Sequence record: MZ311864.1 | From: Escherichia phage vB_EcoM_LNA4 | Length of the DNA stretch: 64,000 nucleotides | Reading direction: 5' to 3' (one strand) | Part shown: in pieces, positions 1-64,000 of the stretch | Position numbering within the stretch: the stretch's first letter is position 1 | Layout of the letters: each line of letters opens with the position of its first letter | Notes under the pieces: generated by a model | Database searches by the model: none | Told to the model about the DNA's origin: nothing | What the model saw: the letters and a program-made list of their open reading frames with translations, nothing else | Made by a program: the position numbers and the translations under genes

Positions 1-1
1 C

Positions 2-499
2 TGGAACGAGAAGGCTTGGGACGGCTATGAGGCTCGTGCTTTCTTCTGTGTGTGTCGTTGCATCTATGAACTCTCTCAGCGTGGTGAGTCCATTCCTAGC
101 AAGCTATTTACTGTTGCGAAGAACTGGGTTGATTATCTGAAGTGGTTCCAAGACAACAACGAGGGCCGTACCCCAACAATCTTTAACCCTGACGGTACTG
201 TTCTGGCACCAGAGGATGACTTTACAAGCCACATGTCAGCGTTGTTCATGGGTGGTTGCTCCATCCTCGGAATGGCGGGGATGCGTAACCGTATTCCTAA
301 TATTGACATTGTGGCGGAGCGTTGTTTCAGTCTGATCCAAGAGAACTACATCATTCTTACTGCCAATCACCCTATGAATGGTAGCTGGTCTGTTGCCCCT
401 CGTGCAGATACTGACAATGGGATGTTCTTTGGCTTCCATGCTGGGGAACTGTTACGAGGATTTGGACTGTATGCTATGTACAGAAACCTTACAAGATAA
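2..499 (+). CDS. structural protein, 5'-truncated by window edge
   Basis: Frame is open from the window start; ORF track 50..499; immediately upstream of tailspike gene. Confidence 0.4.
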   Translation, partial: WNEKAWDGYEARAFFCVCRCIYELSQRGESIPSKLFTVAKNWVDYLKWFQDNNEGRTPTIFNPDGTVLAPEDDFTSHMSALFMGGCSILGMAGMRNRIPNIDIVAERCFSLIQENYIILTANHPMNGSWSVAPRADTDNGMFFGFHAGELLRGFGLYAMYRNLTR

Positions 500-508
500 G
501 AGGAATTA

Positions 509-2647
509 ATGGCAGAACTATTACCTACCGTCAAGATTTCGGACCTGCCGACTGCGACGGATTCTTTCGAGGGAGATTTTCTGGTTGTTGACCAATCGGA
601 TGCTACACGTAAATCCACATGGTCAAGCCTGTTTTCCCGCTTCGGTGTTATGCGTATGTTCTCATTCCAGGATGGTGGTACGCTGACCTCCGCTAAGGAC
701 CAGGTAATTGACCGAACAACCAACAAGGTATACCAGTGGACGGGGACTTACCCTAAGCTGGTCCCTGCTAACTCAACCCCGGAAAGCACCGGGGGTGTTG
801 GCACCGGAGGGTGGTCAGTTAACGATCCTTCTCTCCGTGGAGACCTTGCCGGGATCAACGGATCAACCTACGTTGGTGGCCCTGCGGGTACGGTGGCACA
901 ATCCCTTGATGGGTTTGTAACACCCTCTCAGTTTGTTGGGAAATACCCATCAACAAGTGAAGCAGTAACTGCAATGGTTGCTTATGCGAAAACCAACAAG
1001 AAAGCTATTCTGGCTTGGGGCTGGGAACTGACACTAGAGACAAGTGTTTACATCGACGGTGTAGAGTGGTATGGTGGTGCATTCAACCAGTCCGGCGGTA
1101 ACCGCTATATGTACTTGTCAAACAGTACATTCCGTTGGACTACCTTTACTGGGGTTTGTACCCGCCACTACGGTGGGCGACTGATCATCACTGATTCTGC
1201 TTGGTTAAACAACACAAACACAGCAGCAATGCTGATTCAGGCACTCCCTGTTGATGGTACAATTGACATTCTTGACAGTGATTTCCGTGGGTGTAAATAC
1301 GGTATCCTGCAACAAGGTACTGGCGCTCTGATCACCCGTGCTCGTTTTGCTCGACTGAACTTCAATGATTTGACAGGCGATGCGATTGAGTGTAACGTTG
1401 TTAACCGTCACTACAAAGCGGGTGGTTTGACAATCGAAGATATCAACATTGACAATATCAACAACACAGACAACTCTCCTAACTGGGGTATCGGTATCGG
1501 TGTTGCTGGTCAGGGTCCATACGGTGCCAACGCTTCCGATGACCAGTACGTCAGTGGGATCATCATTCGTAACGTCAAGATGCGCCGTGTACGTCAGTGT
1601 ATCCACTTCGAACTTTGCCGAGATTTCAAGGTAGAGAACGTAGAGGTTTACCCGGACGCTTCCGTTTCTAACGGTACACTTCTGGCATCGGGCGGTGTTG
1701 TTTGCTACGGCTCTAAAGACTTCATCATTGATGGTGTTCGTGGAGAGATGGTTAATGGTGCAACACGCTTCATTTACTTTGGTTGGGGTGTTAACGCCGG
1801 AACATATGCTGCTCCGTGTCGTGACTTTACGTTGAGAAACGTTAGAACCCACACTGGGCTGGTAGACATCCCTGTGAGTGCCAGAGATGACTGGACTAAC
1901 ACTGTGACGGTTGAGGATGTCGAGTGCGACACCTTCAAATACCGTGGTCTTGTTTCACGTCTTCGTCTTGCAGACATCCGTTGCAATCTCTTTGATGGTA
2001 TCGGTGACTACGAGGCAGGCCAAGGTGAGGCAGGTGGGGCTATGAAACGCTGGGCTTGGTGTTCTGCCGAGATCCTGAATATCAACAGCCTTGATGCTAA
2101 CGGTGTTGCGAACGGTAGTTTTGGACAGGTTGGCTTCGACCATGTTACGACATACGGTTGTAACTTTGACGTAGTTCAACACTCCAAGACAAATGGTAAC
2201 CGTGGTGTTACACTGTTGAACGCTGGGAACATTTACATCGCTGATAACGACCTTTTCCCACAAGGTAAAGAGTTCGTGAAAGGTGACATCATTCTTAAAA
2301 AGACTGGTGGTTTATTCGTTGTTGAAACTGGAGGTTCCTACATTGAAGCAAATGACTTTATCCGTGCTACAACAGTCGGATCTAAGACCATTCAATGTGC
2401 TGCCGATTCCGGAGTAAGTCAGCCTTGGGCGACTCGTGCGTTTAAATCCGCAGGTCTCCAGTTGACCATCCCAGGAGCAGGCGCTGGAGGTACAGACCTG
2501 AAGACAACCGTCATTCGCGCTCCATATCAAAACGGGGCCTGGACAACACCGTTCTATCTGGATATTGCTGATCCTATTCAGACAGCCACTCCTGATAATA
2601 CGGCTCTTGTTTCAACAAACCCGGTAGTATACAGCGAAAGGACTTAA
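509..2647 (+). CDS. tailspike / tail-fibre protein with beta-helix-like repeats
   Basis: 712-aa ORF with Gly/Asn/Thr-rich repetitive beta-helix-like segments; terminator follows. Confidence 0.6.
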   Translation: MAELLPTVKISDLPTATDSFEGDFLVVDQSDATRKSTWSSLFSRFGVMRMFSFQDGGTLTSAKDQVIDRTTNKVYQWTGTYPKLVPANSTPESTGGVGTGGWSVNDPSLRGDLAGINGSTYVGGPAGTVAQSLDGFVTPSQFVGKYPSTSEAVTAMVAYAKTNKKAILAWGWELTLETSVYIDGVEWYGGAFNQSGGNRYMYLSNSTFRWTTFTGVCTRHYGGRLIITDSAWLNNTNTAAMLIQALPVDGTIDILDSDFRGCKYGILQQGTGALITRARFARLNFNDLTGDAIECNVVNRHYKAGGLTIEDINIDNINNTDNSPNWGIGIGVAGQGPYGANASDDQYVSGIIIRNVKMRRVRQCIHFELCRDFKVENVEVYPDASVSNGTLLASGGVVCYGSKDFIIDGVRGEMVNGATRFIYFGWGVNAGTYAAPCRDFTLRNVRTHTGLVDIPVSARDDWTNTVTVEDVECDTFKYRGLVSRLRLADIRCNLFDGIGDYEAGQGEAGGAMKRWAWCSAEILNINSLDANGVANGSFGQVGFDHVTTYGCNFDVVQHSKTNGNRGVTLLNAGNIYIADNDLFPQGKEFVKGDIILKKTGGLFVVETGGSYIEANDFIRATTVGSKTIQCAADSGVSQPWATRAFKSAGLQLTIPGAGAGGTDLKTTVIRAPYQNGAWTTPFYLDIADPIQTATPDNTALVSTNPVVYSERT

Positions 2648-2654
2648 ATAACAA

Positions 2655-2676
2655 GGGGCTTCGGCCCCTTTTCTCA
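2655..2676 (+). terminator. rho-independent terminator
   Basis: GGGGCttcgGCCCC hairpin followed by TTTTCT. Confidence 0.6.
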
Positions 2677-2755
2677 TTATAAGCCTTTATAATTAAATCA
2701 CAATATGATAAAATAGCAACATCTTAGAGCAAAAATCTAGCAAGAGGAGGCGTTC

Positions 2756-4249
2756 GTGGCTGCTCAATATGGATTAAACGACTACGGCTTTGCGATCCCA
2801 TCCCTTGATGATCTAATCGCAGATACAAAGCAGTCACTAATCCGAACTTTCGGTGAGAACTTCAACACACAGTCAAACACTATTGTTGATAAGCTTACCA
2901 CAATTTTGAATGAAAGGGAGTACCAGTTAATCCTTCTGGCTGCGGCTGTGTATTCTGCACAGACCCTTGCAGGTGCTGAAGGTATTTACCTGGATGAACT
3001 GCTTGGTCGTCGTGGTATTTATCGTCGTGGGAAAACAAGAGGCTCCGGTACGGTACAGATGGTTGTAAACAACACTGTGCCATACAACATGATCTACAGT
3101 GCTGCAACATATAGCATCGACAGTGGCAACTTCGTACTTAACCAAGACACCCCGGTAGCTGGTAATATCCTTGCACAGCAAATCCTGAACCCGGACTGGG
3201 TGCTTGGTAACTACACCTTCCAGATGATGAACCAGAATGATGGTACAACTAAGACAATGGCCCTGACCCTGAGCAACAAAACGCCTAACAGCGCTCAGAT
3301 GAATGCCTTTATGTCTTCCATCAAAGACTTTATCATCCAGAACACCACGCAGTTAAACGAAGACAGAATCTTCATTGATTCTGCCAACGGTGCTCTGTAT
3401 ATTGGTTATGATGCCAACAAAAAAATGATCGGTCTTAACAGCCGTGTTGATTTTCGTTCCTCCCCAGTTATCGGGCAGAGAACGATCACGATGGATGTTA
3501 TTGCCGCTGAAGCTGGTGAGATCTCTCGTGAAGCAAACACCGTAACAAACATCAGCCCAACCCCAAGTGGCTTTATCAGTATGACGAACATGGCTGCATT
3601 TAACGATGGGTCAGACGTTGAAACCGATACAGACTACAAGGTCCGTGCTGCTAACAGTACAGCCGCTGGCGCTGCTGCTACCCGTCCTGCTGTCATCTCT
3701 GCTGTTCTTAACGTAGAGGGTGTCAGCAAGGTCCGTGTGTTCTCTAACAACACCGGATCAACGGATCAGTATGGTGTGCCTGCATATAAGTTCGAAACTG
3801 TTGTGTATGGTGGTTCAACTGAGGATATCAGTCAAGCGCTTTATAACACAATTGCATTATCCAACGCAACCTATGGTAATGTCTTCTATGATATCACCAC
3901 AGAGGATGATCAGACAGAACGAATTTTCCACAGTAAGGCTCAGGCCCGTGAACTCGCACTTCGCGTTCGTTACAAAGGGAAACTTCTCTCAGTCACAGAG
4001 CAAAACACAATCAAAGATGCTTTGAAGGCAGTTGTTGATCCTTTAAACATCGCAGACACCCTGTACAACATTCAGTTGGTATCTGCGGTAGGTTCTTCAA
4101 TCTCTCCTGGTCGATTCACTCAACTGTTTGTTGATGTAAAGAATGTTGGTCAACCAGACAGTTCCTACACAAACAGCGATGTGGTGGCCGGGATGACACA
4201 AGTCTTCGCACTGGATACAGACGACATCACCTTCCAGCAAATCATCTAA
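2756..4249 (+). CDS. baseplate J-like protein
   Basis: 497-aa ORF with AGGAGG RBS; N-terminal region resembles baseplate J family; sits among tail genes. Confidence 0.5.
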   Translation: MAAQYGLNDYGFAIPSLDDLIADTKQSLIRTFGENFNTQSNTIVDKLTTILNEREYQLILLAAAVYSAQTLAGAEGIYLDELLGRRGIYRRGKTRGSGTVQMVVNNTVPYNMIYSAATYSIDSGNFVLNQDTPVAGNILAQQILNPDWVLGNYTFQMMNQNDGTTKTMALTLSNKTPNSAQMNAFMSSIKDFIIQNTTQLNEDRIFIDSANGALYIGYDANKKMIGLNSRVDFRSSPVIGQRTITMDVIAAEAGEISREANTVTNISPTPSGFISMTNMAAFNDGSDVETDTDYKVRAANSTAAGAAATRPAVISAVLNVEGVSKVRVFSNNTGSTDQYGVPAYKFETVVYGGSTEDISQALYNTIALSNATYGNVFYDITTEDDQTERIFHSKAQARELALRVRYKGKLLSVTEQNTIKDALKAVVDPLNIADTLYNIQLVSAVGSSISPGRFTQLFVDVKNVGQPDSSYTNSDVVAGMTQVFALDTDDITFQQII

Positions 4250-4259
4250 CGAGGTAAGC

Positions 4260-4892
4260 ATGGCAGATTATCTAAAGGATGTCAACCACATCCATACTCT
4301 GCCAGATTTCGTACAGGGTGGTATTGATTACCTCCCTGGCGATTTTCTGAAAGAGAAAGAAAACCTTGTCAAGTTCATGACGGTATATCTCGAAAGACTT
4401 AAAGCAATTGACGAAATGTGGGTCAATCTGTCTGAAGGTAGATTACTGAAGAATGCAACTGGTGTCAACCTCGATGAGATTGGCAAGCAGGTGGGGATTG
4501 AGCGTAACGGTCTTAGCGATATGAACTATCGTGCGATCATCATCATCCTCCTTGCGAGTGCTGCGAAGCACGGTACAAGACCAGAGGTTATTGACACACT
4601 TGACCAACTGTTCGGGACAGGAAATTTCACCACGTATAAGGGTGACAACTACCGTTTCGACATTAACATTTCAAAGACGTGTTTTGAATTGGAGACAGCC
4701 CTCCAGGAAATCCAAGACATGTTGCCTATGCCTACCCACCTGAGACTCACAGAGTCCAGCGGTACGGCTTTTGGTTTCTCAGGCGATAAGTATGCACTTG
4801 GGTTTGGTTCAGTCCACTCAGGTGGTCGTACAGGTGAAGGTGGCCTTGCACACCTGACATATACGTCTGATGAAGAGAATACCTTGATTTAA
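4260..4892 (+). CDS. baseplate/tail protein
   Basis: 210-aa ORF tightly packed after baseplate J-like gene. Confidence 0.45.
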   Translation: MADYLKDVNHIHTLPDFVQGGIDYLPGDFLKEKENLVKFMTVYLERLKAIDEMWVNLSEGRLLKNATGVNLDEIGKQVGIERNGLSDMNYRAIIIILLASAAKHGTRPEVIDTLDQLFGTGNFTTYKGDNYRFDINISKTCFELETALQEIQDMLPMPTHLRLTESSGTAFGFSGDKYALGFGSVHSGGRTGEGGLAHLTYTSDEENTLI

Positions 4893-4903
4893 GGGAGATA
4901 GCA

Positions 4904-6016
4904 ATGGCAGCGCCAACAGTACCTATTGAAATTTGGGCCTATGGGAACATTGTCCTCCCTAATACCCACGAGTTAAACAAATCCCGTCCTATTGATGACC
5001 TTTGGAACAAAGGTTGGGACATGGGTGAAAAACCTTCTTGCGAAGAGTTCAACTATGTGCTAAACATGGTTACGGCATGGGCCAAGTACATCACTGGTGA
5101 ACAGATCCCCGCTCTTGATAGCCGATTCCTACGTGTTACTCAGAACTTGGCTGATGTACCCAACAAGGCCACTGCTCGTACAAACCTCGATGTGTGGAGC
5201 AAGGGAGAGTCCGACACGCGTTATGTGAATGTGTCTGGTGACACCATGACCGGGAACCTTTCTGTTCCTCGTTTAGATTTGCAGGCATCTTCTTCTGACT
5301 TTGCCTACATCACCACAACTAACCCAGCATCTGACTGGACATACTTTGATTTTGTTCTTGGTGATAATCCAGGGACGGCAGGGTCTTCCGGTGTTGATAC
5401 AATGCGTTTCCGCTTCACACCTTCTGGTGGCAGCATCTTTAACATGATGGAGCTGAACGCTATCAGCGCCACTGCTGCCCTGTGTCGTGTAACAGGTAAC
5501 ATCATCGCGAGCGGAAGTATTCAGGGTTCTTCAATGACAGCAACCTCTGCAACTTTCACGAACGGTACAGTAAGCAACACCTGGACGGTAAACACCCTCC
5601 AGTCAACAACAACCCGTGCGACCAACGTTGTGGCTACAAACAACGTATCCACCGGGACACTGAACGTAAGCTCAACAACCACAACTGCTAACCTTGTTGT
5701 CCAGAACAACAGTGCAACGGTTGGTGGTCGTCACGTTGTCCGTGCTGTGAACGGTAACACTGCTGATGGTAACGGTAACGTAACAATCTCCCTGCCTCCG
5801 CAAGGTGTTCAGGATGTTCGTCTGGGTTCAGAGATCTCTACGAACCGTTATTCTCTTGGTGGTGAATCCTTTGTGTATCGTGCGCCTGGGGGATGTGTTG
5901 TGACAGGTTTCAACATCTGGTCAAAATCTGGTAACAACGATGAATTCCGCGATATGTATTCTCGCCCAATCCAGAAGTATATCAACGGCGGTTGGTACAC
6001 AATCGGACAGCTCTAA
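4904..6016 (+). CDS. tail fibre protein
   Basis: 370 aa, Thr/Asn/Val-rich repetitive fibre-like sequence. Confidence 0.5.
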   Translation: MAAPTVPIEIWAYGNIVLPNTHELNKSRPIDDLWNKGWDMGEKPSCEEFNYVLNMVTAWAKYITGEQIPALDSRFLRVTQNLADVPNKATARTNLDVWSKGESDTRYVNVSGDTMTGNLSVPRLDLQASSSDFAYITTTNPASDWTYFDFVLGDNPGTAGSSGVDTMRFRFTPSGGSIFNMMELNAISATAALCRVTGNIIASGSIQGSSMTATSATFTNGTVSNTWTVNTLQSTTTRATNVVATNNVSTGTLNVSSTTTTANLVVQNNSATVGGRHVVRAVNGNTADGNGNVTISLPPQGVQDVRLGSEISTNRYSLGGESFVYRAPGGCVVTGFNIWSKSGNNDEFRDMYSRPIQKYINGGWYTIGQL

Positions 6017-6027
6017 CAGGAGGCTAA

Positions 6028-6543
6028 ATGGTACACCTTAAGAATGTGGAGATCTATACTCCTGAGAAAGTACCTGAAGAACTCGCAACCTACGGGGTGA
6101 TGTTCTTTAGATCTGAGGATGGTCAGGATTTCTACGAGGCCATCAAAGACATGAAAGAAGACACAATGAAGGTCTTATACGCAGATGGTATTGTAACAGG
6201 GTTTTCCCTTGATGCAAGCTCTCTGTATCCACCGGGTGCCTCTCTCGTTGAGGTCCCTCTGGATAAAGTCCCTGCGGATCTTGAACTTGGTCGGAAATAT
6301 CTCTTTGATGCAAAGACTCTCAAATTCAAAGTCAACCCTGACTTCTTGACAAGAGATCTTGACATCCAGAAGCAAAACCTACTGGCGCTGGCGAACGATA
6401 AGATCGCCCAGTATCAGGATAAGGTGGATCTGGAGACCGCTACCAAGGGAGAGGTAACCGCCCTTAAGAACTGGAAAGCCTATAGAATCAAAGTTCGTGA
6501 AGCGACTGACGTGGGTTCTCTACCAAAACAACCACGCGTGTAA
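6028..6543 (+). CDS. tail fibre assembly (chaperone)-like protein
   Basis: 171 aa directly downstream of a fibre gene; resembles Tfa-type chaperones. Confidence 0.45.
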   Translation: MVHLKNVEIYTPEKVPEELATYGVMFFRSEDGQDFYEAIKDMKEDTMKVLYADGIVTGFSLDASSLYPPGASLVEVPLDKVPADLELGRKYLFDAKTLKFKVNPDFLTRDLDIQKQNLLALANDKIAQYQDKVDLETATKGEVTALKNWKAYRIKVREATDVGSLPKQPRV

Positions 6544-6552
6544 GGAGCTACC

Positions 6553-6867
6553 ATGTCCATTGATCTATTTGCTATCCTGAAAGCTGTCTGGGGCGTTGTC
6601 ACGTTTGTCCTGATTGGTGTCCTTAGAATCACATACTCCGATTACAAAAAAACGCAAGAACGCCTTGATGAACTTGATAAAGATATCATAAGGATTAAGG
6701 CAGAGATGGTCACAAAAGAGAAACTGGATGAGATTCTGGATAAGAAACTCAAGACTGTTCGTGATGACGTTTCAGAATTGCGTAAGGACATCAAAGAAGA
6801 CGTGGGTGATCTGAGAGCAGACCTGAGCAATCAGTTTAAAATGCTCATGGAGCGTCAACTTAGATGA
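6553..6867 (+). CDS. membrane-anchored coiled-coil protein
   Basis: N-terminal hydrophobic helix then charged heptad-like region. Confidence 0.45.
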   Translation: MSIDLFAILKAVWGVVTFVLIGVLRITYSDYKKTQERLDELDKDIIRIKAEMVTKEKLDEILDKKLKTVRDDVSELRKDIKEDVGDLRADLSNQFKMLMERQLR

Positions 6868-7337
6868 TAAGTTCAGCACTGTATTTTATTTGCTTTGCAG
6901 TGCTGCTGCTTAACGCTGACAAGGGAATACGGATCATGTCGATTTTTGGTATGATCCATATTCTTTTAGAGAATGCACTGTACTGGTGGTTCTCTGCTCA
7001 CGGCGTTTATTTTGATTTGTCGTTGTATATGACCCTGTGTTGGTTGCTCGACATCGCCCTTTTATTCGGTACAGCGTGTGTATTGTCGGGATGGAAGAAG
7101 AAGTTGACACTTTCAGTGTCAGTTCCGATACTCTTCTGCCAGATAATAGTCATGCAATTTCCATTCCTCTTACCCTTTGCATTGAACTTTGTCATCAACT
7201 CGTCATATCAGTCCTTAATGGAAGTGCTGATCCTTTGCGCCTCTTTCAAGGATAACACAATCAAAGAGTGGATAAAAACTGCAACAGTGGTAAGCCTCGT
7301 GGTTCTTGCAAGGTTCCTACCCATGTTAGTTCATTGA
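6864..7337 (+). CDS. multi-pass membrane protein
   Basis: 157 aa, several hydrophobic segments; start overlaps previous stop. Confidence 0.45.
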   Translation: MISSALYFICFAVLLLNADKGIRIMSIFGMIHILLENALYWWFSAHGVYFDLSLYMTLCWLLDIALLFGTACVLSGWKKKLTLSVSVPILFCQIIVMQFPFLLPFALNFVINSSYQSLMEVLILCASFKDNTIKEWIKTATVVSLVVLARFLPMLVH

Positions 7338-7352
7338 GAATCTTGAGGAAAT

Positions 7353-7622
7353 ATGTTAAAATCAATAATGAAATTTTTGAAGGATCTCGTTAGGTCACCA
7401 GTTGATCCGGCGAAGGCCTCACACACAAAGTTCTGGAGCAATATCGGCCTGGCATCTATGACCGCAGTATTCCTCTATTGGGGATTCAAAGGCACGTTGA
7501 CAGAGTGGTACATGTGGGTTTATGCACCCACTGTTGCTGCACCGCAACTTATCAGCAAACTCATCTCTCTCCGCTGGGGCGTAACAGAAGCCCAGCGCGA
7601 AGATCAAAAGTCAGACCAATAA
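7353..7622 (+). CDS. small membrane protein
   Basis: 89 aa with central hydrophobic segment. Confidence 0.4.
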   Translation: MLKSIMKFLKDLVRSPVDPAKASHTKFWSNIGLASMTAVFLYWGFKGTLTEWYMWVYAPTVAAPQLISKLISLRWGVTEAQREDQKSDQ

Positions 7623-7632
7623 GGAGACTCTT

Positions 7633-9441
7633 GTGGCAGATATGACTCAATTTGAACAGGCTGTTGATCAGGTCATCGAAGACTCTGAACGCCTGCACAA
7701 AGTTGTCAACGGAACGGCTTCTGAAACTGTTGTTACTGAAGATGGTAGCACCATCCCAACAGTTCGTAAAGCACTTCTCGACAACTTATTTTTCAAGACA
7801 CCGCCTATTCCTTGGGTAGCCGGGTCTCAGGCAACGGTCTTTAACCAGCTTTACGCATTCAACGGTACAAATGGTATCCAGTGGTGGTATGCACCTGGTG
7901 CAACAGCAACCACCCCTGTAACCCTGCCTGCAAACCCATCTACCAGTGTAAGCTGGAGACTGTATAATGATGCGGCTGCGATGGCTTCCATCTATGCCCC
8001 TATCAACAGCCCGATCCTGACTGGTAACCCGCAGGCACCTACCCCTGCTGCTAACAGCAACAGCACCACGATTGCAACAACAGCCTTTGTGACAACAGCA
8101 ATTGCAAGCGCACTGTCCAGCATCTCTGGTGGTAGCGTTACTTTTGCAAACGTAACTGTCTCTGGGGCAACAACACTGAATACCCTTACCGTCAACGGCA
8201 CAACTACGTTAAACGGTCCGGTGAACGCAGACAACTCTACGGGTCGTTTCCAGAACCTGATCTTGACTAAGCAGGCCTCCAGCCTGACATTTGTCTACAC
8301 AGATGCTGCTAACCCGACATTCTTCAAGACACGTCTTGATCCTTACGCGATCCAGACCCATAACCTGCAAACAGACATTATTGTCAACGGTACAGTTTCC
8401 GCTGATGACACCACAATGTCAATGACGGGTGTTGGTAACAACGTCTTCGATTATGTTTATATTCGCGGTAATAACGCGAAAGATATCTCTGCTCCACGAC
8501 TGAAAGTTTCAGGGATGACTGAGGTAGAGAACCTTCACATCACAGGCTCTGTAACTGGTTTAAGCTTCAGTGTAAATGGCTTAGATATCAGCCCTAACTC
8601 TGTAACAACCACAGCAGGTATCACCGTAGGTTCCGATCTGCAAGTGAACGGGTCTGCAACGCTGGGGAACACCACGGTTTCAAGTCTTGAAGTGATCAAT
8701 ACCCTGAAGGTAGATGGTTCTACAACGCTTGTTGACTTCACAGCTTCAAGTGGTACAATCACAGGGCCTTTCACTGTCGGGGGACTAAGCAACCTGAATG
8801 GTGGTTTCACTACAGGATCAGCCAACGGTACAATCGGCGGCAACCTTTCTGTAACCGGATCAACAGAGCTTCTTTCTGGTCTGAATGTAACTGGCGATGT
8901 TGCGATCACTGGTAACCTATCAGCGACTGGCGATGTCAACCTGAATAACGGTTCCGGAACAACAACTGTCAACAACCTTGTGATCCAAGGTACTGTGACA
9001 GGGCTTACTGTTGACCTGACCGGACAATCCATCAGTGTGGCATCCTTGACCGCAACAGGATCTGTGACGACAGCAACACTGACTGTTCAGGATAGTGCAG
9101 ACCTTCCTAATGCCCGTGTTGGATTCTTGACGCTGGTTGCGGAAGATGTTGAGAGTTCCACTGCGAACTGGACCCCAAGCGGGACATCCAACATCTATAC
9201 GGTTCTGGTTGACGCAGACCTGACAATCGGTGCATGGCCTTCTCCACCTAACGCATTCTCTGCAATGATTTACCTGACGCAGGATGCAACCGGAGGACAC
9301 ACGGTAACACTCGACCCTAACTATCTGGTGCTTAACAGCGAAACAATTAACCAGACAGCAGGGTCTGTGACTATTCTTCAACTTACCTACAACGGGGTTG
9401 AAGATGGGGTTATCGACACAGTGATTGTTCGTCGTCCATAA
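7633..9441 (+). CDS. tail fibre protein
   Basis: 602 aa; fibre-like motif NSPILTGNPQAPTPAANSNSTTIATTAFV and long Thr/Gly/Asn/Val repeats. Confidence 0.6.
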   Translation: MADMTQFEQAVDQVIEDSERLHKVVNGTASETVVTEDGSTIPTVRKALLDNLFFKTPPIPWVAGSQATVFNQLYAFNGTNGIQWWYAPGATATTPVTLPANPSTSVSWRLYNDAAAMASIYAPINSPILTGNPQAPTPAANSNSTTIATTAFVTTAIASALSSISGGSVTFANVTVSGATTLNTLTVNGTTTLNGPVNADNSTGRFQNLILTKQASSLTFVYTDAANPTFFKTRLDPYAIQTHNLQTDIIVNGTVSADDTTMSMTGVGNNVFDYVYIRGNNAKDISAPRLKVSGMTEVENLHITGSVTGLSFSVNGLDISPNSVTTTAGITVGSDLQVNGSATLGNTTVSSLEVINTLKVDGSTTLVDFTASSGTITGPFTVGGLSNLNGGFTTGSANGTIGGNLSVTGSTELLSGLNVTGDVAITGNLSATGDVNLNNGSGTTTVNNLVIQGTVTGLTVDLTGQSISVASLTATGSVTTATLTVQDSADLPNARVGFLTLVAEDVESSTANWTPSGTSNIYTVLVDADLTIGAWPSPPNAFSAMIYLTQDATGGHTVTLDPNYLVLNSETINQTAGSVTILQLTYNGVEDGVIDTVIVRRP

Positions 9442-9446
9442 TATCA

Positions 9447-9474
9447 GGGGCTGTCTTCGGACAGCCTTTTCTTT
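9447..9474 (+). terminator. rho-independent terminator
   Basis: GGCTGTCttcgGACAGCC hairpin plus T-tract. Confidence 0.6.
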
Positions 9475-9485
9475 AGGAGGTTTTA

Positions 9486-11189
9486 ATGTTTCCTATTCCA
9501 AGCCTGTTCCTGCTAATGGCGGGTGGTGGTACAACACCCCTACCTCCTGGCGGGGTGAAAAAGATCGCTTTCTCCAGAGAACAAACAACTGGTGTAAAAA
9601 GGTCTATGGCTATTCTTCTAACAGACGGAAGACTATACACCCAAGGTGATAACGCGTGGGGTGAATGTGCAGACGGAACAACAAGCCCGTTCTACGACCA
9701 CTGGAAACTCGCTGCAAGTAATGTAGCAGATGTTTTCGGTGTTGGGAAGGCTTTTGTAGTAAAATATAATAATGGTGGCTGGCAGTATGCGGGGGACCAA
9801 GGACAATTTACAGGTGTCACCTCTAACATGATGGCGTGGACAAGTTTCCCATCCTCAATCACAGGGACTGTGAACCTTGCAAACCTCTCCAGTGTTATTG
9901 GTGGGGGTGGTAACACGTTGTGGTTGATGAACAATGGAACGCTGTATGGTAGCGGGTCCAATGCGAATGGGTGCCTTGGGTCAGGAAACAGTAACTCAAT
10001 CTCTATCCCAAGAACCATCAGCACCTCTTGTGTCAGGGCATACGGTCTACAGGCCTGTACTACATACCTCAACAACGTCGGTGTTCCTCGTGTCTGCGGT
10101 TCTCCATACGGGATCAATGGCTCGTTTGTTGCTATTATGAGTTATGCAAACGTAACGTTCCCAGGTGCCACAGGAACAATCTACGCAAAAGAGTGGATGT
10201 GTAACGAATCAAACACCATCGCCATTGCCTCCACCGGGGCATCAGACACAGATCACTATCTGTATACTCGTGGTATCACAACCAGTAATGGTGCATACGA
10301 GAAAGTTGCCGGGTTTGGGCCTTTCACAACCTTCCGTGTGATCGAGGGCGGTCAGTCAAGATTCTTTATCGCTGATGATGTTTTATATGCTCTTGGTGAT
10401 TCACAGCGTACCCTTGGGCTTGGAGACACCACAACAGCGGTAACTGTGCCGACTGTTATCCCTGTGCCTACCGGGGCAGATTGGGACCTTAGCAAGCTGA
10501 CTTACGTGGCTGACATGAAAGGCGATAACCTGTCACAAGGTGGGACTATCGGGCACTGGATAGTTTATGATGGGAACCTATTCTACACTGGGAGCGCAAA
10601 AGGATTCTTCGGGACCACAACCTCTGTCGGTAAGTTCACCAACGTTCCAGAGAACTCTTTCGAGGGTATCCGTGCCGACTCTATCACAACAGGATCAATT
10701 GGCGTGGCGATTGTTGGTACTACGAAACAGCTTACGTGGTCTATTGATCCACCGGGGGCTGAAATCTATGACCTACAGTTTAGCTCAAGTCATCCAGAGT
10801 TTGCAACAATTGATGCGAATGGGCTTATGACCTTCGTTGCTGAGGGGGGTTTTGACATCACCATGACGGCGAAGACAGGGACAAGCGCAACAACCTTGAC
10901 AGATACTTCAGGGGGTTATGCTTCAACACTTGGAATGGCTACTGATAGCCTTTCTGCGATGACTGTCGGTGAGACAAAACAGCTTGTTTATACGGTAACA
11001 CCAGCGGGTGTTGAGAACCTTGACGGGTACTCTATCTCCTTCTCCAGTGAAGACCCAACGGTTGCGACAGTAAGCTCTACCGGGCTGATCACAGCAGTTG
11101 CTGATGGTGGGACTCGTATCCATGCGACGGCAGCGGTCCAGACCGTAACAGCAGACGATAGCTCTTATCTGTCAGTGAACGCACCATAA
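9486..11189 (+). CDS. tail fibre/adhesin with RCC1-like repeats and Ig-like (Big_2-like) domains
   Basis: 567 aa; repeated GxxGxLG propeller-like motifs then two Ig-like segments. Confidence 0.5.
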   Translation: MFPIPSLFLLMAGGGTTPLPPGGVKKIAFSREQTTGVKRSMAILLTDGRLYTQGDNAWGECADGTTSPFYDHWKLAASNVADVFGVGKAFVVKYNNGGWQYAGDQGQFTGVTSNMMAWTSFPSSITGTVNLANLSSVIGGGGNTLWLMNNGTLYGSGSNANGCLGSGNSNSISIPRTISTSCVRAYGLQACTTYLNNVGVPRVCGSPYGINGSFVAIMSYANVTFPGATGTIYAKEWMCNESNTIAIASTGASDTDHYLYTRGITTSNGAYEKVAGFGPFTTFRVIEGGQSRFFIADDVLYALGDSQRTLGLGDTTTAVTVPTVIPVPTGADWDLSKLTYVADMKGDNLSQGGTIGHWIVYDGNLFYTGSAKGFFGTTTSVGKFTNVPENSFEGIRADSITTGSIGVAIVGTTKQLTWSIDPPGAEIYDLQFSSSHPEFATIDANGLMTFVAEGGFDITMTAKTGTSATTLTDTSGGYASTLGMATDSLSAMTVGETKQLVYTVTPAGVENLDGYSISFSSEDPTVATVSSTGLITAVADGGTRIHATAAVQTVTADDSSYLSVNAP

Positions 11190-11190
11190 C

Positions 11191-11224
11191 AAAAAGGCTC
11201 CCAATCGGGAGCCTTTCTTTTTAT
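11191..11224. terminator. bidirectional rho-independent terminator at strand switch
   Basis: AAAAAGGCTCCCaatcGGGAGCCTTTCTTTTT; convergent genes on both sides. Confidence 0.7.
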
Positions 11225-11652
11225 ACAGCGTTCTTTGCTTCGCCGTGTTGCCTGTGCCACTCTTCATGATGAATAGGGCATAGCCACATAACCTCTAAAG
11301 GTTTATCATAATCACAATGATGAGCCTGTACATCTTCACTTCCGCAAACCCCACAGGGCTGTTTTAATAGCTTGCCGTCACGGATTGCGTTACCTGTTTT
11401 TATATGCACAGATCTCTTCTTCGGATTCTTCTCAATATACTTCCGTTTTGCACGAGTCGCAGCCTCTTTCCCGATACCTTTAACGTATCGCTCTTTCATT
11501 GCTTTACGCTCAGGATTTTGGTCCCTTACCCGATCACGCTCTCTGAGACAAACCCTACACGAAGCGGTTAAGCCATCTCTCGATGCTGCCCTTTTTCCAA
11601 ACTCTTGCGGGGATTTAAGCTCCCCGCAATTGCTACAATGCTTATAAGTCAT
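11221..11652 (-). CDS. HNH endonuclease
   Basis: Paired CxxC motifs and His-rich HNH-like core (CPIHHEEWH). Confidence 0.55.
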   Translation of the reverse strand: MTYKHCSNCGELKSPQEFGKRAASRDGLTASCRVCLRERDRVRDQNPERKAMKERYVKGIGKEAATRAKRKYIEKNPKKRSVHIKTGNAIRDGKLLKQPCGVCGSEDVQAHHCDYDKPLEVMWLCPIHHEEWHRQHGEAKNAV

Positions 11653-11657
11653 TGATT

Positions 11658-12794
11658 CTAAAAGGGAATATCGTCATCGAAGTCCATTGGGGGAGTGTCG
11701 TCGAAGTCAACAGGCGGTGCCTGAACTGTACCGCTCAGAGGCTCCTGTACGGGCTGTGACGGCTTCTGACCTTCTTCCTGTGCAGTTGCACTAGCATAGG
11801 CATAGAACGTCGCTGCAAGGGCATACGCTTCGCGTGTTGCCTTCTCAAGTTCATCTGCGTCGATAGTCTTGCCTTTAACAGCAATTGTCGTTACAGCAAA
11901 CTTAACCGCATTGCCAACTGTCTGGCCTACATCCTTACCTTCAACCTCTGACAGTTCTTTAATCAGCTTGGTTGTGACATCATGTACCACCTTACCAGCA
12001 GCCTCTACATCACCTTTAAAGCCGGAAAGCTTCAGGTTAACGAGGGCATTCATGGCATGACCAGCAGACACACCGACAGGATCATAAGGTGTACGCTTAC
12101 CTTTTCCCCCTGCTCCACCACCCTGACCAGCAGGGCCATAGGCCTTGAAGCTGTTGATGATGTTACCAGTTCCCAGATCAACGAATGCCGCCAGACGACC
12201 ACCTACAGATACCTCTGCCAGTTGCTCATCAGAGAGAACTACACGACCCTCACCTTGTTTCTCATCGTTCACAACTGCAACGTTGCCTTCGATAGACAGG
12301 ATTTCGCCGTAGATCTTAGCACCCTTTCCACCACCAACCTGTGCAGGAGCACTTGACTGCGGAGGTGCGGCATCTGCCGGGGCATCAACCAGGATCTTGA
12401 TGTCCTTCTTCTTACCCTGATAAGAGGTATTGGTTTTGCCGTCTTTCTCATAGGTCTGTTTCTGGACCGGGTAGATGGAGATCTCCGCACCCGGTAACAG
12501 GTCTTTATAGCTACCGTCAGCCTGCTTCACCTGGAACTGGTTTTCGTATTTCAGGTTCTTAACTTCACCTTCACCGAAAGACACAAACTCATCAACGCCA
12601 CCTGCGGTAAGCAGGATAGAGTAACGGTGAGTTGAGGAAATAGTTTTCCCCGCATTAGGACCCTTGTTGATGTGGGTAACCTTGGCAGAACCATCAGCGT
12701 TGATACGCTTGATGAATACACGCTTGATCACGCCTTTAGCTTTCAGTGCAACGGAATCATCAGCCGGGTTCACTACTTCAGTAATTACGCTCAT
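11658..12794 (-). CDS. single-stranded DNA-binding protein (SSB-like)
   Basis: Gly-rich linker and C-terminal tip MDFDDDIPF identical in style to the E. coli SSB tail; start set at ATG after AAGGAG. Confidence 0.55.
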   Translation of the reverse strand: MSVITEVVNPADDSVALKAKGVIKRVFIKRINADGSAKVTHINKGPNAGKTISSTHRYSILLTAGGVDEFVSFGEGEVKNLKYENQFQVKQADGSYKDLLPGAEISIYPVQKQTYEKDGKTNTSYQGKKKDIKILVDAPADAAPPQSSAPAQVGGGKGAKIYGEILSIEGNVAVVNDEKQGEGRVVLSDEQLAEVSVGGRLAAFVDLGTGNIINSFKAYGPAGQGGGAGGKGKRTPYDPVGVSAGHAMNALVNLKLSGFKGDVEAAGKVVHDVTTKLIKELSEVEGKDVGQTVGNAVKFAVTTIAVKGKTIDADELEKATREAYALAATFYAYASATAQEEGQKPSQPVQEPLSGTVQAPPVDFDDTPPMDFDDDIPF

Positions 12795-12807
12795 TCTCTC
12801 TCCTTTA

Positions 12808-13155
12808 TTACTTAGTTTCTTCAGTCTGGGTTTCAGCATTCACACCCAGAAGTCTATCAACAATCAGGTCTTCAACCTGGCTCAACAGGTTCATCGCGAA
12901 GGACGATGCACCGTTCAGTTGCAGCAGGTTGTTACGATGACCACGAACCCATGCTAAAGCCTCTTCAACAGTGCCGTACTGACCACTGTTGATAACTTTT
13001 AGCATTTCATCACGCATACGATCAGACCCGATGAATTGGCTCATCTGAGCGCCAGCGCTTGAAAGGAATACAACAGTTCCAAACTGAGCCTCATCGAGGT
13101 CAAGGAAGTGTAGTTGTTCAGGTTGTTTGTCGATAGGGGTTACTTCTTCAGTCAT
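12808..13155 (-). CDS. hypothetical protein
   Basis: ORF with GGAGG RBS; start at ATG rather than adjacent TTG. Confidence 0.45.
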   Translation of the reverse strand: MTEEVTPIDKQPEQLHFLDLDEAQFGTVVFLSSAGAQMSQFIGSDRMRDEMLKVINSGQYGTVEEALAWVRGHRNNLLQLNGASSFAMNLLSQVEDLIVDRLLGVNAETQTEETK

Positions 13156-13217
13156 CAATCCTCCATTTATGAGTGAACGGGTATCTTACCCGTTTACACT
13201 CGGTATGTCAATAGCTT

Positions 13218-13424
13218 TTAGCGATTTTTCTTCAGCTTTTCAATGATGCTCGAAACACCAGCCACCCCAAAAACACCAAGGATGAAGAGCACGATCACAC
13301 CAACAATAAAGGCAATACCGAAATAGAGCGGTAGAAGAACAAGCCACCAAGACCAGGTGATCACACCACACAGTTTTAGTGTGATGAATACCAGCGCTAA
13401 TAGCGCCATAAAACCAATTTTCAT
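13218..13424 (-). CDS. small membrane protein
   Basis: 68 aa, two hydrophobic helices. Confidence 0.5.
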   Translation of the reverse strand: MKIGFMALLALVFITLKLCGVITWSWWLVLLPLYFGIAFIVGVIVLFILGVFGVAGVSSIIEKLKKNR

Positions 13425-13439
13425 TTTATCTCCCGTAGG

Positions 13440-13706
13440 TTATGAGTGCATCCACGATGGTATGGCTGAAGAGCCACCCATGAATACAGTGCCTGAAGCA
13501 GCAAATGTGTCCAGTGTGCTATCGAGGCCGTTATCAAAATCAACAGCCTGTGGCTTATGCGTCGTCGCTGGAAGCCCACAACATGAGCATTCAAGTGTTG
13601 ATACATAGCCCTCAACCACAGCGTCTGTCTTATGTCCGTGAGGACACCAGAACGATGTCATCTGTTTCAATCGCAACTCCCACTGAAAGAAGAGCTTGAA
13701 TCGCAA
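13440..13706 (-). CDS. hypothetical Cys-containing protein
   Basis: 88-aa ORF overlapping the next ORF in another frame. Confidence 0.3.
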   Translation of the reverse strand: MRFKLFFQWELRLKQMTSFWCPHGHKTDAVVEGYVSTLECSCCGLPATTHKPQAVDFDNGLDSTLDTFAASGTVFMGGSSAIPSWMHS

Positions 13707-14173
13707 GACGAATACGAGTCGTGACTACTTGATGAATGACTCGGTGTATGATGGGAATACGTGTCGCTGATCGTTGTTGTGTTGATGAACACAGCATCAT
13801 CATTTCGACGACGATAACTATCATCATCAGAAACAACACGACTCCGTGGTGGTGCCGGAGGAGCAGGTGGTCGGCTCTTAGACGCAGTTACTGCCCTCTT
13901 CAACTCTTCTGCCTTCAATGGCTTTGCATTGGGTCCAGGAGATGTCTTCGCAGGTGATCGTTCCACAGCAATAGCTTTGGTAACGATCTTCTGTTCTGCA
14001 ACAGTATTCACGGCTTTTGTTGCAATCTCCGAGATCTCTTCCTTTGTCAGGGGAGGGATCTTTGTGACCGTTGTGGTTGTTTGCGAAACAAACGTTGTGT
14101 TGCCGTTACCGACAGTTACAACCGTGTTGTCGGAAGAAAACAGACTCGCCAACCATTTGAAAAATTTACGCAT
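13667..14173 (-). CDS. hypothetical protein with low-complexity C-terminus
   Basis: 168-aa ORF, N-terminal hydrophobic segment; 3' part overlaps 13440..13706. Confidence 0.35.
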   Translation of the reverse strand: MRKFFKWLASLFSSDNTVVTVGNGNTTFVSQTTTTVTKIPPLTKEEISEIATKAVNTVAEQKIVTKAIAVERSPAKTSPGPNAKPLKAEELKRAVTASKSRPPAPPAPPRSRVVSDDDSYRRRNDDAVFINTTTISDTYSHHTPSHSSSSHDSYSSCDSSSSFSGSCD

Positions 14174-14444
14174 AAAATTCCTCCAGTACCTTCCAGATTG
14201 TGTTCAGTTCCCCGCCAGACATCAGGCTCCAGATCACCATGTCCTGATAACCCTTTCGGCAAACATCCGTCTGACGGAATGCTTTGTGGAAGCTCGTTGG
14301 ATTATCCCAATCAACCGGGAGATCGTCAACGTTCTTTTTGAAATAAGAGAGAACGAGTTTCTCTTCCATGTTTGGATTTTCACCCAAACTCGCTTCGTAC
14401 ATCTCTACAAACTTCTGCCCGGTACGTTCTGACTTCATAACCAT
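14166..14444 (-). CDS. hypothetical protein
   Basis: 92-aa ORF in operon context. Confidence 0.45.
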   Translation of the reverse strand: MVMKSERTGQKFVEMYEASLGENPNMEEKLVLSYFKKNVDDLPVDWDNPTSFHKAFRQTDVCRKGYQDMVIWSLMSGGELNTIWKVLEEFYA

Positions 14445-14806
14445 TCGCCAGTCTCCATTTGTTTTGGTGTCAGGGTTTTAACCTGGTTGTCGTCAACTGG
14501 TGCGAACCCAACCACAGGTTTGAAGCAACGCTCTTTCTGTGCATCGAACACATAGAACGCCTCTACCGCCGCTGGCTTGGTACACGTTGTCCAGTGACGC
14601 TTATACATCCCGTACCCGTCAAGGTATGTTGAAAGGTAGTTAAATAGCGTACCGCCACCACCAACCATAAGTGCAATAGCGATCACATAGGTCTTCCATG
14701 AAGATCTGAAAGAAATAACCAGCGCCCAGATCAACATCATTACATACATCATAACCGCTGGAACCCAGTTATTGTGCATGGTAAGCCATTCCCAAAATCC
14801 AATCAT
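14435..14806 (-). CDS. membrane protein
   Basis: 123 aa with hydrophobic segments. Confidence 0.5.
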   Translation of the reverse strand: MIGFWEWLTMHNNWVPAVMMYVMMLIWALVISFRSSWKTYVIAIALMVGGGGTLFNYLSTYLDGYGMYKRHWTTCTKPAAVEAFYVFDAQKERCFKPVVGFAPVDDNQVKTLTPKQMETGEWL

Positions 14807-14809
14807 TCC

Positions 14810-15379
14810 TTACCCTCCAAAAGATGAGCGACTGCTCACAGAGCTACCAAAACCACCACGAGAAGATGTGGTGCTACGAGAAACCGTTGTACGAGGAGAC
14901 TGCACTGTCGGCTTTGCAGCAGAGCTTGTCACCTTGAACGTTTGACCAGGACGTGCATTGTAGCTACGGAACTTATTGTCCATATACTGCCCTGAACGAT
15001 CCTGATACAGCGGTGCTGAATGATAACCGGAGTTCATGCTGTTACCCATCATGTACCCCATCATCAACGGCATCCATGAAGAACCGCTGTCTGAACTGCT
15101 TGGGTTGTGTCGGCACTGATCACCGAACTCAGCGTAGCAGTCAGAGTAAGTAGCATAGCGTGGCGCTGTTTCATTTGCAACCTTTTCTGCTTCCTGTCTT
15201 GCTGCACGACACTGATCTGGTTTGTGCGTATCTGCAATACACTCATCAACATTTTTGTACATCTTCATGTCGATGTCTGCTTGCTCACAACCTGCAACTG
15301 TGATTGCTACCGCAAAAGGCAGGGCATAGCGCCCCACCTTCCGGAAAGCATTCTTATTGATATGCTTTGTTCTTTTCAC
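14810..15379 (-). CDS. YgiB-like (DUF1190-like) lipoprotein
   Basis: Signal peptide with lipobox VAGC; conserved-looking PRYATYSDCYAEFGDQC and WMPLMMGYMMG motifs; Ser/Thr-rich tail. Confidence 0.6.
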   Translation of the reverse strand: MKRTKHINKNAFRKVGRYALPFAVAITVAGCEQADIDMKMYKNVDECIADTHKPDQCRAARQEAEKVANETAPRYATYSDCYAEFGDQCRHNPSSSDSGSSWMPLMMGYMMGNSMNSGYHSAPLYQDRSGQYMDNKFRSYNARPGQTFKVTSSAAKPTVQSPRTTVSRSTTSSRGGFGSSVSSRSSFGG

Positions 15380-15393
15380 TTATCCACCTTTAC

Positions 15394-15573
15394 CTAAACT
15401 AACGAGGGCATCACTGCAACCAGTGCGCCTGCGACCATCCCGATAAACATTCCGCCACCAACTAACCAACCAAAATCCCCTGTTCCAAACTTGAGGCCAC
15501 CGCAAAATGCTGTAAGCACAGAACAGACAGTGATTAAAAGAAATACACTTATGAATACCAGTACCTGTTTCAT
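15394..15573 (-). CDS. small membrane protein (59 aa, below ORF-track cutoff)
   Basis: GAGGA RBS then ATG; hydrophobic MKQVLVFISVFLLITVCSVL... Confidence 0.4.
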   Translation of the reverse strand: MKQVLVFISVFLLITVCSVLTAFCGGLKFGTGDFGWLVGGGMFIGMVAGALVAVMPSLV

Positions 15574-16277
15574 TTTGATTCCTCTTTACGCCACTTGTAA
15601 GCACCATACACAGAGTTTAGCAGGAAAGTGACCCACATTGCAAGGTTTGCTGCTCCAGCACCTTCGTGGTGTAACGTCAGGTTAACCCACATACCTACCG
15701 CAACGATATTCACAATGATCCACACATACCACTGTTCAGCATAACGAGTCATCATTAAGTATGTTGCCAGTACAGACAGGATAGCTGTCGCTGCATCTGG
15801 ACCTGGAAGTGAGCCTTTCAGCAGGGAGATCCCTTCGGCATACAAACCAATCACAATCAGTGTACTAATACCCACCAACCAACGTTGTTTTGTGGTCAGA
15901 TAGTTCTTGATGACATCTGCACGTTCACCGTCAGCAGAAACGTTCAGCTTACGCGCCCAGATAATACCACCAATGACCTGCATAGGGGTGAATAGGACGG
16001 TGTACATGATCGTTTCGCCATACAGTTTATATGTGAATGACACATACGCATACAGCACTGTCGCGATGAAGCCCCAATAGTAGCTGGAAAGTTTACCTTT
16101 CGCAACCAAAATTGCACCGACGATACCTGTCACGGAAGAGATAAACTCCACCATAGTACCACCAGTGACGATAGAAACTGTCGCGATGGATGCGGAACAG
16201 ATCAGAAGCCAGAGGTATTCGAGTTTTGTCCAACCATAGAAGTCTGTCCAGGTTGTTTTTACGTATAGATTCATCAT
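15570..16277 (-). CDS. pnuC: nicotinamide riboside/NMN transporter PnuC
   Basis: 235 aa multi-pass membrane protein with PnuC-like Trp/Gly-rich helices; AGGAG RBS. Confidence 0.75.
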   Translation of the reverse strand: MMNLYVKTTWTDFYGWTKLEYLWLLICSASIATVSIVTGGTMVEFISSVTGIVGAILVAKGKLSSYYWGFIATVLYAYVSFTYKLYGETIMYTVLFTPMQVIGGIIWARKLNVSADGERADVIKNYLTTKQRWLVGISTLIVIGLYAEGISLLKGSLPGPDAATAILSVLATYLMMTRYAEQWYVWIIVNIVAVGMWVNLTLHHEGAGAANLAMWVTFLLNSVYGAYKWRKEESK

Positions 16278-16301
16278 GTAATCTTTTCTCCTGTGCCTAA
16301 T

Positions 16302-16529
16302 TTATAAGGTTACTTGCTCTAACGTTAAAGAGGTTAACCCATATTTTTCTGGTTGTCCAGCAAATTCTTCTTCTGTGTAAGAAAAAGACCAGGAACTCCC
16401 ACGAGCGTCAAACATATCGAACCGTGCAGTGTTCATGTCCGGTGCTTCGATGCAGACGTAGAAGTTGCCGAGAGACATTCCATCCTTCGTCTGTTGGTTC
16501 ATCCCGAAGGTGAAGTAGTATTTGTTCAT
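16302..16529 (-). CDS. hypothetical protein
   Basis: 75-aa ORF between pnuC and nadR-like genes. Confidence 0.45.
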   Translation of the reverse strand: MNKYYFTFGMNQQTKDGMSLGNFYVCIEAPDMNTARFDMFDARGSSWSFSYTEEEFAGQPEKYGLTSLTLEQVTL

Positions 16530-16810
16530 AGAATGCTCTCCAGCCTTTTCAGAAGCACTTCGATCTTTGGATTCGCTGCACCGTTACCGTACAACTTATA
16601 CTTAAGATCCAGTACAGCGTCAAGCAATTCTGGTGCTGCTGCGATCAGTTTTGCATTTGCACGGGCCTCTTCGTAATCCGTCCCGTAACACTTAGCAACC
16701 TTCACATCATGCAGAATACCAGTCCCGACTTCTGTGCCGTCATTAGTCCAAGGACCAGGGGAATATTTAACCATTTTGGCTCCTTTGTTTAGCCCATTCA
16801 ATTGCCGCAA
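16526..16810 (-). CDS. hypothetical protein
   Basis: 94-aa ORF; start may be internal. Confidence 0.4.
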   Translation of the reverse strand: MRQLNGLNKGAKMVKYSPGPWTNDGTEVGTGILHDVKVAKCYGTDYEEARANAKLIAAAPELLDAVLDLKYKLYGNGAANPKIEVLLKRLESIL

Positions 16811-17105
16811 GTATCACATCGCAATGACATGCTACTTCTTTGTTCGGCTGTTTACAAAAGCATACAAGGTCTTTACCGTCCAAGTCAAGCAGATCTTGAA
16901 TAGTTATTTTGCCTGCGCGGATCTGTTGCCATAACCAGACACGATATCTTTCAATTGTGGCCCCACGAGGCTCATCCTTCGACAACTTATATGGGTTAGC
17001 GAATTTAGACTGCTTCAGACCAAGGTGGGGCATTGCTCGCCCCATGTACTCAGCATTCTCAGGTATCACTTTACCGATGTGGTAGAAGTTGAGCACCTTA
17101 GCCAT
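16767..17105 (-). CDS. DUF4326-like protein (CxC...CHC motif)
   Basis: 112 aa with CFCKQ...CHCDV motif. Confidence 0.45.
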   Translation of the reverse strand: MAKVLNFYHIGKVIPENAEYMGRAMPHLGLKQSKFANPYKLSKDEPRGATIERYRVWLWQQIRAGKITIQDLLDLDGKDLVCFCKQPNKEVACHCDVILAAIEWAKQRSQNG

Positions 17106-17530
17106 TAGAAATCCATCCTACTATGAAGCTCCGCTGACATCTCCTTCACCCACTGGGTGATTGGAATATCCTCGTAAACATCGTCGAGCAAAGAGTCCGT
17201 CAGCAACCAAATGATCGCATTGCGAAGATGCTCATCCGACATGCGGGTGATCCGGACAACATTACCTTCCTGTGTTTTCCAGACGAGAATCTGCTCTTTC
17301 TTTTCAGGCCTTGGAAGCATATCATACCCAGCAGGAGCAATCATAATACCATTACAACCGCACAGGCAACGTGTGATCATCTTTTCCCGTTCTAGGAACA
17401 TCAGGGCATTATCAACCACGTCAGTGCTTAGGTTCAACGCCTCTTCGATCACGTAGTGAAAGGTCCATGCCTCAGTTCTCTCCAAATCCTCACTCAGGAA
17501 CTGTAGGATTGCCAGATTAGTTTGATCCAT
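17105..17530 (-). CDS. hypothetical protein
   Basis: 141-aa ORF. Confidence 0.45.
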   Translation of the reverse strand: MDQTNLAILQFLSEDLERTEAWTFHYVIEEALNLSTDVVDNALMFLEREKMITRCLCGCNGIMIAPAGYDMLPRPEKKEQILVWKTQEGNVVRITRMSDEHLRNAIIWLLTDSLLDDVYEDIPITQWVKEMSAELHSRMDF

Positions 17531-17882
17531 CTTTATCCCCTTTCAGGTACGAGATAATCCAGTCTGCCGCCTCTTCGTACTTCTCATAACCAAAGTATTT
17601 ACGACGAGAAAAATATGTGTCGTCATCAGGAACATTGGTCTGATAGTTGAAGTTCCCTGGTTGTCCCCAGTACACATTGATCTGGTCACTGTTACGGCAT
17701 TCAGAGAAAGAAACTTGCTTCGAAAGATCATTCTCACAACTGTGATTCCATTTGGTGATGGAGAACCCTTGTTCACGACAGTTTGCGTATGCCTGAAGTC
17801 CTTCTGATAACTCTGGGGCCTTTTCCAGAATAACCTTCAAGATTCCAAAAGCCTGCTTCATGCTTGAATTACTTACGTTCAT
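17517..17882 (-). CDS. hypothetical protein
   Basis: 121-aa ORF. Confidence 0.45.
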   Translation of the reverse strand: MNVSNSSMKQAFGILKVILEKAPELSEGLQAYANCREQGFSITKWNHSCENDLSKQVSFSECRNSDQINVYWGQPGNFNYQTNVPDDDTYFSRRKYFGYEKYEEAADWIISYLKGDKDGSN

Positions 17883-17883
17883 C

Positions 17884-18957
17884 TTATTCTCCTTTGATAT
17901 TCAGCAAGTTACGGACAGCTTCTTCGGCCTTTTGAATACGATCTTCGTAATCACTGCCGGAGATAACCACCACCTTGCTTGTATCGTAAGATGCTCTGAT
18001 CATTGTGTCAAGCAAAGAATGTGTTTCTTTACGCTTTTCTGGAGTATCCTGCAAGCGAAGAGGATCAGCAACCCACGGAACCTCTGGGGTGAGGAACAAG
18101 AACAAGTCATAGAAATTGTAGCCCTCTTCACGGCTCAGTGTCCGGAACAGCAGATCTGAGTAATCGATCTTGTCTGCACAAACACCAGAGAAGTGTGTGA
18201 TCAGATTTGTGGTGTCGGAGAACATTACCCCACGGTCACCCCAACCTGCCACCTCCATCTCCTTCAGGCGGTGCTCCATTGCAATACGCAGGTAATCCTC
18301 ACGGGTCATTGCAAACTCGCTTGAATGATACTCACGCTCACAGATCAGCCTTCCGATCTCAGGAATCCAGGCAGCACCGAACGTGTGTGCCAAGTGTTCG
18401 GTCATGGTCGTTTTTCCTGTGCTCTCTACACCAATGATAGCCACCTTCTTAATGAAGCGCTTACGTGCAGGCCACGACAAGTGGTAGAAATTCTTGTACG
18501 GGTCATTACGGATCATTGTGGCTGAGACAGGAACAGCTTTACGTTCTGCGTCGATAACAACATGCTTCGCTTCAGGGAAGAACTCACTGAAGTAAGACTC
18601 GTACTCCGGCTCAGAAGAGAAAGCAAAGTCGTACTTAACGAAAGGTTGTTTTTCACGGATCAGTTTTGCATAAGCAGCACCGCCTTCAGGGTATCCGGGG
18701 ATATTCGACTCATCAACGTAGTCAACCTTCACGTTATCCAGACCCTCATCGGCAATAACATCCAGCAGGTCACGATAGCGGTCAGCAAGGCCCAACTTTG
18801 GACGAATCCACTCTGGTTGAGCGTCAACAAATTTCTGGTCATACGACAGGAACAGATACAGGCAACTTACCTGCGAGGCCGCCTGGCGAATGAACTCAAT
18901 ATGCCCGTTGGTCAGCGGTGCAAATTTTCCGAAGATAAGGCCGCGAGTCATAGTCAT
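17884..18957 (-). CDS. nadR: NadR-like bifunctional NMN adenylyltransferase / ribosylnicotinamide kinase (no HTH domain)
   Basis: GKFAPLTNGHIEFI nucleotidyltransferase motif and C-terminal Walker A IIGVESTGKTT; start at ATG after AAGGA RBS. Confidence 0.75.
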   Translation of the reverse strand: MTMTRGLIFGKFAPLTNGHIEFIRQAASQVSCLYLFLSYDQKFVDAQPEWIRPKLGLADRYRDLLDVIADEGLDNVKVDYVDESNIPGYPEGGAAYAKLIREKQPFVKYDFAFSSEPEYESYFSEFFPEAKHVVIDAERKAVPVSATMIRNDPYKNFYHLSWPARKRFIKKVAIIGVESTGKTTMTEHLAHTFGAAWIPEIGRLICEREYHSSEFAMTREDYLRIAMEHRLKEMEVAGWGDRGVMFSDTTNLITHFSGVCADKIDYSDLLFRTLSREEGYNFYDLFLFLTPEVPWVADPLRLQDTPEKRKETHSLLDTMIRASYDTSKVVVISGSDYEDRIQKAEEAVRNLLNIKGE

Positions 18958-18958
18958 A

Positions 18959-19279
18959 TTATTGATCCTTCTGGCATTTGTAGACTTGTGACACACGGGT
19001 CACAGACTTTTTGGTTGGGTTGATAGATGACCCCTGATACCAGCGAGACTCTTCGCTCAGAACATTCCCCACCTGAGCATCCTTTTTAGGGATCACTGTG
19101 TCGATGCAGGTCTCACCCATACTATCCTTCATATGGGACCAAATGCTCAGAGAAAAACGCTCGATCTTGTTGCACACCTCGACCTTGCACATAGGTTCGG
19201 TCTGGAAATCATCATCTTCTTCCGCATGGGCGGCTCCAACAAAAGCCATAGCCAGCAGAGCAATCGTTAATTTTTTCAT
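18959..19279 (-). CDS. secreted/periplasmic protein
   Basis: Signal peptide MKKLTIALLAMAFVGAAHA; Cys-containing mature part. Confidence 0.5.
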   Translation of the reverse strand: MKKLTIALLAMAFVGAAHAEEDDDFQTEPMCKVEVCNKIERFSLSIWSHMKDSMGETCIDTVIPKKDAQVGNVLSEESRWYQGSSINPTKKSVTRVSQVYKCQKDQ

Positions 19280-19312
19280 TTGAATCTCCTCTTGAGATTA
19301 TTTGTTCAGGAT

Positions 19313-19519
19313 TTAGTAACGAGACCACTTCACGCGACCACCGTCGCAGATCAGTTTGTTCTCAACGACAACACCATCAGCACTGTTTGCGAGGCGTTGT
19401 TCACCGTTAGGCTTACAATTATGGGTGACGGTATCTGCGATGTCAACAACAATAAACACCGCAACAACAATTATTCCGACAACCACCAAGGGTTTAATCC
19501 AAGGCATGTGACCACGCAT
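19313..19519 (-). CDS. small membrane-anchored protein
   Basis: AAGGAG RBS then ATG (MRGHMPWIKPLVVVGIIVVAVFIVV...). Confidence 0.45.
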   Translation of the reverse strand: MRGHMPWIKPLVVVGIIVVAVFIVVDIADTVTHNCKPNGEQRLANSADGVVVENKLICDGGRVKWSRY

Positions 19520-19529
19520 TTTATTCTCC

Positions 19530-19724
19530 TTACCAGTTTGAGGCATCAACAATCATTGCACCGAAAATCAGCACAAAGACTTCAAACATGAACATACACA
19601 ATCCGCCGCCCAGAATGTCGTTAGTTTGTTGCTGGTAGTCTGCTGTATAAGCAAGACCAAGCGTGGTGAGCATTGTCAGTGCCATAAGGCACAGGACGGC
19701 ACAAATAAAGTGCGAAAGTTTCAT
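19530..19724 (-). CDS. small membrane protein
   Basis: GGAGG RBS then ATG (MKLSHFICAVLCLMALTML...); upstream part of the longer ORF is the terminator. Confidence 0.45.
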   Translation of the reverse strand: MKLSHFICAVLCLMALTMLTTLGLAYTADYQQQTNDILGGGLCMFMFEVFVLIFGAMIVDASNW

Positions 19725-19748
19725 AGGTCCTCCGTTATTAACTCCCAT

Positions 19749-19783
19749 AACAATAAAGCCCCTCAACCGTGAAGTCAAGGGGC
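19749..19783 (-). terminator. rho-independent terminator
   Basis: AGCCCCTTgacttcacggttgAGGGGCT hairpin with T-rich tail on minus strand. Confidence 0.55.
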
Positions 19784-19790
19784 TTTAAAA

Positions 19791-20189
19791 TTATTTTTTC
19801 AATCCAACAATCCAAGTTAACACGTTGTCTGGTAATTTGGTGATGGTTTTGTACATCTTCACTTCGTCCTTAGTGAGGACACGGATATTCTCATCAACAC
19901 CCACATTATTGTGGTAATCGAAATCAGCATCTCTCTCAATTAAGGTTAGATAATTCCCCTCGCCGGACTCTGGAACATTTCGATGATGTTTAGACCAGTA
20001 GCGTTCAGCGATAAATAGATCCCCTTTTCGATCCCCCGCTAACTTGACGATAAACTTATTCATAAGCTTATCACGAAGAATTATAGACAGGGCATGGGGG
20101 TCCAAACTATCAGCCACCCGGAGGACCTCAGCATCGCCCAGCTCCACATCCACGGTTTGCACCGTGGTTTGTGTGCCTTTTACCTTCAT
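19791..20189 (-). CDS. hypothetical protein
   Basis: 132-aa ORF. Confidence 0.45.
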   Translation of the reverse strand: MKVKGTQTTVQTVDVELGDAEVLRVADSLDPHALSIILRDKLMNKFIVKLAGDRKGDLFIAERYWSKHHRNVPESGEGNYLTLIERDADFDYHNNVGVDENIRVLTKDEVKMYKTITKLPDNVLTWIVGLKK

Positions 20190-20386
20190 GCCTTATCTCC
20201 AAGCAGACCTGGGGGGACAGGAAGGTCCTGCCAGTGTGTGACTGTGAGATTATTTCTGAAATCCCCATCATCCCAGCGTCCATCTTCTGAGCGGAAGGCG
20301 ATCCACAGGTTCTCACCATCAGTGACCAGAACGTATTTACCCACTGAAGGCAACCAAACTTTGCATGAAACCCAATCAGTAAACAT
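20186..20386 (-). CDS. DUF551-like protein
   Basis: 66 aa; W..LP...GKYVLV...THWQDLPVPP pattern. Confidence 0.5.
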   Translation of the reverse strand: MFTDWVSCKVWLPSVGKYVLVTDGENLWIAFRSEDGRWDDGDFRNNLTVTHWQDLPVPPGLLGDKA

Positions 20387-20388
20387 AA

Positions 20389-20862
20389 TTAAATCCTCGC
20401 TTTGTTATTTACAATAGTGGAGATAACCGACTGATTAACTCCGTATAACCTTGCTAACGCTCTCGTTCCACGATCCCTTGAATACGGAACATATGCATCT
20501 CTGATCTCAGCCACTTGTAAATCTGTAAGCTTATGATGAGGATGCTCCTCATTCTTAACAGGCTTCAAAAGTCCGGTCTCTGAGGCATGTTCCATATTCT
20601 CTTTTACGGTTGACCATTCGAGATTATCAACATGGTTGTTCTCTTTGTTACCGTCCTTGTGATTAACAAAGGGTTTGTCATCAGGGTTGGGAATATACTG
20701 CATTGCTACCAGTCTGTGAACAAGAAAGTTCCTAATCTTCCCATCTATAGTTGTATGAACCTTCATGTACCCATTTTTAAGACGGGTTTGTTTTATGACA
20801 TTGCCCGTCTTTACCCTGGTAACAACCTTTCCGTCAACACTAACAACGAACAGGCTGTTCAT
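20389..20862 (-). CDS. HNH homing endonuclease
   Basis: HRLVA...NHKDGNKENNHVDNLEW HNH core; sits beside the DNA polymerase gene. Confidence 0.65.
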   Translation of the reverse strand: MNSLFVVSVDGKVVTRVKTGNVIKQTRLKNGYMKVHTTIDGKIRNFLVHRLVAMQYIPNPDDKPFVNHKDGNKENNHVDNLEWSTVKENMEHASETGLLKPVKNEEHPHHKLTDLQVAEIRDAYVPYSRDRGTRALARLYGVNQSVISTIVNNKARI

Positions 20863-20888
20863 AAAACTCCTTATAAATCAATAACCTG

Positions 20889-23603
20889 TTAATGGCACTC
20901 GGCCCAGTTGCGGCCTGTTAAGTAAGCCCCAGTAATCATGACCGGAGAACCCATCATCTTAGCGGCTTTCTCGACACATTTCACAACCATCTCACCAACA
21001 GGGCAATACTGGATCTTGATCTTGCCGTCTTCACCAAAGATACCTTCGTAAACGGTGTTGCCTTCAGCATCTTTGACCTTTTCCCCATTCTCATCCTTGA
21101 CAGCTTTTCTCCACTCGTGACCGTCGAATACACGGCCCTTTGCTTCCCACTCTGTGACAAAGGCGGTAGCCTCTTCAAGAGTATCGAACTTCCATTTCTT
21201 CAGGTACTTTTTAGGGACCTGAAGCTGGTATTCATCGTGGTAGTAAATCAGGCGACGAACATCGTCATCATACCATCCACGCTTGATCAGTTCCCAGTGC
21301 AGCAGGATACCAACCAAGTCGAACAGAGAAGCACCACCATTCTGCTGGTAAGCATTCAGAAGTGAGTGCTTGGAGCGGGTCCAGATTTTACGACCATCTA
21401 AACCAGGAATGTAACGTTTTCCGGTTGCTTCCCAGAAGTTTTCAAGCCACTCTTTACGACCTTTCAACCCAAAGTTACTATCCCAGAAAGCATCAATTAC
21501 CGCCTGTGCTTTGTCAAGCGAGATGTTCAGCATTGCTGCAATCTTCGCTGCCTGAGCACCGTACATGATACCGTATGTTACACCCTTACCACCGTTACGA
21601 GTAACGAGAGTTCCGGACGCTTTGGTGTACGCCTCGGCGTTTCGTGCGTGAGCATCTCCACTTTCCATGATGCGGAGATATTCACCGCCGTCAAATTGAT
21701 ATGCACCCCATGCGGCGATCATACCTTCCAGGTTGGAACCGTCAATACCTACCTGATAGTATTCATCGGTGACACCCCAAAGCCCTCGCATCTCTTTACC
21801 CAGCAACACCTTAGGATCAGGTTTAGGCATGTTTGCACAAATGGTGTGCTTACAGCGGCCTGTGTTCGTGATCCCAGAGAACCTTGCTGGAAGTTTACCA
21901 TCAATCGCCAGGCGAGGGTGGTTCAACAATCCAGTGTCGTTCTTATCCTCGTCGATAGGGTCGAGAACAGAGCGACGGTTACGCAGTGACAGCCACTTAA
22001 CAATCTGTTTAGCCAAGTGAACATCAATGCGTTCAAGGTTCGGACATAGCTTACCAAAGTTATCCTTCAACTGTGGTGAGGTAGGCAACTGTCGTGCCTT
22101 ACGTCTGAACTTCTTGAATACCTCAGCATAACCCTTATCAGAGGCATGACGCAAGTCAAATTTTCGCTCAGAGATATTAAATTTTTCATCAGAGTTATTC
22201 AAGTGCTCAAGGATCAAAGACTTGTACTCAGATTCAGCAAGCTCTTCGATGTATTTACGAACTAGTTCATCCTGTTCCTCATCAGAACGGGCTTTTTTGA
22301 ACTGGTCCTTGGACACATCCTTCACACGCCACAGCGTAGGCTTCCAGCCTGCGTCCCTGATCAGGTATTTCTTGATGTCGTCCTGGTTAGAGATCTTCAT
22401 CGGAACCATCAGGTCAGGCATCTTCCCGTTTCGCAAATCCTCTTTAGCCTTCTCCATCAGGTCAGGAGGCAACGGAACAAGGGTGTTTTCCTTGTTAAGT
22501 TGAGACCGGATGAAGTCTGCAAAGTGCATAGGGTCTTCAACACCATTTGCAATGCAGTAGCGCTCTCCCGCTGCACTCACTTCTCCGTTGGTCTTAAAGG
22601 CGGTCTTAGGTGGTCCTTTGAACTCCAAAGCTTCACGATTTACCGGATAACCCAACTTGAATTCTAGCCAGTTCCAGCCGTGGTGTGAGATGTTTCCTGC
22701 ACCATCAAACGGGTTAGCTGGGAACTTTGGCTGTTGAGATTTTGTCATCTCTTTCATAGGAAGTAAAGGTTCAACCTCCTCTTCGATCTCGTGCATCATA
22801 ACATCAATGCGATCACGAAGTTTCTCAGCCTCATGCTTGTTGAACGGAACACCCTGAATCTCTTGCTCAATCATCAGGTAATCCGTCAGCATACGGCGAC
22901 GAAGAGCGTTTTTCCAGTTAATCTGACGCATACCTTCGGGTTTATCCGTATACATAAACTGCTTATCATCAGGCCAACGAGCACCAGTGGATTCATCAAT
23001 CAATGCTTTCCACGTCAGTTCGTTGATCAGAACGTCTTCCCACACACGGTTAACGTACTCCCAGAGTGGTTGGTTACGCCAGTCATCAATCTGAACTTTC
23101 TTGTTCGCTACACGATAACCCCATGCAAGTAAGCCATGCGGCCCCACACGGTCACGCTTCCCTGTCACAGGGTTCAGTACAGAATCAGGACAACCATTTG
23201 GTAACGGGCGGTCTGGGTACAGAACACGACTCATTGACAACGTATCGTACAGGTTGACCTGGGTGTCCCCGATAGTCCCCAGGCACTTAGGGTCTTTGAA
23301 CATATCGTATTCAATGCCGGACAGCTTCTTCCAGAGGCGCAGGTCGTAACCAAAGAGGTTATGACACGCAATCCCACGGCAAGTTTTAAGGAACGCCTCA
23401 AGCTCGTCATAAGAGCGGATCGTGAGATTGGCTTCCGTCTTGCTTCGTGCGTATGTTACCGCACTTTCGTACTCTGGGTGTGCAGGATCTAAAAACAGAT
23501 TCCAGTTGTTAACACCATACTCCTTTAACAGGGTGCAGTGGTACTTCGTTACCTCTTCTAACAGGCCATCGGCCTCGTTATCGAGTATAAATAAACCTTT
23601 TAT
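20889..23603 (-). CDS. family A DNA polymerase with 3'-5' exonuclease domain (T7 gp5-like)
   Basis: ILDNEADGL exo motif; RNGGKGVTYGIMYGAQ and YYHDEYQ polymerase motifs; ORF track starts at 23303 but the frame is open upstream to the exo domain with no ATG/GTG/TTG; 5' end set at AUA after AGGAGG. Confidence 0.8.
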   Translation of the reverse strand: MKGLFILDNEADGLLEEVTKYHCTLLKEYGVNNWNLFLDPAHPEYESAVTYARSKTEANLTIRSYDELEAFLKTCRGIACHNLFGYDLRLWKKLSGIEYDMFKDPKCLGTIGDTQVNLYDTLSMSRVLYPDRPLPNGCPDSVLNPVTGKRDRVGPHGLLAWGYRVANKKVQIDDWRNQPLWEYVNRVWEDVLINELTWKALIDESTGARWPDDKQFMYTDKPEGMRQINWKNALRRRMLTDYLMIEQEIQGVPFNKHEAEKLRDRIDVMMHEIEEEVEPLLPMKEMTKSQQPKFPANPFDGAGNISHHGWNWLEFKLGYPVNREALEFKGPPKTAFKTNGEVSAAGERYCIANGVEDPMHFADFIRSQLNKENTLVPLPPDLMEKAKEDLRNGKMPDLMVPMKISNQDDIKKYLIRDAGWKPTLWRVKDVSKDQFKKARSDEEQDELVRKYIEELAESEYKSLILEHLNNSDEKFNISERKFDLRHASDKGYAEVFKKFRRKARQLPTSPQLKDNFGKLCPNLERIDVHLAKQIVKWLSLRNRRSVLDPIDEDKNDTGLLNHPRLAIDGKLPARFSGITNTGRCKHTICANMPKPDPKVLLGKEMRGLWGVTDEYYQVGIDGSNLEGMIAAWGAYQFDGGEYLRIMESGDAHARNAEAYTKASGTLVTRNGGKGVTYGIMYGAQAAKIAAMLNISLDKAQAVIDAFWDSNFGLKGRKEWLENFWEATGKRYIPGLDGRKIWTRSKHSLLNAYQQNGGASLFDLVGILLHWELIKRGWYDDDVRRLIYYHDEYQLQVPKKYLKKWKFDTLEEATAFVTEWEAKGRVFDGHEWRKAVKDENGEKVKDAEGNTVYEGIFGEDGKIKIQYCPVGEMVVKCVEKAAKMMGSPVMITGAYLTGRNWAECH

Positions 23604-23629
23604 GATTCCTCCTATGCAAGGCTGCTTGA

Positions 23630-24253
23630 CTATACTGTCGCAGCGTCTTGTCTCATTTTATAAGCAATGCCTTTTAATCTCGCAACAAGATCGGGATTGG
23701 CATAATCCTTCTCTTCGTATTCCTCAACCATCTCGGCCAGCAATTTAGATTTTGCTAGCAACCATGCTTTATGGGCCTCCAACGCAGTCGAAAATCTACC
23801 CAGTGTTTTGGAAGATATCTGTGCTCGATAAAGCCCCCTATCTAAAGAAACACCCATTGGCAATCCATTCTTACTTATGGAACAGTTAACCAATAAGGAA
23901 TTTAGTTTTTTAGGGACAAAGACACAAGTATCTGGACCATAGACCTTGTTTCCCTCCACCAAGAGGTCTTTATCAAGGTCTAATCCTTCTCCGTTGAGCC
24001 ATGCCTCGTGGCATGGTTGTAACTGGACCCACTTTTTAAAACGCGAAAATACTAACCACTCTTCACAGACATAGACATCGGCATATGTTTTCCTCCTGGT
24101 TTTGAATTTTTTAGAAATACCCCTTTCCAACATACTCCTCCAAAGAGTGTGGTACGGGCATCTCCACAAGGTTACCTTTTTTCCCTCTATTGTTACTGAT
24201 TTGGTAACGGGATAGTCAGCATCGTTTATACCCATGCCACACTTATTGGTCAT
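23630..24253 (-). CDS. hypothetical protein (possible homing-endonuclease-like)
   Basis: 207-aa ORF between primase-helicase and polymerase genes. Confidence 0.4.
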   Translation of the reverse strand: MTNKCGMGINDADYPVTKSVTIEGKKVTLWRCPYHTLWRSMLERGISKKFKTRRKTYADVYVCEEWLVFSRFKKWVQLQPCHEAWLNGEGLDLDKDLLVEGNKVYGPDTCVFVPKKLNSLLVNCSISKNGLPMGVSLDRGLYRAQISSKTLGRFSTALEAHKAWLLAKSKLLAEMVEEYEEKDYANPDLVARLKGIAYKMRQDAATV

Positions 24254-24264
24254 AATAATCGTCC

Positions 24265-26280
24265 TTAGAACGGGGTATCATTCTCGAATTCTGCGGGGTT
24301 AGGAAGCTGAACAGGAGAATCCATAACAGGCGCTGGCACGTTGACCTTGCCTACCGGAGTCTCAAGTTGCAGAGATTGAATCATACCTTCAGGGCGGAGC
24401 ATAACCACCCCATCAAGTTTGAACATCCCGTCTTCCCATACCCAACCAGACGCATCAGTGAATTGTCCGTTTTCATCCATGATCATAGTGTCAGCAACAC
24501 CAAGTTTTTTGTGTGGGCGGTTCTTCATTACAACCACACGCACACGTCCACGAGAACGGTCTGGCAGTTCTTCTGGTTCAACACCTAATACAATCCAGGA
24601 TAATTGCTCCAGTGCAGCAGAACCACGCAGGTCTTCTTTACGTACAGGATACCAGAAAGGCAACATGTTGCCGTCTTTGTCCTTCGGTAGCTGAAGTTCC
24701 TTACGCTTCATGTGGCTAATGCTGAGAATGAACACATCGTACTGCTTACAGAATGCCGCAAGCTCGGTCATGATGTTGTCCAGATCTCGACGTTCGTTAT
24801 CCGACTTAAGGCCAGAGATAACCATGCTGAGGTGGTCAAGGATAATCCACTTACAACCATCCAGGAATACCATCTGCTTCAGCTTCTGAATCAACTGGTC
24901 CGTAGGGATAGAGCCGAAGTGATCAAAGATCTTGATCTTGTCTTCCTTAATCCATCGTTGGTGAATCTCCAGGTGCTGCTCTTCGGTCAGGAACTGCTCA
25001 GGGTCTGCCACGAAAGCTTTAGGGTCAACCTTCAACTCCTCAGCGTACAAGCTGTTTACAGATTCTTCCTCGTCCTCTTCCAGACGGATGATCGCAACCT
25101 TTTCATGTTCAGTCCAACCATCAAGACGAGGGATGCTCATATCTCGAAGGTAGTTCACAATGGCATACTCGATCTTACGTGAGATTGTTGACTTACCACC
25201 ACCAGAAGGGCCAGTTAGTGTCCACAACTCACCAGTACGAGGACCTTTTGTTAACTCATAAAGACGAGGCATACCAGGTAACGGGACACCATCTTTCTTC
25301 TTCTTGCGAAGGTTTTCGATGGTAATGTTGCTCAGGCTGATCAGTTTGTCAGGGACATAGCGATCTTCTGCCTTGGAGAACATGTTCCAGATCTCACGAC
25401 CCTTACCCGCATCGTACATGTCACGAACGTCTTTAACCCCGGAAGGATCATTTCGTTCATTGGGGTAACGTGCCACAAAGATGTTGTCTGTCAGCAGGAA
25501 TGCTGCCACATCGTCTGTTGCTTCTTTACCTTTCTTGACCTTACGTTCCTTTTCCAGAGCGGTTGCTTCATCGTTATCAAAACCGAGAACAACCTTCTCA
25601 TAGCCACGAATGAACTTCTCGTTATTGGCAAAGGTATCTACTGCGTTGGCTGTGCCACAGTTTAATCCGACAAACGGTAATGTCGGAACACCTGCAATCT
25701 CTTCACCGTTCTGAATAGAGGCGATACCTTTCAGAACGCTTGCAGCCCAATCCTTAACACCCTTCGGTGCATTAGGGCTTGCTTGCAGAGCTTTCACGAA
25801 CTCAAAACCTGCCTGCCAACCAGCGGTAACATCCCCCTCGCCCTCTACAATGAAGATCTGTTTACGACCTGCGCCCATAGCGGCTTCGTGTTGACCGAAG
25901 AACTGTGAAGCGGCCTTAACAGTCCCCACAACAGAAAAGTGACCTTTCTTCTCTTTCGGCAGGGTCCAGTCACGTTTTTTATATCCAGTCAGCTTACCGT
26001 ACTTGTCGTAATATGGCAAATAGGTGGCTGTGATCGTCACACCGTCACTTGGGGATACGGATGAACGGATCTTAAAATACTTTGCTGCGTCGAGAGAGAG
26101 GCTCATTTCAGGAACTGGCAGAATGCGGGTGCCATTGACTACAGATTCCAGGGTCTCTTCTTCACGTTGCTGATAACTCACTCTTCCTCCACGATTGCCT
26201 TTACTTCCAAAATTCTGCGCTTTCGGGTTCTCCTGTCCACCTTGTCGGTAAGCAGCCCAATCCGGACCATTTCCCATCAT
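24265..26280 (-). CDS. primase-helicase (T7 gp4-like: Toprim-like N-domain + DnaB-like helicase)
   Basis: Walker A GPSGGGKST, DnaB-like motifs, acidic C-terminus ending DTPF; no N-terminal Cys4 zinc finger. Confidence 0.75.
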   Translation of the reverse strand: MMGNGPDWAAYRQGGQENPKAQNFGSKGNRGGRVSYQQREEETLESVVNGTRILPVPEMSLSLDAAKYFKIRSSVSPSDGVTITATYLPYYDKYGKLTGYKKRDWTLPKEKKGHFSVVGTVKAASQFFGQHEAAMGAGRKQIFIVEGEGDVTAGWQAGFEFVKALQASPNAPKGVKDWAASVLKGIASIQNGEEIAGVPTLPFVGLNCGTANAVDTFANNEKFIRGYEKVVLGFDNDEATALEKERKVKKGKEATDDVAAFLLTDNIFVARYPNERNDPSGVKDVRDMYDAGKGREIWNMFSKAEDRYVPDKLISLSNITIENLRKKKKDGVPLPGMPRLYELTKGPRTGELWTLTGPSGGGKSTISRKIEYAIVNYLRDMSIPRLDGWTEHEKVAIIRLEEDEEESVNSLYAEELKVDPKAFVADPEQFLTEEQHLEIHQRWIKEDKIKIFDHFGSIPTDQLIQKLKQMVFLDGCKWIILDHLSMVISGLKSDNERRDLDNIMTELAAFCKQYDVFILSISHMKRKELQLPKDKDGNMLPFWYPVRKEDLRGSAALEQLSWIVLGVEPEELPDRSRGRVRVVVMKNRPHKKLGVADTMIMDENGQFTDASGWVWEDGMFKLDGVVMLRPEGMIQSLQLETPVGKVNVPAPVMDSPVQLPNPAEFENDTPF

Positions 26281-26286
26281 CTCTCC

Positions 26287-26433
26287 TTAAAATGGCTTAA
26301 CTACCACAGCTACATACCAATTACCGTCAACGGTGATTCCACCACTAATGTGGTAACCCTTTTCAAAATAGGCATTCAGTCGGTCTTCAAGATCCTTGAT
26401 GTCACGACACTGAAGGATTTGTACATTTTTCAA
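26287..26433 (-). CDS. small hypothetical protein (48 aa, TTG start)
   Basis: Protein-like ORF after AGGAGGG; not in ORF track (short). Confidence 0.3.
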   Translation of the reverse strand: MKNVQILQCRDIKDLEDRLNAYFEKGYHISGGITVDGNWYVAVVVKPF

Positions 26434-26441
26434 CTACCCTC

Positions 26442-27134
26442 CTACTTGTTTTCTTGATAGAAAGCCTCTGCAAAACCACGAGGCGTACAGCTACGGATGT
26501 TCTTAGTCTTGATAGACTTGCCACCACACTTCTTCCATCCGGGATTATCTTTGTGCAATTCCTTCACAGGAAGCTTTGTGGGCTGTTTTGCACCATTACC
26601 CATCCAAATACACGTCTTCTTGTTGTAAGCGTCTTGTGGAGGGTATACATGCGGATACAGAGGGTGTACGTCATCAGGAGGAAGATACCCGCCGTAATCC
26701 TTTGGATCAAACATGTAATCTGGTTTGCGATACATCGACGAGAGAACTCCAACCGGGTTCTCAAAAGCCCAAGGAACGCCGCATTCATTACCCAATTTCT
26801 CTACCAGCAGGCATAACTCCATCGCTTCCTTCTGGAAGTTAGGGTTAGCGGCGCGTTTTTTAGCCCAATGTCTTGAACCTGCATTGGTTAGGTGAGTACA
26901 CTCTGGGAAGCCAAAGACGAGGTGAACACCTTCACCAACCATCTCTGCGATCTCTGATGCTTGTTCGTTGGTTTTGTCATGGAAAAACCACATACCAACC
27001 TTAACCAGATTCCCTTCCCGGTGAATGCCGGGGGAATGCTGACCATCAAATGTCCAGACTTCATAGCCAGCCCTTAACCAGGGCTGTGCCATTACAGAGG
27101 TGTAATCATAAAGAATTATGATCTTCTTTGTCAA
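26442..27134 (-). CDS. C5-cytosine methyltransferase-like protein (degenerate motifs)
   Basis: FPEC and ENP at motif IV/VI-like spacing; no clear AdoMet GxG motif. Confidence 0.35.
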   Translation of the reverse strand: MTKKIIILYDYTSVMAQPWLRAGYEVWTFDGQHSPGIHREGNLVKVGMWFFHDKTNEQASEIAEMVGEGVHLVFGFPECTHLTNAGSRHWAKKRAANPNFQKEAMELCLLVEKLGNECGVPWAFENPVGVLSSMYRKPDYMFDPKDYGGYLPPDDVHPLYPHVYPPQDAYNKKTCIWMGNGAKQPTKLPVKELHKDNPGWKKCGGKSIKTKNIRSCTPRGFAEAFYQENK

Positions 27135-27144
27135 TCAACCTCCA

Positions 27145-27408
27145 TCAATGAAGAACTCGGACAACAGTCCCGTTCTCAATTTTATATTTTGCCTCTGCGG
27201 TAACCTGATGGTCTGGCTCGCCATTGATCATCATCGCGATGTTATGGGTTGTTCTGACTAGGGTGTAGTTCAGATACCCGTCTGCTTCATGCTGTGATAC
27301 GATGGTAAAACCTTCGTCCAGCAGTTCAGCCAATTCTGATTCGATATCCGCTTTTTCTCGCTCACTGATCTTGAACTCAACCAGACGGACAGTGTTCTTT
27401 CCAGCCAT
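27145..27408 (-). CDS. hypothetical protein
   Basis: 87-aa ORF. Confidence 0.45.
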   Translation of the reverse strand: MAGKNTVRLVEFKISEREKADIESELAELLDEGFTIVSQHEADGYLNYTLVRTTHNIAMMINGEPDHQVTAEAKYKIENGTVVRVLH

Positions 27409-27689
27409 TAAAAGCTCTCCTCTCGTTCAAAGCAACCTTCAATTTCTGCATTACGCAGATGTTCACGTAGGTGATGGTACAGGACATCATTTGGAATGTC
27501 AACGTAGATCTGGGCGGTGCTTTTGAATACAGCATAATACTCTAAATCCTGAAAACCGTTATAGTCCCAGTCGCTCTCTTTACTGTAGAAATCTGGCTTC
27601 TGAACAGTATAAAGTGCTTCGACCACCACAGCACCGTGATCAGGATGATCGTACTCAAACTCAATCTCTACTTTCTGTGGTTTAATCAT
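27408..27689 (-). CDS. hypothetical protein
   Basis: 93-aa ORF. Confidence 0.45.
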   Translation of the reverse strand: MIKPQKVEIEFEYDHPDHGAVVVEALYTVQKPDFYSKESDWDYNGFQDLEYYAVFKSTAQIYVDIPNDVLYHHLREHLRNAEIEGCFEREESF

Positions 27690-28183
27690 ATTGCCATCTC
27701 CAGATCTGACTTCAGTTGCTCATTCTCTTCAATCAGTGCCTTGATGAAGTAAATCAGGTGAGTTGCTGCACTGTTGCAACCATCCCGGTTAAGCTCGTCG
27801 CTTACTCGTTCTTTTACTTCCTTCCCGTATCCGCTGAGGTCTTCCTTTAAATAGGTACTCACAGCCTTCCACGCATTGCTTTGGCTAACGCGAGAGTCTA
27901 ACTCTTTCAGCAAACGCAAGATATTCTCAGGACAAGCCGTGGCGATGTAGGTTGCATCAACATCGTTATTCCACTGGGACAGATTACCTGTGCTCGCATG
28001 ACGTACAGCAGGCCCCATGTTCGGATCAGTAATGAAGACAGTCTCCATATTCTTATCATCGGAGAAAGCCACCATTGAATGACCGTGCGAATCGATCCAC
28101 CACTGCCCCGGTGTTGCATCCTTTGCCAGACGCTCAAGGTCTTCACGGAGCTTCTCGATTGAACGTTCCTTATTCATTATCAA
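27686..28183 (-). CDS. hypothetical protein
   Basis: 165-aa ORF. Confidence 0.45.
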   Translation of the reverse strand: MIMNKERSIEKLREDLERLAKDATPGQWWIDSHGHSMVAFSDDKNMETVFITDPNMGPAVRHASTGNLSQWNNDVDATYIATACPENILRLLKELDSRVSQSNAWKAVSTYLKEDLSGYGKEVKERVSDELNRDGCNSAATHLIYFIKALIEENEQLKSDLEMAI

Positions 28184-28493
28184 CGCCCTCGTAACGGGAC
28201 ATCGTTAATTGTGTGATGCCAAGAGCCACAGGCTCAGTAGTATCCACCACGAAGGTAACAGTCAGGTTATCTGTAGATTTAGAATCACTCAGATCCACAA
28301 CGATAAAGTCACCCACTTCCGGTGCGTCAGCGCCCATGTCGAGGAAAACAACAGCCTCAGCATATTCACCATCACCGATCACACGGAGCGTGATATCGTT
28401 ACCAGGCCCACGGGTGGTAAAGTCGTATACACGCACCTGCTTAGGCGCTTCATCTTCTTTGGCAAACAGCCAGTTAAACAGCTTTTTCAGCAT
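28170..28493 (-). CDS. hypothetical protein
   Basis: 107-aa ORF. Confidence 0.45.
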   Translation of the reverse strand: MLKKLFNWLFAKEDEAPKQVRVYDFTTRGPGNDITLRVIGDGEYAEAVVFLDMGADAPEVGDFIVVDLSDSKSTDNLTVTFVVDTTEPVALGITQLTMSRYEGVDNE

Positions 28494-28653
28494 TCTTCCG
28501 CTCCTTCAGTTCATTCTCGATATCGTTCAAACGATTCCATGCCTCAAGCTCTGCCTGTTGCATCTCGTCGTGATAATCGCGAGCAACGTCACGCAGTTTT
28601 AATAGCTTCTCTGTGGAAACCTTGCTCAGGTCAGTAAAGTCTTCAACCTGCAT
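28474..28653 (-). CDS. small coiled-coil protein (59 aa)
   Basis: GAAGGAG RBS then ATG; not in ORF track (short). Confidence 0.35.
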   Translation of the reverse strand: MQVEDFTDLSKVSTEKLLKLRDVARDYHDEMQQAELEAWNRLNDIENELKERKNAEKAV

Positions 28654-28654
28654 T

Positions 28655-29164
28655 TTATTCTCCTTCTTTGTTTACAAGACCATCATCAAATGGAATACCG
28701 AAGTATTCACTATTCAGGTCATCGCAGAATTCTACCCATTTCTTCTGGGATTTAATACCGCTACCATCGTTGCCCCATTTCTTGTCACGCTGGATAGCGA
28801 CTTGCTGGACAATGCGGTTAGTCAAGGCGAACGCCATACGATTGCTCATACGACGAAGTGGGTTGCCACGATAATCACCAGCATTGTGCATATGCACCGC
28901 ATCTTCCAAGGAAAAGTGCATCGGAAGAGAGGTGATATCGTTGTTGAATGCACGGACGTAGCCGAAACGACCATCGGTGATGTTTGGGTACTCAGGCAAG
29001 CGACGAGGGACGTAACCAAAGGCAGACATCATCTCGTCAAGAGAGGCCATTTGGATGTGAACGGTGTCCATTGCCTTTTCTGCACGGAGACCGGACATTG
29101 AGTTCCAGTCTTCAATTTCCTTACGGAATTTTTTAGCCAACTCTAAACGAGAAAATGATGCCAT
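28655..29164 (-). CDS. hypothetical protein
   Basis: 169-aa ORF. Confidence 0.45.
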   Translation of the reverse strand: MASFSRLELAKKFRKEIEDWNSMSGLRAEKAMDTVHIQMASLDEMMSAFGYVPRRLPEYPNITDGRFGYVRAFNNDITSLPMHFSLEDAVHMHNAGDYRGNPLRRMSNRMAFALTNRIVQQVAIQRDKKWGNDGSGIKSQKKWVEFCDDLNSEYFGIPFDDGLVNKEGE

Positions 29165-29175
29165 GATTTTATCTC

Positions 29176-30486
29176 CTATTTGCCAGGGAAAGTTCTTTCG
29201 TAGAAGTCTACAATACGTTGGTCAACAATGATATCTTTTTCTTTGACCTTACGCAAGAGTCTTAAACCGTTTGCAGTCGTAGCACGGCTAAAGGCGACGT
29301 ATGCCATACCGGGTGCGAATGCTCCATACCCAAAGTCTACATTAAGGAGCGGCAATGTCAAGCCCTGTGCCTTATGAATTGTCACCGCCCATCCTAAACG
29401 GATAGGGAGTGCTCGATATTCACCAATGGTGATCTTCTCAAGCTCTTCGGTGATAGTCCCATCAGTATTACGGACCTTGATCGGGTTGTACTCAACGTTC
29501 TCCCACACATGCGGTTCAACATCAACAACTTTACCACACTCAAGGCGCACCTTAACACTCTCTTTTCCAAGCTCAATCACCTCACCGCGCGAGCCGTTAA
29601 CATACTCTGGCTCTTCAAACCCCTTCGGGTCGTTCACGGTGATCATTACCTTGGCACCCTCCTTCAGATATAACTCCTCCGGGACAGGTTTTTGGGTGAA
29701 ATCGCCAGTCTTTTTCGCAGAATAAAGCACAGGAAGTCCCGGAATTTCTTCAAAGCGCTTCTTGTTTACCTTATCCGCAGCAGCGTTGGTGGATGTGATC
29801 GTAATCGCATCTGGGATTGCCTGACCACCACGGTAACAGACACCGTTAAGTTCCCTCACAATATCAGGAATACGCTGTCCACGACGAAGACAGTTAAGCA
29901 ACCCTGAGAAACGCGTGCTGTTCTGGCGATAAACCTTCTCAAGAATAACCGGGTAAGGGTTAAGCTCTTGCCACGTATCGGAGAAGCAACACAATTCCGT
30001 TGGGTGGAACTGGAAGTACATTTCCTTTTCCGCCTCTGTGAGGACAGGTGGGTTCTGGAAGAAGTCCCCAAACATGCAAATCTGCAAACCACCGAAAGGT
30101 TTGTTTGGTTCTCTACGTGCAATACGGCACTTCATATCCATTTCCCAAAGCTTATCAGCACGAAACATACTGATCTCATCAATGATTATGATCTTTAATG
30201 CTTTGCTTTTCAAAAGTTTTTTTACTTTAGGCTTTAATTCTTCCGCTTCTTTCTTTGTCGCAACACCCATTGATAATCTAAACGCACGGTGAGCCGTCAT
30301 ACCATCAACGTTAATGGCAGCAGCCCCCGTAGGGGCTACAGTTAGAACGGAACCTGCGTAAAGAGATTGGATGGTCTTAATGGTGTAGCTTTTGCCACTA
30401 CCTCCGGGACCCGTAACGAATACGTTGTCACCGGACATGATAGCACCAAGGGCTGCTTCAACGCCCACGCCAAAATCAGACATCAA
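29176..30486 (-). CDS. Dda/RecD-like superfamily 1 helicase
   Basis: Walker A VTGPGGSGKS and APTGAAA motif. Confidence 0.7.
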   Translation of the reverse strand: MMSDFGVGVEAALGAIMSGDNVFVTGPGGSGKSYTIKTIQSLYAGSVLTVAPTGAAAINVDGMTAHRAFRLSMGVATKKEAEELKPKVKKLLKSKALKIIIIDEISMFRADKLWEMDMKCRIARREPNKPFGGLQICMFGDFFQNPPVLTEAEKEMYFQFHPTELCCFSDTWQELNPYPVILEKVYRQNSTRFSGLLNCLRRGQRIPDIVRELNGVCYRGGQAIPDAITITSTNAAADKVNKKRFEEIPGLPVLYSAKKTGDFTQKPVPEELYLKEGAKVMITVNDPKGFEEPEYVNGSRGEVIELGKESVKVRLECGKVVDVEPHVWENVEYNPIKVRNTDGTITEELEKITIGEYRALPIRLGWAVTIHKAQGLTLPLLNVDFGYGAFAPGMAYVAFSRATTANGLRLLRKVKEKDIIVDQRIVDFYERTFPGK

Positions 30487-31763
30487 TCCTCCTTAGTTTC
30501 TTCTTCCAGGTAGATTTGTTCCAAGATTTCACCTGCTGCACCAATTACCAGAATATCTGGTGCGCCCACTGGCTTGTCCACACCCGTCAACACCTCATAA
30601 CGACAGCAACGGCACTTCTGCTGGTTGTAGTCGTAAGGAACACTTACAACGTCAGCCGGGTTAACAGCTACCTCGATAAGGCTGTTACCAACAAAGCCGC
30701 CTGCGTATTCCAGAGAGGCAATGTGCAGACCTTGGCTACAGGAGACACTTGGATTATCTTCAACCATGTTTCGTGGCATAGAAATAATCTGGCCTTTGTA
30801 GTTTGGAACCTTCTTGGTGCGGGTATCGCGAGGACCATCAGCAGTGTTGGTGATCTTCTTGTACGCCTTAACGTCACCATTTTCAAGGATCTCAAGGTCG
30901 TTGTGCTGAATAAAATCATACAGCATCTTCACAGAGGCATAAGACGGGTTGTGCATCAGCTTCTGCATGAACTTCACATAACGCTCATCGAAAGTATCAT
31001 TGTTGATATCGTTGAGGATACGTTTTGCAAGAGTGGTCTCTTGCTTCTGCCCGTGCCAGTACAGAACACCATCCAATAGCTTCAGGTCTGGACCGAGATC
31101 AACGACCTTCTCTGCCTTCGCTTCCTTCCCTGCTTCGATCAGGGCGATAGCCCCATCAATGTCGCCCTCAATCAACAGCAGACCGACATCCGGGAAGATA
31201 TCGTTGTCACGGTTAATCGTGTGCTGAGTACCATCAGGCATAGAGATGCAGACGTTACCGGGAGTCATGATGACCACAGGGTCTTTCTTCTCGGTGACCT
31301 CTTCGTCGAAATATGTTTTCGGTGCAGACTCTTCAACAACCACACTCACAGGGACCTTGTAAGGCTCCGGCAATAGTGTGACCGTTGCTTCGATATGCAG
31401 GTCGGTTACTTCGAAAGTGACTTCCCAGCGTTTTCCCTGCTTACCAAGATCCTTAACAACACCGTAGTTTACCCCCCGGTCACCCTGGGCGTGGTCAATA
31501 ATCTTAGCATTCTTTTTGCCCTTTGCAAAGTCACGGGCCTCACCACGACTTCCGAAGAACATAGAAGACCGAGCAGGAACGGCTTCAGAGGTGAAGCTCA
31601 TGTCAACTTCTGGGGGCTTAGAAGCCCCTTGACTATCTTTTGGTACAACCATCCAACGGCCTTCTGCCAGCACCGCTGGTGATACACCACGGTCTACAAC
31701 CTTCATACCGTTGAGGGATGCGTACTCACGCGCCTTACTGCGGGATTCAAAAAGATTACTCAT
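30483..31763 (-). CDS. rIIB-like protein (putative)
   Basis: 426-aa ORF directly downstream of the GHKL ATPase gene with ATGA overlap; assignment by position. Confidence 0.3.
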   Translation of the reverse strand: MSNLFESRSKAREYASLNGMKVVDRGVSPAVLAEGRWMVVPKDSQGASKPPEVDMSFTSEAVPARSSMFFGSRGEARDFAKGKKNAKIIDHAQGDRGVNYGVVKDLGKQGKRWEVTFEVTDLHIEATVTLLPEPYKVPVSVVVEESAPKTYFDEEVTEKKDPVVIMTPGNVCISMPDGTQHTINRDNDIFPDVGLLLIEGDIDGAIALIEAGKEAKAEKVVDLGPDLKLLDGVLYWHGQKQETTLAKRILNDINNDTFDERYVKFMQKLMHNPSYASVKMLYDFIQHNDLEILENGDVKAYKKITNTADGPRDTRTKKVPNYKGQIISMPRNMVEDNPSVSCSQGLHIASLEYAGGFVGNSLIEVAVNPADVVSVPYDYNQQKCRCCRYEVLTGVDKPVGAPDILVIGAAGEILEQIYLEEETKED

Positions 31764-33754
31764 TTATTTTCTCCTTTGCTATCAATAAGTTGTCTATACT
31801 CAACCATCTCTGGTGAGTTAAAGTACTTCAGGTCAATGTATTTCAGAAGAGGATATTTTGCCTTTTTAGCAGCAAGCAAATTCTTCCCGATTCGCATACG
31901 TGCCTTGACGATGCGCTCCGCTTTTCTTTCAATATCATAGTAACCCATGATGTTAGAGAGGGCTGAAGACATATTGACCTTTTGTACATATTCAGGGTCT
32001 TCTTTCACTCCAATCCCAAAGACAGCAAGACAACTTACCATGTACCGATAATCAGTTGTCTTAGTAAATTGTTTGAGATGATACTCCATAAGATTTGTTT
32101 TAGCAAGCTCATAAAGGTCATCACGGTCAATGATTCGCGTTTCTTCTGGCAACCAACCTGAACGATTCAATGGAACGATGTACAGTTTTCCTGTTACACC
32201 AAGTTCTTTCAGGAAGGTTTCAGACTGTGTATAGCGATGAGTCAGCGAGGAAACAGACCCCAGTGGACAATCACCTTTCACCTGACCACCGCTGTAAATC
32301 ATAGCTGCGTCAATGTCATCAAACTGAGCACGAGAAATCCTTGTTTTGTGGACAGACCCATCTTGTTCAATAATCCAAACAGCGTGACCAGGCTCATACA
32401 GGCTGTAGCCACCATACTTTCTATCACCCTTCTCTACAGGCCGTTTTTCAAGCTCTGATAACTTAAAGACCATTCCCTCGAAGAAGGGATCTTTCAGAAT
32501 ATCTAAGGCTTCATAGCGTTCAGTAACAAATACACGCATATTTCTTTTTTCAGACAACCACTGACACTTAGACCGGATGCACCTATGATCATCATCATAA
32601 ACCAAAGGGTATCCGTTCATAAGCTCAGAATAGCCGTAATTTTGTTCTTTTAGCCGTTTGCTACCTTTTCCACCAAAGGTGATGCAGTCTTCTATTCTGA
32701 ATGTTCCAAAATGCTCTTTGAACTTGTCAGCGATGAAACCAGAACCAAATCGGTTAGAGAAATATCCGCCGACACGGTTCATATAATCCAAAACTTCTTT
32801 TAGGGTCGTGAATTGTTGAAGTTCTTTAACCACCTGTTCCCCACGCTTTTCAATTGCCTGGGTAACAAATCTCTCAAGGCGGTCACGAAATCCGCGATCA
32901 TTCTTACCTTCAATAGTCCATTCACGCCCAGGGTTTACGTCACAATCCCCAATAGGAATGGAAACCATCATCATAGGCCATTCTTTGTTAGTGGACAGGA
33001 AATTAGACAGATAAGGTTGTTGCCCCATAACCACAACGCTGTCGGAGTTTTTGGATACAGACCCATACATTTCCAGCAGCCAACCACTATCTTTATCTTC
33101 ATAACGGTACTGCACCGGGTAGGTACGGTCGTTAAGTTCAGACGTGACGAATGGGTCATTGATCTCAAACGGAAACTTAGCGTAACGCAGGCATTTTACA
33201 ATGGCCTGACGATATTTGTAAGTCTCAGAAGGATCGACGTTGAATTTGATTTCAACACCATTTTCTTCTTCTGTTTGTGATTCGTGCAGAGGAACAACCT
33301 CCGGGATACCCTCGTTTTTGTGGACAGAGTAAACAGTTTTAATTCCGTCCTTAATCGACGTGACCGTAAACATATCCGTCACAGTAAACGGGGCTTTAGA
33401 CCCGATACCTTTTGCGCCAATCAGATCGTTAGAATCACGCTTGGTGGAAGACCCCAACATCATAAAGGTCTGGGTGACCATATTGAAATCCATACCAAGC
33501 CCTGAATCACGCACAGAATACCACGGTTCGAGATCGGTTGGAGAGTGGATGACAATCGCTTTCTCACGGCACCCAGCCTCCGTGTGTGAGTCTACAGCGT
33601 TGAACAGCGGTTCACGCACCGCAGCCAGAACTTTATCATTGTAAATACCGTCGATCAGGATGCTGAAAGTCTCAGCATTGATTGCGATCCCTGCCTGATA
33701 GCGCTGTACGCTACCCGTTACCTGGACCTTCTCTTCGGCACGTTGGATTATCAT
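31760..33754 (-). CDS. rIIA-like GHKL-family ATPase
   Basis: GHKL motifs (LFNAVDSHTEAG, VRDSGLGMD, IGAKGIGSKAPF); no Toprim motif. Confidence 0.5.
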   Translation of the reverse strand: MIIQRAEEKVQVTGSVQRYQAGIAINAETFSILIDGIYNDKVLAAVREPLFNAVDSHTEAGCREKAIVIHSPTDLEPWYSVRDSGLGMDFNMVTQTFMMLGSSTKRDSNDLIGAKGIGSKAPFTVTDMFTVTSIKDGIKTVYSVHKNEGIPEVVPLHESQTEEENGVEIKFNVDPSETYKYRQAIVKCLRYAKFPFEINDPFVTSELNDRTYPVQYRYEDKDSGWLLEMYGSVSKNSDSVVVMGQQPYLSNFLSTNKEWPMMMVSIPIGDCDVNPGREWTIEGKNDRGFRDRLERFVTQAIEKRGEQVVKELQQFTTLKEVLDYMNRVGGYFSNRFGSGFIADKFKEHFGTFRIEDCITFGGKGSKRLKEQNYGYSELMNGYPLVYDDDHRCIRSKCQWLSEKRNMRVFVTERYEALDILKDPFFEGMVFKLSELEKRPVEKGDRKYGGYSLYEPGHAVWIIEQDGSVHKTRISRAQFDDIDAAMIYSGGQVKGDCPLGSVSSLTHRYTQSETFLKELGVTGKLYIVPLNRSGWLPEETRIIDRDDLYELAKTNLMEYHLKQFTKTTDYRYMVSCLAVFGIGVKEDPEYVQKVNMSSALSNIMGYYDIERKAERIVKARMRIGKNLLAAKKAKYPLLKYIDLKYFNSPEMVEYRQLIDSKGENK

Positions 33755-33765
33755 CCGTTTCTCCT

Positions 33766-33939
33766 CTATTTGCAGTTATTTATGGGGTTTCTTTTGCGAG
33801 CCTTCCGCACGATGTAGATACCTGCCAGCAGGCCAAGAGCGTAAGCTCCAGACACTTGCTCCCAGAACATCCATTGAGTTAAAGACAGTATCACAAGATA
33901 TGGGATAATGCAAACACAAAGTAGCAAAATACTCTTCAT
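33766..33939 (-). CDS. small membrane protein (holin-like candidate)
   Basis: 58 aa from internal ATG with GGGAG RBS; hydrophobic core then basic tail. Confidence 0.4.
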   Translation of the reverse strand: MKSILLLCVCIIPYLVILSLTQWMFWEQVSGAYALGLLAGIYIVRKARKRNPINNCK

Positions 33940-33943
33940 ACGT

Positions 33944-34474
33944 TCAGGCTCCCTGGGATTCAGGCTTTTCTTTGTAGAAAATGTGGTTATCAATCCTTAC
34001 AGTGCGAATCATAACTTTCGTCCAGTATGGCTTAACCTTCTTTGAGTGATAATACGTAGAACCCTTAGTGATGTCAAGGGCATCGTAAACAATTTTATTG
34101 GTCGTGTGGACTTTGATCAGAAATGAGGCGAACTCCTTTGCCTTTTCCCAGCGTTCCTTTTCATACACTTTGAAAGAAGAACTTCCGGATGTCCAGGAGA
34201 ATTGTCCAGACTGATAAACGATCTTCTTCACGGTGTGTGGGAACTTATCGTTGTCCTTGCGGTTCAGGGTAACAAAGGCGATAGACATCATCCCAGAGTC
34301 GCTCTCACCACGGGCTTCACGATACATATTACATGCCAAGATATTTACCGCTGAGTCATCTTTTTTGCAGAGATGAATCACCTTGGGCTTCTTTGCGTTG
34401 TCTTTAGCCAGTACAGGCGTGGTGGCTAGAGAAAAAGCACAGGCGGTTGCCAGAATAAGGTTCTTTACTTTCAA
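33944..34474 (-). CDS. SleB-like cell-wall hydrolase with signal peptide
   Basis: NMYREARGESDSG...AFVTLNR...VYQSGQFSW motifs; signal peptide; start placed at TTG after GGAG. Confidence 0.65.
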   Translation of the reverse strand: MKVKNLILATACAFSLATTPVLAKDNAKKPKVIHLCKKDDSAVNILACNMYREARGESDSGMMSIAFVTLNRKDNDKFPHTVKKIVYQSGQFSWTSGSSSFKVYEKERWEKAKEFASFLIKVHTTNKIVYDALDITKGSTYYHSKKVKPYWTKVMIRTVRIDNHIFYKEKPESQGA

Positions 34475-34488
34475 ATTACGCTCCAAAT

Positions 34489-34513
34489 TAAAAAGCCCCA
34501 GGGTAGGGGCTAT
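34489..34513 (-). terminator. rho-independent terminator
   Basis: AGCCCCtaccctGGGGCT hairpin then TTTTT on minus strand. Confidence 0.5.
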
Positions 34514-34516
34514 CAA

Positions 34517-34873
34517 TTAACGGCGGGAGATGTCGCCTGAGACAGTTTTTACATTGCCTTCTATTGTTTTTGCAAGTACATCTCCGGACACAGTGGTAAC
34601 GTCACCAAGTGCGCCGTTTTCGACATGAACATCACCAGAGGTGGTTTTGATATTACCAGCTACTGTGCCGTATACGTTGACATCGCCAGATACCGTGCTG
34701 ACCCCTTTAACGTCGCCGTTAATCACGACAGTGATGTTCTTTTCTTGTGTGGTGTGGATGATCTGTCCGTTAAGGATAATGTTATCCCCGTCAGACGTGA
34801 TATGAACATCCCCGGCCACAATACTACCATTGAGAATCTTGCCGTTAATGGTAATAACATTAGAGTTTACCAT
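34517..34873 (-). CDS. bactofilin-like beta-helical repeat protein
   Basis: Repeats of GDV.V.G.V.G....SGDV; start at ATG after AGGAG. Confidence 0.5.
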   Translation of the reverse strand: MVNSNVITINGKILNGSIVAGDVHITSDGDNIILNGQIIHTTQEKNITVVINGDVKGVSTVSGDVNVYGTVAGNIKTTSGDVHVENGALGDVTTVSGDVLAKTIEGNVKTVSGDISRR

Positions 34874-34901
34874 ATTTTCTCCTCTTAATAAATCCTTAAG
34901 C

Positions 34902-35081
34902 TTATCCACGCATCGGAACAATTGGCTCTAAATCCTCTTCTGGGTACAACCGCCAGCCCAGCATATCAAAAGAATAACACCAACCATCTTGCCATTGCAC
35001 ATCGGTGATTCTCATAACCCTGCCAGTGTGTTTGTCACGAACAAAGTGATTAACTTCGAACTTCGGTTGTGTCTGCTGCAT
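34902..35081 (-). CDS. hypothetical protein
   Basis: 59 aa from internal ATG with GAGGA RBS. Confidence 0.4.
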   Translation of the reverse strand: MQQTQPKFEVNHFVRDKHTGRVMRITDVQWQDGWCYSFDMLGWRLYPEEDLEPIVPMRG

Positions 35082-35235
35082 GAATGATCCTCGCTTTTTG
35101 AACTGAGAAGACAAACGTACCATGTTCCTCTACGTATTGTCTACCCATTTCTTCATCTTCGAAGATAAGAGTATCAACCTCAGACTTCACTGGCCTGTCC
35201 TTAACAGGCCGTGAGGTGCATACGATTAGCGCCAT
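35050..35235 (-). CDS. hypothetical protein
   Basis: 62 aa; ATG overlaps stop of RNA ligase gene (TAATG). Confidence 0.35.
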   Translation of the reverse strand: MALIVCTSRPVKDRPVKSEVDTLIFEDEEMGRQYVEEHGTFVFSVQKARIIHAADTTEVRS

Positions 35236-36281
35236 TACAGAGGACTCTCGTTCAGCTTCTGCATGTACCAACCACGAGATTTGTTGCTGATGAACTTCGC
35301 AACATCCTTCATGGTCAGGGAGTTAGCTTCCAGAACATCGCCTTCTTCCTTGTTGATGTCACGGCTAACCCAGGCAATGAACTCACCGATCTTAGATTGG
35401 TCGAGACCAACTTCACCAAGAGCCTGCTCAAGGCGGTTCTCAGTCACAGCGTACTCAACGAACTCACGCATGTTCTGGAGCCGTACCGGGTCAACCTCTG
35501 CCAGGGTTTTAACCTTGGATACAGAGTGCTTCTCACCCTTCACTTTGAACCACAGGCCGGAGTCTTTAGCCAGTTCTGGTTGCAGCGGGGACCAAACGAT
35601 ACCCTCACCTACACCCTCAACACCAAAGTGTTTACCAACCGGGCAGGATGCTTCCACCTGCATCGTCAGGGTTGTCAGATCGTTCTGTACCTGCTCAGGT
35701 TCATTGAACGGAATATTCACGGACCAGAAACCAAAGTCAAGAACACTGAAGATCCGCTCTTGTGGCAGGCCAATGCCGTACTGGAAGTTTGGTGGCATCC
35801 AGTTCAGGGCGTTGCCCTCTTCATTGCGACCAACAGCAACACGGAAGATCGTGAAGAAAGGTTCAACCTCACTTACAGCCACACCTTTCTGGATACCACG
35901 ACCAGCCCACTCACCAGCGATCTCAACCGGGAAGGAGAACGGTGTGCCGTTGCATTCGCATAGGTATTTAACCTGCTCCAGAAGTTCTTTGGTATCTTTA
36001 CGCACCATGAACGCAGCAAAGCCGTTGTTGTCGTCACCGACTTGGACGATACGTTCTTTGGACTGGAAAACAACCTCATCTTCAGAGTGGAAGACAATGC
36101 TGCCATTGGTCCCGTGGATCTTAACCGTACCAATGTACGGGATCAGGTACTGATCCGGCGCAACAACCTTACGCTTGATGTTACCATTCTCATCAATCCC
36201 GTCAAAGGTCAGACGATCATGGATTGCCTTAATCACTTGGCGGAACTGGTGAGTGCTTGGGTATTTAATAGGTTTAGTCAA
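35235..36281 (-). CDS. RNA ligase (Rnl2-like)
   Basis: Motif I VKIHGTNGS and GEWAGRGIQKGV match the T4 Rnl2 pattern; start set at TTG after AAGGAG. Confidence 0.7.
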   Translation of the reverse strand: MTKPIKYPSTHQFRQVIKAIHDRLTFDGIDENGNIKRKVVAPDQYLIPYIGTVKIHGTNGSIVFHSEDEVVFQSKERIVQVGDDNNGFAAFMVRKDTKELLEQVKYLCECNGTPFSFPVEIAGEWAGRGIQKGVAVSEVEPFFTIFRVAVGRNEEGNALNWMPPNFQYGIGLPQERIFSVLDFGFWSVNIPFNEPEQVQNDLTTLTMQVEASCPVGKHFGVEGVGEGIVWSPLQPELAKDSGLWFKVKGEKHSVSKVKTLAEVDPVRLQNMREFVEYAVTENRLEQALGEVGLDQSKIGEFIAWVSRDINKEEGDVLEANSLTMKDVAKFISNKSRGWYMQKLNESPL

Positions 36282-36663
36282 CTTTAGACTCCTTTTTAGG
36301 TGCAATCGCTTGTGTGATCAGGTTGTCGATGTCGTCAACCCACTCTGGGGTGCGTAGGAACAGCATCAGATTCATTGTCTGAAGCAAATACGCACTGTTT
36401 TGTGTGATCGCATAGATATCGTAACCATCTACCAGCAGTCGTTCAACTGTCGATGTACGGATGGGCTTATTATCAAAGCCACGGCCTTGATGATCACGAC
36501 CATCTAAAAAACCACAAATACAACGAGGCCAGACCTCTACGTGGGGACGGGCATTAACCACCACCCCAGCAAAGAGCTTACCACCGATGAATTTTGGTTC
36601 AGGAACAGTCTGTGCCAGACGAATTGGATCACCAACACCAACCTCAGATTTACTCATTGTCAT
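36274..36663 (-). CDS. hypothetical protein
   Basis: 129 aa from ATG after GAGGGG RBS. Confidence 0.45.
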   Translation of the reverse strand: MTMSKSEVGVGDPIRLAQTVPEPKFIGGKLFAGVVVNARPHVEVWPRCICGFLDGRDHQGRGFDNKPIRTSTVERLLVDGYDIYAITQNSAYLLQTMNLMLFLRTPEWVDDIDNLITQAIAPKKESKVD

Positions 36664-36922
36664 TACTTTTCCCCTCAAATATGTATCGTACAAGAAGTTC
36701 ACTAATCTGAACTATGACATAACGCGTTTGTTCATCGAACTTAACCTTCACCGGGCGATCCCCGTTATTCGGATCATAGACAGTCTTGGAGCAAAGATTC
36801 CATGCGTTCTTAGCCGCCCCGGTGGTGACCCACCCAATCTTTGTACCGTTCGAGTTCCAAAGCTTACCCTCTTGAGTATCGTATATGACGAATACTGAGT
36901 CAAGGTGTTTTTTAGACTTCAT
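36650..36922 (-). CDS. hypothetical protein (paralog of next gene)
   Basis: About 90 aa; shares pattern with 36912..37154 product. Confidence 0.4.
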   Translation of the reverse strand: MKSKKHLDSVFVIYDTQEGKLWNSNGTKIGWVTTGAAKNAWNLCSKTVYDPNNGDRPVKVKFDEQTRYVIVQISELLVRYIFEGKSNDNE

Positions 36923-37154
36923 GAGCAACAATTCCGTCTGGTGTGATCGCCACCCGGACAATCTTAAAGCGTGTTTGCTCACCGAACTTACAGCGAAGCG
37001 GATTCTTCGCACTGGAAGAAAATGCGGTCTTAGCAATCCCAGAGGATGAATATGCTACACGGTTCATACCAGAGAACCAGAAAGAGTTGCTTTCAGTATC
37101 AAGAATAGCAAATAGCTCTTTCTGTTGCTCTGCGGATTTATGCTTGTAGTACAT
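36912..37154 (-). CDS. hypothetical protein (paralog of previous gene)
   Basis: 80 aa; GGAGG RBS. Confidence 0.45.
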   Translation of the reverse strand: MYYKHKSAEQQKELFAILDTESNSFWFSGMNRVAYSSSGIAKTAFSSSAKNPLRCKFGEQTRFKIVRVAITPDGIVAHEV

Positions 37155-37354
37155 TATTCCTCCAGTTTCCAGCCGCGTTTATTAAGCCACTCGTCGATTT
37201 GAATCCCGTTGCCATCACCACTTGGCTTCTCAGCACCAAGCAATAACACAACAAAACTCTGTCCACGAGGGGCTGTATATGAGAACACTGTGTTCCCAAC
37301 ATGAAGATCGATCTTTTTGGTATGTGCAACCATACCGTCTTTTAGTTCAATCAT
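37154..37354 (-). CDS. hypothetical protein
   Basis: 66 aa from internal ATG overlapping upstream stop (ATGA). Confidence 0.4.
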   Translation of the reverse strand: MIELKDGMVAHTKKIDLHVGNTVFSYTAPRGQSFVVLLLGAEKPSGDGNGIQIDEWLNKRGWKLEE

Positions 37355-37536
37355 TTCCAGTTCCCATTGAAAAGCCGCAGCACCAAGAGGTTCATGAAGT
37401 ACAGGGGCCAAAGCAGGCCCATGAACACACCACCAAGAAGATCCATAGTGTCTAATCTCCAGAATTGCTGCGCTCTTTTCATGAAGATATAAAACCCTAC
37501 AAATGCGAACAGAAGATAGGTAATCCCAACCATCAC
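37351..37536 (-). CDS. small membrane protein
   Basis: 61 aa, two hydrophobic helices. Confidence 0.45.
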   Translation of the reverse strand: MMVGITYLLFAFVGFYIFMKRAQQFWRLDTMDLLGGVFMGLLWPLYFMNLLVLRLFNGNWK

Positions 37537-38024
37537 TTTTTCTCCGGAAGGATATAAACTGTTACATCACAATCCCAGAAAACAGATTTGATCATCGCTT
37601 CAATGACGTTCCAGTCACCACCTGCAAGACCAGCACCGATTTTCGGGAAGCCGATTTTGTAGTCAGCCATAGAGCCGTCTGTAAAGCTCTGTAAGGCCTT
37701 CTTCATCTGATCCAACGAATCATACAGGGCATTGTAATCGAGGTCACGTAGGCCCTGTTTACGGCGATTATAACCATATTGCGAATACAGATTAAATCCT
37801 GCGAGAGATCCGTCCTTCATGAAGGCCACAGTGAAGGTCCCAAGTTTGGCTTTATCACCTTTCTCGGTCTTCAGATCCGCAGCGTACATTTTAGGGAACG
37901 CTTCTTTGATCAGTGGAGCTATACCGCTACCCATTGTGCAATAACAATTGCAGCCATGCGCAAAAACATTAACCTCACCAGATTTCACAGCCTCAATTAG
38001 GTCGCCTACTTTATACTTAAGCAT
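37533..38024 (-). CDS. macro-domain protein (ADP-ribose binding/processing)
   Basis: 163 aa; AHGCNCYCTMGSGIA and GFPKIGAGLAGGDW resemble macro-domain Gly-rich loops. Confidence 0.6.
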   Translation of the reverse strand: MLKYKVGDLIEAVKSGEVNVFAHGCNCYCTMGSGIAPLIKEAFPKMYAADLKTEKGDKAKLGTFTVAFMKDGSLAGFNLYSQYGYNRRKQGLRDLDYNALYDSLDQMKKALQSFTDGSMADYKIGFPKIGAGLAGGDWNVIEAMIKSVFWDCDVTVYILPEKK

Positions 38025-38527
38025 CAGTCCTCCACTATAATATCATGAATCGTTTTTACGTATGCTTGATAACATTCACTCGCTTCCTCAGCGGAGTCGA
38101 ATGTTCCAAGGTGGATCTTACTATACACAGCATGGTATCTTAACCTAGTCCACCTTTTGTCTACGAATACACCACGGAATCCTGTTTGGTTCTTCTTTCC
38201 TCTGCTGTAATTGTAGACGTTTACAAACTTCTGGACATCCCTGAGGTTAGTAATACGATTGTTATCTTTTTGTCTGTCCTTGTGGTCAATAAAATAAGTG
38301 GGCCACACGCCGTAATAAAAAGCCCAGGCCACTCTGTGTGCCAAGAAGTAAAAACCTTTACCTTCAATCTTAACACCAAGCCTTACGTAACCGTCTTTTC
38401 TTTTTGTGCCTGCAACCTTTCCAAAATGACGACGAGCGAGAGGATTGATACACGTAAACAAACCTGTCTCAGGGTCATATGAGAAGGAAGATTTAAGCGC
38501 CTGTAATGCCTCTTCACTCTCCTTCAT
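38024..38527 (-). CDS. HNH homing endonuclease with AP2-like DNA-binding domain
   Basis: AHRVAW...IDHKDRQKDNNRITNLR HNH core and GFRGV...RW AP2-like region. Confidence 0.6.
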   Translation of the reverse strand: MKESEEALQALKSSFSYDPETGLFTCINPLARRHFGKVAGTKRKDGYVRLGVKIEGKGFYFLAHRVAWAFYYGVWPTYFIDHKDRQKDNNRITNLRDVQKFVNVYNYSRGKKNQTGFRGVFVDKRWTRLRYHAVYSKIHLGTFDSAEEASECYQAYVKTIHDIIVED

Positions 38528-38745
38528 CAGTAATCCTCTTTCAGTATACTCATGATAGGCTCGATAAGATATTGAGCCTTAACCTTTTTATAACCACCAG
38601 GGTCAGGAACCTTCATTGTGATAACGTGATGTTCGCCAATGATCTCTATATCAAAGTCATCACATGAGAATGTTGCAACCCGCCCAACAACTGTCAGGAT
38701 TGATACCTGTTTTGGTCTTGAATCATCAAGAATCGTCATGCACAA
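38527..38745 (-). CDS. hypothetical protein
   Basis: 72-aa ORF. Confidence 0.4.
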   Translation of the reverse strand: MCMTILDDSRPKQVSILTVVGRVATFSCDDFDIEIIGEHHVITMKVPDPGGYKKVKAQYLIEPIMSILKEDY

Positions 38746-38912
38746 CTCCTTTCTATGAAAGCAGTCATGCTCTCACGAGCTTCTGCTTTGGTTTTAGCAC
38801 AGACAACGAACACTCGATGCCCTTTATAGGTGTATCCTCCCATAACAATGTTGGCGGTGTCAAGCCACCAACGCTCGTTTAGTTCAGATTTTGGGAATTT
38901 AAACTTAGCCAT
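38736..38912 (-). CDS. hypothetical protein
   Basis: 58 aa from internal ATG overlapping upstream stop. Confidence 0.35.
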   Translation of the reverse strand: MAKFKFPKSELNERWWLDTANIVMGGYTYKGHRVFVVCAKTKAEARESMTAFIERSCA

Positions 38913-39109
38913 TAGCGATTGTACCATGCAACATGTGTGGCCCACTCTGGACGTGGTTTCCAGCAACTTAGGTTCGACTCATACTTGTCGTTTTTGCACC
39001 AGTAACCGTCCCCATCGTCAGGGATGAATGCCCCGACCCTAACACAGTTTGTCCAGTCCTCCACGGACATAACATCAGCATAGTCCGGGATGGGTTTGAA
39101 TTCTACCAT
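38912..39109 (-). CDS. hypothetical protein
   Basis: 65-aa ORF. Confidence 0.4.
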   Translation of the reverse strand: MVEFKPIPDYADVMSVEDWTNCVRVGAFIPDDGDGYWCKNDKYESNLSCWKPRPEWATHVAWYNR

Positions 39110-39396
39110 AACTCCCCCTTCATTAAGACAATATGGTTGCGTTGAGCAAAGTCACGAACAAAGTGAACATACTCTTTGTCGTGTTCAGAAATCTTAGCCA
39201 GAATCGCCCCGGCAGATTCACCAGCAGTCCAAGAAGACTGGCAGAAACCACTGTCTTCTCGAATGTGACAGTTCTTTGCATCAGGACCGTACTGGTCTTT
39301 CACGTAGTCGATATCGAGGGAGCCAAGACGAACAAGGCGATCATCGCCCTCTTTATCAACGATGTAAATATAACCGAAACCAGGTCTACGACTCAT
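39103..39396 (-). CDS. hypothetical protein
   Basis: 97-aa ORF. Confidence 0.45.
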   Translation of the reverse strand: MSRRPGFGYIYIVDKEGDDRLVRLGSLDIDYVKDQYGPDAKNCHIREDSGFCQSSWTAGESAGAILAKISEHDKEYVHFVRDFAQRNHIVLMKGELW

Positions 39397-39545
39397 GCTT
39401 TGCTCTCCACGTAATATGGTAGGCGTCTGATCAGGTCTTCAGGAGCACCGTTCTCTGTCCAGGTAAGGCCCTGGTCACCAGACACATAGCCTTTCCCGTT
39501 GACAAACTTGCGCCAGACATTGCGGAACTGGTTTTTGTAGATCAT
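39393..39545 (-). CDS. small hypothetical protein (50 aa)
   Basis: ATGA overlaps at both ends; not in ORF track (short). Confidence 0.35.
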   Translation of the reverse strand: MIYKNQFRNVWRKFVNGKGYVSGDQGLTWTENGAPEDLIRRLPYYVESKA

Positions 39546-39763
39546 TCGATCACGCTCCAGCCTTCATCCTGCCAGGATTCTCCACGATACCAACCTGCCA
39601 TAGGGCAACCGTCTTCTGCGTAGATACGACCACCAACCATTTCAAACCACTCATCACTGGTGAAATATTGGTTGCGTACACGCTTACCTTCGCGCATGGC
39701 CTGCTGTGCTTCTTTCCAGGTTAATTTAGACACGGAATTGCCCCTTCTTGTTCTTGAAGCCAT
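39542..39763 (-). CDS. possible DUF2829/Tad2-like small protein
   Basis: 73 aa; TWKEAQQAMREGKRVRN...W pattern; from memory only. Confidence 0.3.
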   Translation of the reverse strand: MASRTRRGNSVSKLTWKEAQQAMREGKRVRNQYFTSDEWFEMVGGRIYAEDGCPMAGWYRGESWQDEGWSVIE

Positions 39764-40067
39764 TAGAGATCTTCTGACCAGCCAAGAATTTCGGATTTGT
39801 CAGACGAGATTCAAAAGACTGACGGACCTTGTGTGCCAGCTTAGAGCAGTAATCCACATCGGACAGTGCTTCTTGGTTCGCTTTAACACGGATACGCTTC
39901 ACACTCGGAACGATGGTCAGACCACCAAAGCCGTCAACGTAATAGAACTCGACCTCATAACCGTCAGTGGTCAGTTCGTTGAAGATTGGGAATGTCTGTT
40001 GCAGTGCCTCTTTATGTGCAAGAGACATCAGACGTTGTTGGTCGTTCAAAGTTTCAGTGATTTGCAT
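39726..40067 (-). CDS. hypothetical protein
   Basis: 113 aa from ATG after GAGGA RBS. Confidence 0.45.
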   Translation of the reverse strand: MQITETLNDQQRLMSLAHKEALQQTFPIFNELTTDGYEVEFYYVDGFGGLTIVPSVKRIRVKANQEALSDVDYCSKLAHKVRQSFESRLTNPKFLAGQKISNGFKNKKGQFRV

Positions 40068-40125
40068 TGAGTTTATCCTCGTTTTGTTTGGTATGCACAA
40101 AGATTAACAGCCTCCGAAGAGGCTG

Positions 40126-40815
40126 TCAAATGTTTTTCGCAGGTTTTTTAGATGATCCTCGGTTGTAGGGTATTCCTCCCCACTCCATGTTCTCAATTAT
40201 ATATCCATTGAAGCATGTCTCATCCCCACACTCGTGCTGTGTTTTTGTCAGGAATGTTATGTAATTTCGATCTTCTGTTACCATGTGTACACTGTACATT
40301 TCCCTGAACCTGTCACATCGCAAGATAGTTCCGGGGATGCTTACCTTATCCCTTGAAGGTTTGTAATAATTAGCCCGATCCTGGATAGACAGGTACGCAC
40401 CAAGACAGGCGGCCTTCAGAGAGCAAGAGACCTTCAGATTATCAAAATCACCCCCGCTGATATACCACAGCAGGAGGGGTGGAGGACAATCCTCAAACGC
40501 AACACCCGCCCATTCACCGAAGGGGAATATTCCCCTTTCGATAAAATTGAGGTGCCTGCGCTGTGTGTCTGTCTCCACATCAACATAACTTCTTTTCTGC
40601 TTCAGGTCTATGCTTCTGTCGTAACTCTCCTCTCCCAACAAAGGTAAAGACCTTTTAAAGTAGTCTTCAGCAGCAAATTCAGGACTGTAGCTCTCCGAAC
40701 CAAGGGAGATAACAGAGGCATAAGCCCATTCATCTCCACTGTTGATGCAGAGTTTAAGCTCATAAAACCCAAGCTCATGTTGTTGACGATACAGAATCCA
40801 GCGATCTACAGACAC
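40126..40815 (-). CDS. hypothetical protein
   Basis: 229-aa ORF. Confidence 0.45.
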   Translation of the reverse strand: MSVDRWILYRQQHELGFYELKLCINSGDEWAYASVISLGSESYSPEFAAEDYFKRSLPLLGEESYDRSIDLKQKRSYVDVETDTQRRHLNFIERGIFPFGEWAGVAFEDCPPPLLLWYISGGDFDNLKVSCSLKAACLGAYLSIQDRANYYKPSRDKVSIPGTILRCDRFREMYSVHMVTEDRNYITFLTKTQHECGDETCFNGYIIENMEWGGIPYNRGSSKKPAKNI

Positions 40816-40824
40816 AAAGCCCCC

Positions 40825-42033
40825 TTAGTTCACGATTGCATCAACACCATCAGAGAAGTTCTTACGGTATTCTGTGATGATCTCCATGACAACCGGGTAT
40901 TTCTGGAGCAGTTTAGCAGGTAAACGCTCACGGTTCCCGGACATTAAGATCGCTTTACCGAAGGAGTTCTCCTGGATGAACGACATGAACACAGAACTAA
41001 CGAAGTCGCGGTTGGATGCCGTATCATGCTGACCGAAGTTATCATACATATACTTCAGGAAGTTCGCAGCGAACGCGATTACCTCATCGTCGGTATACTC
41101 TTTGTTCTGGATCGCCTTGCGTAACCAGATAGACCCCTGAGAGCCTAGAGTCCACAGGATATCCGAAGAGTCAGCACCCGTATGTTTGGTGAGTTTGCCA
41201 CTCATAACATCTTGGATAGAGACCATTTTGGAGATACGGGTATGGTATTCCCACAGTTCGTTAGCCAGAGGCTTACCGATACTGCCCTGCAACGATGCCA
41301 GAGCCAGACGAGCAGACAACAGGCCAGCGTCATAATCGTACAGAATATCACTTGCCGTTACCCAGGTGCGTGGTGTGGCGTATGAAGGGGAGTTAATCTC
41401 CAGCATCTCTTCATAGTTCTCAATCTTACCTGGGTTTGCGCTCACAAAACCAACAACCGATGGATGGACATCGTTGTGCATGGCGTAGTCCTGCAACCAG
41501 ACAGTCGTGTCGTAATCCAGTTCGACGAGGATCATACGGTTAGCTAGCGGAGCTTCCAGCATACTTACCGCAGTACCATCACCAGGGCGGTTGCCTGCAC
41601 CTGCAAACACCGCACCTGCCGGGAATTTGTATGTACCGATCTTGTGATCAAGCATGATCTGATAGGCAACTTTCTGGAGATATGGTTCCGCGTGTAGCAA
41701 TTCATCCAGGAATACAATACCCTTCCAGTTCGGGTCATCAGGCCAGAAGCTTGGAATAGCATACACAGTGCGTGTAATACCATTGTCGTCGGTTACGGGG
41801 ATCTGCACCCCAACAACGTCAGACGGTTCTTTATCCGCAAGACGGAAGTCGATCAGGTTATCGTCGCGGTCACCAAACATCATGTTGGCTACCTGCTTCA
41901 TTGCCTGGCTCTTGCCAAGACCTGCACCGCCAAACATCATCAGGGCGCGTCCACGACGCTGACAGAACTTCATCAGATCAGGCACATCCCGAAGCGTGAT
42001 ACGGTTCTCGTCAAAAATGTTACGACTCGACAT
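40825..42033 (-). CDS. AAA+ ATPase (MoxR/AAA_5-like)
   Basis: Walker A MFGGAGLGKSQ and Walker B VFLDELL; start at ATG after AAGGAG. Confidence 0.6.
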   Translation of the reverse strand: MSSRNIFDENRITLRDVPDLMKFCQRRGRALMMFGGAGLGKSQAMKQVANMMFGDRDDNLIDFRLADKEPSDVVGVQIPVTDDNGITRTVYAIPSFWPDDPNWKGIVFLDELLHAEPYLQKVAYQIMLDHKIGTYKFPAGAVFAGAGNRPGDGTAVSMLEAPLANRMILVELDYDTTVWLQDYAMHNDVHPSVVGFVSANPGKIENYEEMLEINSPSYATPRTWVTASDILYDYDAGLLSARLALASLQGSIGKPLANELWEYHTRISKMVSIQDVMSGKLTKHTGADSSDILWTLGSQGSIWLRKAIQNKEYTDDEVIAFAANFLKYMYDNFGQHDTASNRDFVSSVFMSFIQENSFGKAILMSGNRERLPAKLLQKYPVVMEIITEYRKNFSDGVDAIVN

Positions 42034-42262
42034 TAGTTTGTCTCCTTTGTTCAAGATAGTTTTCGATTATCCCCTCTACATCTCCGGGGTCGATATCATT
42101 GTATAGGGTATGGATTCTCTCTGCAAGGTCTTTCGGCAATAACTTATCTGTTTGATGCACCCTACCAGCACCAAAAACCACATACCATGCACGACGACTC
42201 AGGCGGTGCCGTTGACGAGGAACGTCCCTGTTAAAATCTAAAGGCTTCACTTCTCCACCCAT
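42020..42262 (-). CDS. hypothetical protein
   Basis: 80-aa ORF. Confidence 0.4.
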   Translation of the reverse strand: MGGEVKPLDFNRDVPRQRHRLSRRAWYVVFGAGRVHQTDKLLPKDLAERIHTLYNDIDPGDVEGIIENYLEQRRQTNVES

Positions 42263-42618
42263 ACTCGATTCTCATCACACCAGTTGTAAAGATCTTTCAT
42301 GATGTCGTTGAACTCCCGCATCGGTGTATAATGCCGGATCGGATCTGCATCATGCCCCTCTGCCTCACATTCCGCAATGGAAGCCTGCCACTCAAGATAT
42401 GTAGGGACATCCCGGAAATAGATTATAATATCAACAAGGTCTGCATCACACTGAACGCTGTCGTAGCTTGCCTTGTTCGGGAATTTAAATTCCAGACGAC
42501 GAGCAATCTCTTTCGCAAGCTCATGAACTGTTTTATCAGTCCAATCTTCAGGGCCACACTCGCCGTTTCGCTTTCTCCACACATCATCAATGCGGAGGGT
42601 TTGTTTCCACTCAGCCAT
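42247..42618 (-). CDS. hypothetical protein
   Basis: 123-aa ORF. Confidence 0.45.
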   Translation of the reverse strand: MAEWKQTLRIDDVWRKRNGECGPEDWTDKTVHELAKEIARRLEFKFPNKASYDSVQCDADLVDIIIYFRDVPTYLEWQASIAECEAEGHDADPIRHYTPMREFNDIMKDLYNWCDENRVWVEK

Positions 42619-43099
42619 TGGTTATTTTCCTCAATTCAAATTCGTCACCATACCCGATCATATGCCCTTTGGCAGTGATCACCTTTTCTCCGAACACGCT
42701 GCCAGTGCATTTACCAATGAAAACTTCCGGCATATCTTCCTCAGACAGGAGAATATCTACCTTGAACTTGCCTTGATAATGTCTAGCATTGTAATGTGGC
42801 CCTTTATCATCTGTCTTGTGCCAGCATTTGCCGTTCCAGCGATATTTATTGTGCTTGTACCATGTATATGATACCCAGTTATCCTGCGCTATATGGTCCA
42901 CCTGAACAGTAATCAGTCGTCCTGTGCTGCGAAGTAGATCGTCATATTGCTTTTCGTATAACTTCGCACGATTTTTCATATCGTTGTAATACTGTTGATA
43001 GCGATCCGCCCTGTTGACCATAACCTTGAGGATACTCTCGATTGGTGTGCCTTTCTCAAGATGTTCTTCATAAAGCTGTTTGCTTGATTTGATATTCAT
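42611..43099 (-). CDS. hypothetical protein
   Basis: 162-aa ORF. Confidence 0.45.
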   Translation of the reverse strand: MNIKSSKQLYEEHLEKGTPIESILKVMVNRADRYQQYYNDMKNRAKLYEKQYDDLLRSTGRLITVQVDHIAQDNWVSYTWYKHNKYRWNGKCWHKTDDKGPHYNARHYQGKFKVDILLSEEDMPEVFIGKCTGSVFGEKVITAKGHMIGYGDEFELRKITNG

Positions 43100-43308
43100 T
43101 TAAGCTCCTTAATGGATTCCAGGTCAAGGTAGTCATCACCACCCACCACTTTCCCGTCAGTTTTGCGATACTTTACGACTTTTCCGGTCTCTGAATGCTG
43201 GTAAGACATCCAGTAACGAGGCGTTTCGCGAAGTTTCTCAGTCCACGCCCAGCCGAGGCGGGGTTTTTTGACTGTACCTTTGTGGGTGTAACCTTGATTT
43301 CTGGACAT
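43096..43308 (-). CDS. hypothetical protein
   Basis: 70-aa ORF; overlaps 43173..43529 in another frame. Confidence 0.35.
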   Translation of the reverse strand: MSRNQGYTHKGTVKKPRLGWAWTEKLRETPRYWMSYQHSETGKVVKYRKTDGKVVGGDDYLDLESIKELK

Positions 43309-43529
43309 TCTTTGCTCCTGTATAGAGTCACTTTGTAAAGATTCTGATCGTAAATCAAAAAAGGCCTTGACACCGGACCGACAGACCTGTATCTACGATT
43401 CACCTGAATGTAGCCGCGCTCCTCCAACTTGAGAACGAGCTTACTTACTTTCCATGAAGGAATTCCCAGCAGGAACCCCATCTGTTTCTGAGTATACTTG
43501 TTTGTGCGGAGCAGTGTCAATAGATTCAT
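43173..43529 (-). CDS. winged-helix-like DNA-binding protein (3' end uncertain)
   Basis: N-terminal HTH-like segment; C-terminal part overlaps neighbouring ORF. Confidence 0.35.
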   Translation of the reverse strand: MNLLTLLRTNKYTQKQMGFLLGIPSWKVSKLVLKLEERGYIQVNRRYRSVGPVSRPFLIYDQNLYKVTLYRSKECPEIKVTPTKVQSKNPASAGRGLRNFAKRLVTGCLTSIQRPEKS

Positions 43530-44035
43530 AATTGCGACAGCATGTTGATTGCTTCGTGATGTTCTTTCATCTTTGTCAGACGAAGATACATGTCATGGTA
43601 CTTACGAATACGAAGCAAGTCTTTATCGCTAAGTCCTTTCAGACGACGAACATCAGAGTTGTGTCGCAGGTCTGCGAGCTTAACACGGATTGCATCGTAG
43701 TTTCTTGCAATACCCTGGAAATACTCCTCCGGTGTCTGATTTGGTGTTTTCGTCAAAAGAACCACAGCATCTTTAACACGATTAGAGAAGCCCAACAGCA
43801 CTAGGTCAGCAGCCGTCACATCGGTATCTTCCACCACATCGTGAAGAGCCGCGATAGCCATAAGCTGAAAATCATCGCTCTTCAGGTAGTGCATCACCTT
43901 TAGCGGGTGGAGGATGTAGGGGTTACCACCCTTATCTTTCTGATTCAGGTGTCCTTCTGCTGCAATCTTGATAGCCAGGGCAAGTTCTTGCGCCGGGGTT
44001 AAAACTGGAATCGTGGAATTGTAAGTTCGTACCAT
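43526..44035 (-). CDS. HD-domain (p)ppGpp hydrolase-like protein (RelA/SpoT-type)
   Basis: GHLNQKDKGGNPYILHPLKV and AALHDVVEDT HD motifs. Confidence 0.65.
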   Translation of the reverse strand: MVRTYNSTIPVLTPAQELALAIKIAAEGHLNQKDKGGNPYILHPLKVMHYLKSDDFQLMAIAALHDVVEDTDVTAADLVLLGFSNRVKDAVVLLTKTPNQTPEEYFQGIARNYDAIRVKLADLRHNSDVRRLKGLSDKDLLRIRKYHDMYLRLTKMKEHHEAINMLSQL

Positions 44036-45027
44036 CTTTGTTGCTCCATCATGTTAAAAGGTTTGATCTTGAGTGTATCAAAACCATCAATGTTGTCAAG
44101 CCAGAATTCATCTTTATATCCAGCCATTTCCATCATCATTAACTCTTCCGGGCTGGGTGTCTCCCCTGCCATCATGTTTCTGAGTCTTTCATCCCAGCGG
44201 AAAGTGAATAATGTCTCATTTTTATTGCAAATTAATAGTGCTTCACGGGCATTTTTAATCTTAACACTACGATCACGTAGATGAAACACACTGTGACCAA
44301 TGTGATTACACTGGACATCAAAGTTATCCCTGTCTCTGAAGTCACAAAACACCAGGAGATCACCGATAGACAAGGATATACCGAGAATATCAATATCGTT
44401 TTTAGACCTCTGTGTGAATTTCGATTCAAGACCGTACCTGCGGAACTCCGCATTGATGAAAAGATCTGGTTCACAACGGCCCATTTGTCTGATAAGGGGC
44501 TTCAACAAGCCGAGGAACTCTCTTGTACGGCTTGAAAATCTCCAGGCCGAACCCTTTGTAAGGGCATCACCATCCCCATGACCACGGATAATGGCTGAAA
44601 CATTTCCCCGCGATACCTCTTCCCGCTCGAAAGGACTTGAGGTAGAGGCTCTATCTCTGATATCTACCTCAAGACGGGCTAAAAACCGCCTATCAAGGCT
44701 CTCTCGTCGATAATCTCCCCAGTCACACCCCCAGAACCAAGAGAATGGGCCATTCCTTGTGTCTACTTTCTCAAGCAAGCACCTAAGTATTTCAGCAAAG
44801 GGGTTATCTTGCATCACCGTGGGGTTAAGCCTTGAAAGAAAGTCATCACTGTCCATTCTTGGCGTATCCCAGATACCCAGCATTGCCTTTTGACGGTACT
44901 GTTGTTCTCTTTGCCAATGTTCAATCAGGTCGCGAGTTGTCTGGTCATCTTTTAACATGCTCCAGTCTATATCAGCAGTCACCTTTGGGACGGCTACCTG
45001 TCGAACATCAATGTTGAATTTATTCAT
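43999..45027 (-). CDS. hypothetical protein (first gene of minus-strand operon)
   Basis: 342 aa from internal ATG; sequence upstream of that ATG is promoter-like. Confidence 0.5.
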   Translation of the reverse strand: MNKFNIDVRQVAVPKVTADIDWSMLKDDQTTRDLIEHWQREQQYRQKAMLGIWDTPRMDSDDFLSRLNPTVMQDNPFAEILRCLLEKVDTRNGPFSWFWGCDWGDYRRESLDRRFLARLEVDIRDRASTSSPFEREEVSRGNVSAIIRGHGDGDALTKGSAWRFSSRTREFLGLLKPLIRQMGRCEPDLFINAEFRRYGLESKFTQRSKNDIDILGISLSIGDLLVFCDFRDRDNFDVQCNHIGHSVFHLRDRSVKIKNAREALLICNKNETLFTFRWDERLRNMMAGETPSPEELMMMEMAGYKDEFWLDNIDGFDTLKIKPFNMMEQQRWYELTIPRFQF

Positions 45028-45090
45028 GTTTATCTCTCTCTCAAACAAATGTACACAAAGCATACACTGTAAAAAATTTGAAATCAAGTG

Positions 45091-45119
45091 TTGACAGTGT
45101 GGAAGCAATCCAGGATAAT
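45091..45119 (+). promoter_or_regulatory. sigma70-like promoter
   Basis: TTGACA-17 bp-GATAAT upstream of AAGGAG and the 45158 start; divergent from minus operon. Confidence 0.6.
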
Positions 45120-45157
45120 TCCCCCAACAAGAACGGGAACAACCCAAGGAGTAGAAA

Positions 45158-46063
45158 ATGTTTGATGTGAAAAAGAAATTTACCGCCAGTGAGATCAAAA
45201 GTCTAGAAGAACGTTATCGTAAAAAGGTTGAGCGCACAAAGAAACGTGGCCTTGAGTTCAGCCTGACGCTTGATGACTGGTTCATGATGGGTGAGAAGCT
45301 CTTAGGTATTGGCAAATGTGACTATACCAACATGGACTTTAGTATGCGCTCTGTGCATGGTGAGAAAGACCCTCTTTATCCAACCGTTGAGCGTATCAAT
45401 GATAAGAAAGGTTATGTCCGTGGTAACGTTTGTGTTGTCCTGCAACGCGCTAACGAACTGAAAGATTGCTTGGTTGACAAGAAGACGGCAATCACTATAA
45501 TTGAACCACTTGATCGTGAGATCGTTCAGGCAATGATGCTGAACATGTCAAAAGAGCATATGGAACAACTGAAACTAAAATATATTCCACAAGAGGAGAA
45601 AGAAATGCCAGTAGATACTTCTGTAGTTGTAGATAAAGTAGAGATTTCTGAAGAGCGCACCGCGTCTTCCGCAATGGAACTTGCTGAACAACATTTCCAC
45701 AAACAACCACCTACGGCAGAAGAAACCACTGCACCAGTGGAAGAAAAGCAGAAGCTTCCAGACGATGTTGCTGTGGCACTGGCCTACGCCAACTACTGCA
45801 AAACATTCTCTGATGCGGGTATGAACGTTTCTGTGACCTATGCACAATTTAAGGCGAAGTATATTCGCAACACCTGCTCTCTGACCGGAGAGAAGTTGTC
45901 TGGAGAGCCAAAGGCGATCCTTATCATGGATCTGAAAGTCGGTTTTGCTAAAGACAACTTCATTATTGTGTCGAAGAAAATGGAAACGGCGCTTACTCAA
46001 CTGATCATTCAGACAGAAATGAGCCTCCCTAAAATCACTGCGATGCTCAACAAGGTGGTGTAA
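45158..46063 (+). CDS. hypothetical protein with internally duplicated domain
   Basis: 301 aa; two related segments ending in G(Y/F)xxxN(V/F)x(V/I)V. Confidence 0.5.
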   Translation: MFDVKKKFTASEIKSLEERYRKKVERTKKRGLEFSLTLDDWFMMGEKLLGIGKCDYTNMDFSMRSVHGEKDPLYPTVERINDKKGYVRGNVCVVLQRANELKDCLVDKKTAITIIEPLDREIVQAMMLNMSKEHMEQLKLKYIPQEEKEMPVDTSVVVDKVEISEERTASSAMELAEQHFHKQPPTAEETTAPVEEKQKLPDDVAVALAYANYCKTFSDAGMNVSVTYAQFKAKYIRNTCSLTGEKLSGEPKAILIMDLKVGFAKDNFIIVSKKMETALTQLIIQTEMSLPKITAMLNKVV

Positions 46064-46323
46064 TGTACGAAGATATCCTGGGCCGACCCGCGTCGGCTCC
46101 TGAACAAAAGATGATGGACAGGGGATTCGTTCCCCCGTTCAAAGTTGGTGACCGGGTTTGTCTTGCTAATGCTCAGAATGTGGTATCAACCATTACTGCA
46201 ACGGTTTTGTTTGCTGTACCACCCAACCCGGTGCAGCCACAGCCAGCATTAACCTGGGGATTCCGGCTTGAAGGTTGGACAGATTTTTTACCAGGTGAAG
46301 CAATAAAACCATTTGCATCCTAG
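46063..46323 (+). CDS. hypothetical protein
   Basis: 86-aa ORF, start overlaps previous stop. Confidence 0.4.
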   Translation: MYEDILGRPASAPEQKMMDRGFVPPFKVGDRVCLANAQNVVSTITATVLFAVPPNPVQPQPALTWGFRLEGWTDFLPGEAIKPFAS

Positions 46324-46340
46324 CACACAACGTGTATAAT
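46313..46340 (+). promoter_or_regulatory. sigma70-like promoter
   Basis: TTGCAT-16 bp-TATAAT. Confidence 0.5.
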
Positions 46341-46381
46341 CAGGTCATCATTAGATGGCCTTTTTTTATTTGGAGAGAAGA

Positions 46382-47818
46382 ATGTATAAAGACGAATCGG
46401 AGATGATCTCCAAGCTACAAGATTCAGCCCTGAAGCTGATACAGTCAGCACGTATTGCATTACTGCAACATCGTCCATTTTACGGAACTTTGCTGAGTTC
46501 TTTGCCGATCATCGCAGACTGGAGATGGCTACCAACCGCTGCAACAGATCACCGACATCTGTACTATAACCCTGAGTTTATTATGGGGATGCCTGCCGAA
46601 CGCAAAAAGAAAGTCTTTGAGCGTATTGACAATCACCCCTCCATGACACAGCAGGAAAAAGATGACTACAAAGAGTATGTCAATGTTTTCTATCGAAAGA
46701 AGACACCAAAAGAGGTGGTAGTCATTCTGATGCACGAAGTTCGCCACATCACCAACGATCACATGGCCCGTGGGAAGAGCTTCAACTCAAAAATGTACAA
46801 CATTGCAGCGGATCAGTACATCAACACAGATTTAGTGGCTGTAGACCTTGGTCCAAGAAACACCTCATTGAAGTTCTTCCCGTTGGGAGCACAGACCAAG
46901 TTTGACAAAAACAAAGAATTTGGGTTCCTTGCGTACTGTTATTGTGATTTCTCATTCCAGAACAAGACAGCGGAAGAGATTTACGAGATGATTTACAATG
47001 GCAAGACAGTTGTTGGTCATCCTATGGGTGCTCATATTGGGGATTATGACCCCGAACGAGACATCCTGGGGTACGTAGACCCACACCCAAGCCTCGGTCC
47101 AATAGCTAAAGATGAGAATCTTGCATGGTCAGCGGGGCTGATTGACGCTGCAATGAGTGCAGCAGGCGGTGAAGGCCCGAAAGAGGCACGGGAATTGGTG
47201 GCAAGATCTCGTAAACCACACATTGATTACATGAAAATCATTAAACAGCGTATGGTCTCTCGTGTAAGATCTCACCTTTCTTACCGTAAACCAGCACGTC
47301 GATCAGGGTCTGTGACCCAAGTTCTGCGTAATTATGGTGCAATCACCCATAAGCAGAGCGTGATTTTGCCGGGAAGGAAGCAATCTGAGACAATTGACAT
47401 CGTGGTATGCTTCGATGTGTCTGGTTCTATCAGCCAGAAAACCATGACTCGCATCTTTAACGAGATTATTGGTCTGTGTACCCTGTATAAATGCTTCCGG
47501 GTAACACTTTTCTGCTGGTCAACCGAAGTTGGCGAGGTAAAAGTATACACCCAGGACAATATCAAGGAGATGCTGGACTACCATGTTACCTCCACAGGCG
47601 GTACACGGGCTGGTGTTGCGTTTGAATACATCGAAAAGAATATCCCTGATGCAAAAGATGTGATAATCTTTACAGACGGGTATATTGAAGATCTCAGTTC
47701 CCGCAAAAAGGACTGGGGTAAGATGTGGGATACACTATGGGTATTGTGTGGTCGTAACAAATCCAAGTACGACCCACCATTCGGGAGGGCAGTTGACTTA
47801 GATGAACACGCAAAATAA
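46382..47818 (+). CDS. metallopeptidase-like (HExxH) + von Willebrand A domain protein (DUF2201-like)
   Basis: LMHEVRHITNDH zinc-peptidase-like motif and C-terminal DIVVCFDVSGSIS MIDAS-like motif; start at ATG after GGAGAG. Confidence 0.55.
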   Translation: MYKDESEMISKLQDSALKLIQSARIALLQHRPFYGTLLSSLPIIADWRWLPTAATDHRHLYYNPEFIMGMPAERKKKVFERIDNHPSMTQQEKDDYKEYVNVFYRKKTPKEVVVILMHEVRHITNDHMARGKSFNSKMYNIAADQYINTDLVAVDLGPRNTSLKFFPLGAQTKFDKNKEFGFLAYCYCDFSFQNKTAEEIYEMIYNGKTVVGHPMGAHIGDYDPERDILGYVDPHPSLGPIAKDENLAWSAGLIDAAMSAAGGEGPKEARELVARSRKPHIDYMKIIKQRMVSRVRSHLSYRKPARRSGSVTQVLRNYGAITHKQSVILPGRKQSETIDIVVCFDVSGSISQKTMTRIFNEIIGLCTLYKCFRVTLFCWSTEVGEVKVYTQDNIKEMLDYHVTSTGGTRAGVAFEYIEKNIPDAKDVIIFTDGYIEDLSSRKKDWGKMWDTLWVLCGRNKSKYDPPFGRAVDLDEHAK

Positions 47819-48188
47819 GCTAATTGTTACAGGACTCACTGTAGATGTTGACTTTATGTACAGTGGGTCAATGGTCAGAATCGGTTTTCATGAGGGAAGA
47901 GACTACATTGAGTATCTGATCTCCTCTAATCGCCGTGCATTGTCCATTAAGAGATTCAAAAACGCCAGATGGGGAACCATAATTGAACCAGACTTCACTG
48001 TAAATCCTTTGGATATCAGTGACGAAGAGGATTTTATGGTGAGTATTCTTCCGGGAATGAATCATTTCGAGCGTTCTTTGTACAAAATGGCAGGTATTGT
48101 CGCGAAAATGTGGCATAACGATGCTGATGAGAACTATGCTCGGAACTACGTCATAGAGTATCTTAAGGATTACCTGGTGGCACCATGA
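47802..48188 (+). CDS. hypothetical protein
   Basis: 128-aa ORF. Confidence 0.45.
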   Translation: MNTQNKLIVTGLTVDVDFMYSGSMVRIGFHEGRDYIEYLISSNRRALSIKRFKNARWGTIIEPDFTVNPLDISDEEDFMVSILPGMNHFERSLYKMAGIVAKMWHNDADENYARNYVIEYLKDYLVAP

Positions 48189-48481
48189 GGATAGATAAGT
48201 CTTTCAGTGTGTTGTGCTCATATGGAATCCTGTCAAACCCGAAGGTCTCACCAACAGATCTTCGGGTCTATCTGTACATCAAGTTCAGGTGGCAGTTTTT
48301 CCAGAGTAAGGGGGCTGAGTTCGTAGAGTCTGTAAGCACCATAGCAGAGGCCGTCAGTATGAGTCCCAGAAGTGTGCAGAGGTCATTGAAGAATCTTGAG
48401 TCTCTTGGATACCTGGAGGTGGTTGAGAGGTCAGGGAAAACAAGCCTCTATATTCCGCTTGACGAACTGGTTAAGAAGTAG
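48185..48481 (+). CDS. winged-helix DNA-binding protein
   Basis: STIAEAVSMSPRSVQRSLKNLESLGYLEVVERSGK HTH-like segment. Confidence 0.5.
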   Translation: MRIDKSFSVLCSYGILSNPKVSPTDLRVYLYIKFRWQFFQSKGAEFVESVSTIAEAVSMSPRSVQRSLKNLESLGYLEVVERSGKTSLYIPLDELVKK

Positions 48482-48716
48482 CCAACCCCCGACAAAAACG
48501 TAGGGGGAGGGGTGACAAAAACGACCTACGATATAATAAAGAACTAAATAATAAAGAAACAAACAAATAAAATAAGATCTTTATAAAAAAGACTTGATCT
48601 AAAGATTTGTTAGTGTATAGTTGGTTTCAAGAGGAAGTGATGGAGCAACAGCGAAACACTTCAGATGTGTGTGGAAGTTCAATGTGCTCGGAGGCATGGG
48701 CGACAGGAGCTTCTAA

Positions 48717-49145
48717 ATGCGACGAATCAACTGGGGGCGGCGCGAAGCCGACAACAAAATGGTTAACATTAAACGTTCTATTCAGCGTCTGGTTCCACAG
48801 TACCGTGTTGTTACAAGCGGTTCCGATTGCTCTTGTCATATTGATGACGATTGTGATTGTATGCCTAGCCTGTATTTGACAGAGCGTGGTTGTACTGGTT
48901 TTGGTGGTGGTCACTGGACTTACACAGACGAAACCTGTCCAAAGTCTATCGACTCTTGGGGTAAGGCTTACTGGTGTGAGTTCCTGGGTTTACCTGGCTT
49001 CTGGGCGATGGGTGAAGAAGATGCAGCAGAAACTTTGCGAGATCGTCTTGACAGCATGTGCCAGTGTGCTAATATCAACGGTGTCAACAACAAACGTGCG
49101 GAAGCACTTATTGCAGAACTTAACTCTACAAAGGAGAATAACTAA
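48717..49145 (+). CDS. Cys-rich hypothetical protein
   Basis: 142-aa ORF with GGAG RBS. Confidence 0.45.
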   Translation: MRRINWGRREADNKMVNIKRSIQRLVPQYRVVTSGSDCSCHIDDDCDCMPSLYLTERGCTGFGGGHWTYTDETCPKSIDSWGKAYWCEFLGLPGFWAMGEEDAAETLRDRLDSMCQCANINGVNNKRAEALIAELNSTKENN

Positions 49146-49786
49146 TGTCATGGGCCTTTCTGATTTACTTAATTGATGTACTCACCACTGACGGTACTTA
49201 CAGCGGTTGGGGTTTCCTGATGTTCATCTTCGCCATTGCATACGGGGTCATGTATGCATTCCAGAAGTGCTATGAAGAAACTGACGGCAAGGTACGTTAT
49301 GGATTCTTCTTAGGTCAAAACTTGGTTCTTAACCAAGACTGGAACCACTTGAAGGCTGGGGAAACCATTGTTGTGACTAATATTGACAATGATGGTACGT
49401 TAAAGGTTCGATATCCTAACGGGGAGTCCTCTAATTGGCTGCGTTTTTCTACAGTAGAGCAGATCTCCGCCCAGCGACCTAACCCTGATGCGCCGCAAGT
49501 GCCTGTTCGTGACCTGACAAAAGGACCACGTAAGGTGGCAGTTGCAGGGCTGATCGTTTGCTTCCTCGGTATTCTGTATGCTAACTTTATGCCTCAGAAA
49601 GAGACTGCGTACAAGATGCTGGCTGCATATGTAGGTCAGAATGTGGTGGAGTCACCTCGTACTCAGCAACTGGCAGACAGTACGATCAAGTATCTTGATG
49701 CTCAGATCAAGAAGTACACAGACGAGCTTGATGCCACCGCTAAAGCAGAGCAGGCTGAGAAGGCCAAAGAGAAGGAGTCTAAATGA
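49145..49786 (+). CDS. membrane protein
   Basis: 213 aa, hydrophobic helices, charged C-terminus. Confidence 0.5.
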   Translation: MSWAFLIYLIDVLTTDGTYSGWGFLMFIFAIAYGVMYAFQKCYEETDGKVRYGFFLGQNLVLNQDWNHLKAGETIVVTNIDNDGTLKVRYPNGESSNWLRFSTVEQISAQRPNPDAPQVPVRDLTKGPRKVAVAGLIVCFLGILYANFMPQKETAYKMLAAYVGQNVVESPRTQQLADSTIKYLDAQIKKYTDELDATAKAEQAEKAKEKESK

Positions 49787-50121
49787 CAGGAATCGCTGAA
49801 CGCGTACTCCAGTCCTCAATCCGGGCGCAAGCCCGGACTGTTGATTCAGTCTTCAAGAACCTCGTAGAGGAAGTTGGGGAACTATCGCGAGCACTAAACC
49901 GCCCCTGGCGTTGTGATGAACCTGCAATTGGTGAAATTGCTGATGTTCTTAACTGTGTGATTGACTTGGCATTCTTGCTTGAGTTACAGGATTGTATCAA
50001 TCCTCGTGAGGATGATATGCCAGCAATCGTAGAAACAGTTCAACGCCGCCTTGAGCACTACGTTGATAAGAAGTGTGGCAAGTGGGATCGTTGTGAGAAT
50101 GCAGATCCGGGGGCGCTGTGA
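49783..50121 (+). CDS. MazG-like nucleotide pyrophosphohydrolase
   Basis: EEVGELSRAL and GEIADVLNCVIDLA motifs. Confidence 0.55.
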   Translation: MTGIAERVLQSSIRAQARTVDSVFKNLVEEVGELSRALNRPWRCDEPAIGEIADVLNCVIDLAFLLELQDCINPREDDMPAIVETVQRRLEHYVDKKCGKWDRCENADPGAL

Positions 50122-50462
50122 AGCCATTTGAAAGTAAGCGGATAGCGCTTGACTTCGATGATACCTTCACCCTAGACCCTCAAAGGTGGGCTGAGTTTGT
50201 CCACCTGTTCTGTTCTCGCGGGTCTGGTTGGTCGGTGAAGTTTGTTACCTTCCGACACGAAACGGATCGCAATGAAGACATCGAATACTGGGCTGAGAAA
50301 CTTGGCATTGACATCATCTACTGTGGTGGTGTACAGAAGGCTACAGTTTGTGCAAAAGCGGGTTGGGTTCCGGATGTCTGGGTAGACGACTTCCCAGCAC
50401 TGATCCCGATGAAACAACAACTCCAGGGTATGATCCTTGGCATAGAGAAGAACGGAGGATGA
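50118..50462 (+). CDS. HAD-like phosphatase (putative)
   Basis: IALDFDDTF DxDxT-type motif. Confidence 0.4.
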   Translation: MKPFESKRIALDFDDTFTLDPQRWAEFVHLFCSRGSGWSVKFVTFRHETDRNEDIEYWAEKLGIDIIYCGGVQKATVCAKAGWVPDVWVDDFPALIPMKQQLQGMILGIEKNGG

Positions 50463-50463
50463 T

Positions 50464-50610
50464 GTGGCGTATTACATTTTCAAGTTCTGGGAGAAGCTTT
50501 ATGACCTGAGCTACTTCTTGTTCGGCAACCTGCCGATCACATACGATGTAAAACATAAAATGAATATGGCTTGGATGAAGTATCAGATGAGCCAGAAGCA
50601 TGGTCAGTAA
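50464..50610 (+). CDS. small hypothetical protein (GTG start)
   Basis: GGAGGA RBS 5 nt upstream of GTG; 48 aa. Confidence 0.25.
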   Translation: MAYYIFKFWEKLYDLSYFLFGNLPITYDVKHKMNMAWMKYQMSQKHGQ

Positions 50611-50627
50611 AATCTGACACCACAATG

Positions 50628-50666
50628 CCCCGTAAAGCTCACCAATCGAGTTCTACGGGGTTTTTA
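50628..50666 (+). terminator. rho-independent terminator
   Basis: CCCCGTA...TACGGGG stem followed by TTTTT. Confidence 0.55.
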
Positions 50667-50734
50667 GCATGTAAGGTAGGCGAACGTACAGCCTTTGATT
50701 AGAAACGCTCAGAAGAGCTTACAGGAGCTTTTAG

Positions 50735-51559
50735 ATGACTACAGTATTTCATACCACAGAGATCATTCCCCACAACAAGAAACGTTTTGATGTTCCGGAC
50801 ATCGAGACAGACCTGAAAAAGATCTATGAAAGCACAGAGCATGAGCTATCATATCTTGAGTTTTCAAGTGATCCTGATGATGAGACTGACTTTGATAAGC
50901 AAAAGGGCAAGGTGGAGTCGGAGCTTGAAGAACTTAAGTCCTATGCAAAGAGTTCTGAGATTGCTGATTACCAGGCCTACGTTGAGGCGCTTGAGCGACA
51001 GATTGAAGCCCTGACATGGAGCCTCCTCAATGTTGCTCGCCGTGCTGATAACATGTCCCGTGATATTGTATCACTCGACAACAGAATGGACAGGACGGAG
51101 ATTGCAGACGAGTTTGACTACATCGTGGGAGATGCCCTCAACGAACTTGGGTGCGAAATGCCTCTACGCAGATGTCTCCAGGAGCGTGGCTGGAATGAGT
51201 GGCAAAGGGATTACCTGAACAGTATCATCCCCACCAACAGGGCCATAGAGCTTTTGGTTCATGCAAGTACACCAAGTGAAATGGTTCTCGGTATTGATAG
51301 CTGGATTTCAGTGCAGGATGACCGTGTAACCATCATAAATGGCGATGACCGCATCCACATTGGCAAAGCGTCTGATGAGATTGCTATCCATACGTTCATA
51401 GATGGTAAAAGTTCTTTTTTCCTGACGGCAGACCTGAAAGATATTTTCATGGACATCCTTCATCCAACTGACGAAGAGATTCAGATGTATGAGATGGCCC
51501 ACCACAAGAGCTATGATATTTGTATGTGGCGTGATATTTTCGGCAAGAAACCCGAATGA
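50735..51559 (+). CDS. hypothetical protein
   Basis: 274-aa ORF; RBS lies inside the repeated GCTTACAGGAGCTTT element. Confidence 0.5.
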   Translation: MTTVFHTTEIIPHNKKRFDVPDIETDLKKIYESTEHELSYLEFSSDPDDETDFDKQKGKVESELEELKSYAKSSEIADYQAYVEALERQIEALTWSLLNVARRADNMSRDIVSLDNRMDRTEIADEFDYIVGDALNELGCEMPLRRCLQERGWNEWQRDYLNSIIPTNRAIELLVHASTPSEMVLGIDSWISVQDDRVTIINGDDRIHIGKASDEIAIHTFIDGKSSFFLTADLKDIFMDILHPTDEEIQMYEMAHHKSYDICMWRDIFGKKPE

Positions 51560-51623
51560 AAACTGTGTGATATTTGCCCTTGATATTTGTCAGGGCATTT
51601 TGAACTGGAAACCAAAATGAAAA

Positions 51624-51650
51624 TCGAAATGGTTTTCGAAATGGTTTTCC
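51624..51650. repeat. tandem CGAAATGGTTTTC repeat (x2)
   Basis: cgaaatggttttcgaaatggttttcc read directly. Confidence 0.6.
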
Positions 51651-51827
51651 TTTCAGGTGTCCTGGTAAATCCATTTTATTGTGAGTTAAGATCTCAAACC
51701 CTCCGACAAATTATCTCAAATCTCCCAGCGCAACATGCTGATTGTTAAGGAAATTCACAGGCACGAATGCAGTAATTATGTCAAAATTCCAGAAATGCTA
51801 AATCCATTTTATTGGTTGTTAAGTCTG

Positions 51828-52033
51828 GGTACTCGATCACTTTTTCGATTTAGGAATCGTATTTTTTCTACACCGTTCAAAAAATTTTTCTAGGTAGAGA
51901 TCGGGTTCTCGATCGATTTTTCAAAATCGAGATCGTATTTTTTCTCGCTATCGAAAAAATTTTCGCGCCCGGTTCTCGATCGACTTTTCAGTTTCAAAAA
52001 CGTATTTTTTCTATACACGCGAAAAAATTTTTT
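51828..52033. repeat. three tandem direct repeats of about 65 bp (iteron-like)
   Basis: GGT(A/T)CTCGATC..TTTTTC....CGTATTTTTTCT......AAAAAATTTT repeated three times. Confidence 0.7.
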
Positions 52034-52408
52034 GGGATCAATAATTTTCTCACACACGCACACGCGATGTCAAGATAAATTTTTATGTTGAATGGGAAGC
52101 ATTCTCATTTAGCTTTTTGAATGATAATCATTCTCGTTTGCAGAATGACGGGCACCCCCGGTGTTTTGTACTCCGGTTTCAATGTTCCCGCTATGTCATA
52201 ATAATAGCATAGCCAGCCCCAGGATCAAGCGGCTTTACAAATCTTTACAAATCTCAAAAGTCCGAACTACCGGCGATTCACCTTCCGACCTGGCACCCGC
52301 GCCCGGTACGTTAGCCCCGCCTTTTCGCCGTGGGGTGGCGTTTTCTCTTCTGTCTGATAAATATAGCCCAGGGCCGCACGGATTGCAAGCCCCAGGACAA
52401 AATATTTT

Positions 52409-52600
52409 TTAGTCTTCCCGGCTATCCCATAACACCGCGCCGGACTCACTCACTGCCTTTGTGCCATAGTAAAACCCGGACACGCTCGCACGTTCTGCAA
52501 ACGGCAAAGGAACGATCCTAACCTGGGGCGCTCCGCGCTCACTCTCCCAGGTGTACAGGGTTACCATTGTTTCGCTTGCAACTACTTTCCCGTTTGCCAT
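52409..52600 (-). CDS. hypothetical protein (early-type gene on minus strand)
   Basis: 63 aa; GAGAGGTAAACGAAATG signature as in plus-strand early genes; TTGCAT..TATAT promoter-like upstream. Confidence 0.45.
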   Translation of the reverse strand: MANGKVVASETMVTLYTWESERGAPQVRIVPLPFAERASVSGFYYGTKAVSESGAVLWDSRED

Positions 52601-52703
52601 TTCGTTTACCTCTCTTGTGTGTGTCCTTATATAGTACACGATCCCCGCCGGGATGCAACCACACCGGGCAAAAAGATTTTTAAAATATTTGCATCCAGGG
52701 GTA

Positions 52704-52732
52704 TTGACGGTAATTAGTAAAGCGTTTACTAT
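52704..52732 (+). promoter_or_regulatory. sigma70-like promoter
   Basis: TTGACG-17 bp-TACTAT. Confidence 0.55.
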
Positions 52733-52782
52733 TCATCTCATCAGGGCGACACACCGCCGCCCACACTCAAAAGGTAAAGCAA

Positions 52783-53313
52783 ATGGACACTATCGAAACT
52801 TTCAACTACTCTTCAAACGGCATTGATTTTACTGTTAACGTTGTTAACTTTAATGAGTTTACCGGGTTCGCGGATCAATGGGAAATGACCGACGATCACG
52901 AAGGTGGGGTAACGGTTCAAAATCCGCAAGCCTGCCGAAACTCTTACAAGTACGCGATCCCGCTTCAATACAGCTTGAAAGAAAGGATCGCCAACCTGAT
53001 AAGCCAGGGTGATGAGAATCCATCGGCTAACGCTTACAAGGCCGCACAAGAGGCATTAGAGCGCGATTTAAACGCTAGTGATTATGGTTTCGTGGTAACT
53101 GCTACCGCAAACGGGATCACGCTCCTGGACGGCGAAACAATGGGGTGTAGTTTCGATTATTCATATGATGATAATGAAACGTTGATCGACGCTGCAAAAG
53201 ATGTTTACAAGGAAAACGGGATCGACGCCGAAGCCCTGGAAGCTGCAAAGAAAGCAGGCGCGGATCTGCTGTCTAATATCGACGGCCTGAAAAATATTTT
53301 AAAAGTAGCTTGA
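52783..53313 (+). CDS. acidic hypothetical protein
   Basis: 176 aa, Asp/Glu-rich; AAAGGTAAA-type SD. Confidence 0.55.
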   Translation: MDTIETFNYSSNGIDFTVNVVNFNEFTGFADQWEMTDDHEGGVTVQNPQACRNSYKYAIPLQYSLKERIANLISQGDENPSANAYKAAQEALERDLNASDYGFVVTATANGITLLDGETMGCSFDYSYDDNETLIDAAKDVYKENGIDAEALEAAKKAGADLLSNIDGLKNILKVA

Positions 53314-53339
53314 TCACCAGGTTCTGATCGGTTATCTTA
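53311..53339 (+). promoter_or_regulatory. sigma70-like promoter
   Basis: TTGATC-17 bp-TATCTT, then hairpin and SD. Confidence 0.45.
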
Positions 53340-53346
53340 CTAACAA

Positions 53347-53365
53347 GCCGGGGACGCTCCCCGGC
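53347..53365 (+). repeat. GC-rich hairpin (GCCGGGG-N-CCCCGGC family)
   Basis: GCCGGGGAcgcTCCCCGGC about 20 nt upstream of ATG. Confidence 0.7.
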
Positions 53366-53386
53366 ACTAACGAAAGGTAAAACAGA

Positions 53387-53683
53387 ATGAAAATTTCCGC
53401 TAACAAACAATTGATCGGCACTGTTAAAAATTATGTCAGGAATCCGTATGAGTTCGGCGGGTATCCGAAAATTTTGATCATGCGTGATGGCGGTTGCCTT
53501 TGTTCAAAATGCGCCCGTGAAAATTTCCCGCGCCTGCTGGAAGAGTTAAGGGATGAATGCGATCCGGCCTGGATGCCTGCCGGGGTAGATGTTTATTGGG
53601 AAGGGGCGGATCTACCGTGTGATCATTGTAACACCCCGATCCCTAGCGCCTATGGCGATCCGGAAGATGACACCGAAGAATAA
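53387..53683 (+). CDS. hypothetical Cys-containing protein
   Basis: 98-aa ORF with promoter/hairpin/SD. Confidence 0.5.
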   Translation: MKISANKQLIGTVKNYVRNPYEFGGYPKILIMRDGGCLCSKCARENFPRLLEELRDECDPAWMPAGVDVYWEGADLPCDHCNTPIPSAYGDPEDDTEE

Positions 53684-53692
53684 AATTAATTG

Positions 53693-53722
53693 TTGACGCT
53701 GGCTAATGTCTGGGGCTATAAT
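53693..53722 (+). promoter_or_regulatory. sigma70-like promoter
   Basis: TTGACG-17/18 bp-(C)TATAAT. Confidence 0.55.
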
Positions 53723-53773
53723 CTCCGGACATTGACAAGCGAAACAAACAACCACACTAAACGAGGTTACACC

Positions 53774-54103
53774 ATGAATAACTATTTCAATTCCCGCGCC
53801 CTGGCTCGTACTGCTGCAAAATCAAACGGTGGCAAAGTGATCGACAACGGCACCGCCGCACCTACTGGTAAACGTTGGCAAGTGATCCCCGGCGTTATGG
53901 TTGAAGCAATCCAGGACACCGCCGATCAACGTGCTGAAATGGAAAGCGCCCCGATTGTTACGCTGGAAGTAAAAACAGGTTATCGCAACCGTAAAGCGGT
54001 GCGTGTCTCTTATGTACACGATGCAAACGGCAAGCCGATCCCAGTGATGCACAAACGATCCCAGGTTGCCGCCCGGTTAGCTGCTCATATGGCGCGTAGC
54101 TGA
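53774..54103 (+). CDS. hypothetical protein
   Basis: 109 aa from ATG after ACGAGGT SD, downstream of promoter. Confidence 0.5.
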   Translation: MNNYFNSRALARTAAKSNGGKVIDNGTAAPTGKRWQVIPGVMVEAIQDTADQRAEMESAPIVTLEVKTGYRNRKAVRVSYVHDANGKPIPVMHKRSQVAARLAAHMARS

Positions 54104-54204
54104 TGACCTGGGGGCAAATGGTTAGCGATCCTTTCTTGTGTGTGATGGGGATCATTCTGATCGGCGTGATGATAAAAATACTTCTCACACTGCCGAAAAT
54201 ATAA

Positions 54205-54234
54205 TTGACAAGCGCCGGGAATCCGGCGCATAAT
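54205..54234 (+). promoter_or_regulatory. sigma70-like promoter
   Basis: TTGACA-18 bp-CATAAT; spacer holds a CGCCGGgaatCCGGCG palindrome. Confidence 0.55.
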
Positions 54235-54264
54235 ACCCAAACCAAAACAAACGAGGTAAACGAA

Positions 54265-54462
54265 ATGGCAAAGGCTCCACGTGTTAATAAATGGCTTTAT
54301 GAAATCATCGTACAGGAAAGAACTTGTAACGGTTGGGAAGATTCTTGCGCCGAGGCAAATTGGTCTGATGCGGTAGCAACAAAGAAAGATTATCGCCGCA
54401 ACGGGTACGAAGCCCGGATCATTGAACGCCGCACACCTAACCCGGATTATGTTGCAAAATAA
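54265..54462 (+). CDS. hypothetical protein
   Basis: 65 aa from ATG after ACGAGGTAAACGAA. Confidence 0.5.
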   Translation: MAKAPRVNKWLYEIIVQERTCNGWEDSCAEANWSDAVATKKDYRRNGYEARIIERRTPNPDYVAK

Positions 54463-54464
54463 AT

Positions 54465-54493
54465 TTGCAATCCTAAGCTAGATCGATTACATT
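54465..54493 (+). promoter_or_regulatory. sigma70-like promoter
   Basis: TTGCAA-17 bp-TACATT. Confidence 0.45.
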
Positions 54494-54502
54494 ATAAATC
54501 AA

Positions 54503-54521
54503 GGCGGGAATAGTTCCCGCC
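54503..54521 (+). repeat. GC-rich hairpin
   Basis: GGCGGGAAtagTTCCCGCC upstream of AAAAGGTAATACAAAATG. Confidence 0.65.
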
Positions 54522-54542
54522 ACACTGAAAAGGTAATACAAA

Positions 54543-54836
54543 ATGACTACCACAAACAAAACCACTACCGCCCCAGCAAAATTTTTCCTCGCTCGTATCT
54601 ATTGCATGTATGACGGTAAAGAGTTCCCAGCCGTGGATCTGATTGTTGATCACTCCCTGGAAGATGCAACCAACGAAGCCGAAAACCGTTGCGCCGCCGC
54701 TCACTATTCCTTTTCCGATATCGACGAAGTGAACGAAAGCGGTTATTGGTCTGATTGTGGCGCTCATGTTGTACGCGTTAAATCTGTAACAGAAATTAGC
54801 GCCGCCACCTATGAAGAGATAAAAAATCTCCTGTAA
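54543..54836 (+). CDS. hypothetical protein
   Basis: 97-aa ORF. Confidence 0.5.
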   Translation: MTTTNKTTTAPAKFFLARIYCMYDGKEFPAVDLIVDHSLEDATNEAENRCAAAHYSFSDIDEVNESGYWSDCGAHVVRVKSVTEISAATYEEIKNLL

Positions 54837-54839
54837 GTA

Positions 54840-54868
54840 TTGACACCCCAGCGAGTAAAGCGGATAAT
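54840..54868 (+). promoter_or_regulatory. sigma70-like promoter
   Basis: TTGACA-17 bp-GATAAT. Confidence 0.6.
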
Positions 54869-54877
54869 TCTATTCAA

Positions 54878-54895
54878 GCCGGGACGGTTCCCGGC
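54878..54895 (+). repeat. GC-rich hairpin
   Basis: GCCGGGAcggtTCCCGGC. Confidence 0.65.
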
Positions 54896-54915
54896 ACTGA
54901 CCGAAGGTAAAGAAA

Positions 54916-55314
54916 ATGGCAAAGTTTAAAACCTCAATCAATCTTTATGACGCTGTGAACCGCCTGAAAGAAGTTTCACGCGAAAATCAAACCGGGGATT
55001 TTTTCGTGGTTGTTGACTCCTTTGATTTTGGGCGTGATGTTAACGGAAACACGATCAACAAATACCGCGCCACGCTCCACCGTGGGGATCTGCTATCCGT
55101 GCAAAATGGTTATACTGGTTTCGGGGTCACCGTCCTGGAATCACCACGCCGCCGCGAACAATCCCACAATGAAGGGCAAAGCGCCGCGCTTTACTGGTTG
55201 GAAAAAATCGGTTATGATCTGGCTTATGAGTCTATGACTTATGCGCCCCACACCAAAAAGCAAGGCTATCGCCACGTTTACCGGGTAACGAACAATTATT
55301 TAAAGGGGCTTTAA
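54916..55314 (+). CDS. hypothetical protein
   Basis: 132-aa ORF. Confidence 0.5.
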   Translation: MAKFKTSINLYDAVNRLKEVSRENQTGDFFVVVDSFDFGRDVNGNTINKYRATLHRGDLLSVQNGYTGFGVTVLESPRRREQSHNEGQSAALYWLEKIGYDLAYESMTYAPHTKKQGYRHVYRVTNNYLKGL

Positions 55315-55315
55315 C

Positions 55316-55459
55316 ATGTTTAATGTCGTGGTGATTAATAAGAAAACGGGTAAAAAAGTGGTGATGAATCGATCCCCGTTGTCACACGGTGAAGCCTGCG
55401 CTATGCTGTCAAAAATCACTCGTTACCCGTGGCGGGTTGAAAAAATAGAAAGTATTTAA
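55316..55459 (+). CDS. small hypothetical protein (47 aa)
   Basis: ATG 1 nt after previous stop; not in ORF track (short). Confidence 0.35.
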   Translation: MFNVVVINKKTGKKVVMNRSPLSHGEACAMLSKITRYPWRVEKIESI

Positions 55460-55471
55460 AGGCGGTGTGAA

Positions 55472-55657
55472 ATGGTTGTAAGCATGGATAACGGGCAAGT
55501 ATTGACGATCTTTAATTCTGCAAGCCGCACAATTGAGGACGTAAAGCAAGAGGCAAGCCAACGGATCGACAACCTAAAGATCCCCGGCAAGCTGTTAGAT
55601 GATAGCCTGAAAGTGATCTCCGCTTTCGATTCTTTTGGGAAAGAAATCACTAAATAG
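55472..55657 (+). CDS. hypothetical protein
   Basis: 61-aa ORF. Confidence 0.45.
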   Translation: MVVSMDNGQVLTIFNSASRTIEDVKQEASQRIDNLKIPGKLLDDSLKVISAFDSFGKEITK

Positions 55658-55660
55658 TTG

Positions 55661-55689
55661 TTGACTCTTAATAGATGGGGCTTTAAGAT
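55661..55689 (+). promoter_or_regulatory. sigma70-like promoter
   Basis: TTGACT-17 bp-TAAGAT. Confidence 0.5.
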
Positions 55690-55753
55690 AAGCCCTATCA
55701 AGTAAGAGAAATAACCCGGCAATAATGCCAAACCAAACAAAAGGTAAATTATC

Positions 55754-56320
55754 ATGAATAACAAAATCACTTTCAACGATCAAGACGTAGCCGTTTTTAA
55801 CTTCCTGAAAGAAAAAGGGATTGAATTTAAAGCAGTACACGGCGGAGTCAATAATGATCCTAGTTGGGAAGCGGATCTGTTTTTCGTGTCTTTTGAGCGT
55901 AACGGCAAAATGTACCGTTCAGAATTTAAAACTGGTACAGGTCACCGCGTAGGCCGTCATAGTGGCTTAACCTCTCAGGATAAAAAAGAGCTTGATAAAG
56001 TTGGCGCACAAATCGCCATCGTAGATCAAAAGCACTGGACACGCGACGATTACAAGCGTAATGATAATAAAGCTATGTCTTTTGGTTATCGTGTTTACGT
56101 TGCGACACCTTGCGCCGCAAACGTGCTTTACTGCCTGCTGTCTGATATGTCTTTTGGTGATGAAACTCATGCTGATTTTTGCGCTAATATGGGCTATGAT
56201 GAGGACAGCCGCAAAGGTTTAGAAATGTATCTCGAATGTCAGAAAGTAGGACAGGAGATCCGCAAAATCTTTACAGGTGAGGAACTGGAAGCCCTGCGCG
56301 AAATGTTAGAGGATTATTAA
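55754..56320 (+). CDS. hypothetical protein
   Basis: 188-aa ORF with AAAAGGTAAATTATC SD. Confidence 0.5.
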   Translation: MNNKITFNDQDVAVFNFLKEKGIEFKAVHGGVNNDPSWEADLFFVSFERNGKMYRSEFKTGTGHRVGRHSGLTSQDKKELDKVGAQIAIVDQKHWTRDDYKRNDNKAMSFGYRVYVATPCAANVLYCLLSDMSFGDETHADFCANMGYDEDSRKGLEMYLECQKVGQEIRKIFTGEELEALREMLEDY

Positions 56321-56323
56321 ACC

Positions 56324-56671
56324 GTGTTTAAAATCCTGTTTTTGGTGGCTGCTGCTGCTATCTACTGGAAGATCCCCGCTAGACTATGGCGGGGAGTTCT
56401 CTGGATTTACTACGAATACAGGATCGGCAAAGTGTATCACTATATAGAATATAAGTTTCACGGGAACCATTACCACACCCGGCGATCCGGGGCATTAAAT
56501 GATCTTGAGGGTAACGGGCTATTGTGTGAGGTGAAAAAGCGAGGCGGCAAAATCACTTATCACAAAGAAGGAACAAAAGAGCAAATCACCGAGATCATAG
56601 AGTGGCGAGCTAATGAGCTAGCAGAAAAACAAGGCCGGATCATTCAACATGCACACAACAAACGAAAATAA
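56324..56671 (+). CDS. hypothetical protein with N-terminal hydrophobic segment
   Basis: 115-aa ORF, GTG start. Confidence 0.45.
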   Translation: MFKILFLVAAAAIYWKIPARLWRGVLWIYYEYRIGKVYHYIEYKFHGNHYHTRRSGALNDLEGNGLLCEVKKRGGKITYHKEGTKEQITEIIEWRANELAEKQGRIIQHAHNKRK

Positions 56672-56685
56672 AACGAGGGTTTAAA

Positions 56686-56889
56686 ATGCGAAATATTGAG
56701 AAGATGACAAGCAAGCGTGATCGCCTGGCTTACGGTGAAGTAAACGAGCGCCGCCAACGTAACGACAAACTACACAAGCCGGAAAGGGTCGCTAAAACCT
56801 GGACGCCTGACCGTTATGATCCAAACCTCAATAAAAGGTTAGCGGATCGCAAACGTGCTTTACAGTGGCAAGCCGTACAAAATGACTAA
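56686..56889 (+). CDS. small basic protein
   Basis: 67 aa, Arg/Lys-rich. Confidence 0.45.
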   Translation: MRNIEKMTSKRDRLAYGEVNERRQRNDKLHKPERVAKTWTPDRYDPNLNKRLADRKRALQWQAVQND

Positions 56890-56894
56890 ACAAA

Positions 56895-56921
56895 GGCCGG
56901 GATAATTTCCCGGCTTTTTTC
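56895..56921 (+). terminator. rho-independent terminator
   Basis: GGCCGGGAtaatTTCCCGGC then TTTTTT. Confidence 0.75.
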
Positions 56922-57138
56922 TATGCAAAAAAGTGAATTTAAAGAGTTCTCAGGCAGGCAATGCACTTGCCAGGGTTCGACGTTGAAGCGCTTAGAGAGG
57001 CTTACAGGAGCTTTAAAGCGGTATCACGGCACCGCGCCACGCTCAAAAGGCCTTAAATTTAGTCACAAGGTGAAACTATTTGCATATGATTGAATGCTTA
57101 TGCAAAACAGTGAATATTGTAAAGATTTAATAATTTTC

Positions 57139-57166
57139 TTGCGTCCTGGCGTGAATCTGTTAATAT
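57139..57166 (+). promoter_or_regulatory. sigma70-like promoter
   Basis: TTGCGT-16 bp-TAATAT. Confidence 0.5.
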
Positions 57167-57218
57167 TTAACACGTAGGGCGACATAGTGAAGCCCACACA
57201 ATCAAAAGGTAAATTATC

Positions 57219-57509
57219 ATGTGTAAAGTAATGAATGCTCTGACTAAAAACGCCCTAGAAAACAAATACCTGGGCAAAATGGTTTATCATAATTATGGTC
57301 AAATCGGGTTCGGTGTGGTCACCGGGATCGATGACCGTGATCCCACAAAATTACGTTTACGCGTGAAGTTTACCCGCAATAATACCCCGGCGCATATCCA
57401 GAAATATGACAACCGCGCGGATCGTGTTCGTTGCCTCCTGCCTCAATCGGTCACCGTGTCCCGTGTGCGTTATGAGGATTACAACCGCACAAACCAGATC
57501 AAGAAATAG
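57219..57509 (+). CDS. hypothetical protein
   Basis: 96-aa ORF. Confidence 0.5.
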   Translation: MCKVMNALTKNALENKYLGKMVYHNYGQIGFGVVTGIDDRDPTKLRLRVKFTRNNTPAHIQKYDNRADRVRCLLPQSVTVSRVRYEDYNRTNQIKK

Positions 57510-57510
57510 C

Positions 57511-57538
57511 TTGCAATCTGCGCCGCTTATGGTATCTT
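57511..57538 (+). promoter_or_regulatory. sigma70-like promoter
   Basis: TTGCAA-16 bp-TATCTT. Confidence 0.5.
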
Positions 57539-57585
57539 TATTCATAGGCGGCAATAATGCCACCACTTAAAGAGAGGTAAACAAA

Positions 57586-57687
57586 ATGTTAGATTATACA
57601 AACCTTTGGTGTGTGGCTGCTCTTGTATCTTTCATCGTTGCGGCTTGCTCTGTGGTCGCTATCCATATTATTTTAGAGGATCGTTAA
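57586..57687 (+). CDS. small hydrophobic peptide (33 aa)
   Basis: GAGAGGTAAACAAAATG then a single hydrophobic helix; not in ORF track (short). Confidence 0.35.
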   Translation: MLDYTNLWCVAALVSFIVAACSVVAIHIILEDR

Positions 57688-57688
57688 T

Positions 57689-57907
57689 ATGTTCGGGTTT
57701 ATCGTTATGGCCTGCCATATCTCGCTAACTTCAATGAAGTTAGATTGTAGCTGGGATGTTAAAAAAACATTCCAAACAGAACAGGCTTGCAACGTGTACG
57801 AAAACGAATACACGCTAGGCAAAGGCGAGCAGATCGGGGTCTGTGATGAGTTAGATCCTGGCGTTAAAGAAGGCGATAAACGCCCTATTCTCACCCTCAA
57901 AAAGTAA
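57689..57907 (+). CDS. small secreted/membrane Cys-containing protein
   Basis: 72 aa with N-terminal hydrophobic segment. Confidence 0.45.
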   Translation: MFGFIVMACHISLTSMKLDCSWDVKKTFQTEQACNVYENEYTLGKGEQIGVCDELDPGVKEGDKRPILTLKK

Positions 57908-57916
57908 GGGTTTACC

Positions 57917-58102
57917 ATGTTTGAAGTATTCGCCGGAATGTGTTTTTATGCCGCTATGGGCTTGCAACGTTGCGATGATTTCATCGTTGAATCATACGAC
58001 GATCAATTAACCTGTGAGATCGTAGCCAATGACTACCGCACGGATCGCCGCTGGATTAATCCCGCTTGCATCCCATCGCCGGAAGTTGAACCAATGCCAT
58101 AA
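57917..58102 (+). CDS. hypothetical protein
   Basis: 61-aa ORF. Confidence 0.4.
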   Translation: MFEVFAGMCFYAAMGLQRCDDFIVESYDDQLTCEIVANDYRTDRRWINPACIPSPEVEPMP

Positions 58103-58109
58103 AATAAAT

Positions 58110-58138
58110 TTGACAACGGGGAACCGTTGATCAATAAT
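58110..58138 (+). promoter_or_regulatory. sigma70-like promoter
   Basis: TTGACA-17 bp-AATAAT. Confidence 0.55.
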
Positions 58139-58148
58139 TACCAGACAA

Positions 58149-58169
58149 GGCCGGGAGCGGTTCCCGGTC
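58149..58169 (+). repeat. GC-rich hairpin
   Basis: GGCCGGGAgcggTTCCCGGTC. Confidence 0.65.
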
Positions 58170-58186
58170 ACCTGGTGAGGTGAATC

Positions 58187-58303
58187 ATGAAAGGTTACCA
58201 AGTAGAATACACTACCGAAAACCCGGTTTACACCGAAGCGCGGATCATGTGTCGTCTGGTGTGGTTTTTCGTGATCTTCCTGCTGTTATTATCTTTATTC
58301 TAA
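58187..58303 (+). CDS. small membrane peptide (38 aa)
   Basis: Promoter, hairpin, GGTGAGGTGAATCATG; C-terminal hydrophobic helix. Confidence 0.35.
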   Translation: MKGYQVEYTTENPVYTEARIMCRLVWFFVIFLLLLSLF

Positions 58304-58318
58304 AACGAGGTTTTAAAA

Positions 58319-58660
58319 ATGGAACTGGCAAATAAATTTTTCTTCCTGGCTGGCGTATCTGACAAAGCAAAATGTGATTTTCGTCGTTTCGATGATAAAA
58401 CATTGTTGCGTTTTTGTCATGTTAATGACACTGTAAACGCTGATCGCCTGGATATCATGATCCGCACGGAAAACAGCATTGATCACGCTTCACAAAGACC
58501 TTGCAAGGCGCATTATGTATCTTATCAGCTTGAAAGTGTGAAGGGTTATGTAAAACAGGCTGATAGCCTGCCGATCCGTGATGCTCTGGACGTTTTCGCG
58601 GTAGTTGTTGAGATTGTTAATGATGTTTTTCCGGTTGACTCTGAAAATCAGATCGGCTAA
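58319..58660 (+). CDS. hypothetical protein
   Basis: 113-aa ORF. Confidence 0.45.
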   Translation: MELANKFFFLAGVSDKAKCDFRRFDDKTLLRFCHVNDTVNADRLDIMIRTENSIDHASQRPCKAHYVSYQLESVKGYVKQADSLPIRDALDVFAVVVEIVNDVFPVDSENQIG

Positions 58661-58664
58661 AGTA
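58636..58664 (+). promoter_or_regulatory. sigma70-like promoter
   Basis: TTGACT-17 bp-TAAAGT overlapping end of previous gene. Confidence 0.4.
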
Positions 58665-58673
58665 TTCTAACAG

Positions 58674-58694
58674 GCCGGGGATTGTCCCCGGTCA
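58674..58694 (+). repeat. GC-rich hairpin
   Basis: GGCCGGGGAttgTCCCCGGTC. Confidence 0.7.
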
Positions 58695-58713
58695 CAATAG
58701 AAAGGTAAATATT

Positions 58714-58947
58714 ATGGCACGTTACACTAAAACCGTGGATATCTGGGACGCTCAAACCAACGTTGCAAAATTGCAGCCGGGGCAATGGGTAGAGGCTGGC
58801 AAAGGCGGTGATCGCGGGATCTTCTGTGGTGTAAAACGCTCTGGATCTGTGGTTGTTGCCTGGAAGAATAACGCAAGCAACCATAAGCGCGGCGGGTATC
58901 GTGGCTATATTTCCGATCTGTTTTCTTATGCTAAAGTGTGGGCTTGA
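58714..58947 (+). CDS. hypothetical protein
   Basis: 77-aa ORF. Confidence 0.5.
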   Translation: MARYTKTVDIWDAQTNVAKLQPGQWVEAGKGGDRGIFCGVKRSGSVVVAWKNNASNHKRGGYRGYISDLFSYAKVWA

Positions 58948-58949
58948 TT

Positions 58950-59282
58950 ATGAAAAATAAAAATGTTTATTGGTCTTCCTCGTGCGGTCGCCTTTGTCTG
59001 ATTTTCCGTGACCGTGACCAGGTAGAAGAGATCGCCCACTCTGGGGACTGTGAAGCCTCCACCGTTGAAGCCTTGCCCTATTTCCGGGACGGCTTACAGT
59101 TTAGCGCCTACACCGATCAAATGATCCGGGATTACCTGGCCGAAACCGGGATCGAGCGTGAAGGGGTAGACGGGATCGACAACATGGATCGCCACACCCT
59201 GGAAATGTACCTGTTATGGATCGCGGCTTGCGATATGCTGGACGTGTTCAACATTGGCGATGATTACGGGGAAGATGAATAA
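58950..59282 (+). CDS. hypothetical acidic protein
   Basis: 110 aa from ATG (ORF track starts at upstream GTG). Confidence 0.45.
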   Translation: MKNKNVYWSSSCGRLCLIFRDRDQVEEIAHSGDCEASTVEALPYFRDGLQFSAYTDQMIRDYLAETGIEREGVDGIDNMDRHTLEMYLLWIAACDMLDVFNIGDDYGEDE

Positions 59283-59288
59283 AAACGC

Positions 59289-59317
59289 TTGCAAGCCAGG
59301 TGCGGATCGGTTAATAT
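59289..59317 (+). promoter_or_regulatory. sigma70-like promoter
   Basis: TTGCAA-17 bp-TAATAT. Confidence 0.55.
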
Positions 59318-59325
59318 CTTTTTGA

Positions 59326-59347
59326 GGCCGGGGAATACCTCCCCGGC
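59326..59347 (+). repeat. GC-rich hairpin
   Basis: GGCCGGGGAatacctCCCCGGC. Confidence 0.65.
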
Positions 59348-59368
59348 AAGCCAGAAAGGTAAACAAAA

Positions 59369-59758
59369 ATGCAAAATTTCATCACTATCACCAATAACGA
59401 TAAACTGCAATCTCTGATCGGTATCCTTAACGATGTTTCACCGTTTATCGTTAAAAATCTTTACGCACATTTGAAAAATGTTAAACCCGCTATTTGGTCT
59501 GCTCATTGCTATGACCAGGACGAAAGCGCGGCGGCATACATGATCGAAATGTTAAAAGATAGTATGCAACTTTGTTTATCTCAAAGCGTTATTAATGAAG
59601 TTGATAGCCGTTTATCTCTGGCTATTGAATACCAGGTGCAAGCAATGTATAATCAGTTAGACATTGAAGAGCAGCAAGATCAGGATTCATTCTGGGATCG
59701 TGCTGATGCTCAAAGCGCCTTTGATGACCGTTTAGCAATGTATGCTAACGAATACTAA
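59369..59758 (+). CDS. hypothetical acidic protein
   Basis: 129-aa ORF. Confidence 0.5.
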   Translation: MQNFITITNNDKLQSLIGILNDVSPFIVKNLYAHLKNVKPAIWSAHCYDQDESAAAYMIEMLKDSMQLCLSQSVINEVDSRLSLAIEYQVQAMYNQLDIEEQQDQDSFWDRADAQSAFDDRLAMYANEY

Positions 59759-59767
59759 ACAAAACAA

Positions 59768-59787
59768 GGCCGGGGACGTTCCCCGGC
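59768..59787 (+). repeat. GC-rich hairpin
   Basis: GGCCGGGGAcgtTCCCCGGC. Confidence 0.7.
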
Positions 59788-59808
59788 ATAATCTGAAAGG
59801 TAAAGCAA

Positions 59809-60033
59809 ATGTTAAAGAATCAAACCGGGCAAACTGAATTTTTACGCAACCTTATCGCTGGTGAAAAGGCTGTATGGTTCTGTGAAGGTGCAAACGTAGA
59901 TCCGGAAATGCGGAAAATGACCGCCACCGTGTGCAAGGCGAAACTAGGCTTTAAAATCCGTCAATCAAAAGCCCTGATCGTTACTCCTGATTCTATCCCG
60001 CAAGCAATCATCATTATTGAGCGTATATCATGA
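59809..60033 (+). CDS. hypothetical protein
   Basis: 74-aa ORF. Confidence 0.45.
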   Translation: MLKNQTGQTEFLRNLIAGEKAVWFCEGANVDPEMRKMTATVCKAKLGFKIRQSKALIVTPDSIPQAIIIIERIS

Positions 60034-60257
60034 AAAAAGTAATTTTTGATAACAAGAAAAACACGGTAACCGCTCAAAAGGTCGGGGAGTATATCGAACT
60101 TTCGGATCTGTATAGTGACGCGCCGATCCGCTTGTCACCTGCTGAATATAAAAATGCTGATTTGGTTAAACATGTTGTCGCTATGGAGTTCGAATTTTTC
60201 GAATATCTAGCCTCTTTTGAGGATGATTTTAATAGTGATGGGCTTTACGGCGCATGA
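60030..60257 (+). CDS. hypothetical acidic protein
   Basis: 75-aa ORF, ATGA overlap with previous gene. Confidence 0.45.
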   Translation: MKKVIFDNKKNTVTAQKVGEYIELSDLYSDAPIRLSPAEYKNADLVKHVVAMEFEFFEYLASFEDDFNSDGLYGA

Positions 60258-60403
60258 TCATTTACGTCAACGTTTTAAACGGGAATCGTTACCGCTGGCG
60301 CGGTTCCCGTGTCCTGGCTCTGATGTCTGGTGAATGGGTTCAAAGTCAGCACTTACGCCCCGCCGATCTCTCACATTTTCCGTTTATAGGTATCAAAGAA
60401 TGA
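60254..60403 (+). CDS. small hypothetical protein (49 aa)
   Basis: ATGA overlaps at both ends; not in ORF track (short). Confidence 0.3.
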   Translation: MIIYVNVLNGNRYRWRGSRVLALMSGEWVQSQHLRPADLSHFPFIGIKE

Positions 60404-60738
60404 AATATGAAATCACCCCGGAAGATATCAAAACACGCGCCCTTGATAGCGCCCGTTACACCTTAACAAAGCGTGAAGGCCTGCAACTATTTTCAATCTG
60501 TTTTATTCATCCTGATGATCCTGATTTTCAATCTGATCCGGTTGAGTTCTGGGCTAGTAGCTGGGAAACGGCTTATGATGAGCTGATGAATAATGTAAAC
60601 ACTTTCGAATCTTACGGCCTGTCAAGTTTTAGCCAGACAGATCGCCCCCTGGAGGATGAGAACGTTAGAGCGTGGATCAACCACTACAACGCCCTTTATA
60701 ACCTCGTGTTTATTCATGGGGAGAGTAAAGAAGTGTAA
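60400..60738 (+). CDS. hypothetical protein
   Basis: 112 aa from ATG overlapping upstream stop. Confidence 0.45.
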   Translation: MKYEITPEDIKTRALDSARYTLTKREGLQLFSICFIHPDDPDFQSDPVEFWASSWETAYDELMNNVNTFESYGLSSFSQTDRPLEDENVRAWINHYNALYNLVFIHGESKEV

Positions 60739-60745
60739 AGAGCTA

Positions 60746-60774
60746 TTGACGTGGTGATCTGCCTATAGTAATAT
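60746..60774 (+). promoter_or_regulatory. sigma70-like promoter
   Basis: TTGACG-17 bp-TAATAT. Confidence 0.55.
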
Positions 60775-60830
60775 TTATCTCGTAGGGCAAACAAACGAAA
60801 TCACACAAAACAGACTAAGAGGTAAATCAA

Positions 60831-61196
60831 ATGTTAAACGCTAAAACTGTTGCTCATGTTGGTTGGGATTCAAACGCGTATGAGGGTGAGTGGTGCGAAG
60901 ATTACCGCCGTACTGAATGGGCTTACAAAATCCAGATCGAACTGGTAGACGGTTCACGCTTTTACCTTGATCAATCCTTACTGACTTCTGAAACTCATGA
61001 TTTTGAAGAAATCAAAGCTATTCAGGATCGCCGTGTAGCTCGCATTGAAAAACATTTGGCCGCTGGCGGTTCACTGAATGAAAAACACTGGTACGAAACC
61101 GATCCGGCTTATGGCTCTGAAGCTTATCAGCGCCTGGATGATATGGGAGAGTTTAAAGCCCGTGAAGAAAAAGAGTTTCAACTGACCGGACGTTAA
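60831..61196 (+). CDS. hypothetical protein
   Basis: 121-aa ORF. Confidence 0.5.
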   Translation: MLNAKTVAHVGWDSNAYEGEWCEDYRRTEWAYKIQIELVDGSRFYLDQSLLTSETHDFEEIKAIQDRRVARIEKHLAAGGSLNEKHWYETDPAYGSEAYQRLDDMGEFKAREEKEFQLTGR

Positions 61197-61212
61197 CAGA
61201 TTAAAAGGCGCT

Positions 61213-61241
61213 TGCAATGGTGAGCGCTTTTTGATAAATTA
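61213..61241 (+). promoter_or_regulatory. sigma70-like promoter
   Basis: TTGCAA-17 bp-TAAATT. Confidence 0.45.
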
Positions 61242-61272
61242 ATGTCTCACCAAACAAATGAGGTAAACGGCA

Positions 61273-61596
61273 ATGACTAAAACAGAATTTTTCGCAATCA
61301 TCACCGATCATCTGAAAAGACTTAACGGTCAATTTAACGCTTTCGGTGAATATGTCGCCTTTGACGTTCCAAAATACACCGCCGCCGATCTTGCTCCTTA
61401 TGAGTTCCACGAAGATCCGGAAAATTACGCTAAATGGAAAGCAGAAAACCCGGATTATCCCTGGGTAGCTCATGCGTCAGGCTATACTATGAAAAATTGC
61501 TGGTTAGTCGGCCTTATCAATCATCGCTCATATGAAGCCGCCACCAAACAAGCGAAGATTTTCGCACGTTGGATCGCTGAATACCAAACCAAATAA
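61273..61596 (+). CDS. hypothetical protein
   Basis: 107-aa ORF. Confidence 0.5.
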   Translation: MTKTEFFAIITDHLKRLNGQFNAFGEYVAFDVPKYTAADLAPYEFHEDPENYAKWKAENPDYPWVAHASGYTMKNCWLVGLINHRSYEAATKQAKIFARWIAEYQTK

Positions 61597-61604
61597 ACCC
61601 ACCG

Positions 61605-61621
61605 GGGGCGCTAGTCGCCCC
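61605..61621 (+). repeat. GC-rich hairpin
   Basis: GGGGCGctagtCGCCCC upstream of GAGAGGTAAACAAAATG. Confidence 0.6.
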
Positions 61622-61645
61622 GCTATCATATGAGAGGTAAACAAA

Positions 61646-62011
61646 ATGGATCTTAAGAAAATCAATCTTTTAGCCCTGAAAAAGGGTGATATGCTGTTTC
61701 GTGGGTCTTTGTGTGAAGTCCTGGAAATATCAGCGCCGTTTATGCGTGGCTATGGTTATGATAACCATTATTACAAGGCCGAAACGGTAGCGATCAAATG
61801 TCAAGCCGTATATGATTACGATGTTAACTATTCAAAAGAAAGCGGCAAGCCATTAACGCCCCGTGAATATGTTTTTGATTATCCGATTGAATCACAAGTG
61901 ATGATCGTTACATCTGGCGAAACGGTCACCGTGACAAGCGCTACCGGGAATTTTGACGATAAAACAGGTCATTATCTGTTACCCGGTCAAACAATTAATG
62001 TTATTGAGTGA
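61646..62011 (+). CDS. hypothetical protein
   Basis: 121-aa ORF. Confidence 0.5.
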   Translation: MDLKKINLLALKKGDMLFRGSLCEVLEISAPFMRGYGYDNHYYKAETVAIKCQAVYDYDVNYSKESGKPLTPREYVFDYPIESQVMIVTSGETVTVTSATGNFDDKTGHYLLPGQTINVIE

Positions 62012-62017
62012 TGACAA

Positions 62018-62281
62018 GTGATTAACCTTGTTTATCATGTGAGCAAAACCAACATTAGCCGGGCTATCTGCCTGGCTTGCTTGTTTGCTGTTTTGTCAAA
62101 TGTTTTTTACGGTTGGCTGGCCTGCCTTGTGTTAAGTGACGCAACCGCCCAGACAGTTAACACCATGATCGATGTTTTGCAGCTTGCTTTATATTGTGGT
62201 GTAAAGCTGTACAGATTTAAACGCCTGGACCGTTACGATCTACCTTTCATCATTGGCGGATCACTGGCTATTATGTTGTAA
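62018..62281 (+). CDS. membrane protein
   Basis: 87 aa, GTG start, hydrophobic helices; last gene before terminator. Confidence 0.45.
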   Translation: MINLVYHVSKTNISRAICLACLFAVLSNVFYGWLACLVLSDATAQTVNTMIDVLQLALYCGVKLYRFKRLDRYDLPFIIGGSLAIML

Positions 62282-62285
62282 TCTA

Positions 62286-62308
62286 GGCCGGGATTATTCC
62301 CGGCTTTT
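62286..62308 (+). terminator. rho-independent terminator closing the early block
   Basis: GGCCGGGAttatTCCCGGC then TTTT. Confidence 0.7.
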
Positions 62309-62428
62309 GCATATCATAACCCACACCAAACCACAACCCAAAATCTTTACCCGCTTTTATGTTGGTTGCAATATCGCAACTGAGAATTATTCTCACCAAT
62401 CCCGTTGGCAATTATGCAATAAAGTGAA

Positions 62429-62448
62429 TTTAAAGAGATCTCTTTAAA
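62429..62448. repeat. 20-bp perfect palindrome (operator-like)
   Basis: TTTAAAGAGATCTCTTTAAA is its own reverse complement. Confidence 0.8.
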
Positions 62449-63406
62449 GACATACAACGGCAAGCCTAACAGATAAACCCTCTCAAAACGCGTTATATTG
62501 CGTTTAATCGTGTATCTTTACCCGCCTTTGACTCACTCACACCCCAAAAATGATAACGCAGGTTATCAAGTGAATAAACACCGTGTTTTTATGCAAATTG
62601 AGTGAATACGAAGCAAAAACCCTGAAATGATAACTTTTCTCATCTAACCCTTTGTGTGAACTGCCTTTTTTGAGCATAGAAATCATCTTTTGTCAAATAA
62701 AATATCGTTCGCGTAATCGTGGGGAGTGGCGCGAGCGGAGCGAGCGACACAATAACACGAAGGGTAACTCAAACGATAATAAATATCGTTTTCGTTCGCG
62801 TTATCGTGGCTCGTTAGCGCTATTGTCGCATAGCGATTCAATGTTACACATTGAACCCGTAAACGGGCAAGGCTAAGCGTTAACAGACAGGATGACTAGA
62901 ATGATGAATAATTAACAATGCAACTATTACATAGTTGAAGTATTTTATAACCTCGCCACGATAACACCGATTAGCTGATCGCTAATCGCCCTCGTGTTAT
63001 TGTGTCGCCAGGTTATGAAGATCAAAGGCATTTAATTAGCCTTTAATGGTTGACAAACCATGATTAATAGAACTGTAAACCAGGCCGCTGGCCTGCTAAT
63101 TGCTGGTTTTCTTGAGCATGAAAAGGTGTGCGAAGCTGGCTAACTGTCAAGTGTTTTATTGATAGGAAAAGTCTATTAAAGCCAGGCGTAGCAAGGGCTA
63201 AACGAGAATTGTTATCATGTGGCTAAATGCTCAAGATAGGTAGAATTGCTAAACACATATTTCCCTCTGTGTCAAGCTTTTTGTGGCAAATTTACAAAAT
63301 ATTTTCCATTTGAGAATGGTTTTCATTTCGAAACTGAAATCGAAATCGTATTCAGAATGATTATCATTTGCATTCTCATCGACAAAACACCCCACAAAGT
63401 GAATAA

Positions 63407-63425
63407 TAACAGGTGTAAACTGTCA
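63407..63425. repeat. 19-bp direct repeat, copy 1
   Basis: TAACAGGTGTAAACTGTCA. Confidence 0.8.
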
Positions 63426-63598
63426 TGCTGGTAACATGTAGCAGGCTATTGGTTGCTGTCTGGTATGGTTCACTGATGCAATGATAACATATGTGACTAT
63501 ATGGCCTGTTGCCCGGTGACCTCTGGTGCGTATAACGTGTATTATGTTAAATAGAGACATTCACACAAATATAACCAAGTCAATAGCAAATCGTGCTG

Positions 63599-63617
63599 TA
63601 ACAGGTGTAAACTGTCA
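63599..63617. repeat. 19-bp direct repeat, copy 2
   Basis: TAACAGGTGTAAACTGTCA, identical to copy at 63407. Confidence 0.8.
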
Positions 63618-64000
63618 CATTGCTAATAGTTGCACTTGTAATCATTAGTTTCGTTGCGAAATCATCATGCAATCATCGTGCCAAGAACTCGATGGGGTCT
63701 CGTGGTCAGACCTCTCAGATATTTTGTAAAGATCCTTGACAACCCGGAGGGGCTGTGATTGTCCGTCTAACACATCAGACATAGAGACAACAGATATTTT
63801 CGTCCCCAAGAGATACAGACCAGGGGCCTCTTTTATTTCCCTCCGGGCGGGGGAGGGGGTGGGTTTTAGTTAGTGATGAGCCACTGACAAGGCGATATGC
63901 TTATGCTGTAAACATGTTGTGTGGTATGTGTTTATGGAATGGCGTTTTATAGACATGACAATTTGTTAATGAAATGTACACTATGGTAGGCAGGGGCGGT

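Follow-up and report, generated by a model that had tools for sequence, protein, structure and literature searches.

A small alarmone hydrolase close to that of phage PVP-SE1 and a separate MazG-like/HAD-like gene pair in an Escherichia Seunavirus

Described relatives of the enzymes

The closest known counterpart of the alarmone hydrolase discussed here is encoded by gene 220 of Salmonella phage PVP-SE1. Jimmy et al. (2020, PNAS, PMC7229694) call it a stand-alone phage small alarmone hydrolase (SAH) and found that it neutralises five of five toxic alarmone synthetases, namely CapRel, PhRel2, FaRel2, PhRel and FaRel, in a plasmid-based toxSAS neutralisation test in E. coli, not in phage infection. 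Four of the tested toxins act by adding pyrophosphate to the CCA end of tRNA, and SAHs undo this modification (Kurata et al.). The FaRel toxSAS of Cellulomonas marina has an SAH antitoxin, ATfaRel, which Jimmy et al. place in the same PbcSpo subfamily as PVP-SE1 SAH. Both (p)ppGpp and ppApp are degraded by ATfaRel, which also neutralises toxSAS of every class and allows tRNA that was pyrophosphorylated to be aminoacylated again. The best solved relative is Aph1 (adenosine 3'-pyrophosphohydrolase 1, PDB 7SMG) from a temperate phage, a Bacteroides caccae prophage, where it provides immunity to a (p)ppApp synthetase toxin fused to MuF (Ahmad et al. 2023, PMC10083569). Aph1 residues D24 and R119 exclude ppGpp, and ppGpp hydrolysis arose only when both were mutated (PMC10083569).

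Two small phage proteins of the all-alpha NTP-pyrophosphohydrolase type with an EExxE...ExxD motif are also relevant. Atd1, from the Certrevirus PcCB7V (a Pectobacterium phage of the Vequintavirinae), is the one MazG-like phage enzyme with demonstrated ppGpp hydrolysis; it drains the (p)ppGpp pool and dampens the toxicity of TIR effectors (Ho et al., bioRxiv 10.1101/2022.06.09.495361). Cyanophage MazG (Rihtman et al. 2019) is reported not to act on ppGpp. Because published substrates vary among MazG-like members (ppGpp versus dGTP/dCTP), function cannot be transferred from one to another.

The alarmone hydrolase and its likely substrates

Our window is a 64,000-nucleotide stretch of Escherichia phage vB_EcoM_LNA4 (MZ311864.1), a Seunavirus of the Vequintavirinae (PVP-SE1/GAP31/EC152-like). 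A sequence-only reading had grouped four of its open reading frames (ORFs) into one nucleotide-signal hydrolase set: an HD-domain protein, an adjoining 342-aa protein, a MazG-like protein and a DxDxT phosphatase. The coordinates of all four match exactly, and each protein is conserved across many phages, which indicates real genes rather than chance ORFs.

Judged by its motifs, profile matches and orthology, the HD protein (169 aa; 43526..44035, minus strand) is a genuine RelA/SpoT-type SAH of the hydrolase-only, PbcSpo/Aph1-like kind, orthologous to PVP-SE1 SAH. Its residues 18-159 match Aph1 with an E-value of 4.5e-26; the values are about 1e-10 for the hydrolase (HD) domains of Rel/SpoT and roughly 1e-6 to 1e-7 for MESH1. 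Profile matches comprise phrog_990 (2.3e-67), TIGR00691 spoT_relA (4.5e-15) and Pfam HD_4, the last with 21.3 bits, under its gathering threshold of 27.2. The RelA/SpoT hydrolase motifs that the sequence-only reading had recognised are indeed present, and H43, H65-D66, E69-D70 and D122 are invariant in the 72 phage homologues in which we checked them. Over all 169 residues the protein is 92.9% identical to the sole SAH homologue of PVP-SE1, a difference of only about 7% within one phage genus, and both genes directly follow a gene for the same 342-aa family (gene 219 in PVP-SE1). The wider SAH family numbers 255 phage records (Aeromonas, Streptococcus, Klebsiella). The key enzyme is thus a near-copy of a laboratory-tested phage SAH, and the content of the region is largely known and ordinary. 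In the literature we found no account of this SAH overcoming a defence system in infected cells.

The window SAH and Aph1 align over nearly their full length. The catalytic HD/ED residues are shared, as are five of the six positions of the Aph signature: D24, D116, R119, K133 and Y134 of Aph1 correspond to D34, D128, R131, K145 and Y146. The sixth, R96, aligns with G108, and the SAH carries about 17 extra N-terminal residues. When the C-terminal 69 residues, which contain no HD motif, were used as the query, mirroring the search by which Ahmad et al. defined the Aph family, the only PDB match was Aph1 (1.2e-4). Retention of five Aph1 active-site specificity residues makes adenosine 3'-pyrophosphates likelier substrates than ppGpp. 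It is therefore more likely, on sequence grounds, that the SAH prefers (p)ppApp over ppGpp, and the same would extend to the pyrophosphorylated CCA end of tRNA, although adenosine specificity is not guaranteed. The earlier reading was right about the alarmone hydrolase family, but the signature points to adenosine-type 3'-pyrophosphates rather than to the '(p)ppGpp-type' target it suggested. Unlike Aph1, the SAH has no recognisable synthetase neighbour and resides in a large virulent-type myovirus.

Two gene pairs on opposite strands

The SAH and the 342-aa protein (p342) are encoded on the minus strand and the MazG-like and 114-aa DxDxT proteins on the plus strand, with 5.7 kb and eight genes between the pairs. 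A divergent intergenic region (45028..45157) separates the leftward p342-SAH unit from the rightward transcription unit. It contains a sigma70-like promoter on the plus strand (TTGACA-17-GATAAT at 45091-45119; 11 of 12 matches); no minus-strand promoter of comparable quality was found within 45028..45157. Being on opposite strands and flanking a divergent promoter region, the two pairs do not form one unit, and their families are distributed differently among phages. The genes and the identity of the SAH therefore stand as first described, but the coordinated set does not. The opposite orientation of the two pairs had gone unmentioned in that description.

We consider it probable that these are two independent early-gene modules, with the SAH serving as an adenosine-type countermeasure against toxSAS; homology, motifs and gene arrangement are observed, and the functions are predicted from them. 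The SAH would be an HD-domain 3'-pyrophosphohydrolase that depends on a metal, Mn2+ in characterised relatives. It is closest to Aph1 and most likely acts on adenosine-type substrates by stripping off their 3'-pyrophosphate: on (p)ppApp produced by toxic synthetases, and on tRNA 3'-CCA ends pyrophosphorylated by toxSAS such as CapRel, FaRel2 and PhRel. In doing so it may shield translation and the ATP/purine pools of the infected cell from toxSAS-type toxins or abortive infection. The second module would pair a MazG-like NTP pyrophosphohydrolase with a translationally coupled minimal HAD-type phosphatase, both probably active on nucleotides or phospho-metabolites.

The MazG-like protein (112 aa; 49783..50121, plus strand) is assigned to the all-alpha NTP pyrophosphohydrolases by its metal motif and profile matches. 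Pfam MazG matches it at 2.2e-4, with 21.8 bits against a gathering cut-off of 22, and similarly weak MazG matches are seen in 22 of 22 homologues; phrog_1247 matches at 3.7e-33, and the family profile matches the MazG-type structures 1vmg (0.0099) and 2gta (0.039). E29, E30, E33, E51 and D54 are invariant, so that the EExxE...ExxD motif is kept. The family comprises 317 phage records (Klebsiella, Aeromonas).

In the 114-aa protein (50118..50462, plus strand), a minimal HAD-like putative phosphatase, the DxDxT motif is real (D12-x-D14-x-T16), and all four HAD phosphatase motifs (I-IV) are invariant in homologues down to 27% identity. Its predicted fold is a Rossmann-like three-layer arrangement with the motifs in canonical order on canonical elements, as in capless (C0-type) HADs such as the T4 Pnkp 3'-phosphatase domain, KdsC and Corynebacterium 2PR7. 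Every HAD enzyme that it matched is longer, and the core of its model comprises only four strands. Searches against Pfam HAD families and PDB chains gave no significant sequence match. Homologues number 343 phage records, mostly Escherichia. The two ORFs share 4 nt (GTG start at 50118, TGA stop at 50119-50121), in agreement with the translational coupling proposed before.

This pair might instead be a nucleotide-pool module that supports phage DNA synthesis and has no part in signalling, MazG turning a canonical or aberrant (d)NTP into the monophosphate and the HAD enzyme removing phosphate from a nucleotide or from the 3' end of a nucleic acid. We hold this as a tentative possibility. The substrates named are hypothetical, and the fold matches of the 114-aa protein are modest, too weak for subfamily assignment. 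The adjacency it builds on occurs in Seunavirus and Mydovirus only, and in EC152 and GAP31, the closest relatives, an extra 204-nt ORF breaks it; no MazG neighbour of the HAD-like gene was found in Vequintavirus, Kuravirus, Moazamivirus, Vibrio or Pseudomonas phages.

We think it improbable that the SAH, MazG-like and HAD-like enzymes jointly lower host (p)ppGpp, suppress the stringent response and clear signalling nucleotides. Hydrolysis of (p)ppGpp was the activity by which SAHs of the RelA/SpoT-homologue (RSH) superfamily were originally defined, the activities of ATfaRel and Atd1 on (p)ppGpp fit such a model, and a recent genome paper puts forward the SAH-plus-MazG idea for a Pseudomonas phage. 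Against it, the SAH has D34 and R131, the equivalents of the ppGpp-excluding residues of Aph1, ppGpp is reportedly spared by cyanophage MazG, and the genes lie in separate, divergently transcribed units whose families are not co-distributed. Nor does the MazG-like protein have detectable similarity to CB7_173 of Certrevirus CB7, a sister phage of PcCB7V, which protein we take to be the equivalent of Atd1 (nothing by BLASTP; hhalign probability 0.5%). The MazG-like and HAD-like assignments hold at superfamily level, and a nucleotide-signal role for them has weak support.

The minus-strand run

Within the first of the two modules we favour, the genes would form a translationally coupled run from p342 through the SAH to a third gene, p118. 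At its stop end, p342 (43999..45027, minus strand) shares 37 nt with the start of the SAH gene, and no terminator-like site was found between the two genes on that strand; co-transcription, as claimed for this pair from the outset, is therefore a sound inference. A GGAG ribosome-binding site lies 8 nt upstream of the SAH ATG.

The p342 family is rare (66 records), lineage-restricted and quick to diverge, and lies upstream of SAH in the loci examined. At each Seunavirus-, Mydovirus- and Av-05-type locus examined a homologue adjoins SAH, and Erwinia-type loci have a remote homologue in that place (hhalign E 7e-5). The loss of SAH together with most of p342 in three Salmonella phages also speaks for a link between the two genes. 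p342 may be a fast-evolving, lineage-specific partner of the SAH. Its public label, 'thymidylate kinase', is without support.

That p342 is a cryptic toxic enzyme, for example one making a 3'-pyrophosphorylated product that the SAH neutralises, in a toxin-immunity or effector-antidote pair like FaRel-ATfaRel or Apk2-Aph1, seems very unlikely: the conserved overlapping layout with SAH directly downstream, the quick divergence of p342, the precedent of SAHs as enzymatic antitoxins or immunity proteins encoded beside synthetase toxins, and the joint absence of SAH and most of p342 from three Salmonella phages would all suit it, but one deletion can explain that loss, p342 resembles neither RSH synthetases nor any toxin family (Pfam, PADLOC, PDB) and no fold match was found for it, most phage SAHs occur without p342, and the PVP-SE1 enzyme was described as stand-alone.

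The third gene of the run, p118 (43173..43529, minus strand; phrog_23131), begins with an ATG at 43529 that overlaps the SAH TGA at 43528-43526 (ATGA, 4 nt). It lies downstream of SAH in only some relatives, and three sub-threshold Pfam matches (E about 0.02) suggest a possible winged helix-turn-helix protein.

Gene layout and the proposed enzyme set

The sequence-only reading had grouped three enzymes into one nucleotide-signal hydrolase set: an HD-domain protein (43526-44035, minus strand, 169 aa), here called SAH for small alarmone hydrolase, a MazG-like protein (49783-50121, plus strand, 112 aa) and a HAD-like protein with a DxDxT motif (50118-50462, plus strand, 114 aa, GTG start). These three ORFs and that of p342, the 342-aa protein encoded next to SAH (43999-45027, minus strand), lie exactly where that reading placed them, and its observations were correct at the level of ORFs and motifs. 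Both of the coupled pairs that it described are real: p342 overlaps the start of the HD gene by 37 nt, with GGAG 8 nt upstream of the HD ATG, and the MazG-like and 114-aa ORFs overlap in GTGA. Yet these are two separate pairs. The HD and MazG genes are 5.7 kb apart on opposite strands, with eight genes between them, and since the coding strand switches in a 130-bp gap at 45028-45157, they belong to divergent transcription units. A strong σ70-like promoter on the plus strand (45091-45119, 11 of 12 matches) lies within this gap, ahead of a gene for a 301-aa protein. In addition, an ATGA overlap joins the HD stop to the start of a 118-aa ORF, p118 (43173-43529, minus strand).

The three families are also distributed differently among phages. 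SAH relatives occur in 255 phage records, led by phages of Aeromonas, Streptococcus and Klebsiella; MazG-like relatives occur in 317, led by Klebsiella and Aeromonas, and HAD-like relatives in 343, led by Escherichia. On these grounds, namely opposite strands, two divergent units separated by 5.7 kb and differing distributions, we found no support for a coordinated set, and the three enzymes should not be treated as a unit. The locus is ordinary, already-described phage accessory-gene content. To this description our analysis adds the predicted adenosine specificity of SAH, a p342 partner whose database label is unsupported, a family of proteins with HAD motifs, and the separation of the set into its parts.

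By megablast, the region 43000-51000 was closest to Enterobacter phage EC152 (93.7% identity, 99% coverage) and Cronobacter phage GAP31 (92.8%, 94%); the next matches were Escherichia phage 4MG and the Salmonella phages PVP-SE1 and SSE121. All are members of Seunavirus in the subfamily Vequintavirinae. The genome is that of a myovirus of ~148 kb, and the region lies in its early portion, which is rich in small genes.

Several neighboring genes have features of their own. The 301-aa protein (45158-46063, plus strand) carries the label anti-sigma factor in relatives and matched the PHROG families "decoy of host sigma70", "Srd anti-sigma factor" and HNH/endonuclease VII; within its coding sequence lies a perfect promoter (45474-45501, TTGACA-16-TATAAT, 12 of 12). 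The SAH operon is flanked, on opposite strands, by genes for a MoxR-type ATPase (40825-42054, minus strand; phrog_1297, labeled MoxR in EC152 and GAP31) and for a DUF2201 metallopeptidase-like and VWA protein (46355-47818, plus strand; Pfam 2.5e-24 and 1.1e-12). In the Certrevirus Pectobacterium phage CB7, MoxR (CB7_108) and a large ORF at the matching position (CB7_110) both follow downstream of the SAH ORF and share one orientation. From sequence, the MoxR and VWA genes form a putative phage MoxR-VWA pair. A 70-aa ORF (43096-43308, minus strand) overlaps p118 by 136 nt in a different frame, and both are 89-97% conserved in relatives; p118 itself gave three sub-threshold winged-helix matches (E about 0.02). 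Further along, the largest ORF in the ~1.2 kb at 51560-52780 is ≤83 aa, and the segment has, on both strands, several sites that resemble promoters or terminators. No tRNA genes were found anywhere in the window. In Seunavirus genomes, including GAP31 (NC_019400), several RefSeq names for this region look like unsupported PHROG labels that were passed on: besides the name given to p342, the VWA protein is called "HNH endonuclease", and small early ORFs are called "tail protein" and "Rz-like spanin".

The small alarmone hydrolase and its predicted substrates

The HD protein (43526-44035) had been described as a RelA/SpoT-type alarmone hydrolase, and database comparisons bore this out. It matched the NCBIfam model TIGR00691 (spoT_relA) at 4.5e-15 and Pfam HD_4 at 21.3 bits, under the gathering score of 27.2. 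Its best sequence match in the PDB was Aph1 (7SMG, "(p)ppApp hydrolase"; 4.5e-26 over residues 18-159), followed by the hydrolase domains of Rel, RelA and SpoT (3e-10 to 1e-7) and by MESH1 (~3e-7). It is a single-domain protein of 169 residues, with no synthetase, TGS or ACT domain. A scan of IMG/VR returned 199 stretches with SAH relatives; the best 80 loci were kept, and homologues from 71 of them entered an alignment of 72 sequences. All 72 phage homologues share the metal ligands and the ED pair (H43, H65-D66, E69-D70 and D122), and conservation reaches 99% at K119 and N126. Because the catalytic residues are the same throughout the alignment, the objection that the HD motif might vary among homologues falls away. 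By its sequence, the HD protein is an already known small alarmone hydrolase.

The closest link to experiment is through PVP-SE1. This phage has one SAH homologue, 92.9% identical to the window SAH over its full length, and it is as the single homologue in PVP-SE1 that we equate it with the protein tested by Jimmy et al. In E. coli, the PVP-SE1 SAH neutralized all five validated toxic alarmone synthetases (toxSAS), namely CapRel, PhRel2, FaRel2, PhRel and FaRel (Jimmy et al. 2020, PMC7229694). For the window SAH this is indirect evidence that it would cleave a nucleotide 3'-pyrophosphate with Mn2+, as expected of the enzyme class. [quoted passage not shown] Our literature search found no publication reporting an in vitro assay of the phage SAH. 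Judged by this identity, the window SAH is practically the same protein as the PVP-SE1 SAH of earlier experiments, so the locus brings no new enzyme class. Phage SAHs are plausible counter-measures against toxSAS-type defenses that pyrophosphorylate tRNA, CapRel among them, and against toxins that make (p)ppApp.

The substrate class is where the original description, which spoke of (p)ppGpp-type alarmones, needs refinement. Ahmad et al. (2023, PMC10083569) delimited the Aph family, characterized by cleavage of (p)ppApp and not of (p)ppGpp, through homology to Aph1 residues Y90-E143, a C-terminal stretch that leaves out the HD motif; the family signature comprises D24, R96, D116, R119, K133 and Y134, all in the active site except R96. 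In the same study all 12 purified Aph1 homologues hydrolyzed ppApp, and a D24R/R119A double mutant of Aph1 acquired ppGpp hydrolysis. We aligned Aph1 and SAH with HMMER and found that all five of the remaining signature residues are kept, D24, D116, R119, K133 and Y134 corresponding to D34, D128, R131, K145 and Y146 in SAH. Among the 72 phage homologues these positions are conserved in 83%, 51%, 82%, 57% and 97%, respectively. At the R96 position SAH has G108, so that the signature is not kept there; arginine occupies this column in 36 of the 72. When residues 101-169 of SAH were searched by themselves, the sole match in the whole PDB was again 7SMG (E 1.2e-4). Since the five active-site residues of the signature are kept and the C-terminal 69 residues match Aph1 alone, SAH would be expected to prefer adenosine 3'-pyrophosphates, that is, (p)ppApp and the 3'-pyrophosphate on A76 of tRNA. 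ATfaRel, which belongs with the phage SAH to the PbcSpo subfamily, breaks down both ppGpp and ppApp. The description as an alarmone hydrolase stands, then, with adenosine-type 3'-pyrophosphates in place of "(p)ppGpp-type" alarmones as the predicted substrates; for the Seunavirus SAH, specificity for adenosine over guanosine is a prediction from the signature.

The p342 protein and its pairing with the hydrolase

The single unexplained feature of the locus is the obligate pairing of the highly conserved SAH with the fast-evolving p342 (43999-45027, minus strand). Neither the single sequence nor a family profile of p342 gave a match in Pfam, NCBIfam, PADLOC or the PDB, and none of the nine family members matched Pfam at E up to 1. 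RefSeq and PHROG label the protein "thymidylate kinase"; we looked for a conserved P-loop (Walker A) in the family and found none, and with no Pfam, NCBIfam or PDB match either, the label is unsupported. The family is tiny: it comprises 9 clusters among 5.8 billion proteins, and a profile HMM recovered 13 representatives among 1.84 billion. Its best-conserved part is the C-terminal ~50 residues, where the AF2 pLDDT is 25-40 and an invariant motif reads TPxxEELMMMEMAGYKDEFWLD...IKPFN. A search of IMG/VR for loci of the remote relatives P0058 and P0060 and for the conserved p342 motif returned no new loci.

We examined Seunavirus-, Mydovirus- and Av-05-type loci, and in all of them a p342 homologue stops either at the SAH start or no more than 37 nt from it. 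Erwinia-type phages carry in this position an ORF that is a remote homologue of p342 (hhalign E 7e-5, with the C-terminal motif in common). Homologues of p342 occur in 66 phage records, and in most of the usably annotated matches listed an SAH feature lies under the end of the match. Three Seunavirus-like Salmonella phages, GEC_vB_MG, vB_Sen_SG_WM_SEW_6S and vB_Sen_SG_WM_RUS_R7, match the window only from ~44672 on; they retain the first ~119 residues of p342 and have no SAH, so that a joint deletion seems to have removed SAH along with most of p342. The two proteins evolve at very different rates. Between the window and Mydovirus-type loci, SAH is the best-conserved protein of the neighborhood (89-91% identity), compared with 77% for the Srd-like protein, 66-67% for the VWA protein, 62% for MoxR and 32-33% for p342. 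p342 evolves far faster than its partner.

We considered whether the two are ever joined in one polypeptide. A frameshift fusion is unlikely: SAH lies in the -1 frame relative to p342, but there is no slippery heptamer in the 37-nt overlap, and SAH starts at an ATG of its own, preceded by its own Shine-Dalgarno sequence. A 413-aa protein of phage CB7, CB7_104 (L083, the CB7 stretch, 14126-15367, plus strand), contains the SAH domain as its C-terminal part. By eye its N-terminal ~230 residues resemble an HNH/AP2-type homing endonuclease, and Pfam gave only a weak HD_4 match; the protein is either a fusion or the product of a mis-called start. We rejected it as a link between p342 and SAH, as the HNH/AP2-like N-terminal half has no similarity to p342.

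It seems possible, though improbable, that p342 and SAH, possibly together with p118, make up an undescribed module in which a fast-diversifying, lineage-specific protein works with a conserved 3'-pyrophosphohydrolase. In such a module p342 could act as an adaptor or targeting subunit, guiding SAH either to pyrophosphorylated tRNA or to a toxSAS of the host. Alternatively, it could inhibit a host defense protein directly or serve as its decoy, with SAH as enzymatic backup, or be a phage effector whose product is controlled by SAH. The invariant C-terminal motif of p342, modeled with very low confidence, would then be an interaction surface.

The MazG-like and HAD-like proteins

The MazG-like protein (49783-50121, plus strand) scored 21.8 bits against Pfam MazG (PF03819), for which the cut-off is 22, and matched the PHROG family "MazG-like pyrophosphatase" at 3.7e-33. 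Weak Pfam MazG matches were obtained for all 22 homologues (best E 2.2e-4), in which the metal-binding residues of the EExxE...ExxD motif (E29, E30, E33, E51 and D54) are invariant. This motif aligns with that of SSO3215 (1vmg), and the family profile matched the MazG-type structures 1vmg, 2gta, 5ie9, 2q73 and 7ody with E values of 0.01-0.4. Membership in the MazG superfamily of all-alpha NTP pyrophosphohydrolases is a sound assignment for the window protein.

One phage MazG-like enzyme, Atd1 of the Certrevirus PcCB7V, is reported to deplete ppGpp; a cyanophage MazG is reported not to hydrolyze ppGpp. We compared the window protein with CB7_173, which is the presumed Atd1 equivalent in the sister phage CB7. 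BLASTP gave no alignment and hhalign a probability of 0.5%, and the two proteins have nothing in common beyond the EExxE motif; on this comparison an Atd1-type identity was rejected. The window also contains no second MazG-like gene of the CB7_173 type and no CB7_173 homologue. CB7_173 (L083 45661-45921, minus strand), 86 aa long, carries an EExxE...E..D motif and weakly matches PRA-PH, of the MazG clan. Its gene sits two genes from the nucleotidyltransferase gene CB7_175, and the protein is the probable equivalent in CB7 of Atd1, the published anti-defense protein.

The 114-aa HAD-like protein (50118-50462, plus strand) matched no curated HAD family: with E values up to 1 allowed, Pfam returned nothing from HAD and just a weak match to DUF6679. 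In the PDB, neither the single sequence nor a profile of close homologues found a match. The HAD motifs are nevertheless kept: residues D12, D14 and T16 (motif I), T44 (II), K74 (III) and D90-D91 (IV) are invariant in 11 close homologues. They are likewise invariant, down to 27% identity, in a ten-sequence alignment that takes in Vequintavirus, Kuravirus, Moazamivirus, Vibrio and Pseudomonas phages. In an AF2 model (pLDDT 75) the motif residues take the positions that they have in HAD enzymes, namely the ends of strands 1, 2 and 4 and the N-terminus of a helix. Foldseek returned no significant match for this model. A broader family profile aligned in the PDB with HAD-IIB phosphatases, in register over motifs I-II, at non-significant E values (0.12-0.41), and a distant homologue from a Vibrio phage carries the InterPro entry IPR023214 (HAD). 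These features, from alignment and model, point to a putative minimal HAD-type phosphatase as the probable identity of the protein. The family is widespread in phages and its members keep all four catalytic motifs; nearly all of its records among the matches listed are labeled "hypothetical protein". For the MazG-like and HAD-like proteins alike, the superfamily motifs recognized in the sequence-only reading hold, and the interpretation given there is only generic.

The adjacency of the two genes is itself variable. It is present in 4MG and in Mydovirus; in EC152 and GAP31 a 204-nt ORF lies between them, and in Vequintavirus, Kuravirus, Moazamivirus, Vibrio and Pseudomonas phages the HAD-like gene has no MazG neighbor. 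The window MazG is 99% identical to that of GAP31, and the window HAD-like protein is 99% identical to that of 4MG but only 74% to those of GAP31 and EC152. This mosaic junction (window 49783-50462; GAP31, L002, 9760-10633; and, in stretches from two further relatives, L001 10077-10950 and L086 1666-2345) suggests recombination at the MazG/HAD boundary.

Follow-up and report, generated by a model that had tools for sequence, protein, structure and literature searches.

Replication at the T7 primary origin, at T4 oriF and oriG and at the ColE1 origin is activated by transcription. The RNA II of ColE1 is 555 nt long. A different arrangement is found in iteron origins (lambda ori, P1, R6K-type), where direct repeats of about 22 bp lie on one face of the helix in A-tract-rich DNA. 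The gene fhuA is a classic Fur-repressed gene. The injection stop region of phage T5 is an untranslated, highly conserved segment of 1.2-1.7 kb, which carries 66-bp direct repeats and nine short repeats (10.1101/866236). Features reminiscent of each of these systems are found in a 1.2-kb region (51560-52782, hereafter the hub) of Escherichia phage vB_EcoM_LNA4 (record MZ311864.1), the stretch analyzed (the window) being 64,000 nucleotides long.

The window comes from a Seunavirus: its positions 51400-52900 are 94% identical to Cronobacter phage vB_CsaM_GAP31 (Seunavirus, Vequintavirinae), which belongs to the rV5-like myoviruses, with genomes of about 148 kb. Tail-fibre genes are on the + strand at 0.5-11 kb, a - strand block at 11.6-45.2 kb includes a Pol A polymerase, a T7 gp4-like primase-helicase, a Dda-like helicase and rIIA, and from 45.2 kb onward the genes are on the + strand. 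The hub is flanked by the end of a + strand block, marked by an ORF of 274 aa (50735-51559), and by an array of small + strand genes starting at 52783. A terminator-like hairpin read from the sequence (TGCCCT...AGGGCA, then TTTTGAA; 51575-51604, + strand) is found just past the stop codon of the 274-aa ORF, and closes the upstream gene block. GC skew in the window tracks the direction of transcription only, with no switch at the hub. Skew analysis gave the authors of the rV5 paper no origin position; the genome map in that paper marks a 'non-coding' box without comment, which may be the hub locus.

Three tandem repeats of about 65 bp had been placed at 51828-52033 by the original prediction. 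The repeats are real, though the length of the unit is 67-76 bp. The three direct copies (51828-51889, 51904-51965 and 51971-52032; 76 and 67 bp from start to start) are 66-74% identical to the reference copy, and TRF detects 1.9 copies of a 67-bp unit. Unit 1 (51828-51903, 76 bp to the next unit) features boxes A (GGTACTCGATC), B (AATCGTATTTTTTC) and C (CAAAAAATTTTT) and TTTTC tracts at 51842, 51864 and 51886, and has an orthologous unit in eight other genomes. TTTTC tracts are at 51918, 51940 and 51960 in unit 2 (51904-51970, 67 bp), at 51985 and 52007 in unit 3 (51971-52033). The composite core motif of the repeat has no second site in the 64 kb, none being expected by chance. Small palindromes of the GATTTT..AAAATC type were also observed within the units.

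The eight TTTTC tracts on the + strand of the array, against a background of 0.48 per 220 bp, are separated by 22, 22, 32, 22, 20, 25 and 22 bp, hence mostly by 20-25 bp. Read in this way, the array may have an iteron-like substructure of nine T-tract sub-repeats of about 22 bp, three per unit; the consensus of these TTTTC-ending sub-repeats is weak, the clear repeat unit being the one of 67-76 bp, and most relatives retain the pattern. A/T tracts of at least four bases are 12 in 230 bp of the array, the maximum found in the window (mean 2.3), and each unit includes a pure A/T block of 10-12 bp. The helical phase of the tracts is kept inside the unit and lost between units, and the DNA of the array is probably intrinsically bent. 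The AT-rich tracts mentioned in the original prediction are thus the densest cluster of the window, but the array as a whole is only moderately AT-rich, and the AT-richest stretch resides at 48.5 kb.

The array was monitored in nine genomes (the window phage, PVP-SE1, KB57, TH18, pEa_SNUABM_55, CR3, rV5, phi92 and tuntematon). Three units, spaced by 63-78 bp and located in the same 0.9-1.3-kb gap, are present in eight of the nine, which represent six Vequintavirinae lineages plus phi92 (Stephanstirmvirinae). The spacing is 75/67 in PVP-SE1 and TH18, 74/66 in KB57 (Mydovirus), 74/71 in pEa_SNUABM_55 (Henunavirus), 78/63 in CR3 (Certrevirus), 65/74 in rV5 and 67/75 in phi92; in tuntematon only the two outer units are clear, 138 bp apart. 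Orthologous units are kept in close relatives, identity between the window phage and PVP-SE1 being 0.87 when units of matching position are compared and 0.79 when the positions differ. In distant genomes, units of the same genome are 0.62-0.81 identical, a value equal to or higher than the identity between genomes, and all three units share a box variant peculiar to their lineage. For box B this is CGTATTTTTTCT in the window phage and PVP-SE1, CGTATTTG in the majority of the KB57 and TH18 units, CGTATTCTC in CR3, GGATTTT in rV5, and a sequence of the AATGGATTT type in Henunavirus. Concerted variation, together with fixed copy number and fixed unit length, points to a double-stranded DNA element recognized by a protein; the box variants suggest a protein-binding array, rather than a gene or a folded RNA. 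On these comparisons the repeats are a real cis-element under selection.

Other interpretations of the repeats were discarded. GATC sites, as a Dam/SeqA mark of an origin, are six in about 200 bp, against a maximum of seven elsewhere in the window, and are missing from Henunavirus units. Three tandem + strand sigma-70 promoters, one per unit, score 6.6-8.3, which is background, and in KB57 and TH18 the -10 element has lost its decisive final T. A coding function is not sustained either. The frame across the repeats stops after 52 codons in the window phage, and the CDS annotated at this place in relatives (GAP31_043A, PVP-SE1 gp202) is not conserved; as a 67-bp period is not a multiple of three, a reading frame across the repeats cannot persist.

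Sigma-70 promoters were searched for by a simple position-weight (PWM) scan, which yielded 52 sites in the window with scores of 11.5 or more. Most of them are on the gene strand, which validates the scan. The clearest exception to this rule is given by three - strand sites in the hub, P1(-), P2(-) and P3(-), which score 11.8-12.9, lie within 350 bp and are each directed toward the repeats. P1(-) (TTGACA-18-GAAAAT with an extended -10 TG, 52073 to 52044, - strand) scores 12.9. Sites scoring 10.6-12.9 are found at this position in five genomes, and the extended -10 is readable in all six genomes of the alignment made for this region; P1(-) is below the scan threshold in CR3, rV5, phi92 and tuntematon. 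P2(-) (TTGATC-16-TATTAT with TG, site 52228 to 52201 in a feature spanning 52201-52254, - strand), detected by the same scan, is preceded upstream by 2.2 copies of the repeat CTTTACAAAT. P3(-) (TTGCAA-17-TATATT, 52388 to 52360, - strand) is the best conserved leftward promoter, as a strong leftward promoter scoring 11.8-17.3 is found at the equivalent place in 9/9 genomes. If transcription is taken to begin 7 nt past the -10 element, the near edge of the array is 280-357 nt, and the far edge 494-561 nt, downstream of the leftward promoter in all nine genomes; the distance holds in rV5 despite a partly different intervening sequence. Neither ORFs nor - strand terminator-like sites were found on the leftward path from the promoters.

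An ultra-conserved, GC-rich block (52262-52350, - strand) includes a long imperfect hairpin (52272-52321). An exact 26-mer pattern derived from the block was found in 15 viral contigs. All 16 pairs of the hairpin are formed in 20/20 sequences, one pair switching between G-C and A-U, and its G-U pairs are valid on the - strand only, being mismatches on the other strand. The block is probably the structured 5' part, about 90 nt long, of the predicted P3(-) transcript. The conserved block ends in a hairpin followed by a T-run, terminator-like on the + strand (52326-52350).

A cluster of Fur boxes resides between the leftward promoters and the array. Matches to the Fur consensus GATAATGATAATCATTATC with up to four mismatches are four in the window, against 0.21 expected from shuffled sequences. 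The Fur-operator-like site TTGAATGATAATCATTCTC (52117-52146) matches the consensus at 15/19 positions, and is joined by an overlapping match 6 bp further on and by a conserved CAGAAT. Overlapping sites 6 bp apart are the signature of footprinted Fur sites (Chen et al., PMC2189734). Sixteen contiguous nucleotides, ATAATCATTCTCGTTT, are identical to the E. coli K-12 fhuA promoter by direct reading of the latter; a BLAST search of the Fur region against E. coli genomes gave no match at that database size. The box at 52117 is mostly invariant in the six-genome alignment, and 2-7 matches are present at the hub in each of the nine genomes, the best one (17/19) in rV5. A degenerate Fur-box-like palindrome, TTGAATGGGAAGCATTCTCATTT (52088-52110), doubles as the stem of a terminator-like hairpin on the + strand, and a + strand TTGAAT-18-CAGAAT overlapping the boxes scores only 7.9. 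The boxes may control this promoter-like site, or else stand in the way of the leftward transcripts. The sites resemble fhuA-type Fur operators in their fit to the consensus (15-17/19), in the overlapping matches 6 bp apart and in the 16-nt identity. They differ because they are hosted by a strictly lytic genome, and because they lie between the leftward promoters and the array, not clearly over one promoter. No report of Fur boxes in rV5-like phages was found in the searchable literature.

Additional elements are found at both sides of the array. The doubled motif formerly noticed at 51624-51650 is an exact doublet of a 12-bp unit of the CGAAATGGTTTTC type (51624-51649; TRF 2.2 copies, 100%). 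A related copy is found at about 63330-63369 (local alignment score 33, against a shuffle mean of 20.4, sd 2.5); relatives conserve the doublet as a DNA motif and in no single reading frame, and a coding role was rejected. The duplicated GTTAAG element was equally confirmed, as two 28-nt copies which are 86% identical: the first (AAATCCATTTTATTG..GTTAAG) at 51663-51690, the second at 51796-51823, the latter including a - strand promoter-like TTAACA-16-TAGCAT (PWM 9.4). The divergent promoter pair is made up by TTGACG-17-TACTAT (52704-52732, + strand), which would serve the early gene array from 52783, and by TTGCAT-16-TACTAT (52658 to 52631, - strand), which would serve a 63-aa gene. This gene (52409-52600, - strand) encodes a DUF7170 protein (Pfam E = 9.3e-25, PHROG 4653), and is annotated in relatives as GAP31_044 and PVP-SE1 gp201. 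The region is therefore devoid of long ORFs, as had been noted, but not entirely non-coding. The small gene, the structured conserved block, the Fur boxes and the leftward promoters, three in number, had escaped the original prediction, whose suggestion of a regulator-binding hub is supported for these 1.2 kb, which hold promoters as well.

The other suggestion, a classical iteron origin, is not supported. Putative direct repeats of about 22 bp on one helix face, A-tract-rich and putatively bent DNA, and repeats varying in concert within a genome are found in the array as in iteron origins. In contrast, the 22-bp sub-repeats are weak and nested in units of 67-76 bp, no consensus DnaA box is found in 51560-52782, no cognate initiator was found, and the only nearby initiator-like protein tracks another pair of repeats. 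This 98-aa protein (48185-48481) has an HTH_36 domain, and matches PHROG families called 'replication initiation protein'. It occurs in two allele types, 31-36% identical, and short direct repeats directly 3' of its stop codon switch with the allele: GACAAAAACG is found twice in the window phage and CCGGACA three times in KB57 (type A), TGCAAAWTTTGCA twice in PVP-SE1 and BIS47 (type B). The shared stretch which follows these repeats is the AT-richest of the window (48.5 kb). In KB57 (type A) and BIS47 (type B) the winged-helix proteins are 33% identical, the triple arrays 98.6%. Since the allele swaps along with its own repeats while the array is constant, the protein is matched to its flanking repeats and not to the array, and the idea that the winged-helix protein binds the array was abandoned. 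The same covariation makes 48482-48620, 3.3 kb upstream, a more canonical origin candidate than the array. The neighbouring 274-aa protein was rejected as initiator, having no Pfam and no family match; its PDB matches are only weak, to vimentin (E 0.007-0.08), and the AlphaFold model, with a pLDDT of 44, is not usable. The origin region of ICP1, considered as an analogue, has no comparable hub near 60 kb.

An origin function of the triple repeat is possible only in the promoter-driven sense of T7, T4 and ColE1. The interpretation ranked first, which we hold tentatively and at well below even confidence, is that the array may be a transcription-activated replication start zone of this type. It is drawn from the conserved array, its concerted variation and substructure, the promoters and their constant spacing, the non-coding structured RNA and the replication genes of the phage. 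The array would act as double-stranded DNA in cis, its three units of 67-76 bp probably being occupied by a protein at many sites. Host RNA polymerase would transcribe leftward early in infection, the array being at the receiving end of three tandem sigma-70-type promoters, the strongest and most conserved of which would start a non-coding structured RNA. The leftward RNA would pass the Fur operator cluster and meet the array about 280-560 nt downstream, where it could open or prime the A/T-tract DNA for the phage Pol I-type polymerase and the T7 gp4-like primase-helicase; Fur bound between promoter and array could modulate the start zone. What the sequences show directly is the anatomy and conservation of the hub, the promoter-like sites, the identity of the Fur box and the mismatch between array and winged-helix protein; protein binding, actual transcription and a role in replication are what we infer.

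The analogy with T7, T4 oriF-oriG and ColE1 lies in promoters firing into a downstream A/T-rich non-coding stretch, an arrangement found at the hub too, in the dispensability of a dedicated initiator, and in a phage equipped with a Pol I-family polymerase and a T7 gp4-type primase-helicase. The promoter-array distance, about 300-560 nt, recalls the length of RNA II, and the + strand hairpin with T-run, opposite the 5' end of the leftward RNA, recalls ColE1 RNA I. Unlike in the known systems, the promoters of the hub are of the host RNA polymerase type and three in number, and the target is a strict three-unit array, not a plain AT-rich spacer, with Fur operators in between. The likeness is read from sequence; R-loop and primer are features of the known systems. 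The start-zone interpretation is weakened by the lack of a skew switch at the hub, the moderate AT content, the rival candidate origin at 48.5 kb, the sub-threshold P1(-) in four genomes and the ordinary RNA folding of the repeat region. No data on replication in the rV5-like group were found in the searchable literature.

A more specific form of this interpretation, which we regard as quite unlikely, is an iron-gated, RNA-primed origin, in which the leftward RNA would have to pass the Fur operators to open or prime the array. Fur would be either a roadblock or the repressor of a + strand antisense RNA which, like ColE1 RNA I, would end across from the 5' end of the leftward transcript. In a weaker variant, the multi-copy Fur boxes may titrate Fur, and so turn on host iron uptake for the benefit of the phage.

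Ranked second, almost level with the first and likewise no more than tentative, is a regulatory or architectural role, in which the array would be a protein-DNA platform for early transcription uninvolved in replication. A bent, multi-site operator would be bound by an early phage protein or a host nucleoid protein, blocking or tuning leftward promoters which would otherwise produce antisense RNA into the upstream gene block, and setting, with the Fur operators, the balance of divergent early transcription. The position of the array fits this scheme. Unit 3 is reached about 4 nt past the predicted start point of P1(-), so that a bound protein would block promoter clearance at P1(-), and be a roadblock for transcription from P2(-) and P3(-); moreover, the array lies between convergent transcription units, where no - strand terminator-like site was found. 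Concerted variation is what is expected of an operator set for one protein, the units contain the small GATTTT..AAAATC-type palindromes, and the Fur operators are only 84 bp off. However, no candidate regulator can be linked to the array, and a platform leaves unexplained both the strong promoters aimed at a region with nothing to express and the constancy of the three-unit count and of the promoter-array distance.

The resemblance to T5 raises the question of whether the array might be a DNA-entry checkpoint, or a terminus-pairing element. The hub would be the inner end of the first-entering segment, and would bind Fur or a membrane-associated factor, or pair with motifs of the terminal repeat. 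PhageTerm analysis of the relative KPP-1 revealed a direct terminal repeat of 514 bp (PMC9862379), which maps to about 63245-63770 of the window. Accordingly, about 11.5 kb separate the hub from the putative end, a distance of about 7.7% in a 148-kb genome, as compared to 7.9% in T5; transcription of the early gene array would run toward this end, whose position is carried over from another genus. The region equivalent to the terminal repeat contains, besides the related 12-mer doublet, the same 15-nt core of the Fur box. As in the T5 region described by Davison, the hub is about 1.2 kb long, mostly untranslated, strongly conserved and about 8% away from the genome end, and combines direct repeats of about 66 bp, nine short repeats and boxes for an abundant DNA-binding protein of the host. 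Yet the boxes are for Fur in the hub, for DnaA in T5. In addition, whereas the T5 region is set within a long terminal repeat, at the shear point of first-step transfer, the hub is located outside of a terminal repeat which measures about 0.5 kb instead of 10 kb; in this respect only the fractional position is similar. Two-step injection is not known for rV5-like phages, nor is two-step DNA transfer in these phages reported in the searchable literature. An entry function is improbable.

No better odds can be given to the hypothesis that the repeats work as RNA, as three modules of an abundant early non-coding transcript which might be, for example, a decoy or sponge for a host RNA-binding protein. 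Strong promoters do point into an ORF-free region, and, judging from the structured block conserved upstream, the leftward RNA may be of importance. The repeats themselves behave otherwise: folding of the repeat region is unexceptional (z-scores -1.3 to -2.0), the A/U hairpin found inside each unit is not retained in relatives, and conservation concerns short boxes and their spacing, not base pairing. A search with Rfam 15 covariance models gave no gathering-score match in the window, and chance-level matches only (E about 5) in 51500-52850. Furthermore, no - strand terminator-like site was found that could bound a discrete RNA.

A role of the repeats as markers of genome ends or as a packaging (pac/cos) site is highly unlikely, and was discarded: three GenBank records (EC152, RUS_R7 and phiWec189) do have a terminus no more than about 110 bp from the array or the Fur box, but EC152 merely misses 8 bp where the record ends join and RUS_R7 shows one collapsed unit and an assembly overlap of 80 bp, both being assembly artefacts, the locus is internal in other records, and the terminal repeat of KPP-1 is about 8 kb away from the KPP-1 copy of the array.

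The analysis defines conserved cis-elements which are separately mutable, namely the three-unit array, the three leftward promoters, the Fur operators and the structured block, and distinguishes the array from another candidate origin, formed by the winged-helix gene and the repeats that go with it. These elements belong to rV5-like phages (Vequintavirinae, Stephanstirmvirinae), which are often isolated for therapy and food safety. If bound, fhuA-like Fur operators in strictly lytic phages would tie infection to the iron status of the host; were the origin iron-gated, the onset of phage DNA replication itself would depend on it.

A GC-rich block at 52262-52350, located in the mostly non-coding hub (51560-52782) and corresponding to the 5' part of the predicted leftward P3(-) transcript, is ultra-conserved and common to Vequintavirinae and Stephanstirmvirinae. 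The block contains a hairpin in which the loop is variable, one pair covaries (G-C/A-U), and the G-U pairs are specific to the - strand. It probably represents the structured 5' terminus of a non-coding RNA transcribed leftward, and a comparison with Rfam gave no matching family. With the search pattern used, rV5 gave no match to the conserved block present in the other genera. In the Raoultella phage Ro1, unrelated sequence (residues 6870-7040 of the sequence compared), apparently holding a - strand ORF, takes the place of the stretch from the CTTTACAAA repeats to the conserved block; the flank on the block's 5' side is thus dispensable or prone to the insertion of mobile elements.

Putative Fur-box clusters were found in this strictly lytic phage genome. 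The main box (52117-52146) is identical to the fhuA promoter of E. coli over 16 contiguous bases; a degenerate Fur-box-like palindrome lies at 52088-52110. Another Fur-box site (63353-63377) resides in the DTR-equivalent region, the counterpart of the direct terminal repeat of Klebsiella phage KPP-1, where the 15-nt core of the main box is found again on the opposite strand. Further matches, with 4 mismatches each, are at 61754 and 62775. In rV5 a module made up by a Fur box and GGGCACCCCCGGTG..TTGTCTCCC is present twice, at a distance of 134-136 bp (2500-2720 in the rV5 sequence). The rV5-type Fur-box segment was also detected, at 86% identity, in three records of 75-141 kb (MG065635, MG065659, MG065677) assigned to 'Campylobacter phage C12, C5 and A13b', which look like rV5-like coliphage sequences under a Campylobacter host label.

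A single ORF (45158-46063), located where the - and + strand gene blocks diverge, joins a Srd-like anti-sigma / sigma-70 decoy region to a HNH endonuclease profile. The minimum of the cumulative GC skew coincides with this divergence point.

Distinct from the triple-repeat hub, the region 48185-48620 is a candidate for a canonical origin or regulator. It encodes a winged-helix (HTH_36) protein of 98 aa, annotated in relatives as replication initiation protein, followed 3' by a short direct repeat in two copies (GACAAAAACG x2) and by the AT-richest stretch of the 64-kb window. Allele and flanking repeats are exchanged jointly among relatives, as a cassette, the type B allele being flanked by TGCAAAWTTTGCA x2.

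Two GenBank records, EC152 and RUS_R7, have breakpoints within the triple repeat (three direct repeats of 67-76 bp at 51828-52033). In EC152, 8 bp are missing where the record ends meet; in RUS_R7, which has two repeat units only, the ends overlap by 80 bp, labelled attL/attR. Both breaks are probably repeat-induced assembly artefacts.

For KPP-1 a direct terminal repeat of 514 bp has been reported; its homologue here is the non-coding DTR-equivalent region (~63245-63770), in which motifs related to those of the hub are found. Judging from this homology, the physical end of the phage genome may be close to the right-hand border of the window.

Follow-up and report, generated by a model that had tools for sequence, protein, structure and literature searches.

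A repeated promoter and hairpin cassette probably organizes a mosaic array of small genes in a Seunavirus genome

Of known systems, the PeSL cassettes of T4-like phages are the nearest to the locus described here. They share their components with the array cassettes and, like these, are associated with indels (PMC2839356, PMC4122927). In Escherichia coli, 5′ stem-loops stabilize mRNAs (reviewed in PMC3997798).

The 64,000-nucleotide stretch analyzed (the window) is from a Seunavirus (Vequintavirinae) genome. Over the array, it shares 99.1% identity with Enterobacter phage EC152 and 96.5% with GAP31, both of them Seunavirus. The array comprises 29 plus-strand genes of 33–188 aa in 9.6 kb (52783–62281 by ORF count), and the EC152 annotation has 28 CDS across this stretch. 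The number given in the initial annotation, about 28 small early genes, thus holds; early timing is suggested by the sigma70-type promoters. No transcriptome for the Vequintavirinae was found. Sixteen intergenic cassettes, counted where at least 49 nt precede a gene, serve the 29 genes. They are ~50–95 bp in length and head one to five genes each; the remaining 13 genes overlap or abut the preceding gene and are translationally coupled. Two terminators divide the array into sub-array 1 (g1–g12, ending at T1) and sub-array 2 (g13–g29, ending at T2). Cassettes run from the upstream stop codon in AT-rich sequence through a host sigma70-type promoter, a GC-rich stem-loop and an A/C-rich unstructured leader with an AGGTAAA-type Shine-Dalgarno (SD) sequence to the ATG. 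Coordinates are reported in Table 1.

Table 1. Coordinates and properties of the array features
Feature	Position	Strand	Details
Divergent gene, 63 aa, DUF7170	52409..52600	-	Pfam E 9e-25; AGGTAAA-type SD as in array
Cassette 1	52640..52782	+	TTGACG-17-TACTAT (52704-52732), weak stem GGGCG..CGCCC, SD AAAAGGTAAAG
g1, 176 aa, pI 4.1, net charge -18, first gene of array	52783..53313	+	phrog_4190, unknown function; Ka/Ks 0.15-0.21; 47 homologues
Cassette 2, class A	53314..53386	+	weak promoter TTGATC-17-TATCTT (53310-53338), hairpin 53347-53365, SD GAAAGGTAAAA
g2, 98 aa, 6 Cys, acidic	53387..53683	+	phrog_18452; Ka/Ks 0.04-0.16
Cassette 3, class B	53684..53773	+	TTGACG-18-TATAAT (53693-53722), -10 box in loop of G.U-containing stem (about 53704-53734), SD ACGAGGTTAC
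g3, 109 aa, basic	53774..54103	+	phrog_8127; Ka/Ks about 0.1
g4, putative 33-aa hydrophobic ORF	54103..54204	+	ATGA overlap coupling
Cassette 5, class B	54205..54264	+	TTGACA-18-CATAAT, spacer hairpin GCGCCGGGAATCCGGCGC (54212-54229), SD ACGAGGTAAAC
g5, 65 aa	54265..54462	+	phrog_34889; only EC152, GAP31, 4MG among relatives
Cassette 6, class A	54463..54542	+	TTGCAA-17-TACATT (54465-54493), hairpin 54503-54521, SD AAAAGGTAATA
g6, 97 aa, acidic	54543..54836	+	
Cassette 7, class A	54837..54915	+	TTGACA-17-GATAAT (54840-54868), hairpin 54878-54895, SD CGAAGGTAAAG
g7, 132 aa, basic	54916..55314	+	phrog_4495; Ka/Ks about 0.1
g8, 47 aa	55316..55459	+	156-bp insertion between direct repeats TATTTAAAGG (repeat family D12)
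g9, 61 aa	55472..55657	+	phrog_19614; Ka/Ks about 0.1
Cassette 10, class B	55658..55753	+	TTGACT-17-TAAGAT (55661-55689), -10 box in loop of stem (about 55674-55699), SD AAAAGGTAAAT
g10, 188 aa	55754..56320	+	phrog_4273; Ka/Ks 0.14-0.19
g11, 115 aa, GTG start, basic, hydrophobic N-terminus	56324..56671	+	
g12, 67 aa, basic, T7 gene 1.1 protein family	56686..56889	+	Pfam Phage_1_1, E 2e-10, above cut-off; Ka/Ks 0.03-0.19
T1, intrinsic terminator closing sub-array 1	56895..56921	+	GGCCGGG-family hairpin then T7 run
g13 long non-coding leader	56922..57218	+	TTGCGT-16-TAATAT (57139-57166), weak stem GGGC..GCCC, SD AAAAGGTAAAT; TATGCAA-type half-sites at 56922, 57099
g13, 96 aa, basic	57219..57509	+	88-100% aa identity in 8/8 relatives, among most conserved
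Cassette 14	57510..57585	+	TTGCAA-16-TATCTT (57511-57538), orthologous promoter annotated in PVP-SE1 record; imperfect stem GGCGGC..GCCACC, SD AGAGAGGTAAAC
g14, 33-aa membrane peptide	57586..57687	+	
g15, 72 aa, 4 Cys	57689..57907	+	
g16, 61 aa, acidic, 4 Cys	57917..58102	+	
Cassette 17, classes A + B	58103..58186	+	TTGACA-17-AATAAT (58110-58138), small spacer hairpin 58114-58129; 5′ hairpin 58149-58169, second stem sequesters SD GAGGTG
g17, 38-aa membrane peptide	58187..58303	+	phrog_10979, membrane protein
g18, 113 aa	58319..58660	+	
Cassette 19, class A	58635..58713	+	TTGACT-17-TAAAGT (58635-58663, overlaps g18 end), hairpin 58673-58693, SD AGAAAGGTAAAT
g19, 77 aa, basic	58714..58947	+	
g20, 110 aa, pI 4.2	58950..59282	+	
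Cassette 21, class A	59283..59368	+	TTGCAA-17-TAATAT (59289-59317), hairpin 59327-59347, SD AGAAAGGTAAAC
g21, 129 aa, pI 4.2	59369..59758	+	
Cassette 22, without promoter	59759..59808	+	hairpin 59769-59787, SD TGAAAGGTAAAG
g22-g25, four overlapping coupled genes (74, 75, 49, 112 aa)	59809..60738	+	59809-60033, 60030-60257, 60254-60403, 60400-60738
Cassette 26	60739..60830	+	TTGACG-17-TAATAT (60746-60774), CA-rich leader, SD TAAGAGGTAAAT; short form of g13-type long leader, EC152 / GAP31 ~490 / ~820 nt longer there
g26, 121 aa, acidic	60831..61196	+	only EC152, GAP31 among relatives examined
Cassette 27, class B	61197..61272	+	TTGCAA-17-TAAATT (61212-61240), terminator-like stem + T-run (61203-61232) with -35 box in its loop, SD AATGAGGTAAAC
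g27, 107 aa	61273..61596	+	
Cassette 28, without promoter	61597..61645	+	hairpin GGGGCG..CGCCCC (61605-61621), SD GAGAGGTAAAC
g28, 121 aa	61646..62011	+	no PHROG match
g29, 87-aa membrane protein, GTG start	62018..62281	+	
T2, terminator closing array	62286..62308	+	hairpin of T1's family + T-run

TTG-anchored promoters with 8 or more matches to the 12 consensus positions were found in 13 of 16 intergenic regions, versus 0.9 ± 0.9 in shuffles, and 13–14 of the 16 cassettes carry a sigma70-type promoter. Among coupled genes, 1 of 13 has a promoter, which is the chance level. The initially annotated promoters are therefore real, but it is not the case that nearly every ORF has its own, as only 16 of 29 genes lie behind a cassette. 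The uniform SD signature in the same annotation proved both real and specific to the array. The window's plus strand has 14 AGGTAA-N3-8-ATG sites, all of them within 52.7–62.3 kb, and the single minus-strand site (52611) is at the divergent gene adjoining the array. Genes elsewhere use GGAG-N4-10-ATG, with 51 sites on the minus strand in 1–44 kb and 11 on the plus strand in 44–52.7 kb; the array has one. In the near-identical EC152 genome, another 43 kb gave only 3 AGGTAA-N3-8-ATG matches, both strands counted. On the opposite strand of cassette 1, TTGCAT-16-TACTAT was seen by eye, pointing at the divergent gene. An ORF at 56923..57093 in the g13 leader was rejected as a gene based on in-frame stops in 5 relatives.

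GC hairpins, initially assigned to each gene, are real and are present at 11 array sites rather than at every gene; the other 54 kb of the window have 17. The stem GCCGGG(G)...(C)CCCGGC is common to nine of the 11, and no hairpin of this family was found in the further 43 kb of EC152. Stems are 6–9 bp, loops are 3 to 5 nt, and free energies range from -12 to -20 kcal/mol. In class A, the main class, hairpins start 8–10 nt downstream of the -10 box (7–10 nt when 8 relatives are included), which would make them the 5′-most structure of the transcript. Distances from hairpin to ATG are 17–24 nt in the window and these relatives. In the 8 minimum-energy folds, the SD is unpaired in 5, is touched by merely a weak 3-bp stem in g7 and g21, and is sequestered by a stable stem in the g17 cassette only. 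Class A hairpins probably act mainly as 5′-terminal stabilizers against 5′-end-dependent RppH/RNase E decay, which would lengthen mRNA half-lives. They would also serve upstream RNA as a 3′ barrier or insulator, with the SD left accessible.

A reading of the hairpins as chiefly terminators or attenuators that damp upstream read-through, with each cassette setting its own expression and mRNA stability secondary, is unlikely. All eight class A hairpins lack a U-tract. They lie at ~+1 to +22 from the predicted start sites of their own promoters, where an efficient terminator would kill its own transcript, and a fixed distance from the -10 box is not needed to terminate upstream RNA. This reading fits T1, T2, and the g27 stem, which belong to or resemble the hairpin family and are the only stems followed by T-runs. 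It also fits the g22 and g28 cassettes, where the promoter is missing and a 5′-terminal role cannot apply, and a reporter assay in which termination at a PeSL stem-loop was as strong as at rrnB T1 (PMC2839356). Class B stems enclose the spacer, -10 or -35 box and so can form in read-through RNA only, which also fits this reading. Under the preferred reading, 5′ stabilization by class A, these stems would be overlapping attenuator/promoters, as in T4-type PeSLs.

Among orthologues, stems are 0.86/0.92 identical, loops 0.73, and the remaining intergenic sequence 0.77. The SD (0.97) and -10 box (0.90) are also conserved. Individual compensatory C-G to G-C changes were found in the g3 cassette (in PVP-SE1) and the g17 cassette (in FENT2); MAFFT misaligned the stems. 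Stem conservation and compensatory changes indicate that cassette structure is under selection. On the sense strand, 11 of 40 hairpins gain 26 pairs in all when G.U wobble is allowed; the antisense strand gains 4. The hairpins could instead be RNase or RNA-binding protein sites, at which polycistronic early RNA is cut into stable monocistronic units, as by RNase III in the T7 early region, or the array is jointly switched off by a phage regulator. The shared stem sequence and its uniform distance from a uniform SD would suit one trans-acting factor, and g12 offers a T7 analogy limited to the early region. RNase III substrates need longer stems than these, loops are short and unconserved, stem sequences vary with compensation, and Pfam and PHROG searches gave no candidate RNase or RNA-binding domain among array proteins. 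This makes processing or protein binding very unlikely, and 5′ stabilization by selected stems is preferred.

The ORFs are conserved as coding sequence in relatives, with purifying selection in 26 of 29 genes (Ka/Ks 0.0–0.3). A Pfam search left 27 of the 29 proteins without a family, in agreement with the earlier statement that they have no recognizable domains. Their description as mostly acidic, tiny membrane or Cys-containing proteins stands in part: 17 have a pI below 7, 12 are basic and four are tiny membrane proteins. Sequence comparison with known anti-defence proteins gave no match, and the host-takeover or anti-defence role of the array is putative. The g1 AlphaFold model (pLDDT 93), the only array protein modelled, had no significant fold match in the PDB. 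Sequence searches of the PDB with g2 and g10 gave no match, and the database label "DNA ligase" for g2 is implausible for so small a protein. GATC is ~2-fold enriched in the array's coding sequence, whose codon usage is host-like.

Across eight relatives, the genes are present or absent in a mosaic pattern, as the cassette-like modularity and gene swapping initially proposed would predict. Gene boundaries make up 22.6% of array length and hold 45 of 57 distinct homology breakpoints (p = 3e-19). PVP-SE1-type relatives have one unrelated gene in place of the g5+g6 block. They also lack g19, so that cassette 19 directly drives the g20 orthologue. Behind cassette 21, 4MG, EspYZU14, and BIS47 have an unrelated 86-aa gene instead of g21. 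PVP-SE1 carries a chimeric cassette with the 5′ end of window cassette 6, the 3′ end of cassette 7, and a crossover in AAGGTAA. On sequence comparison, the relatives differ by whole genes exchanged at cassettes. Since the cassettes are paralogous repeats, they would also serve as homology patches, where genes could be inserted, deleted or replaced as units.

Ordinary operon punctuation would give cassettes that are alike by functional need and have no role in recombination, with gene-breaking recombinants lost. The strong purifying selection on the genes agrees with this, as do the 12 of 57 breakpoints within genes and indels with 10-nt microhomology only. The g4 indel (absent from all 8 relatives examined) and the g8 indel (g8 present only in GAP31) have microhomology at stop/start junctions and no full cassette; the direct repeat flanking g8 is 10 nt, and EC152 and PVP-SE1 have the recombinant form of the junction. 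However, cassette likeness exceeds functional demand, with repeat family D1 running 43 nt and D2 and D5 reaching into first codons. Homology to relatives typically stops 3–8 nt inside the following coding sequence, and the chimeric cassette is the expected product of crossing-over between neighbouring cassettes. Punctuation as the full explanation is therefore doubtful, and recombination at the cassettes is suggested as a cause, beyond mere location, of the breakpoints. Purifying selection alone would cluster breakpoints at gene boundaries, whatever the recombination mechanism.

The locus is probably a hyperplastic, presumably immediate-early Seunavirus region made up of copies of one composite cassette, with hairpins that would be 5′ stabilizers and sequence that would serve as homology patches. 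Almost all members of the cassette family come from Seunavirus and Mydovirus genomes (25 loci in IMG/VR; close relatives only by BLAST), so the family is not obviously a broadly mobile element. Whole-gene exchange at Seunavirus cassettes is much like that already described for T4-like phages. The class A hairpin lies 3′ of its own promoter and has no U-tract; for T4-type PeSL stem-loops, a terminator or attenuator role has been demonstrated. What is new is a PeSL-like cassette variant in a phage subfamily other than that of the T4-like phages.

The array, the 52.7–62.3 kb region of Escherichia phage vB_EcoM_LNA4, is a real and highly non-random feature. It is best described as resembling the promoter-early stem-loop (PeSL) cassettes of T4-like phages, with small accessory genes driven by portable regulatory cassettes in what is presumed to be the early region of a known type of phage. 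A cassette is the regulatory intergenic element before a gene and takes that gene's number. The array region shares 99.1% identity with Enterobacter phage EC152, 96.5% with Cronobacter phage GAP31, and 92% with Escherichia phage 4MG; identity to Salmonella phage PVP-SE1 and its relatives is ~84% and confined to patches. EC152, GAP31, 4MG, and the PVP-SE1 group are Seunavirus, subfamily Vequintavirinae. Parts of the region are also found in Klebsiella phage BIS47 (Mydovirus). Coordinates are collected in the table.

Positions of the array and of features in and around it (window coordinates unless stated)
Feature	Position	Strand	Description
Array region compared with relatives	52700-62310		
Genes g1–g29	52783-62281	+	
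g2	53387-53683	+	98 aa, acidic, six Cys; labelled "DNA ligase" in EC152, BIS47, and phrog_18452
g12	56686-56889	+	67 aa, basic; Pfam Phage_1_1
g17 leader	58170-58186		
T1	56895-56921		Terminator ending g1–g12
T2	62286-62308		Terminator ending g13–g29
Divergent gene	52409-52600	-	Outside the array; Pfam match DUF7170
Conserved non-coding element, ~300 nt	56922-57218		After T1, leads into g13
Fragment of the ~300-nt element	62413-62605		After T2
Paralogues of the ~300-nt element	L001 8903-9243; L007 9707-10039; L008 10721-11064		Loci from phage records
TATGCAA(A/T)NAGTGAAT motifs	56922, 57099, 62413		
Rejected ORF	56923..57093		56 aa
Upstream non-coding region	51600-52400		
62-nt repeats	51828-52032		Three in tandem, spaced 67–76 nt
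AAATCGAAATGG-type short repeats	within 51600-52400; 63337		
Start of EC152 record	51838		
Downstream region	62310-64000		~1.7 kb without convincing ORFs
28-nt repeat	63407, 63599		
EC152 "putative DNA methyltransferase"	record 30615-31295; L034 (EC152 locus) 18616-19296		Outside the window

The array holds 29 plus-strand genes (g1–g29) of 33–188 aa, in line with the "about 28" small ORFs of the initial annotation. Sixteen are preceded by an intergenic gap of at least 49 nt, and 13 overlap or abut the previous gene. Ka/Ks values of 0.0–0.3 against diverged orthologues show 26 of the 29 to be real coding sequence. Among the eight relatives compared, no orthologue of g4 (33 aa) was found, and the orthologues of g8 and g26 were near-identical only. 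The predicted pI is below 7 for 17 of the 29 products (below 5 for 10 of these) and basic for 12; four products are tiny hydrophobic peptides. In the relatives' records, nearly all array genes are labelled "hypothetical protein". Twenty-seven of the 29 genes were counted as having no Pfam family, and the one family in the array is that of g12, the T7 gene 1.1 family (E 2e-10). PHROGs families were assigned to 25 of the 29 proteins and are of unknown function except for the labels of g17 ("membrane protein") and g2. The "DNA ligase" label of g2 is not credible for a protein this short and Cys-rich and is almost certainly a propagated error. The first gene, g1, encodes a very acidic product (net charge −18); its 47 homologues come from ~140–157-kb phage contigs. 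By first position and acidity it may be likened to T7 Ocr as an analogy; no Ocr homology was found for the array. The tie of the array proteins to host takeover or anti-defence consists of position and size, nothing further. No Rfam families were detected in 51–64 kb at E ≤ 1, and searches of the window revealed neither tRNA nor tmRNA.

Of the 16 intergenic regions, 13 contain a TTG-anchored promoter site with at least 8 of 12 consensus positions matched, versus 0.9 ± 0.9 in shuffled sequence. A promoter-like site precedes 1 of the 13 coupled genes, and background windows contain one in ~6% of cases. A 14th promoter, before g13 (TTGCGT-16-TAATAT), is weaker yet conserved and is paralogous to the g26 promoter. 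The sigma70 promoters of the initial annotation are therefore real, but its assignment of one to each gene does not stand, as there are 14 promoters and 16 cassettes for 29 genes. In the PVP-SE1 record, this region carries annotations for two promoters and one terminator. Because the array promoters match the host sigma70 consensus, host polymerase should initiate at them without phage factors. No transcriptome for Vequintavirinae was found in the open-access literature.

The proposed ribosome-binding signature is likewise real, and it is specific to the array. Fourteen cassettes carry AGGTAA-N3-8-ATG, and the 64-kb window has no further plus-strand site outside the array; the one minus-strand site is that of the neighboring divergent gene upstream. 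Elsewhere GGAG-N4-10-ATG is used, with 51 sites on the minus strand of 1–44 kb and 11 on the plus strand of 44–52.7 kb, and it occurs once inside the array. A further 43 kb of EC152 contains three AGGTAA-N3-8-ATG matches on both strands, which is chance level, and lacks the GCCGGG hairpin family of the array despite a small-gene cluster there.

Cassettes begin at the stop codon of the upstream gene, within AT-rich sequence. The promoter follows, with a −35 box (TTGACA, TTGACG, TTGACT, or TTGCAA), a 16–18-nt spacer, and a −10 box, and next comes a stem-loop. The 3′ part is an A/C-rich leader with the Shine-Dalgarno (SD) site (A/G)(A/G)AGGTAAA, 4–6 nt, and ATG. A repeat finder recovered a 43-nt hairpin-SD-ATG family with six copies, and repeat families D1, D2, and D5 are concentrated in the array.

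GC hairpins were defined as stems of at least 6 bp with at least five GC pairs. Eleven lie in the 9.6-kb array versus 17 in the other 54 kb of the window, and GCCGGG(G)...(C)CCCGGC is common to 9 of the 11. Class A cassettes (g2, g6, g7, g17, g19, and g21; hairpins from 53347, 54503, 54878, 58149, 58673, and 59327, respectively) have the stem 8–10 nt after the −10 box and 17–22 nt before the ATG. Genes g22 and g28 have a class A hairpin and SD 21–24 nt before the ATG, without a promoter. Class A geometry is kept in cassettes gathered from the window and the eight relatives, where the stem begins 7–10 nt past the −10 box if the promoter is credible. In class B cassettes the stem encloses promoter elements and is placed in the spacer (g5, also g17), around the −10 box (g3 and g10), or around the −35 box (g27). 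A T-run follows the stem in three cases only, T1, T2, and the g27 stem, so the array consists of two terminated blocks, g1–g12 and g13–g29, each holding several internal promoters. None of the eight class A hairpins is followed by a U-tract; the sequence there is ACTAAC, ACACTG, ATAATC, or similar. Because class A stems lack a U-tract and lie downstream of their own promoter, they are unlikely to be intrinsic terminators.

Since MAFFT set the stems out of register, evidence for the stems comes from orthologue footprints, explicit compensatory changes, and strand bias of wobble pairs rather than from formal covariation. Among orthologous cassettes, the SD keeps 0.97 identity to the window and the −10 box 0.90; the −35 box stands at 0.86 and the two stem arms at 0.86 and 0.92, versus 0.73 for loops and 0.77 for other intergenic positions. 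Compensatory C-G to G-C changes were found in the g3 stem, between the window and PVP-SE1, and in the g17 stem in phage FENT2. Paralogous stems differ at several paired positions, as in GCCGGGGA/TCCCCGGC versus GGCGGGAA/TTCCCGCC. On the sense strand, allowing G·U adds 26 stem pairs, in 11 out of 40 cassettes, versus 4 pairs on the antisense; the class B stems of g3, g10, and g27 depend on sense-strand wobble to exist at all. Folded as RNA, class A stems have free energies of −12 to −20 kcal/mol. Five of the eight class A minimum-energy folds leave the SD and AUG entirely unpaired, and in the g7 and g21 folds the SD is touched only by a weak 3-bp stem. In the leader of g17, a 38-aa membrane peptide, the SD (GAGGTG) is paired in a second stem, CACCUGGUGAGGUG, unlike in other cassettes. 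As modeled, this pairing would throttle g17 translation.

If transcription starts ~7 nt after the −10 box, the class A stem would lie 0–3 nt from the transcript 5′ end. Stabilizer-type stems sit ~0–4 unpaired nt from the 5′ end; the class A stems are stable and, going by promoter geometry, would fall at this distance. Our best reading is that the class A stem acts as a 5′ stabilizer and may also cap incoming upstream RNA at its 3′ end. Class B stems would form in read-through RNA only. The g27 stem is a canonical terminator with the −35 box in its loop and fits the overlapping attenuator/promoter design of PeSLs (PMC2839356).

Gene content across the eight relatives is a mosaic, which bears out the cassette-like modularity suggested in the initial annotation. 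Genes g5/g6, g8, g19, g21, g24, g26, g27, g28, and g29 are present in some relatives and absent or replaced in others. BLAST homology with relatives spans the cassette and typically ends 3–8 nt inside the next coding sequence; otherwise it restarts at the hairpin or promoter. Intergenic and gene-edge zones make up 22.6% of the array and contain 45 of 57 distinct breakpoints (p = 3e-19). Selection against broken genes would give the same clustering, so clustering alone is no proof of exchange at cassettes. More telling are a chimeric cassette and an insertion junction. The PVP-SE1 cassette before the g7 orthologue is cassette 6-like from promoter through hairpin to AAGGTAA and cassette 7-like from there into the gene, the expected product of crossing-over between neighboring cassettes with loss of the intervening gene. 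A direct repeat, TATTTAAAGG, lies on either side of the 156-bp g8 insertion, and EC152 and PVP-SE1 have the recombinant form at this junction. The possibility of a widely mobile element was rejected, as BLAST with cassette 7 matched GAP31, EC152, and 4MG only. The exact class A motif was found at 25 loci in IMG/VR, mostly in ~146–148-kb genomes from the same group. The cassette is thus nearly confined to Seunavirus/Mydovirus phages.

Several non-coding elements lie in and around the array. The ~300-nt element between T1 and g13 is conserved, and RNAalifold gave a weak consensus structure for it. EC152 and BIS47 have a paralogous long form ahead of g26 that the window lacks; a fragment is present after T2. 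TATGCAA-type motifs in these elements number three versus 0.09 expected, along with an inverted TTGCATA, and could be operator-like sites. An ORF within the ~300-nt element was rejected as a gene because it has in-frame stops in five relatives. Upstream of the array is a non-coding region with tandem repeats. The EC152 record begins within it, so it may be a genome end or origin-like region. The region between the array terminator and the convergent minus-strand genes has a low GC content (41%) and contains a 28-nt repeat. The rV5 genome map also shows a "non-coding" block (PMC3606486).

The array is also distinct in codon usage. Its relative synonymous codon usage correlates with that of E. 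coli at r = 0.75 versus 0.38–0.46 for other phage genes. Its correlation with the remaining phage genes is 0.5–0.6, whereas other gene sets correlate mutually at 0.92. Preferred codons are CGC, CCG, GGC, ACC, GCC, AAA, and GAA. GATC occurs 110 times in the array (11.4/kb) versus ~5/kb in the rest of the window and 5.2/kb in EC152 12–55 kb. The 29 coding sequences contain 104 GATC sites versus 65.4 ± 4.8 after synonymous-codon shuffling (z = +8.1); the same shuffling revealed no excess in other genes (z = 0.3 and 1.3). Asp GAT is favored before C-starting codons (odds ratio 3.0 in the array, 0.51 in other genes), as is Ile ATC after G-ending codons (2.9 and 1.05); context-dependent codon choice thus creates the array GATC sites. 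GGATCG occurs 17 times in the array versus 6 times in the other 51.6 kb. The GATC excess is kept in the arrays of PVP-SE1, EspYZU14, BIS47, and FENT2 (loci L004, L006, L007, and L008). The intergenic cassettes have no excess, with five sites in 1.5 kb.

A broader reading is that the array is a self-contained immediate-early "expression dialect" for unmodified host machinery, with portable cassettes, host-like codons, and a selected, functional, roughly 2-fold GATC excess conserved across genera. Such a dialect, its portable unit being promoter, 5′ hairpin, and AGGTAAA, would act before the phage's own factors. GATC might then couple early-region shut-off to Dam/SeqA methylation state once replication starts, or might mark the region for GATC-directed nicking and repair that feeds cassette exchange. 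We regard this reading as quite improbable. An EC152 "putative DNA methyltransferase" has a sub-threshold match to PF05869, phage Dam (E 8e-4; 19.6 bits versus a cut-off of 28.1), and is a lead for the GATC question, no more.

Avoidance of GGAG in the array through a RegB-like nuclease was considered and rejected. GGAG occurs at 1.0/kb in the array versus 3.3–4.0/kb elsewhere. Relative to synonymous-codon shuffles, the array has a modest deficit (z = −2.6) that other genes match or exceed (z = −4.0), so the low GGAG density reflects codon usage and a genome-wide coding deficit and is not array-specific. The 64-kb window lacks at least 14 palindromic hexamers, including GCCGGC, GTCGAC, GAGCTC, CTCGAG, CAGCTG, and GCATGC; CGATCG and GGATCC are likewise absent. 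These absences point to general avoidance of restriction sites. AGATCT occurs 0 times in the array, 29 times in the first 51.6 kb, and 31 times in the whole window.

Promoter/stem-loop cassettes that express and shuffle small accessory genes are described in the searchable literature for T4-like phages only. If the array is a set of PeSL-like cassettes, large myoviruses of an unrelated subfamily have the same device, and exchange units could be located by a rule: cassette, one to five ORFs, next cassette. The list that this rule gives comprises 29 small, selected proteins of unknown function, which could be screened for activity in host takeover or anti-defence. Several phages of this group are candidates for phage therapy or biocontrol. 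The cassette could also be a compact portable expression element, with a strong promoter, a putative 5′ stabilizer, and an efficient leader. GATC excess and host-like codons set the array compositionally apart from the rest of the genome.

In the T7 early region, genes 0.3–1.3 are separated by RNase III sites with long stems, and transcription is driven from a group of three tandem promoters at one end. Like this T7 region, the array is a run of small genes presumably read by host polymerase, its cistrons separated by RNA structures; g12 is in the gene 1.1 family, and the first gene product is very acidic. The array differs in its many internal promoters and in its stems of 6–9 bp, which are not the long, ~20-bp irregular stem of RNase III sites.

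The 5′ stem-loops of ompA and papA shield E. coli mRNAs from 5′-end-dependent decay (reviewed in PMC3997798). Class A cassettes likewise have a stable stem-loop within a few nt of the predicted 5′ end, with the ribosome-binding site next. However, ompA and papA are single cellular genes with measured half-lives, whereas the array element is repeated six to eight times and its 5′ position derives from promoter geometry.

Within Vequintavirinae, reports on Certrevirus CB7/CR3 (PMC7344957) and rV5 (PMC3606486) describe sigma70-like promoters clustered among short early ORFs. The array is similar in having host-type promoters in a region of short hypothetical ORFs taken as early. The Certrevirus promoter consensus has an UP-like AAAA(N3)TG extension (PMC7344957). 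In the text searched, both reports describe promoters and separate terminators only, with no mention found of a hairpin, special SD, cassette repeat family, or link to gene exchange. No description of the cassette family or of its link to gene exchange was found in the open-access literature.

The closest counterparts are the PeSLs of T4-like phages, reported by Arbiol et al. 2010 (PMC2839356) and Comeau et al. 2014 (PMC4122927). PeSLs are composite repeats made up of the preceding gene's stop codon within AT-rich sequence, then a sigma70 promoter with its GC-rich stem-loop, and finally SD and start codon; they are clustered among ORFans in hyperplastic regions and located at indels (PMC2839356, PMC4122927). 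Effective termination by the stem-loop and mini-circles arising from recombination of adjacent cassettes also belong to the PeSL definition; in the array, T-runs are limited to T1, T2, and the g27 stem. Array cassettes and PeSLs are both intergenic composite repeats of roughly 50–100 bp with the same order of elements, and both occur in hyperplastic regions of small ORFans at indels or replacements between close relatives. The commonest PeSL stem position in RB49 and phi1 is in the spacer or over the −10 box (PMC2839356, PMC4122927), as in class B cassettes. The class A stem, after the −10 box and without a U-tract, occupies a position not described for PeSLs. The array also differs in its cassette SD, AGGTAAA versus GGAG in the rest of its own genome, and in its lineage, which is Vequintavirinae (Seunavirus) and not T4-like. 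The sequence-level features of PeSLs, namely promoter, stem-loop, stop/SD/start layout, clustering among ORFans, and location at indels, are all present in the array.
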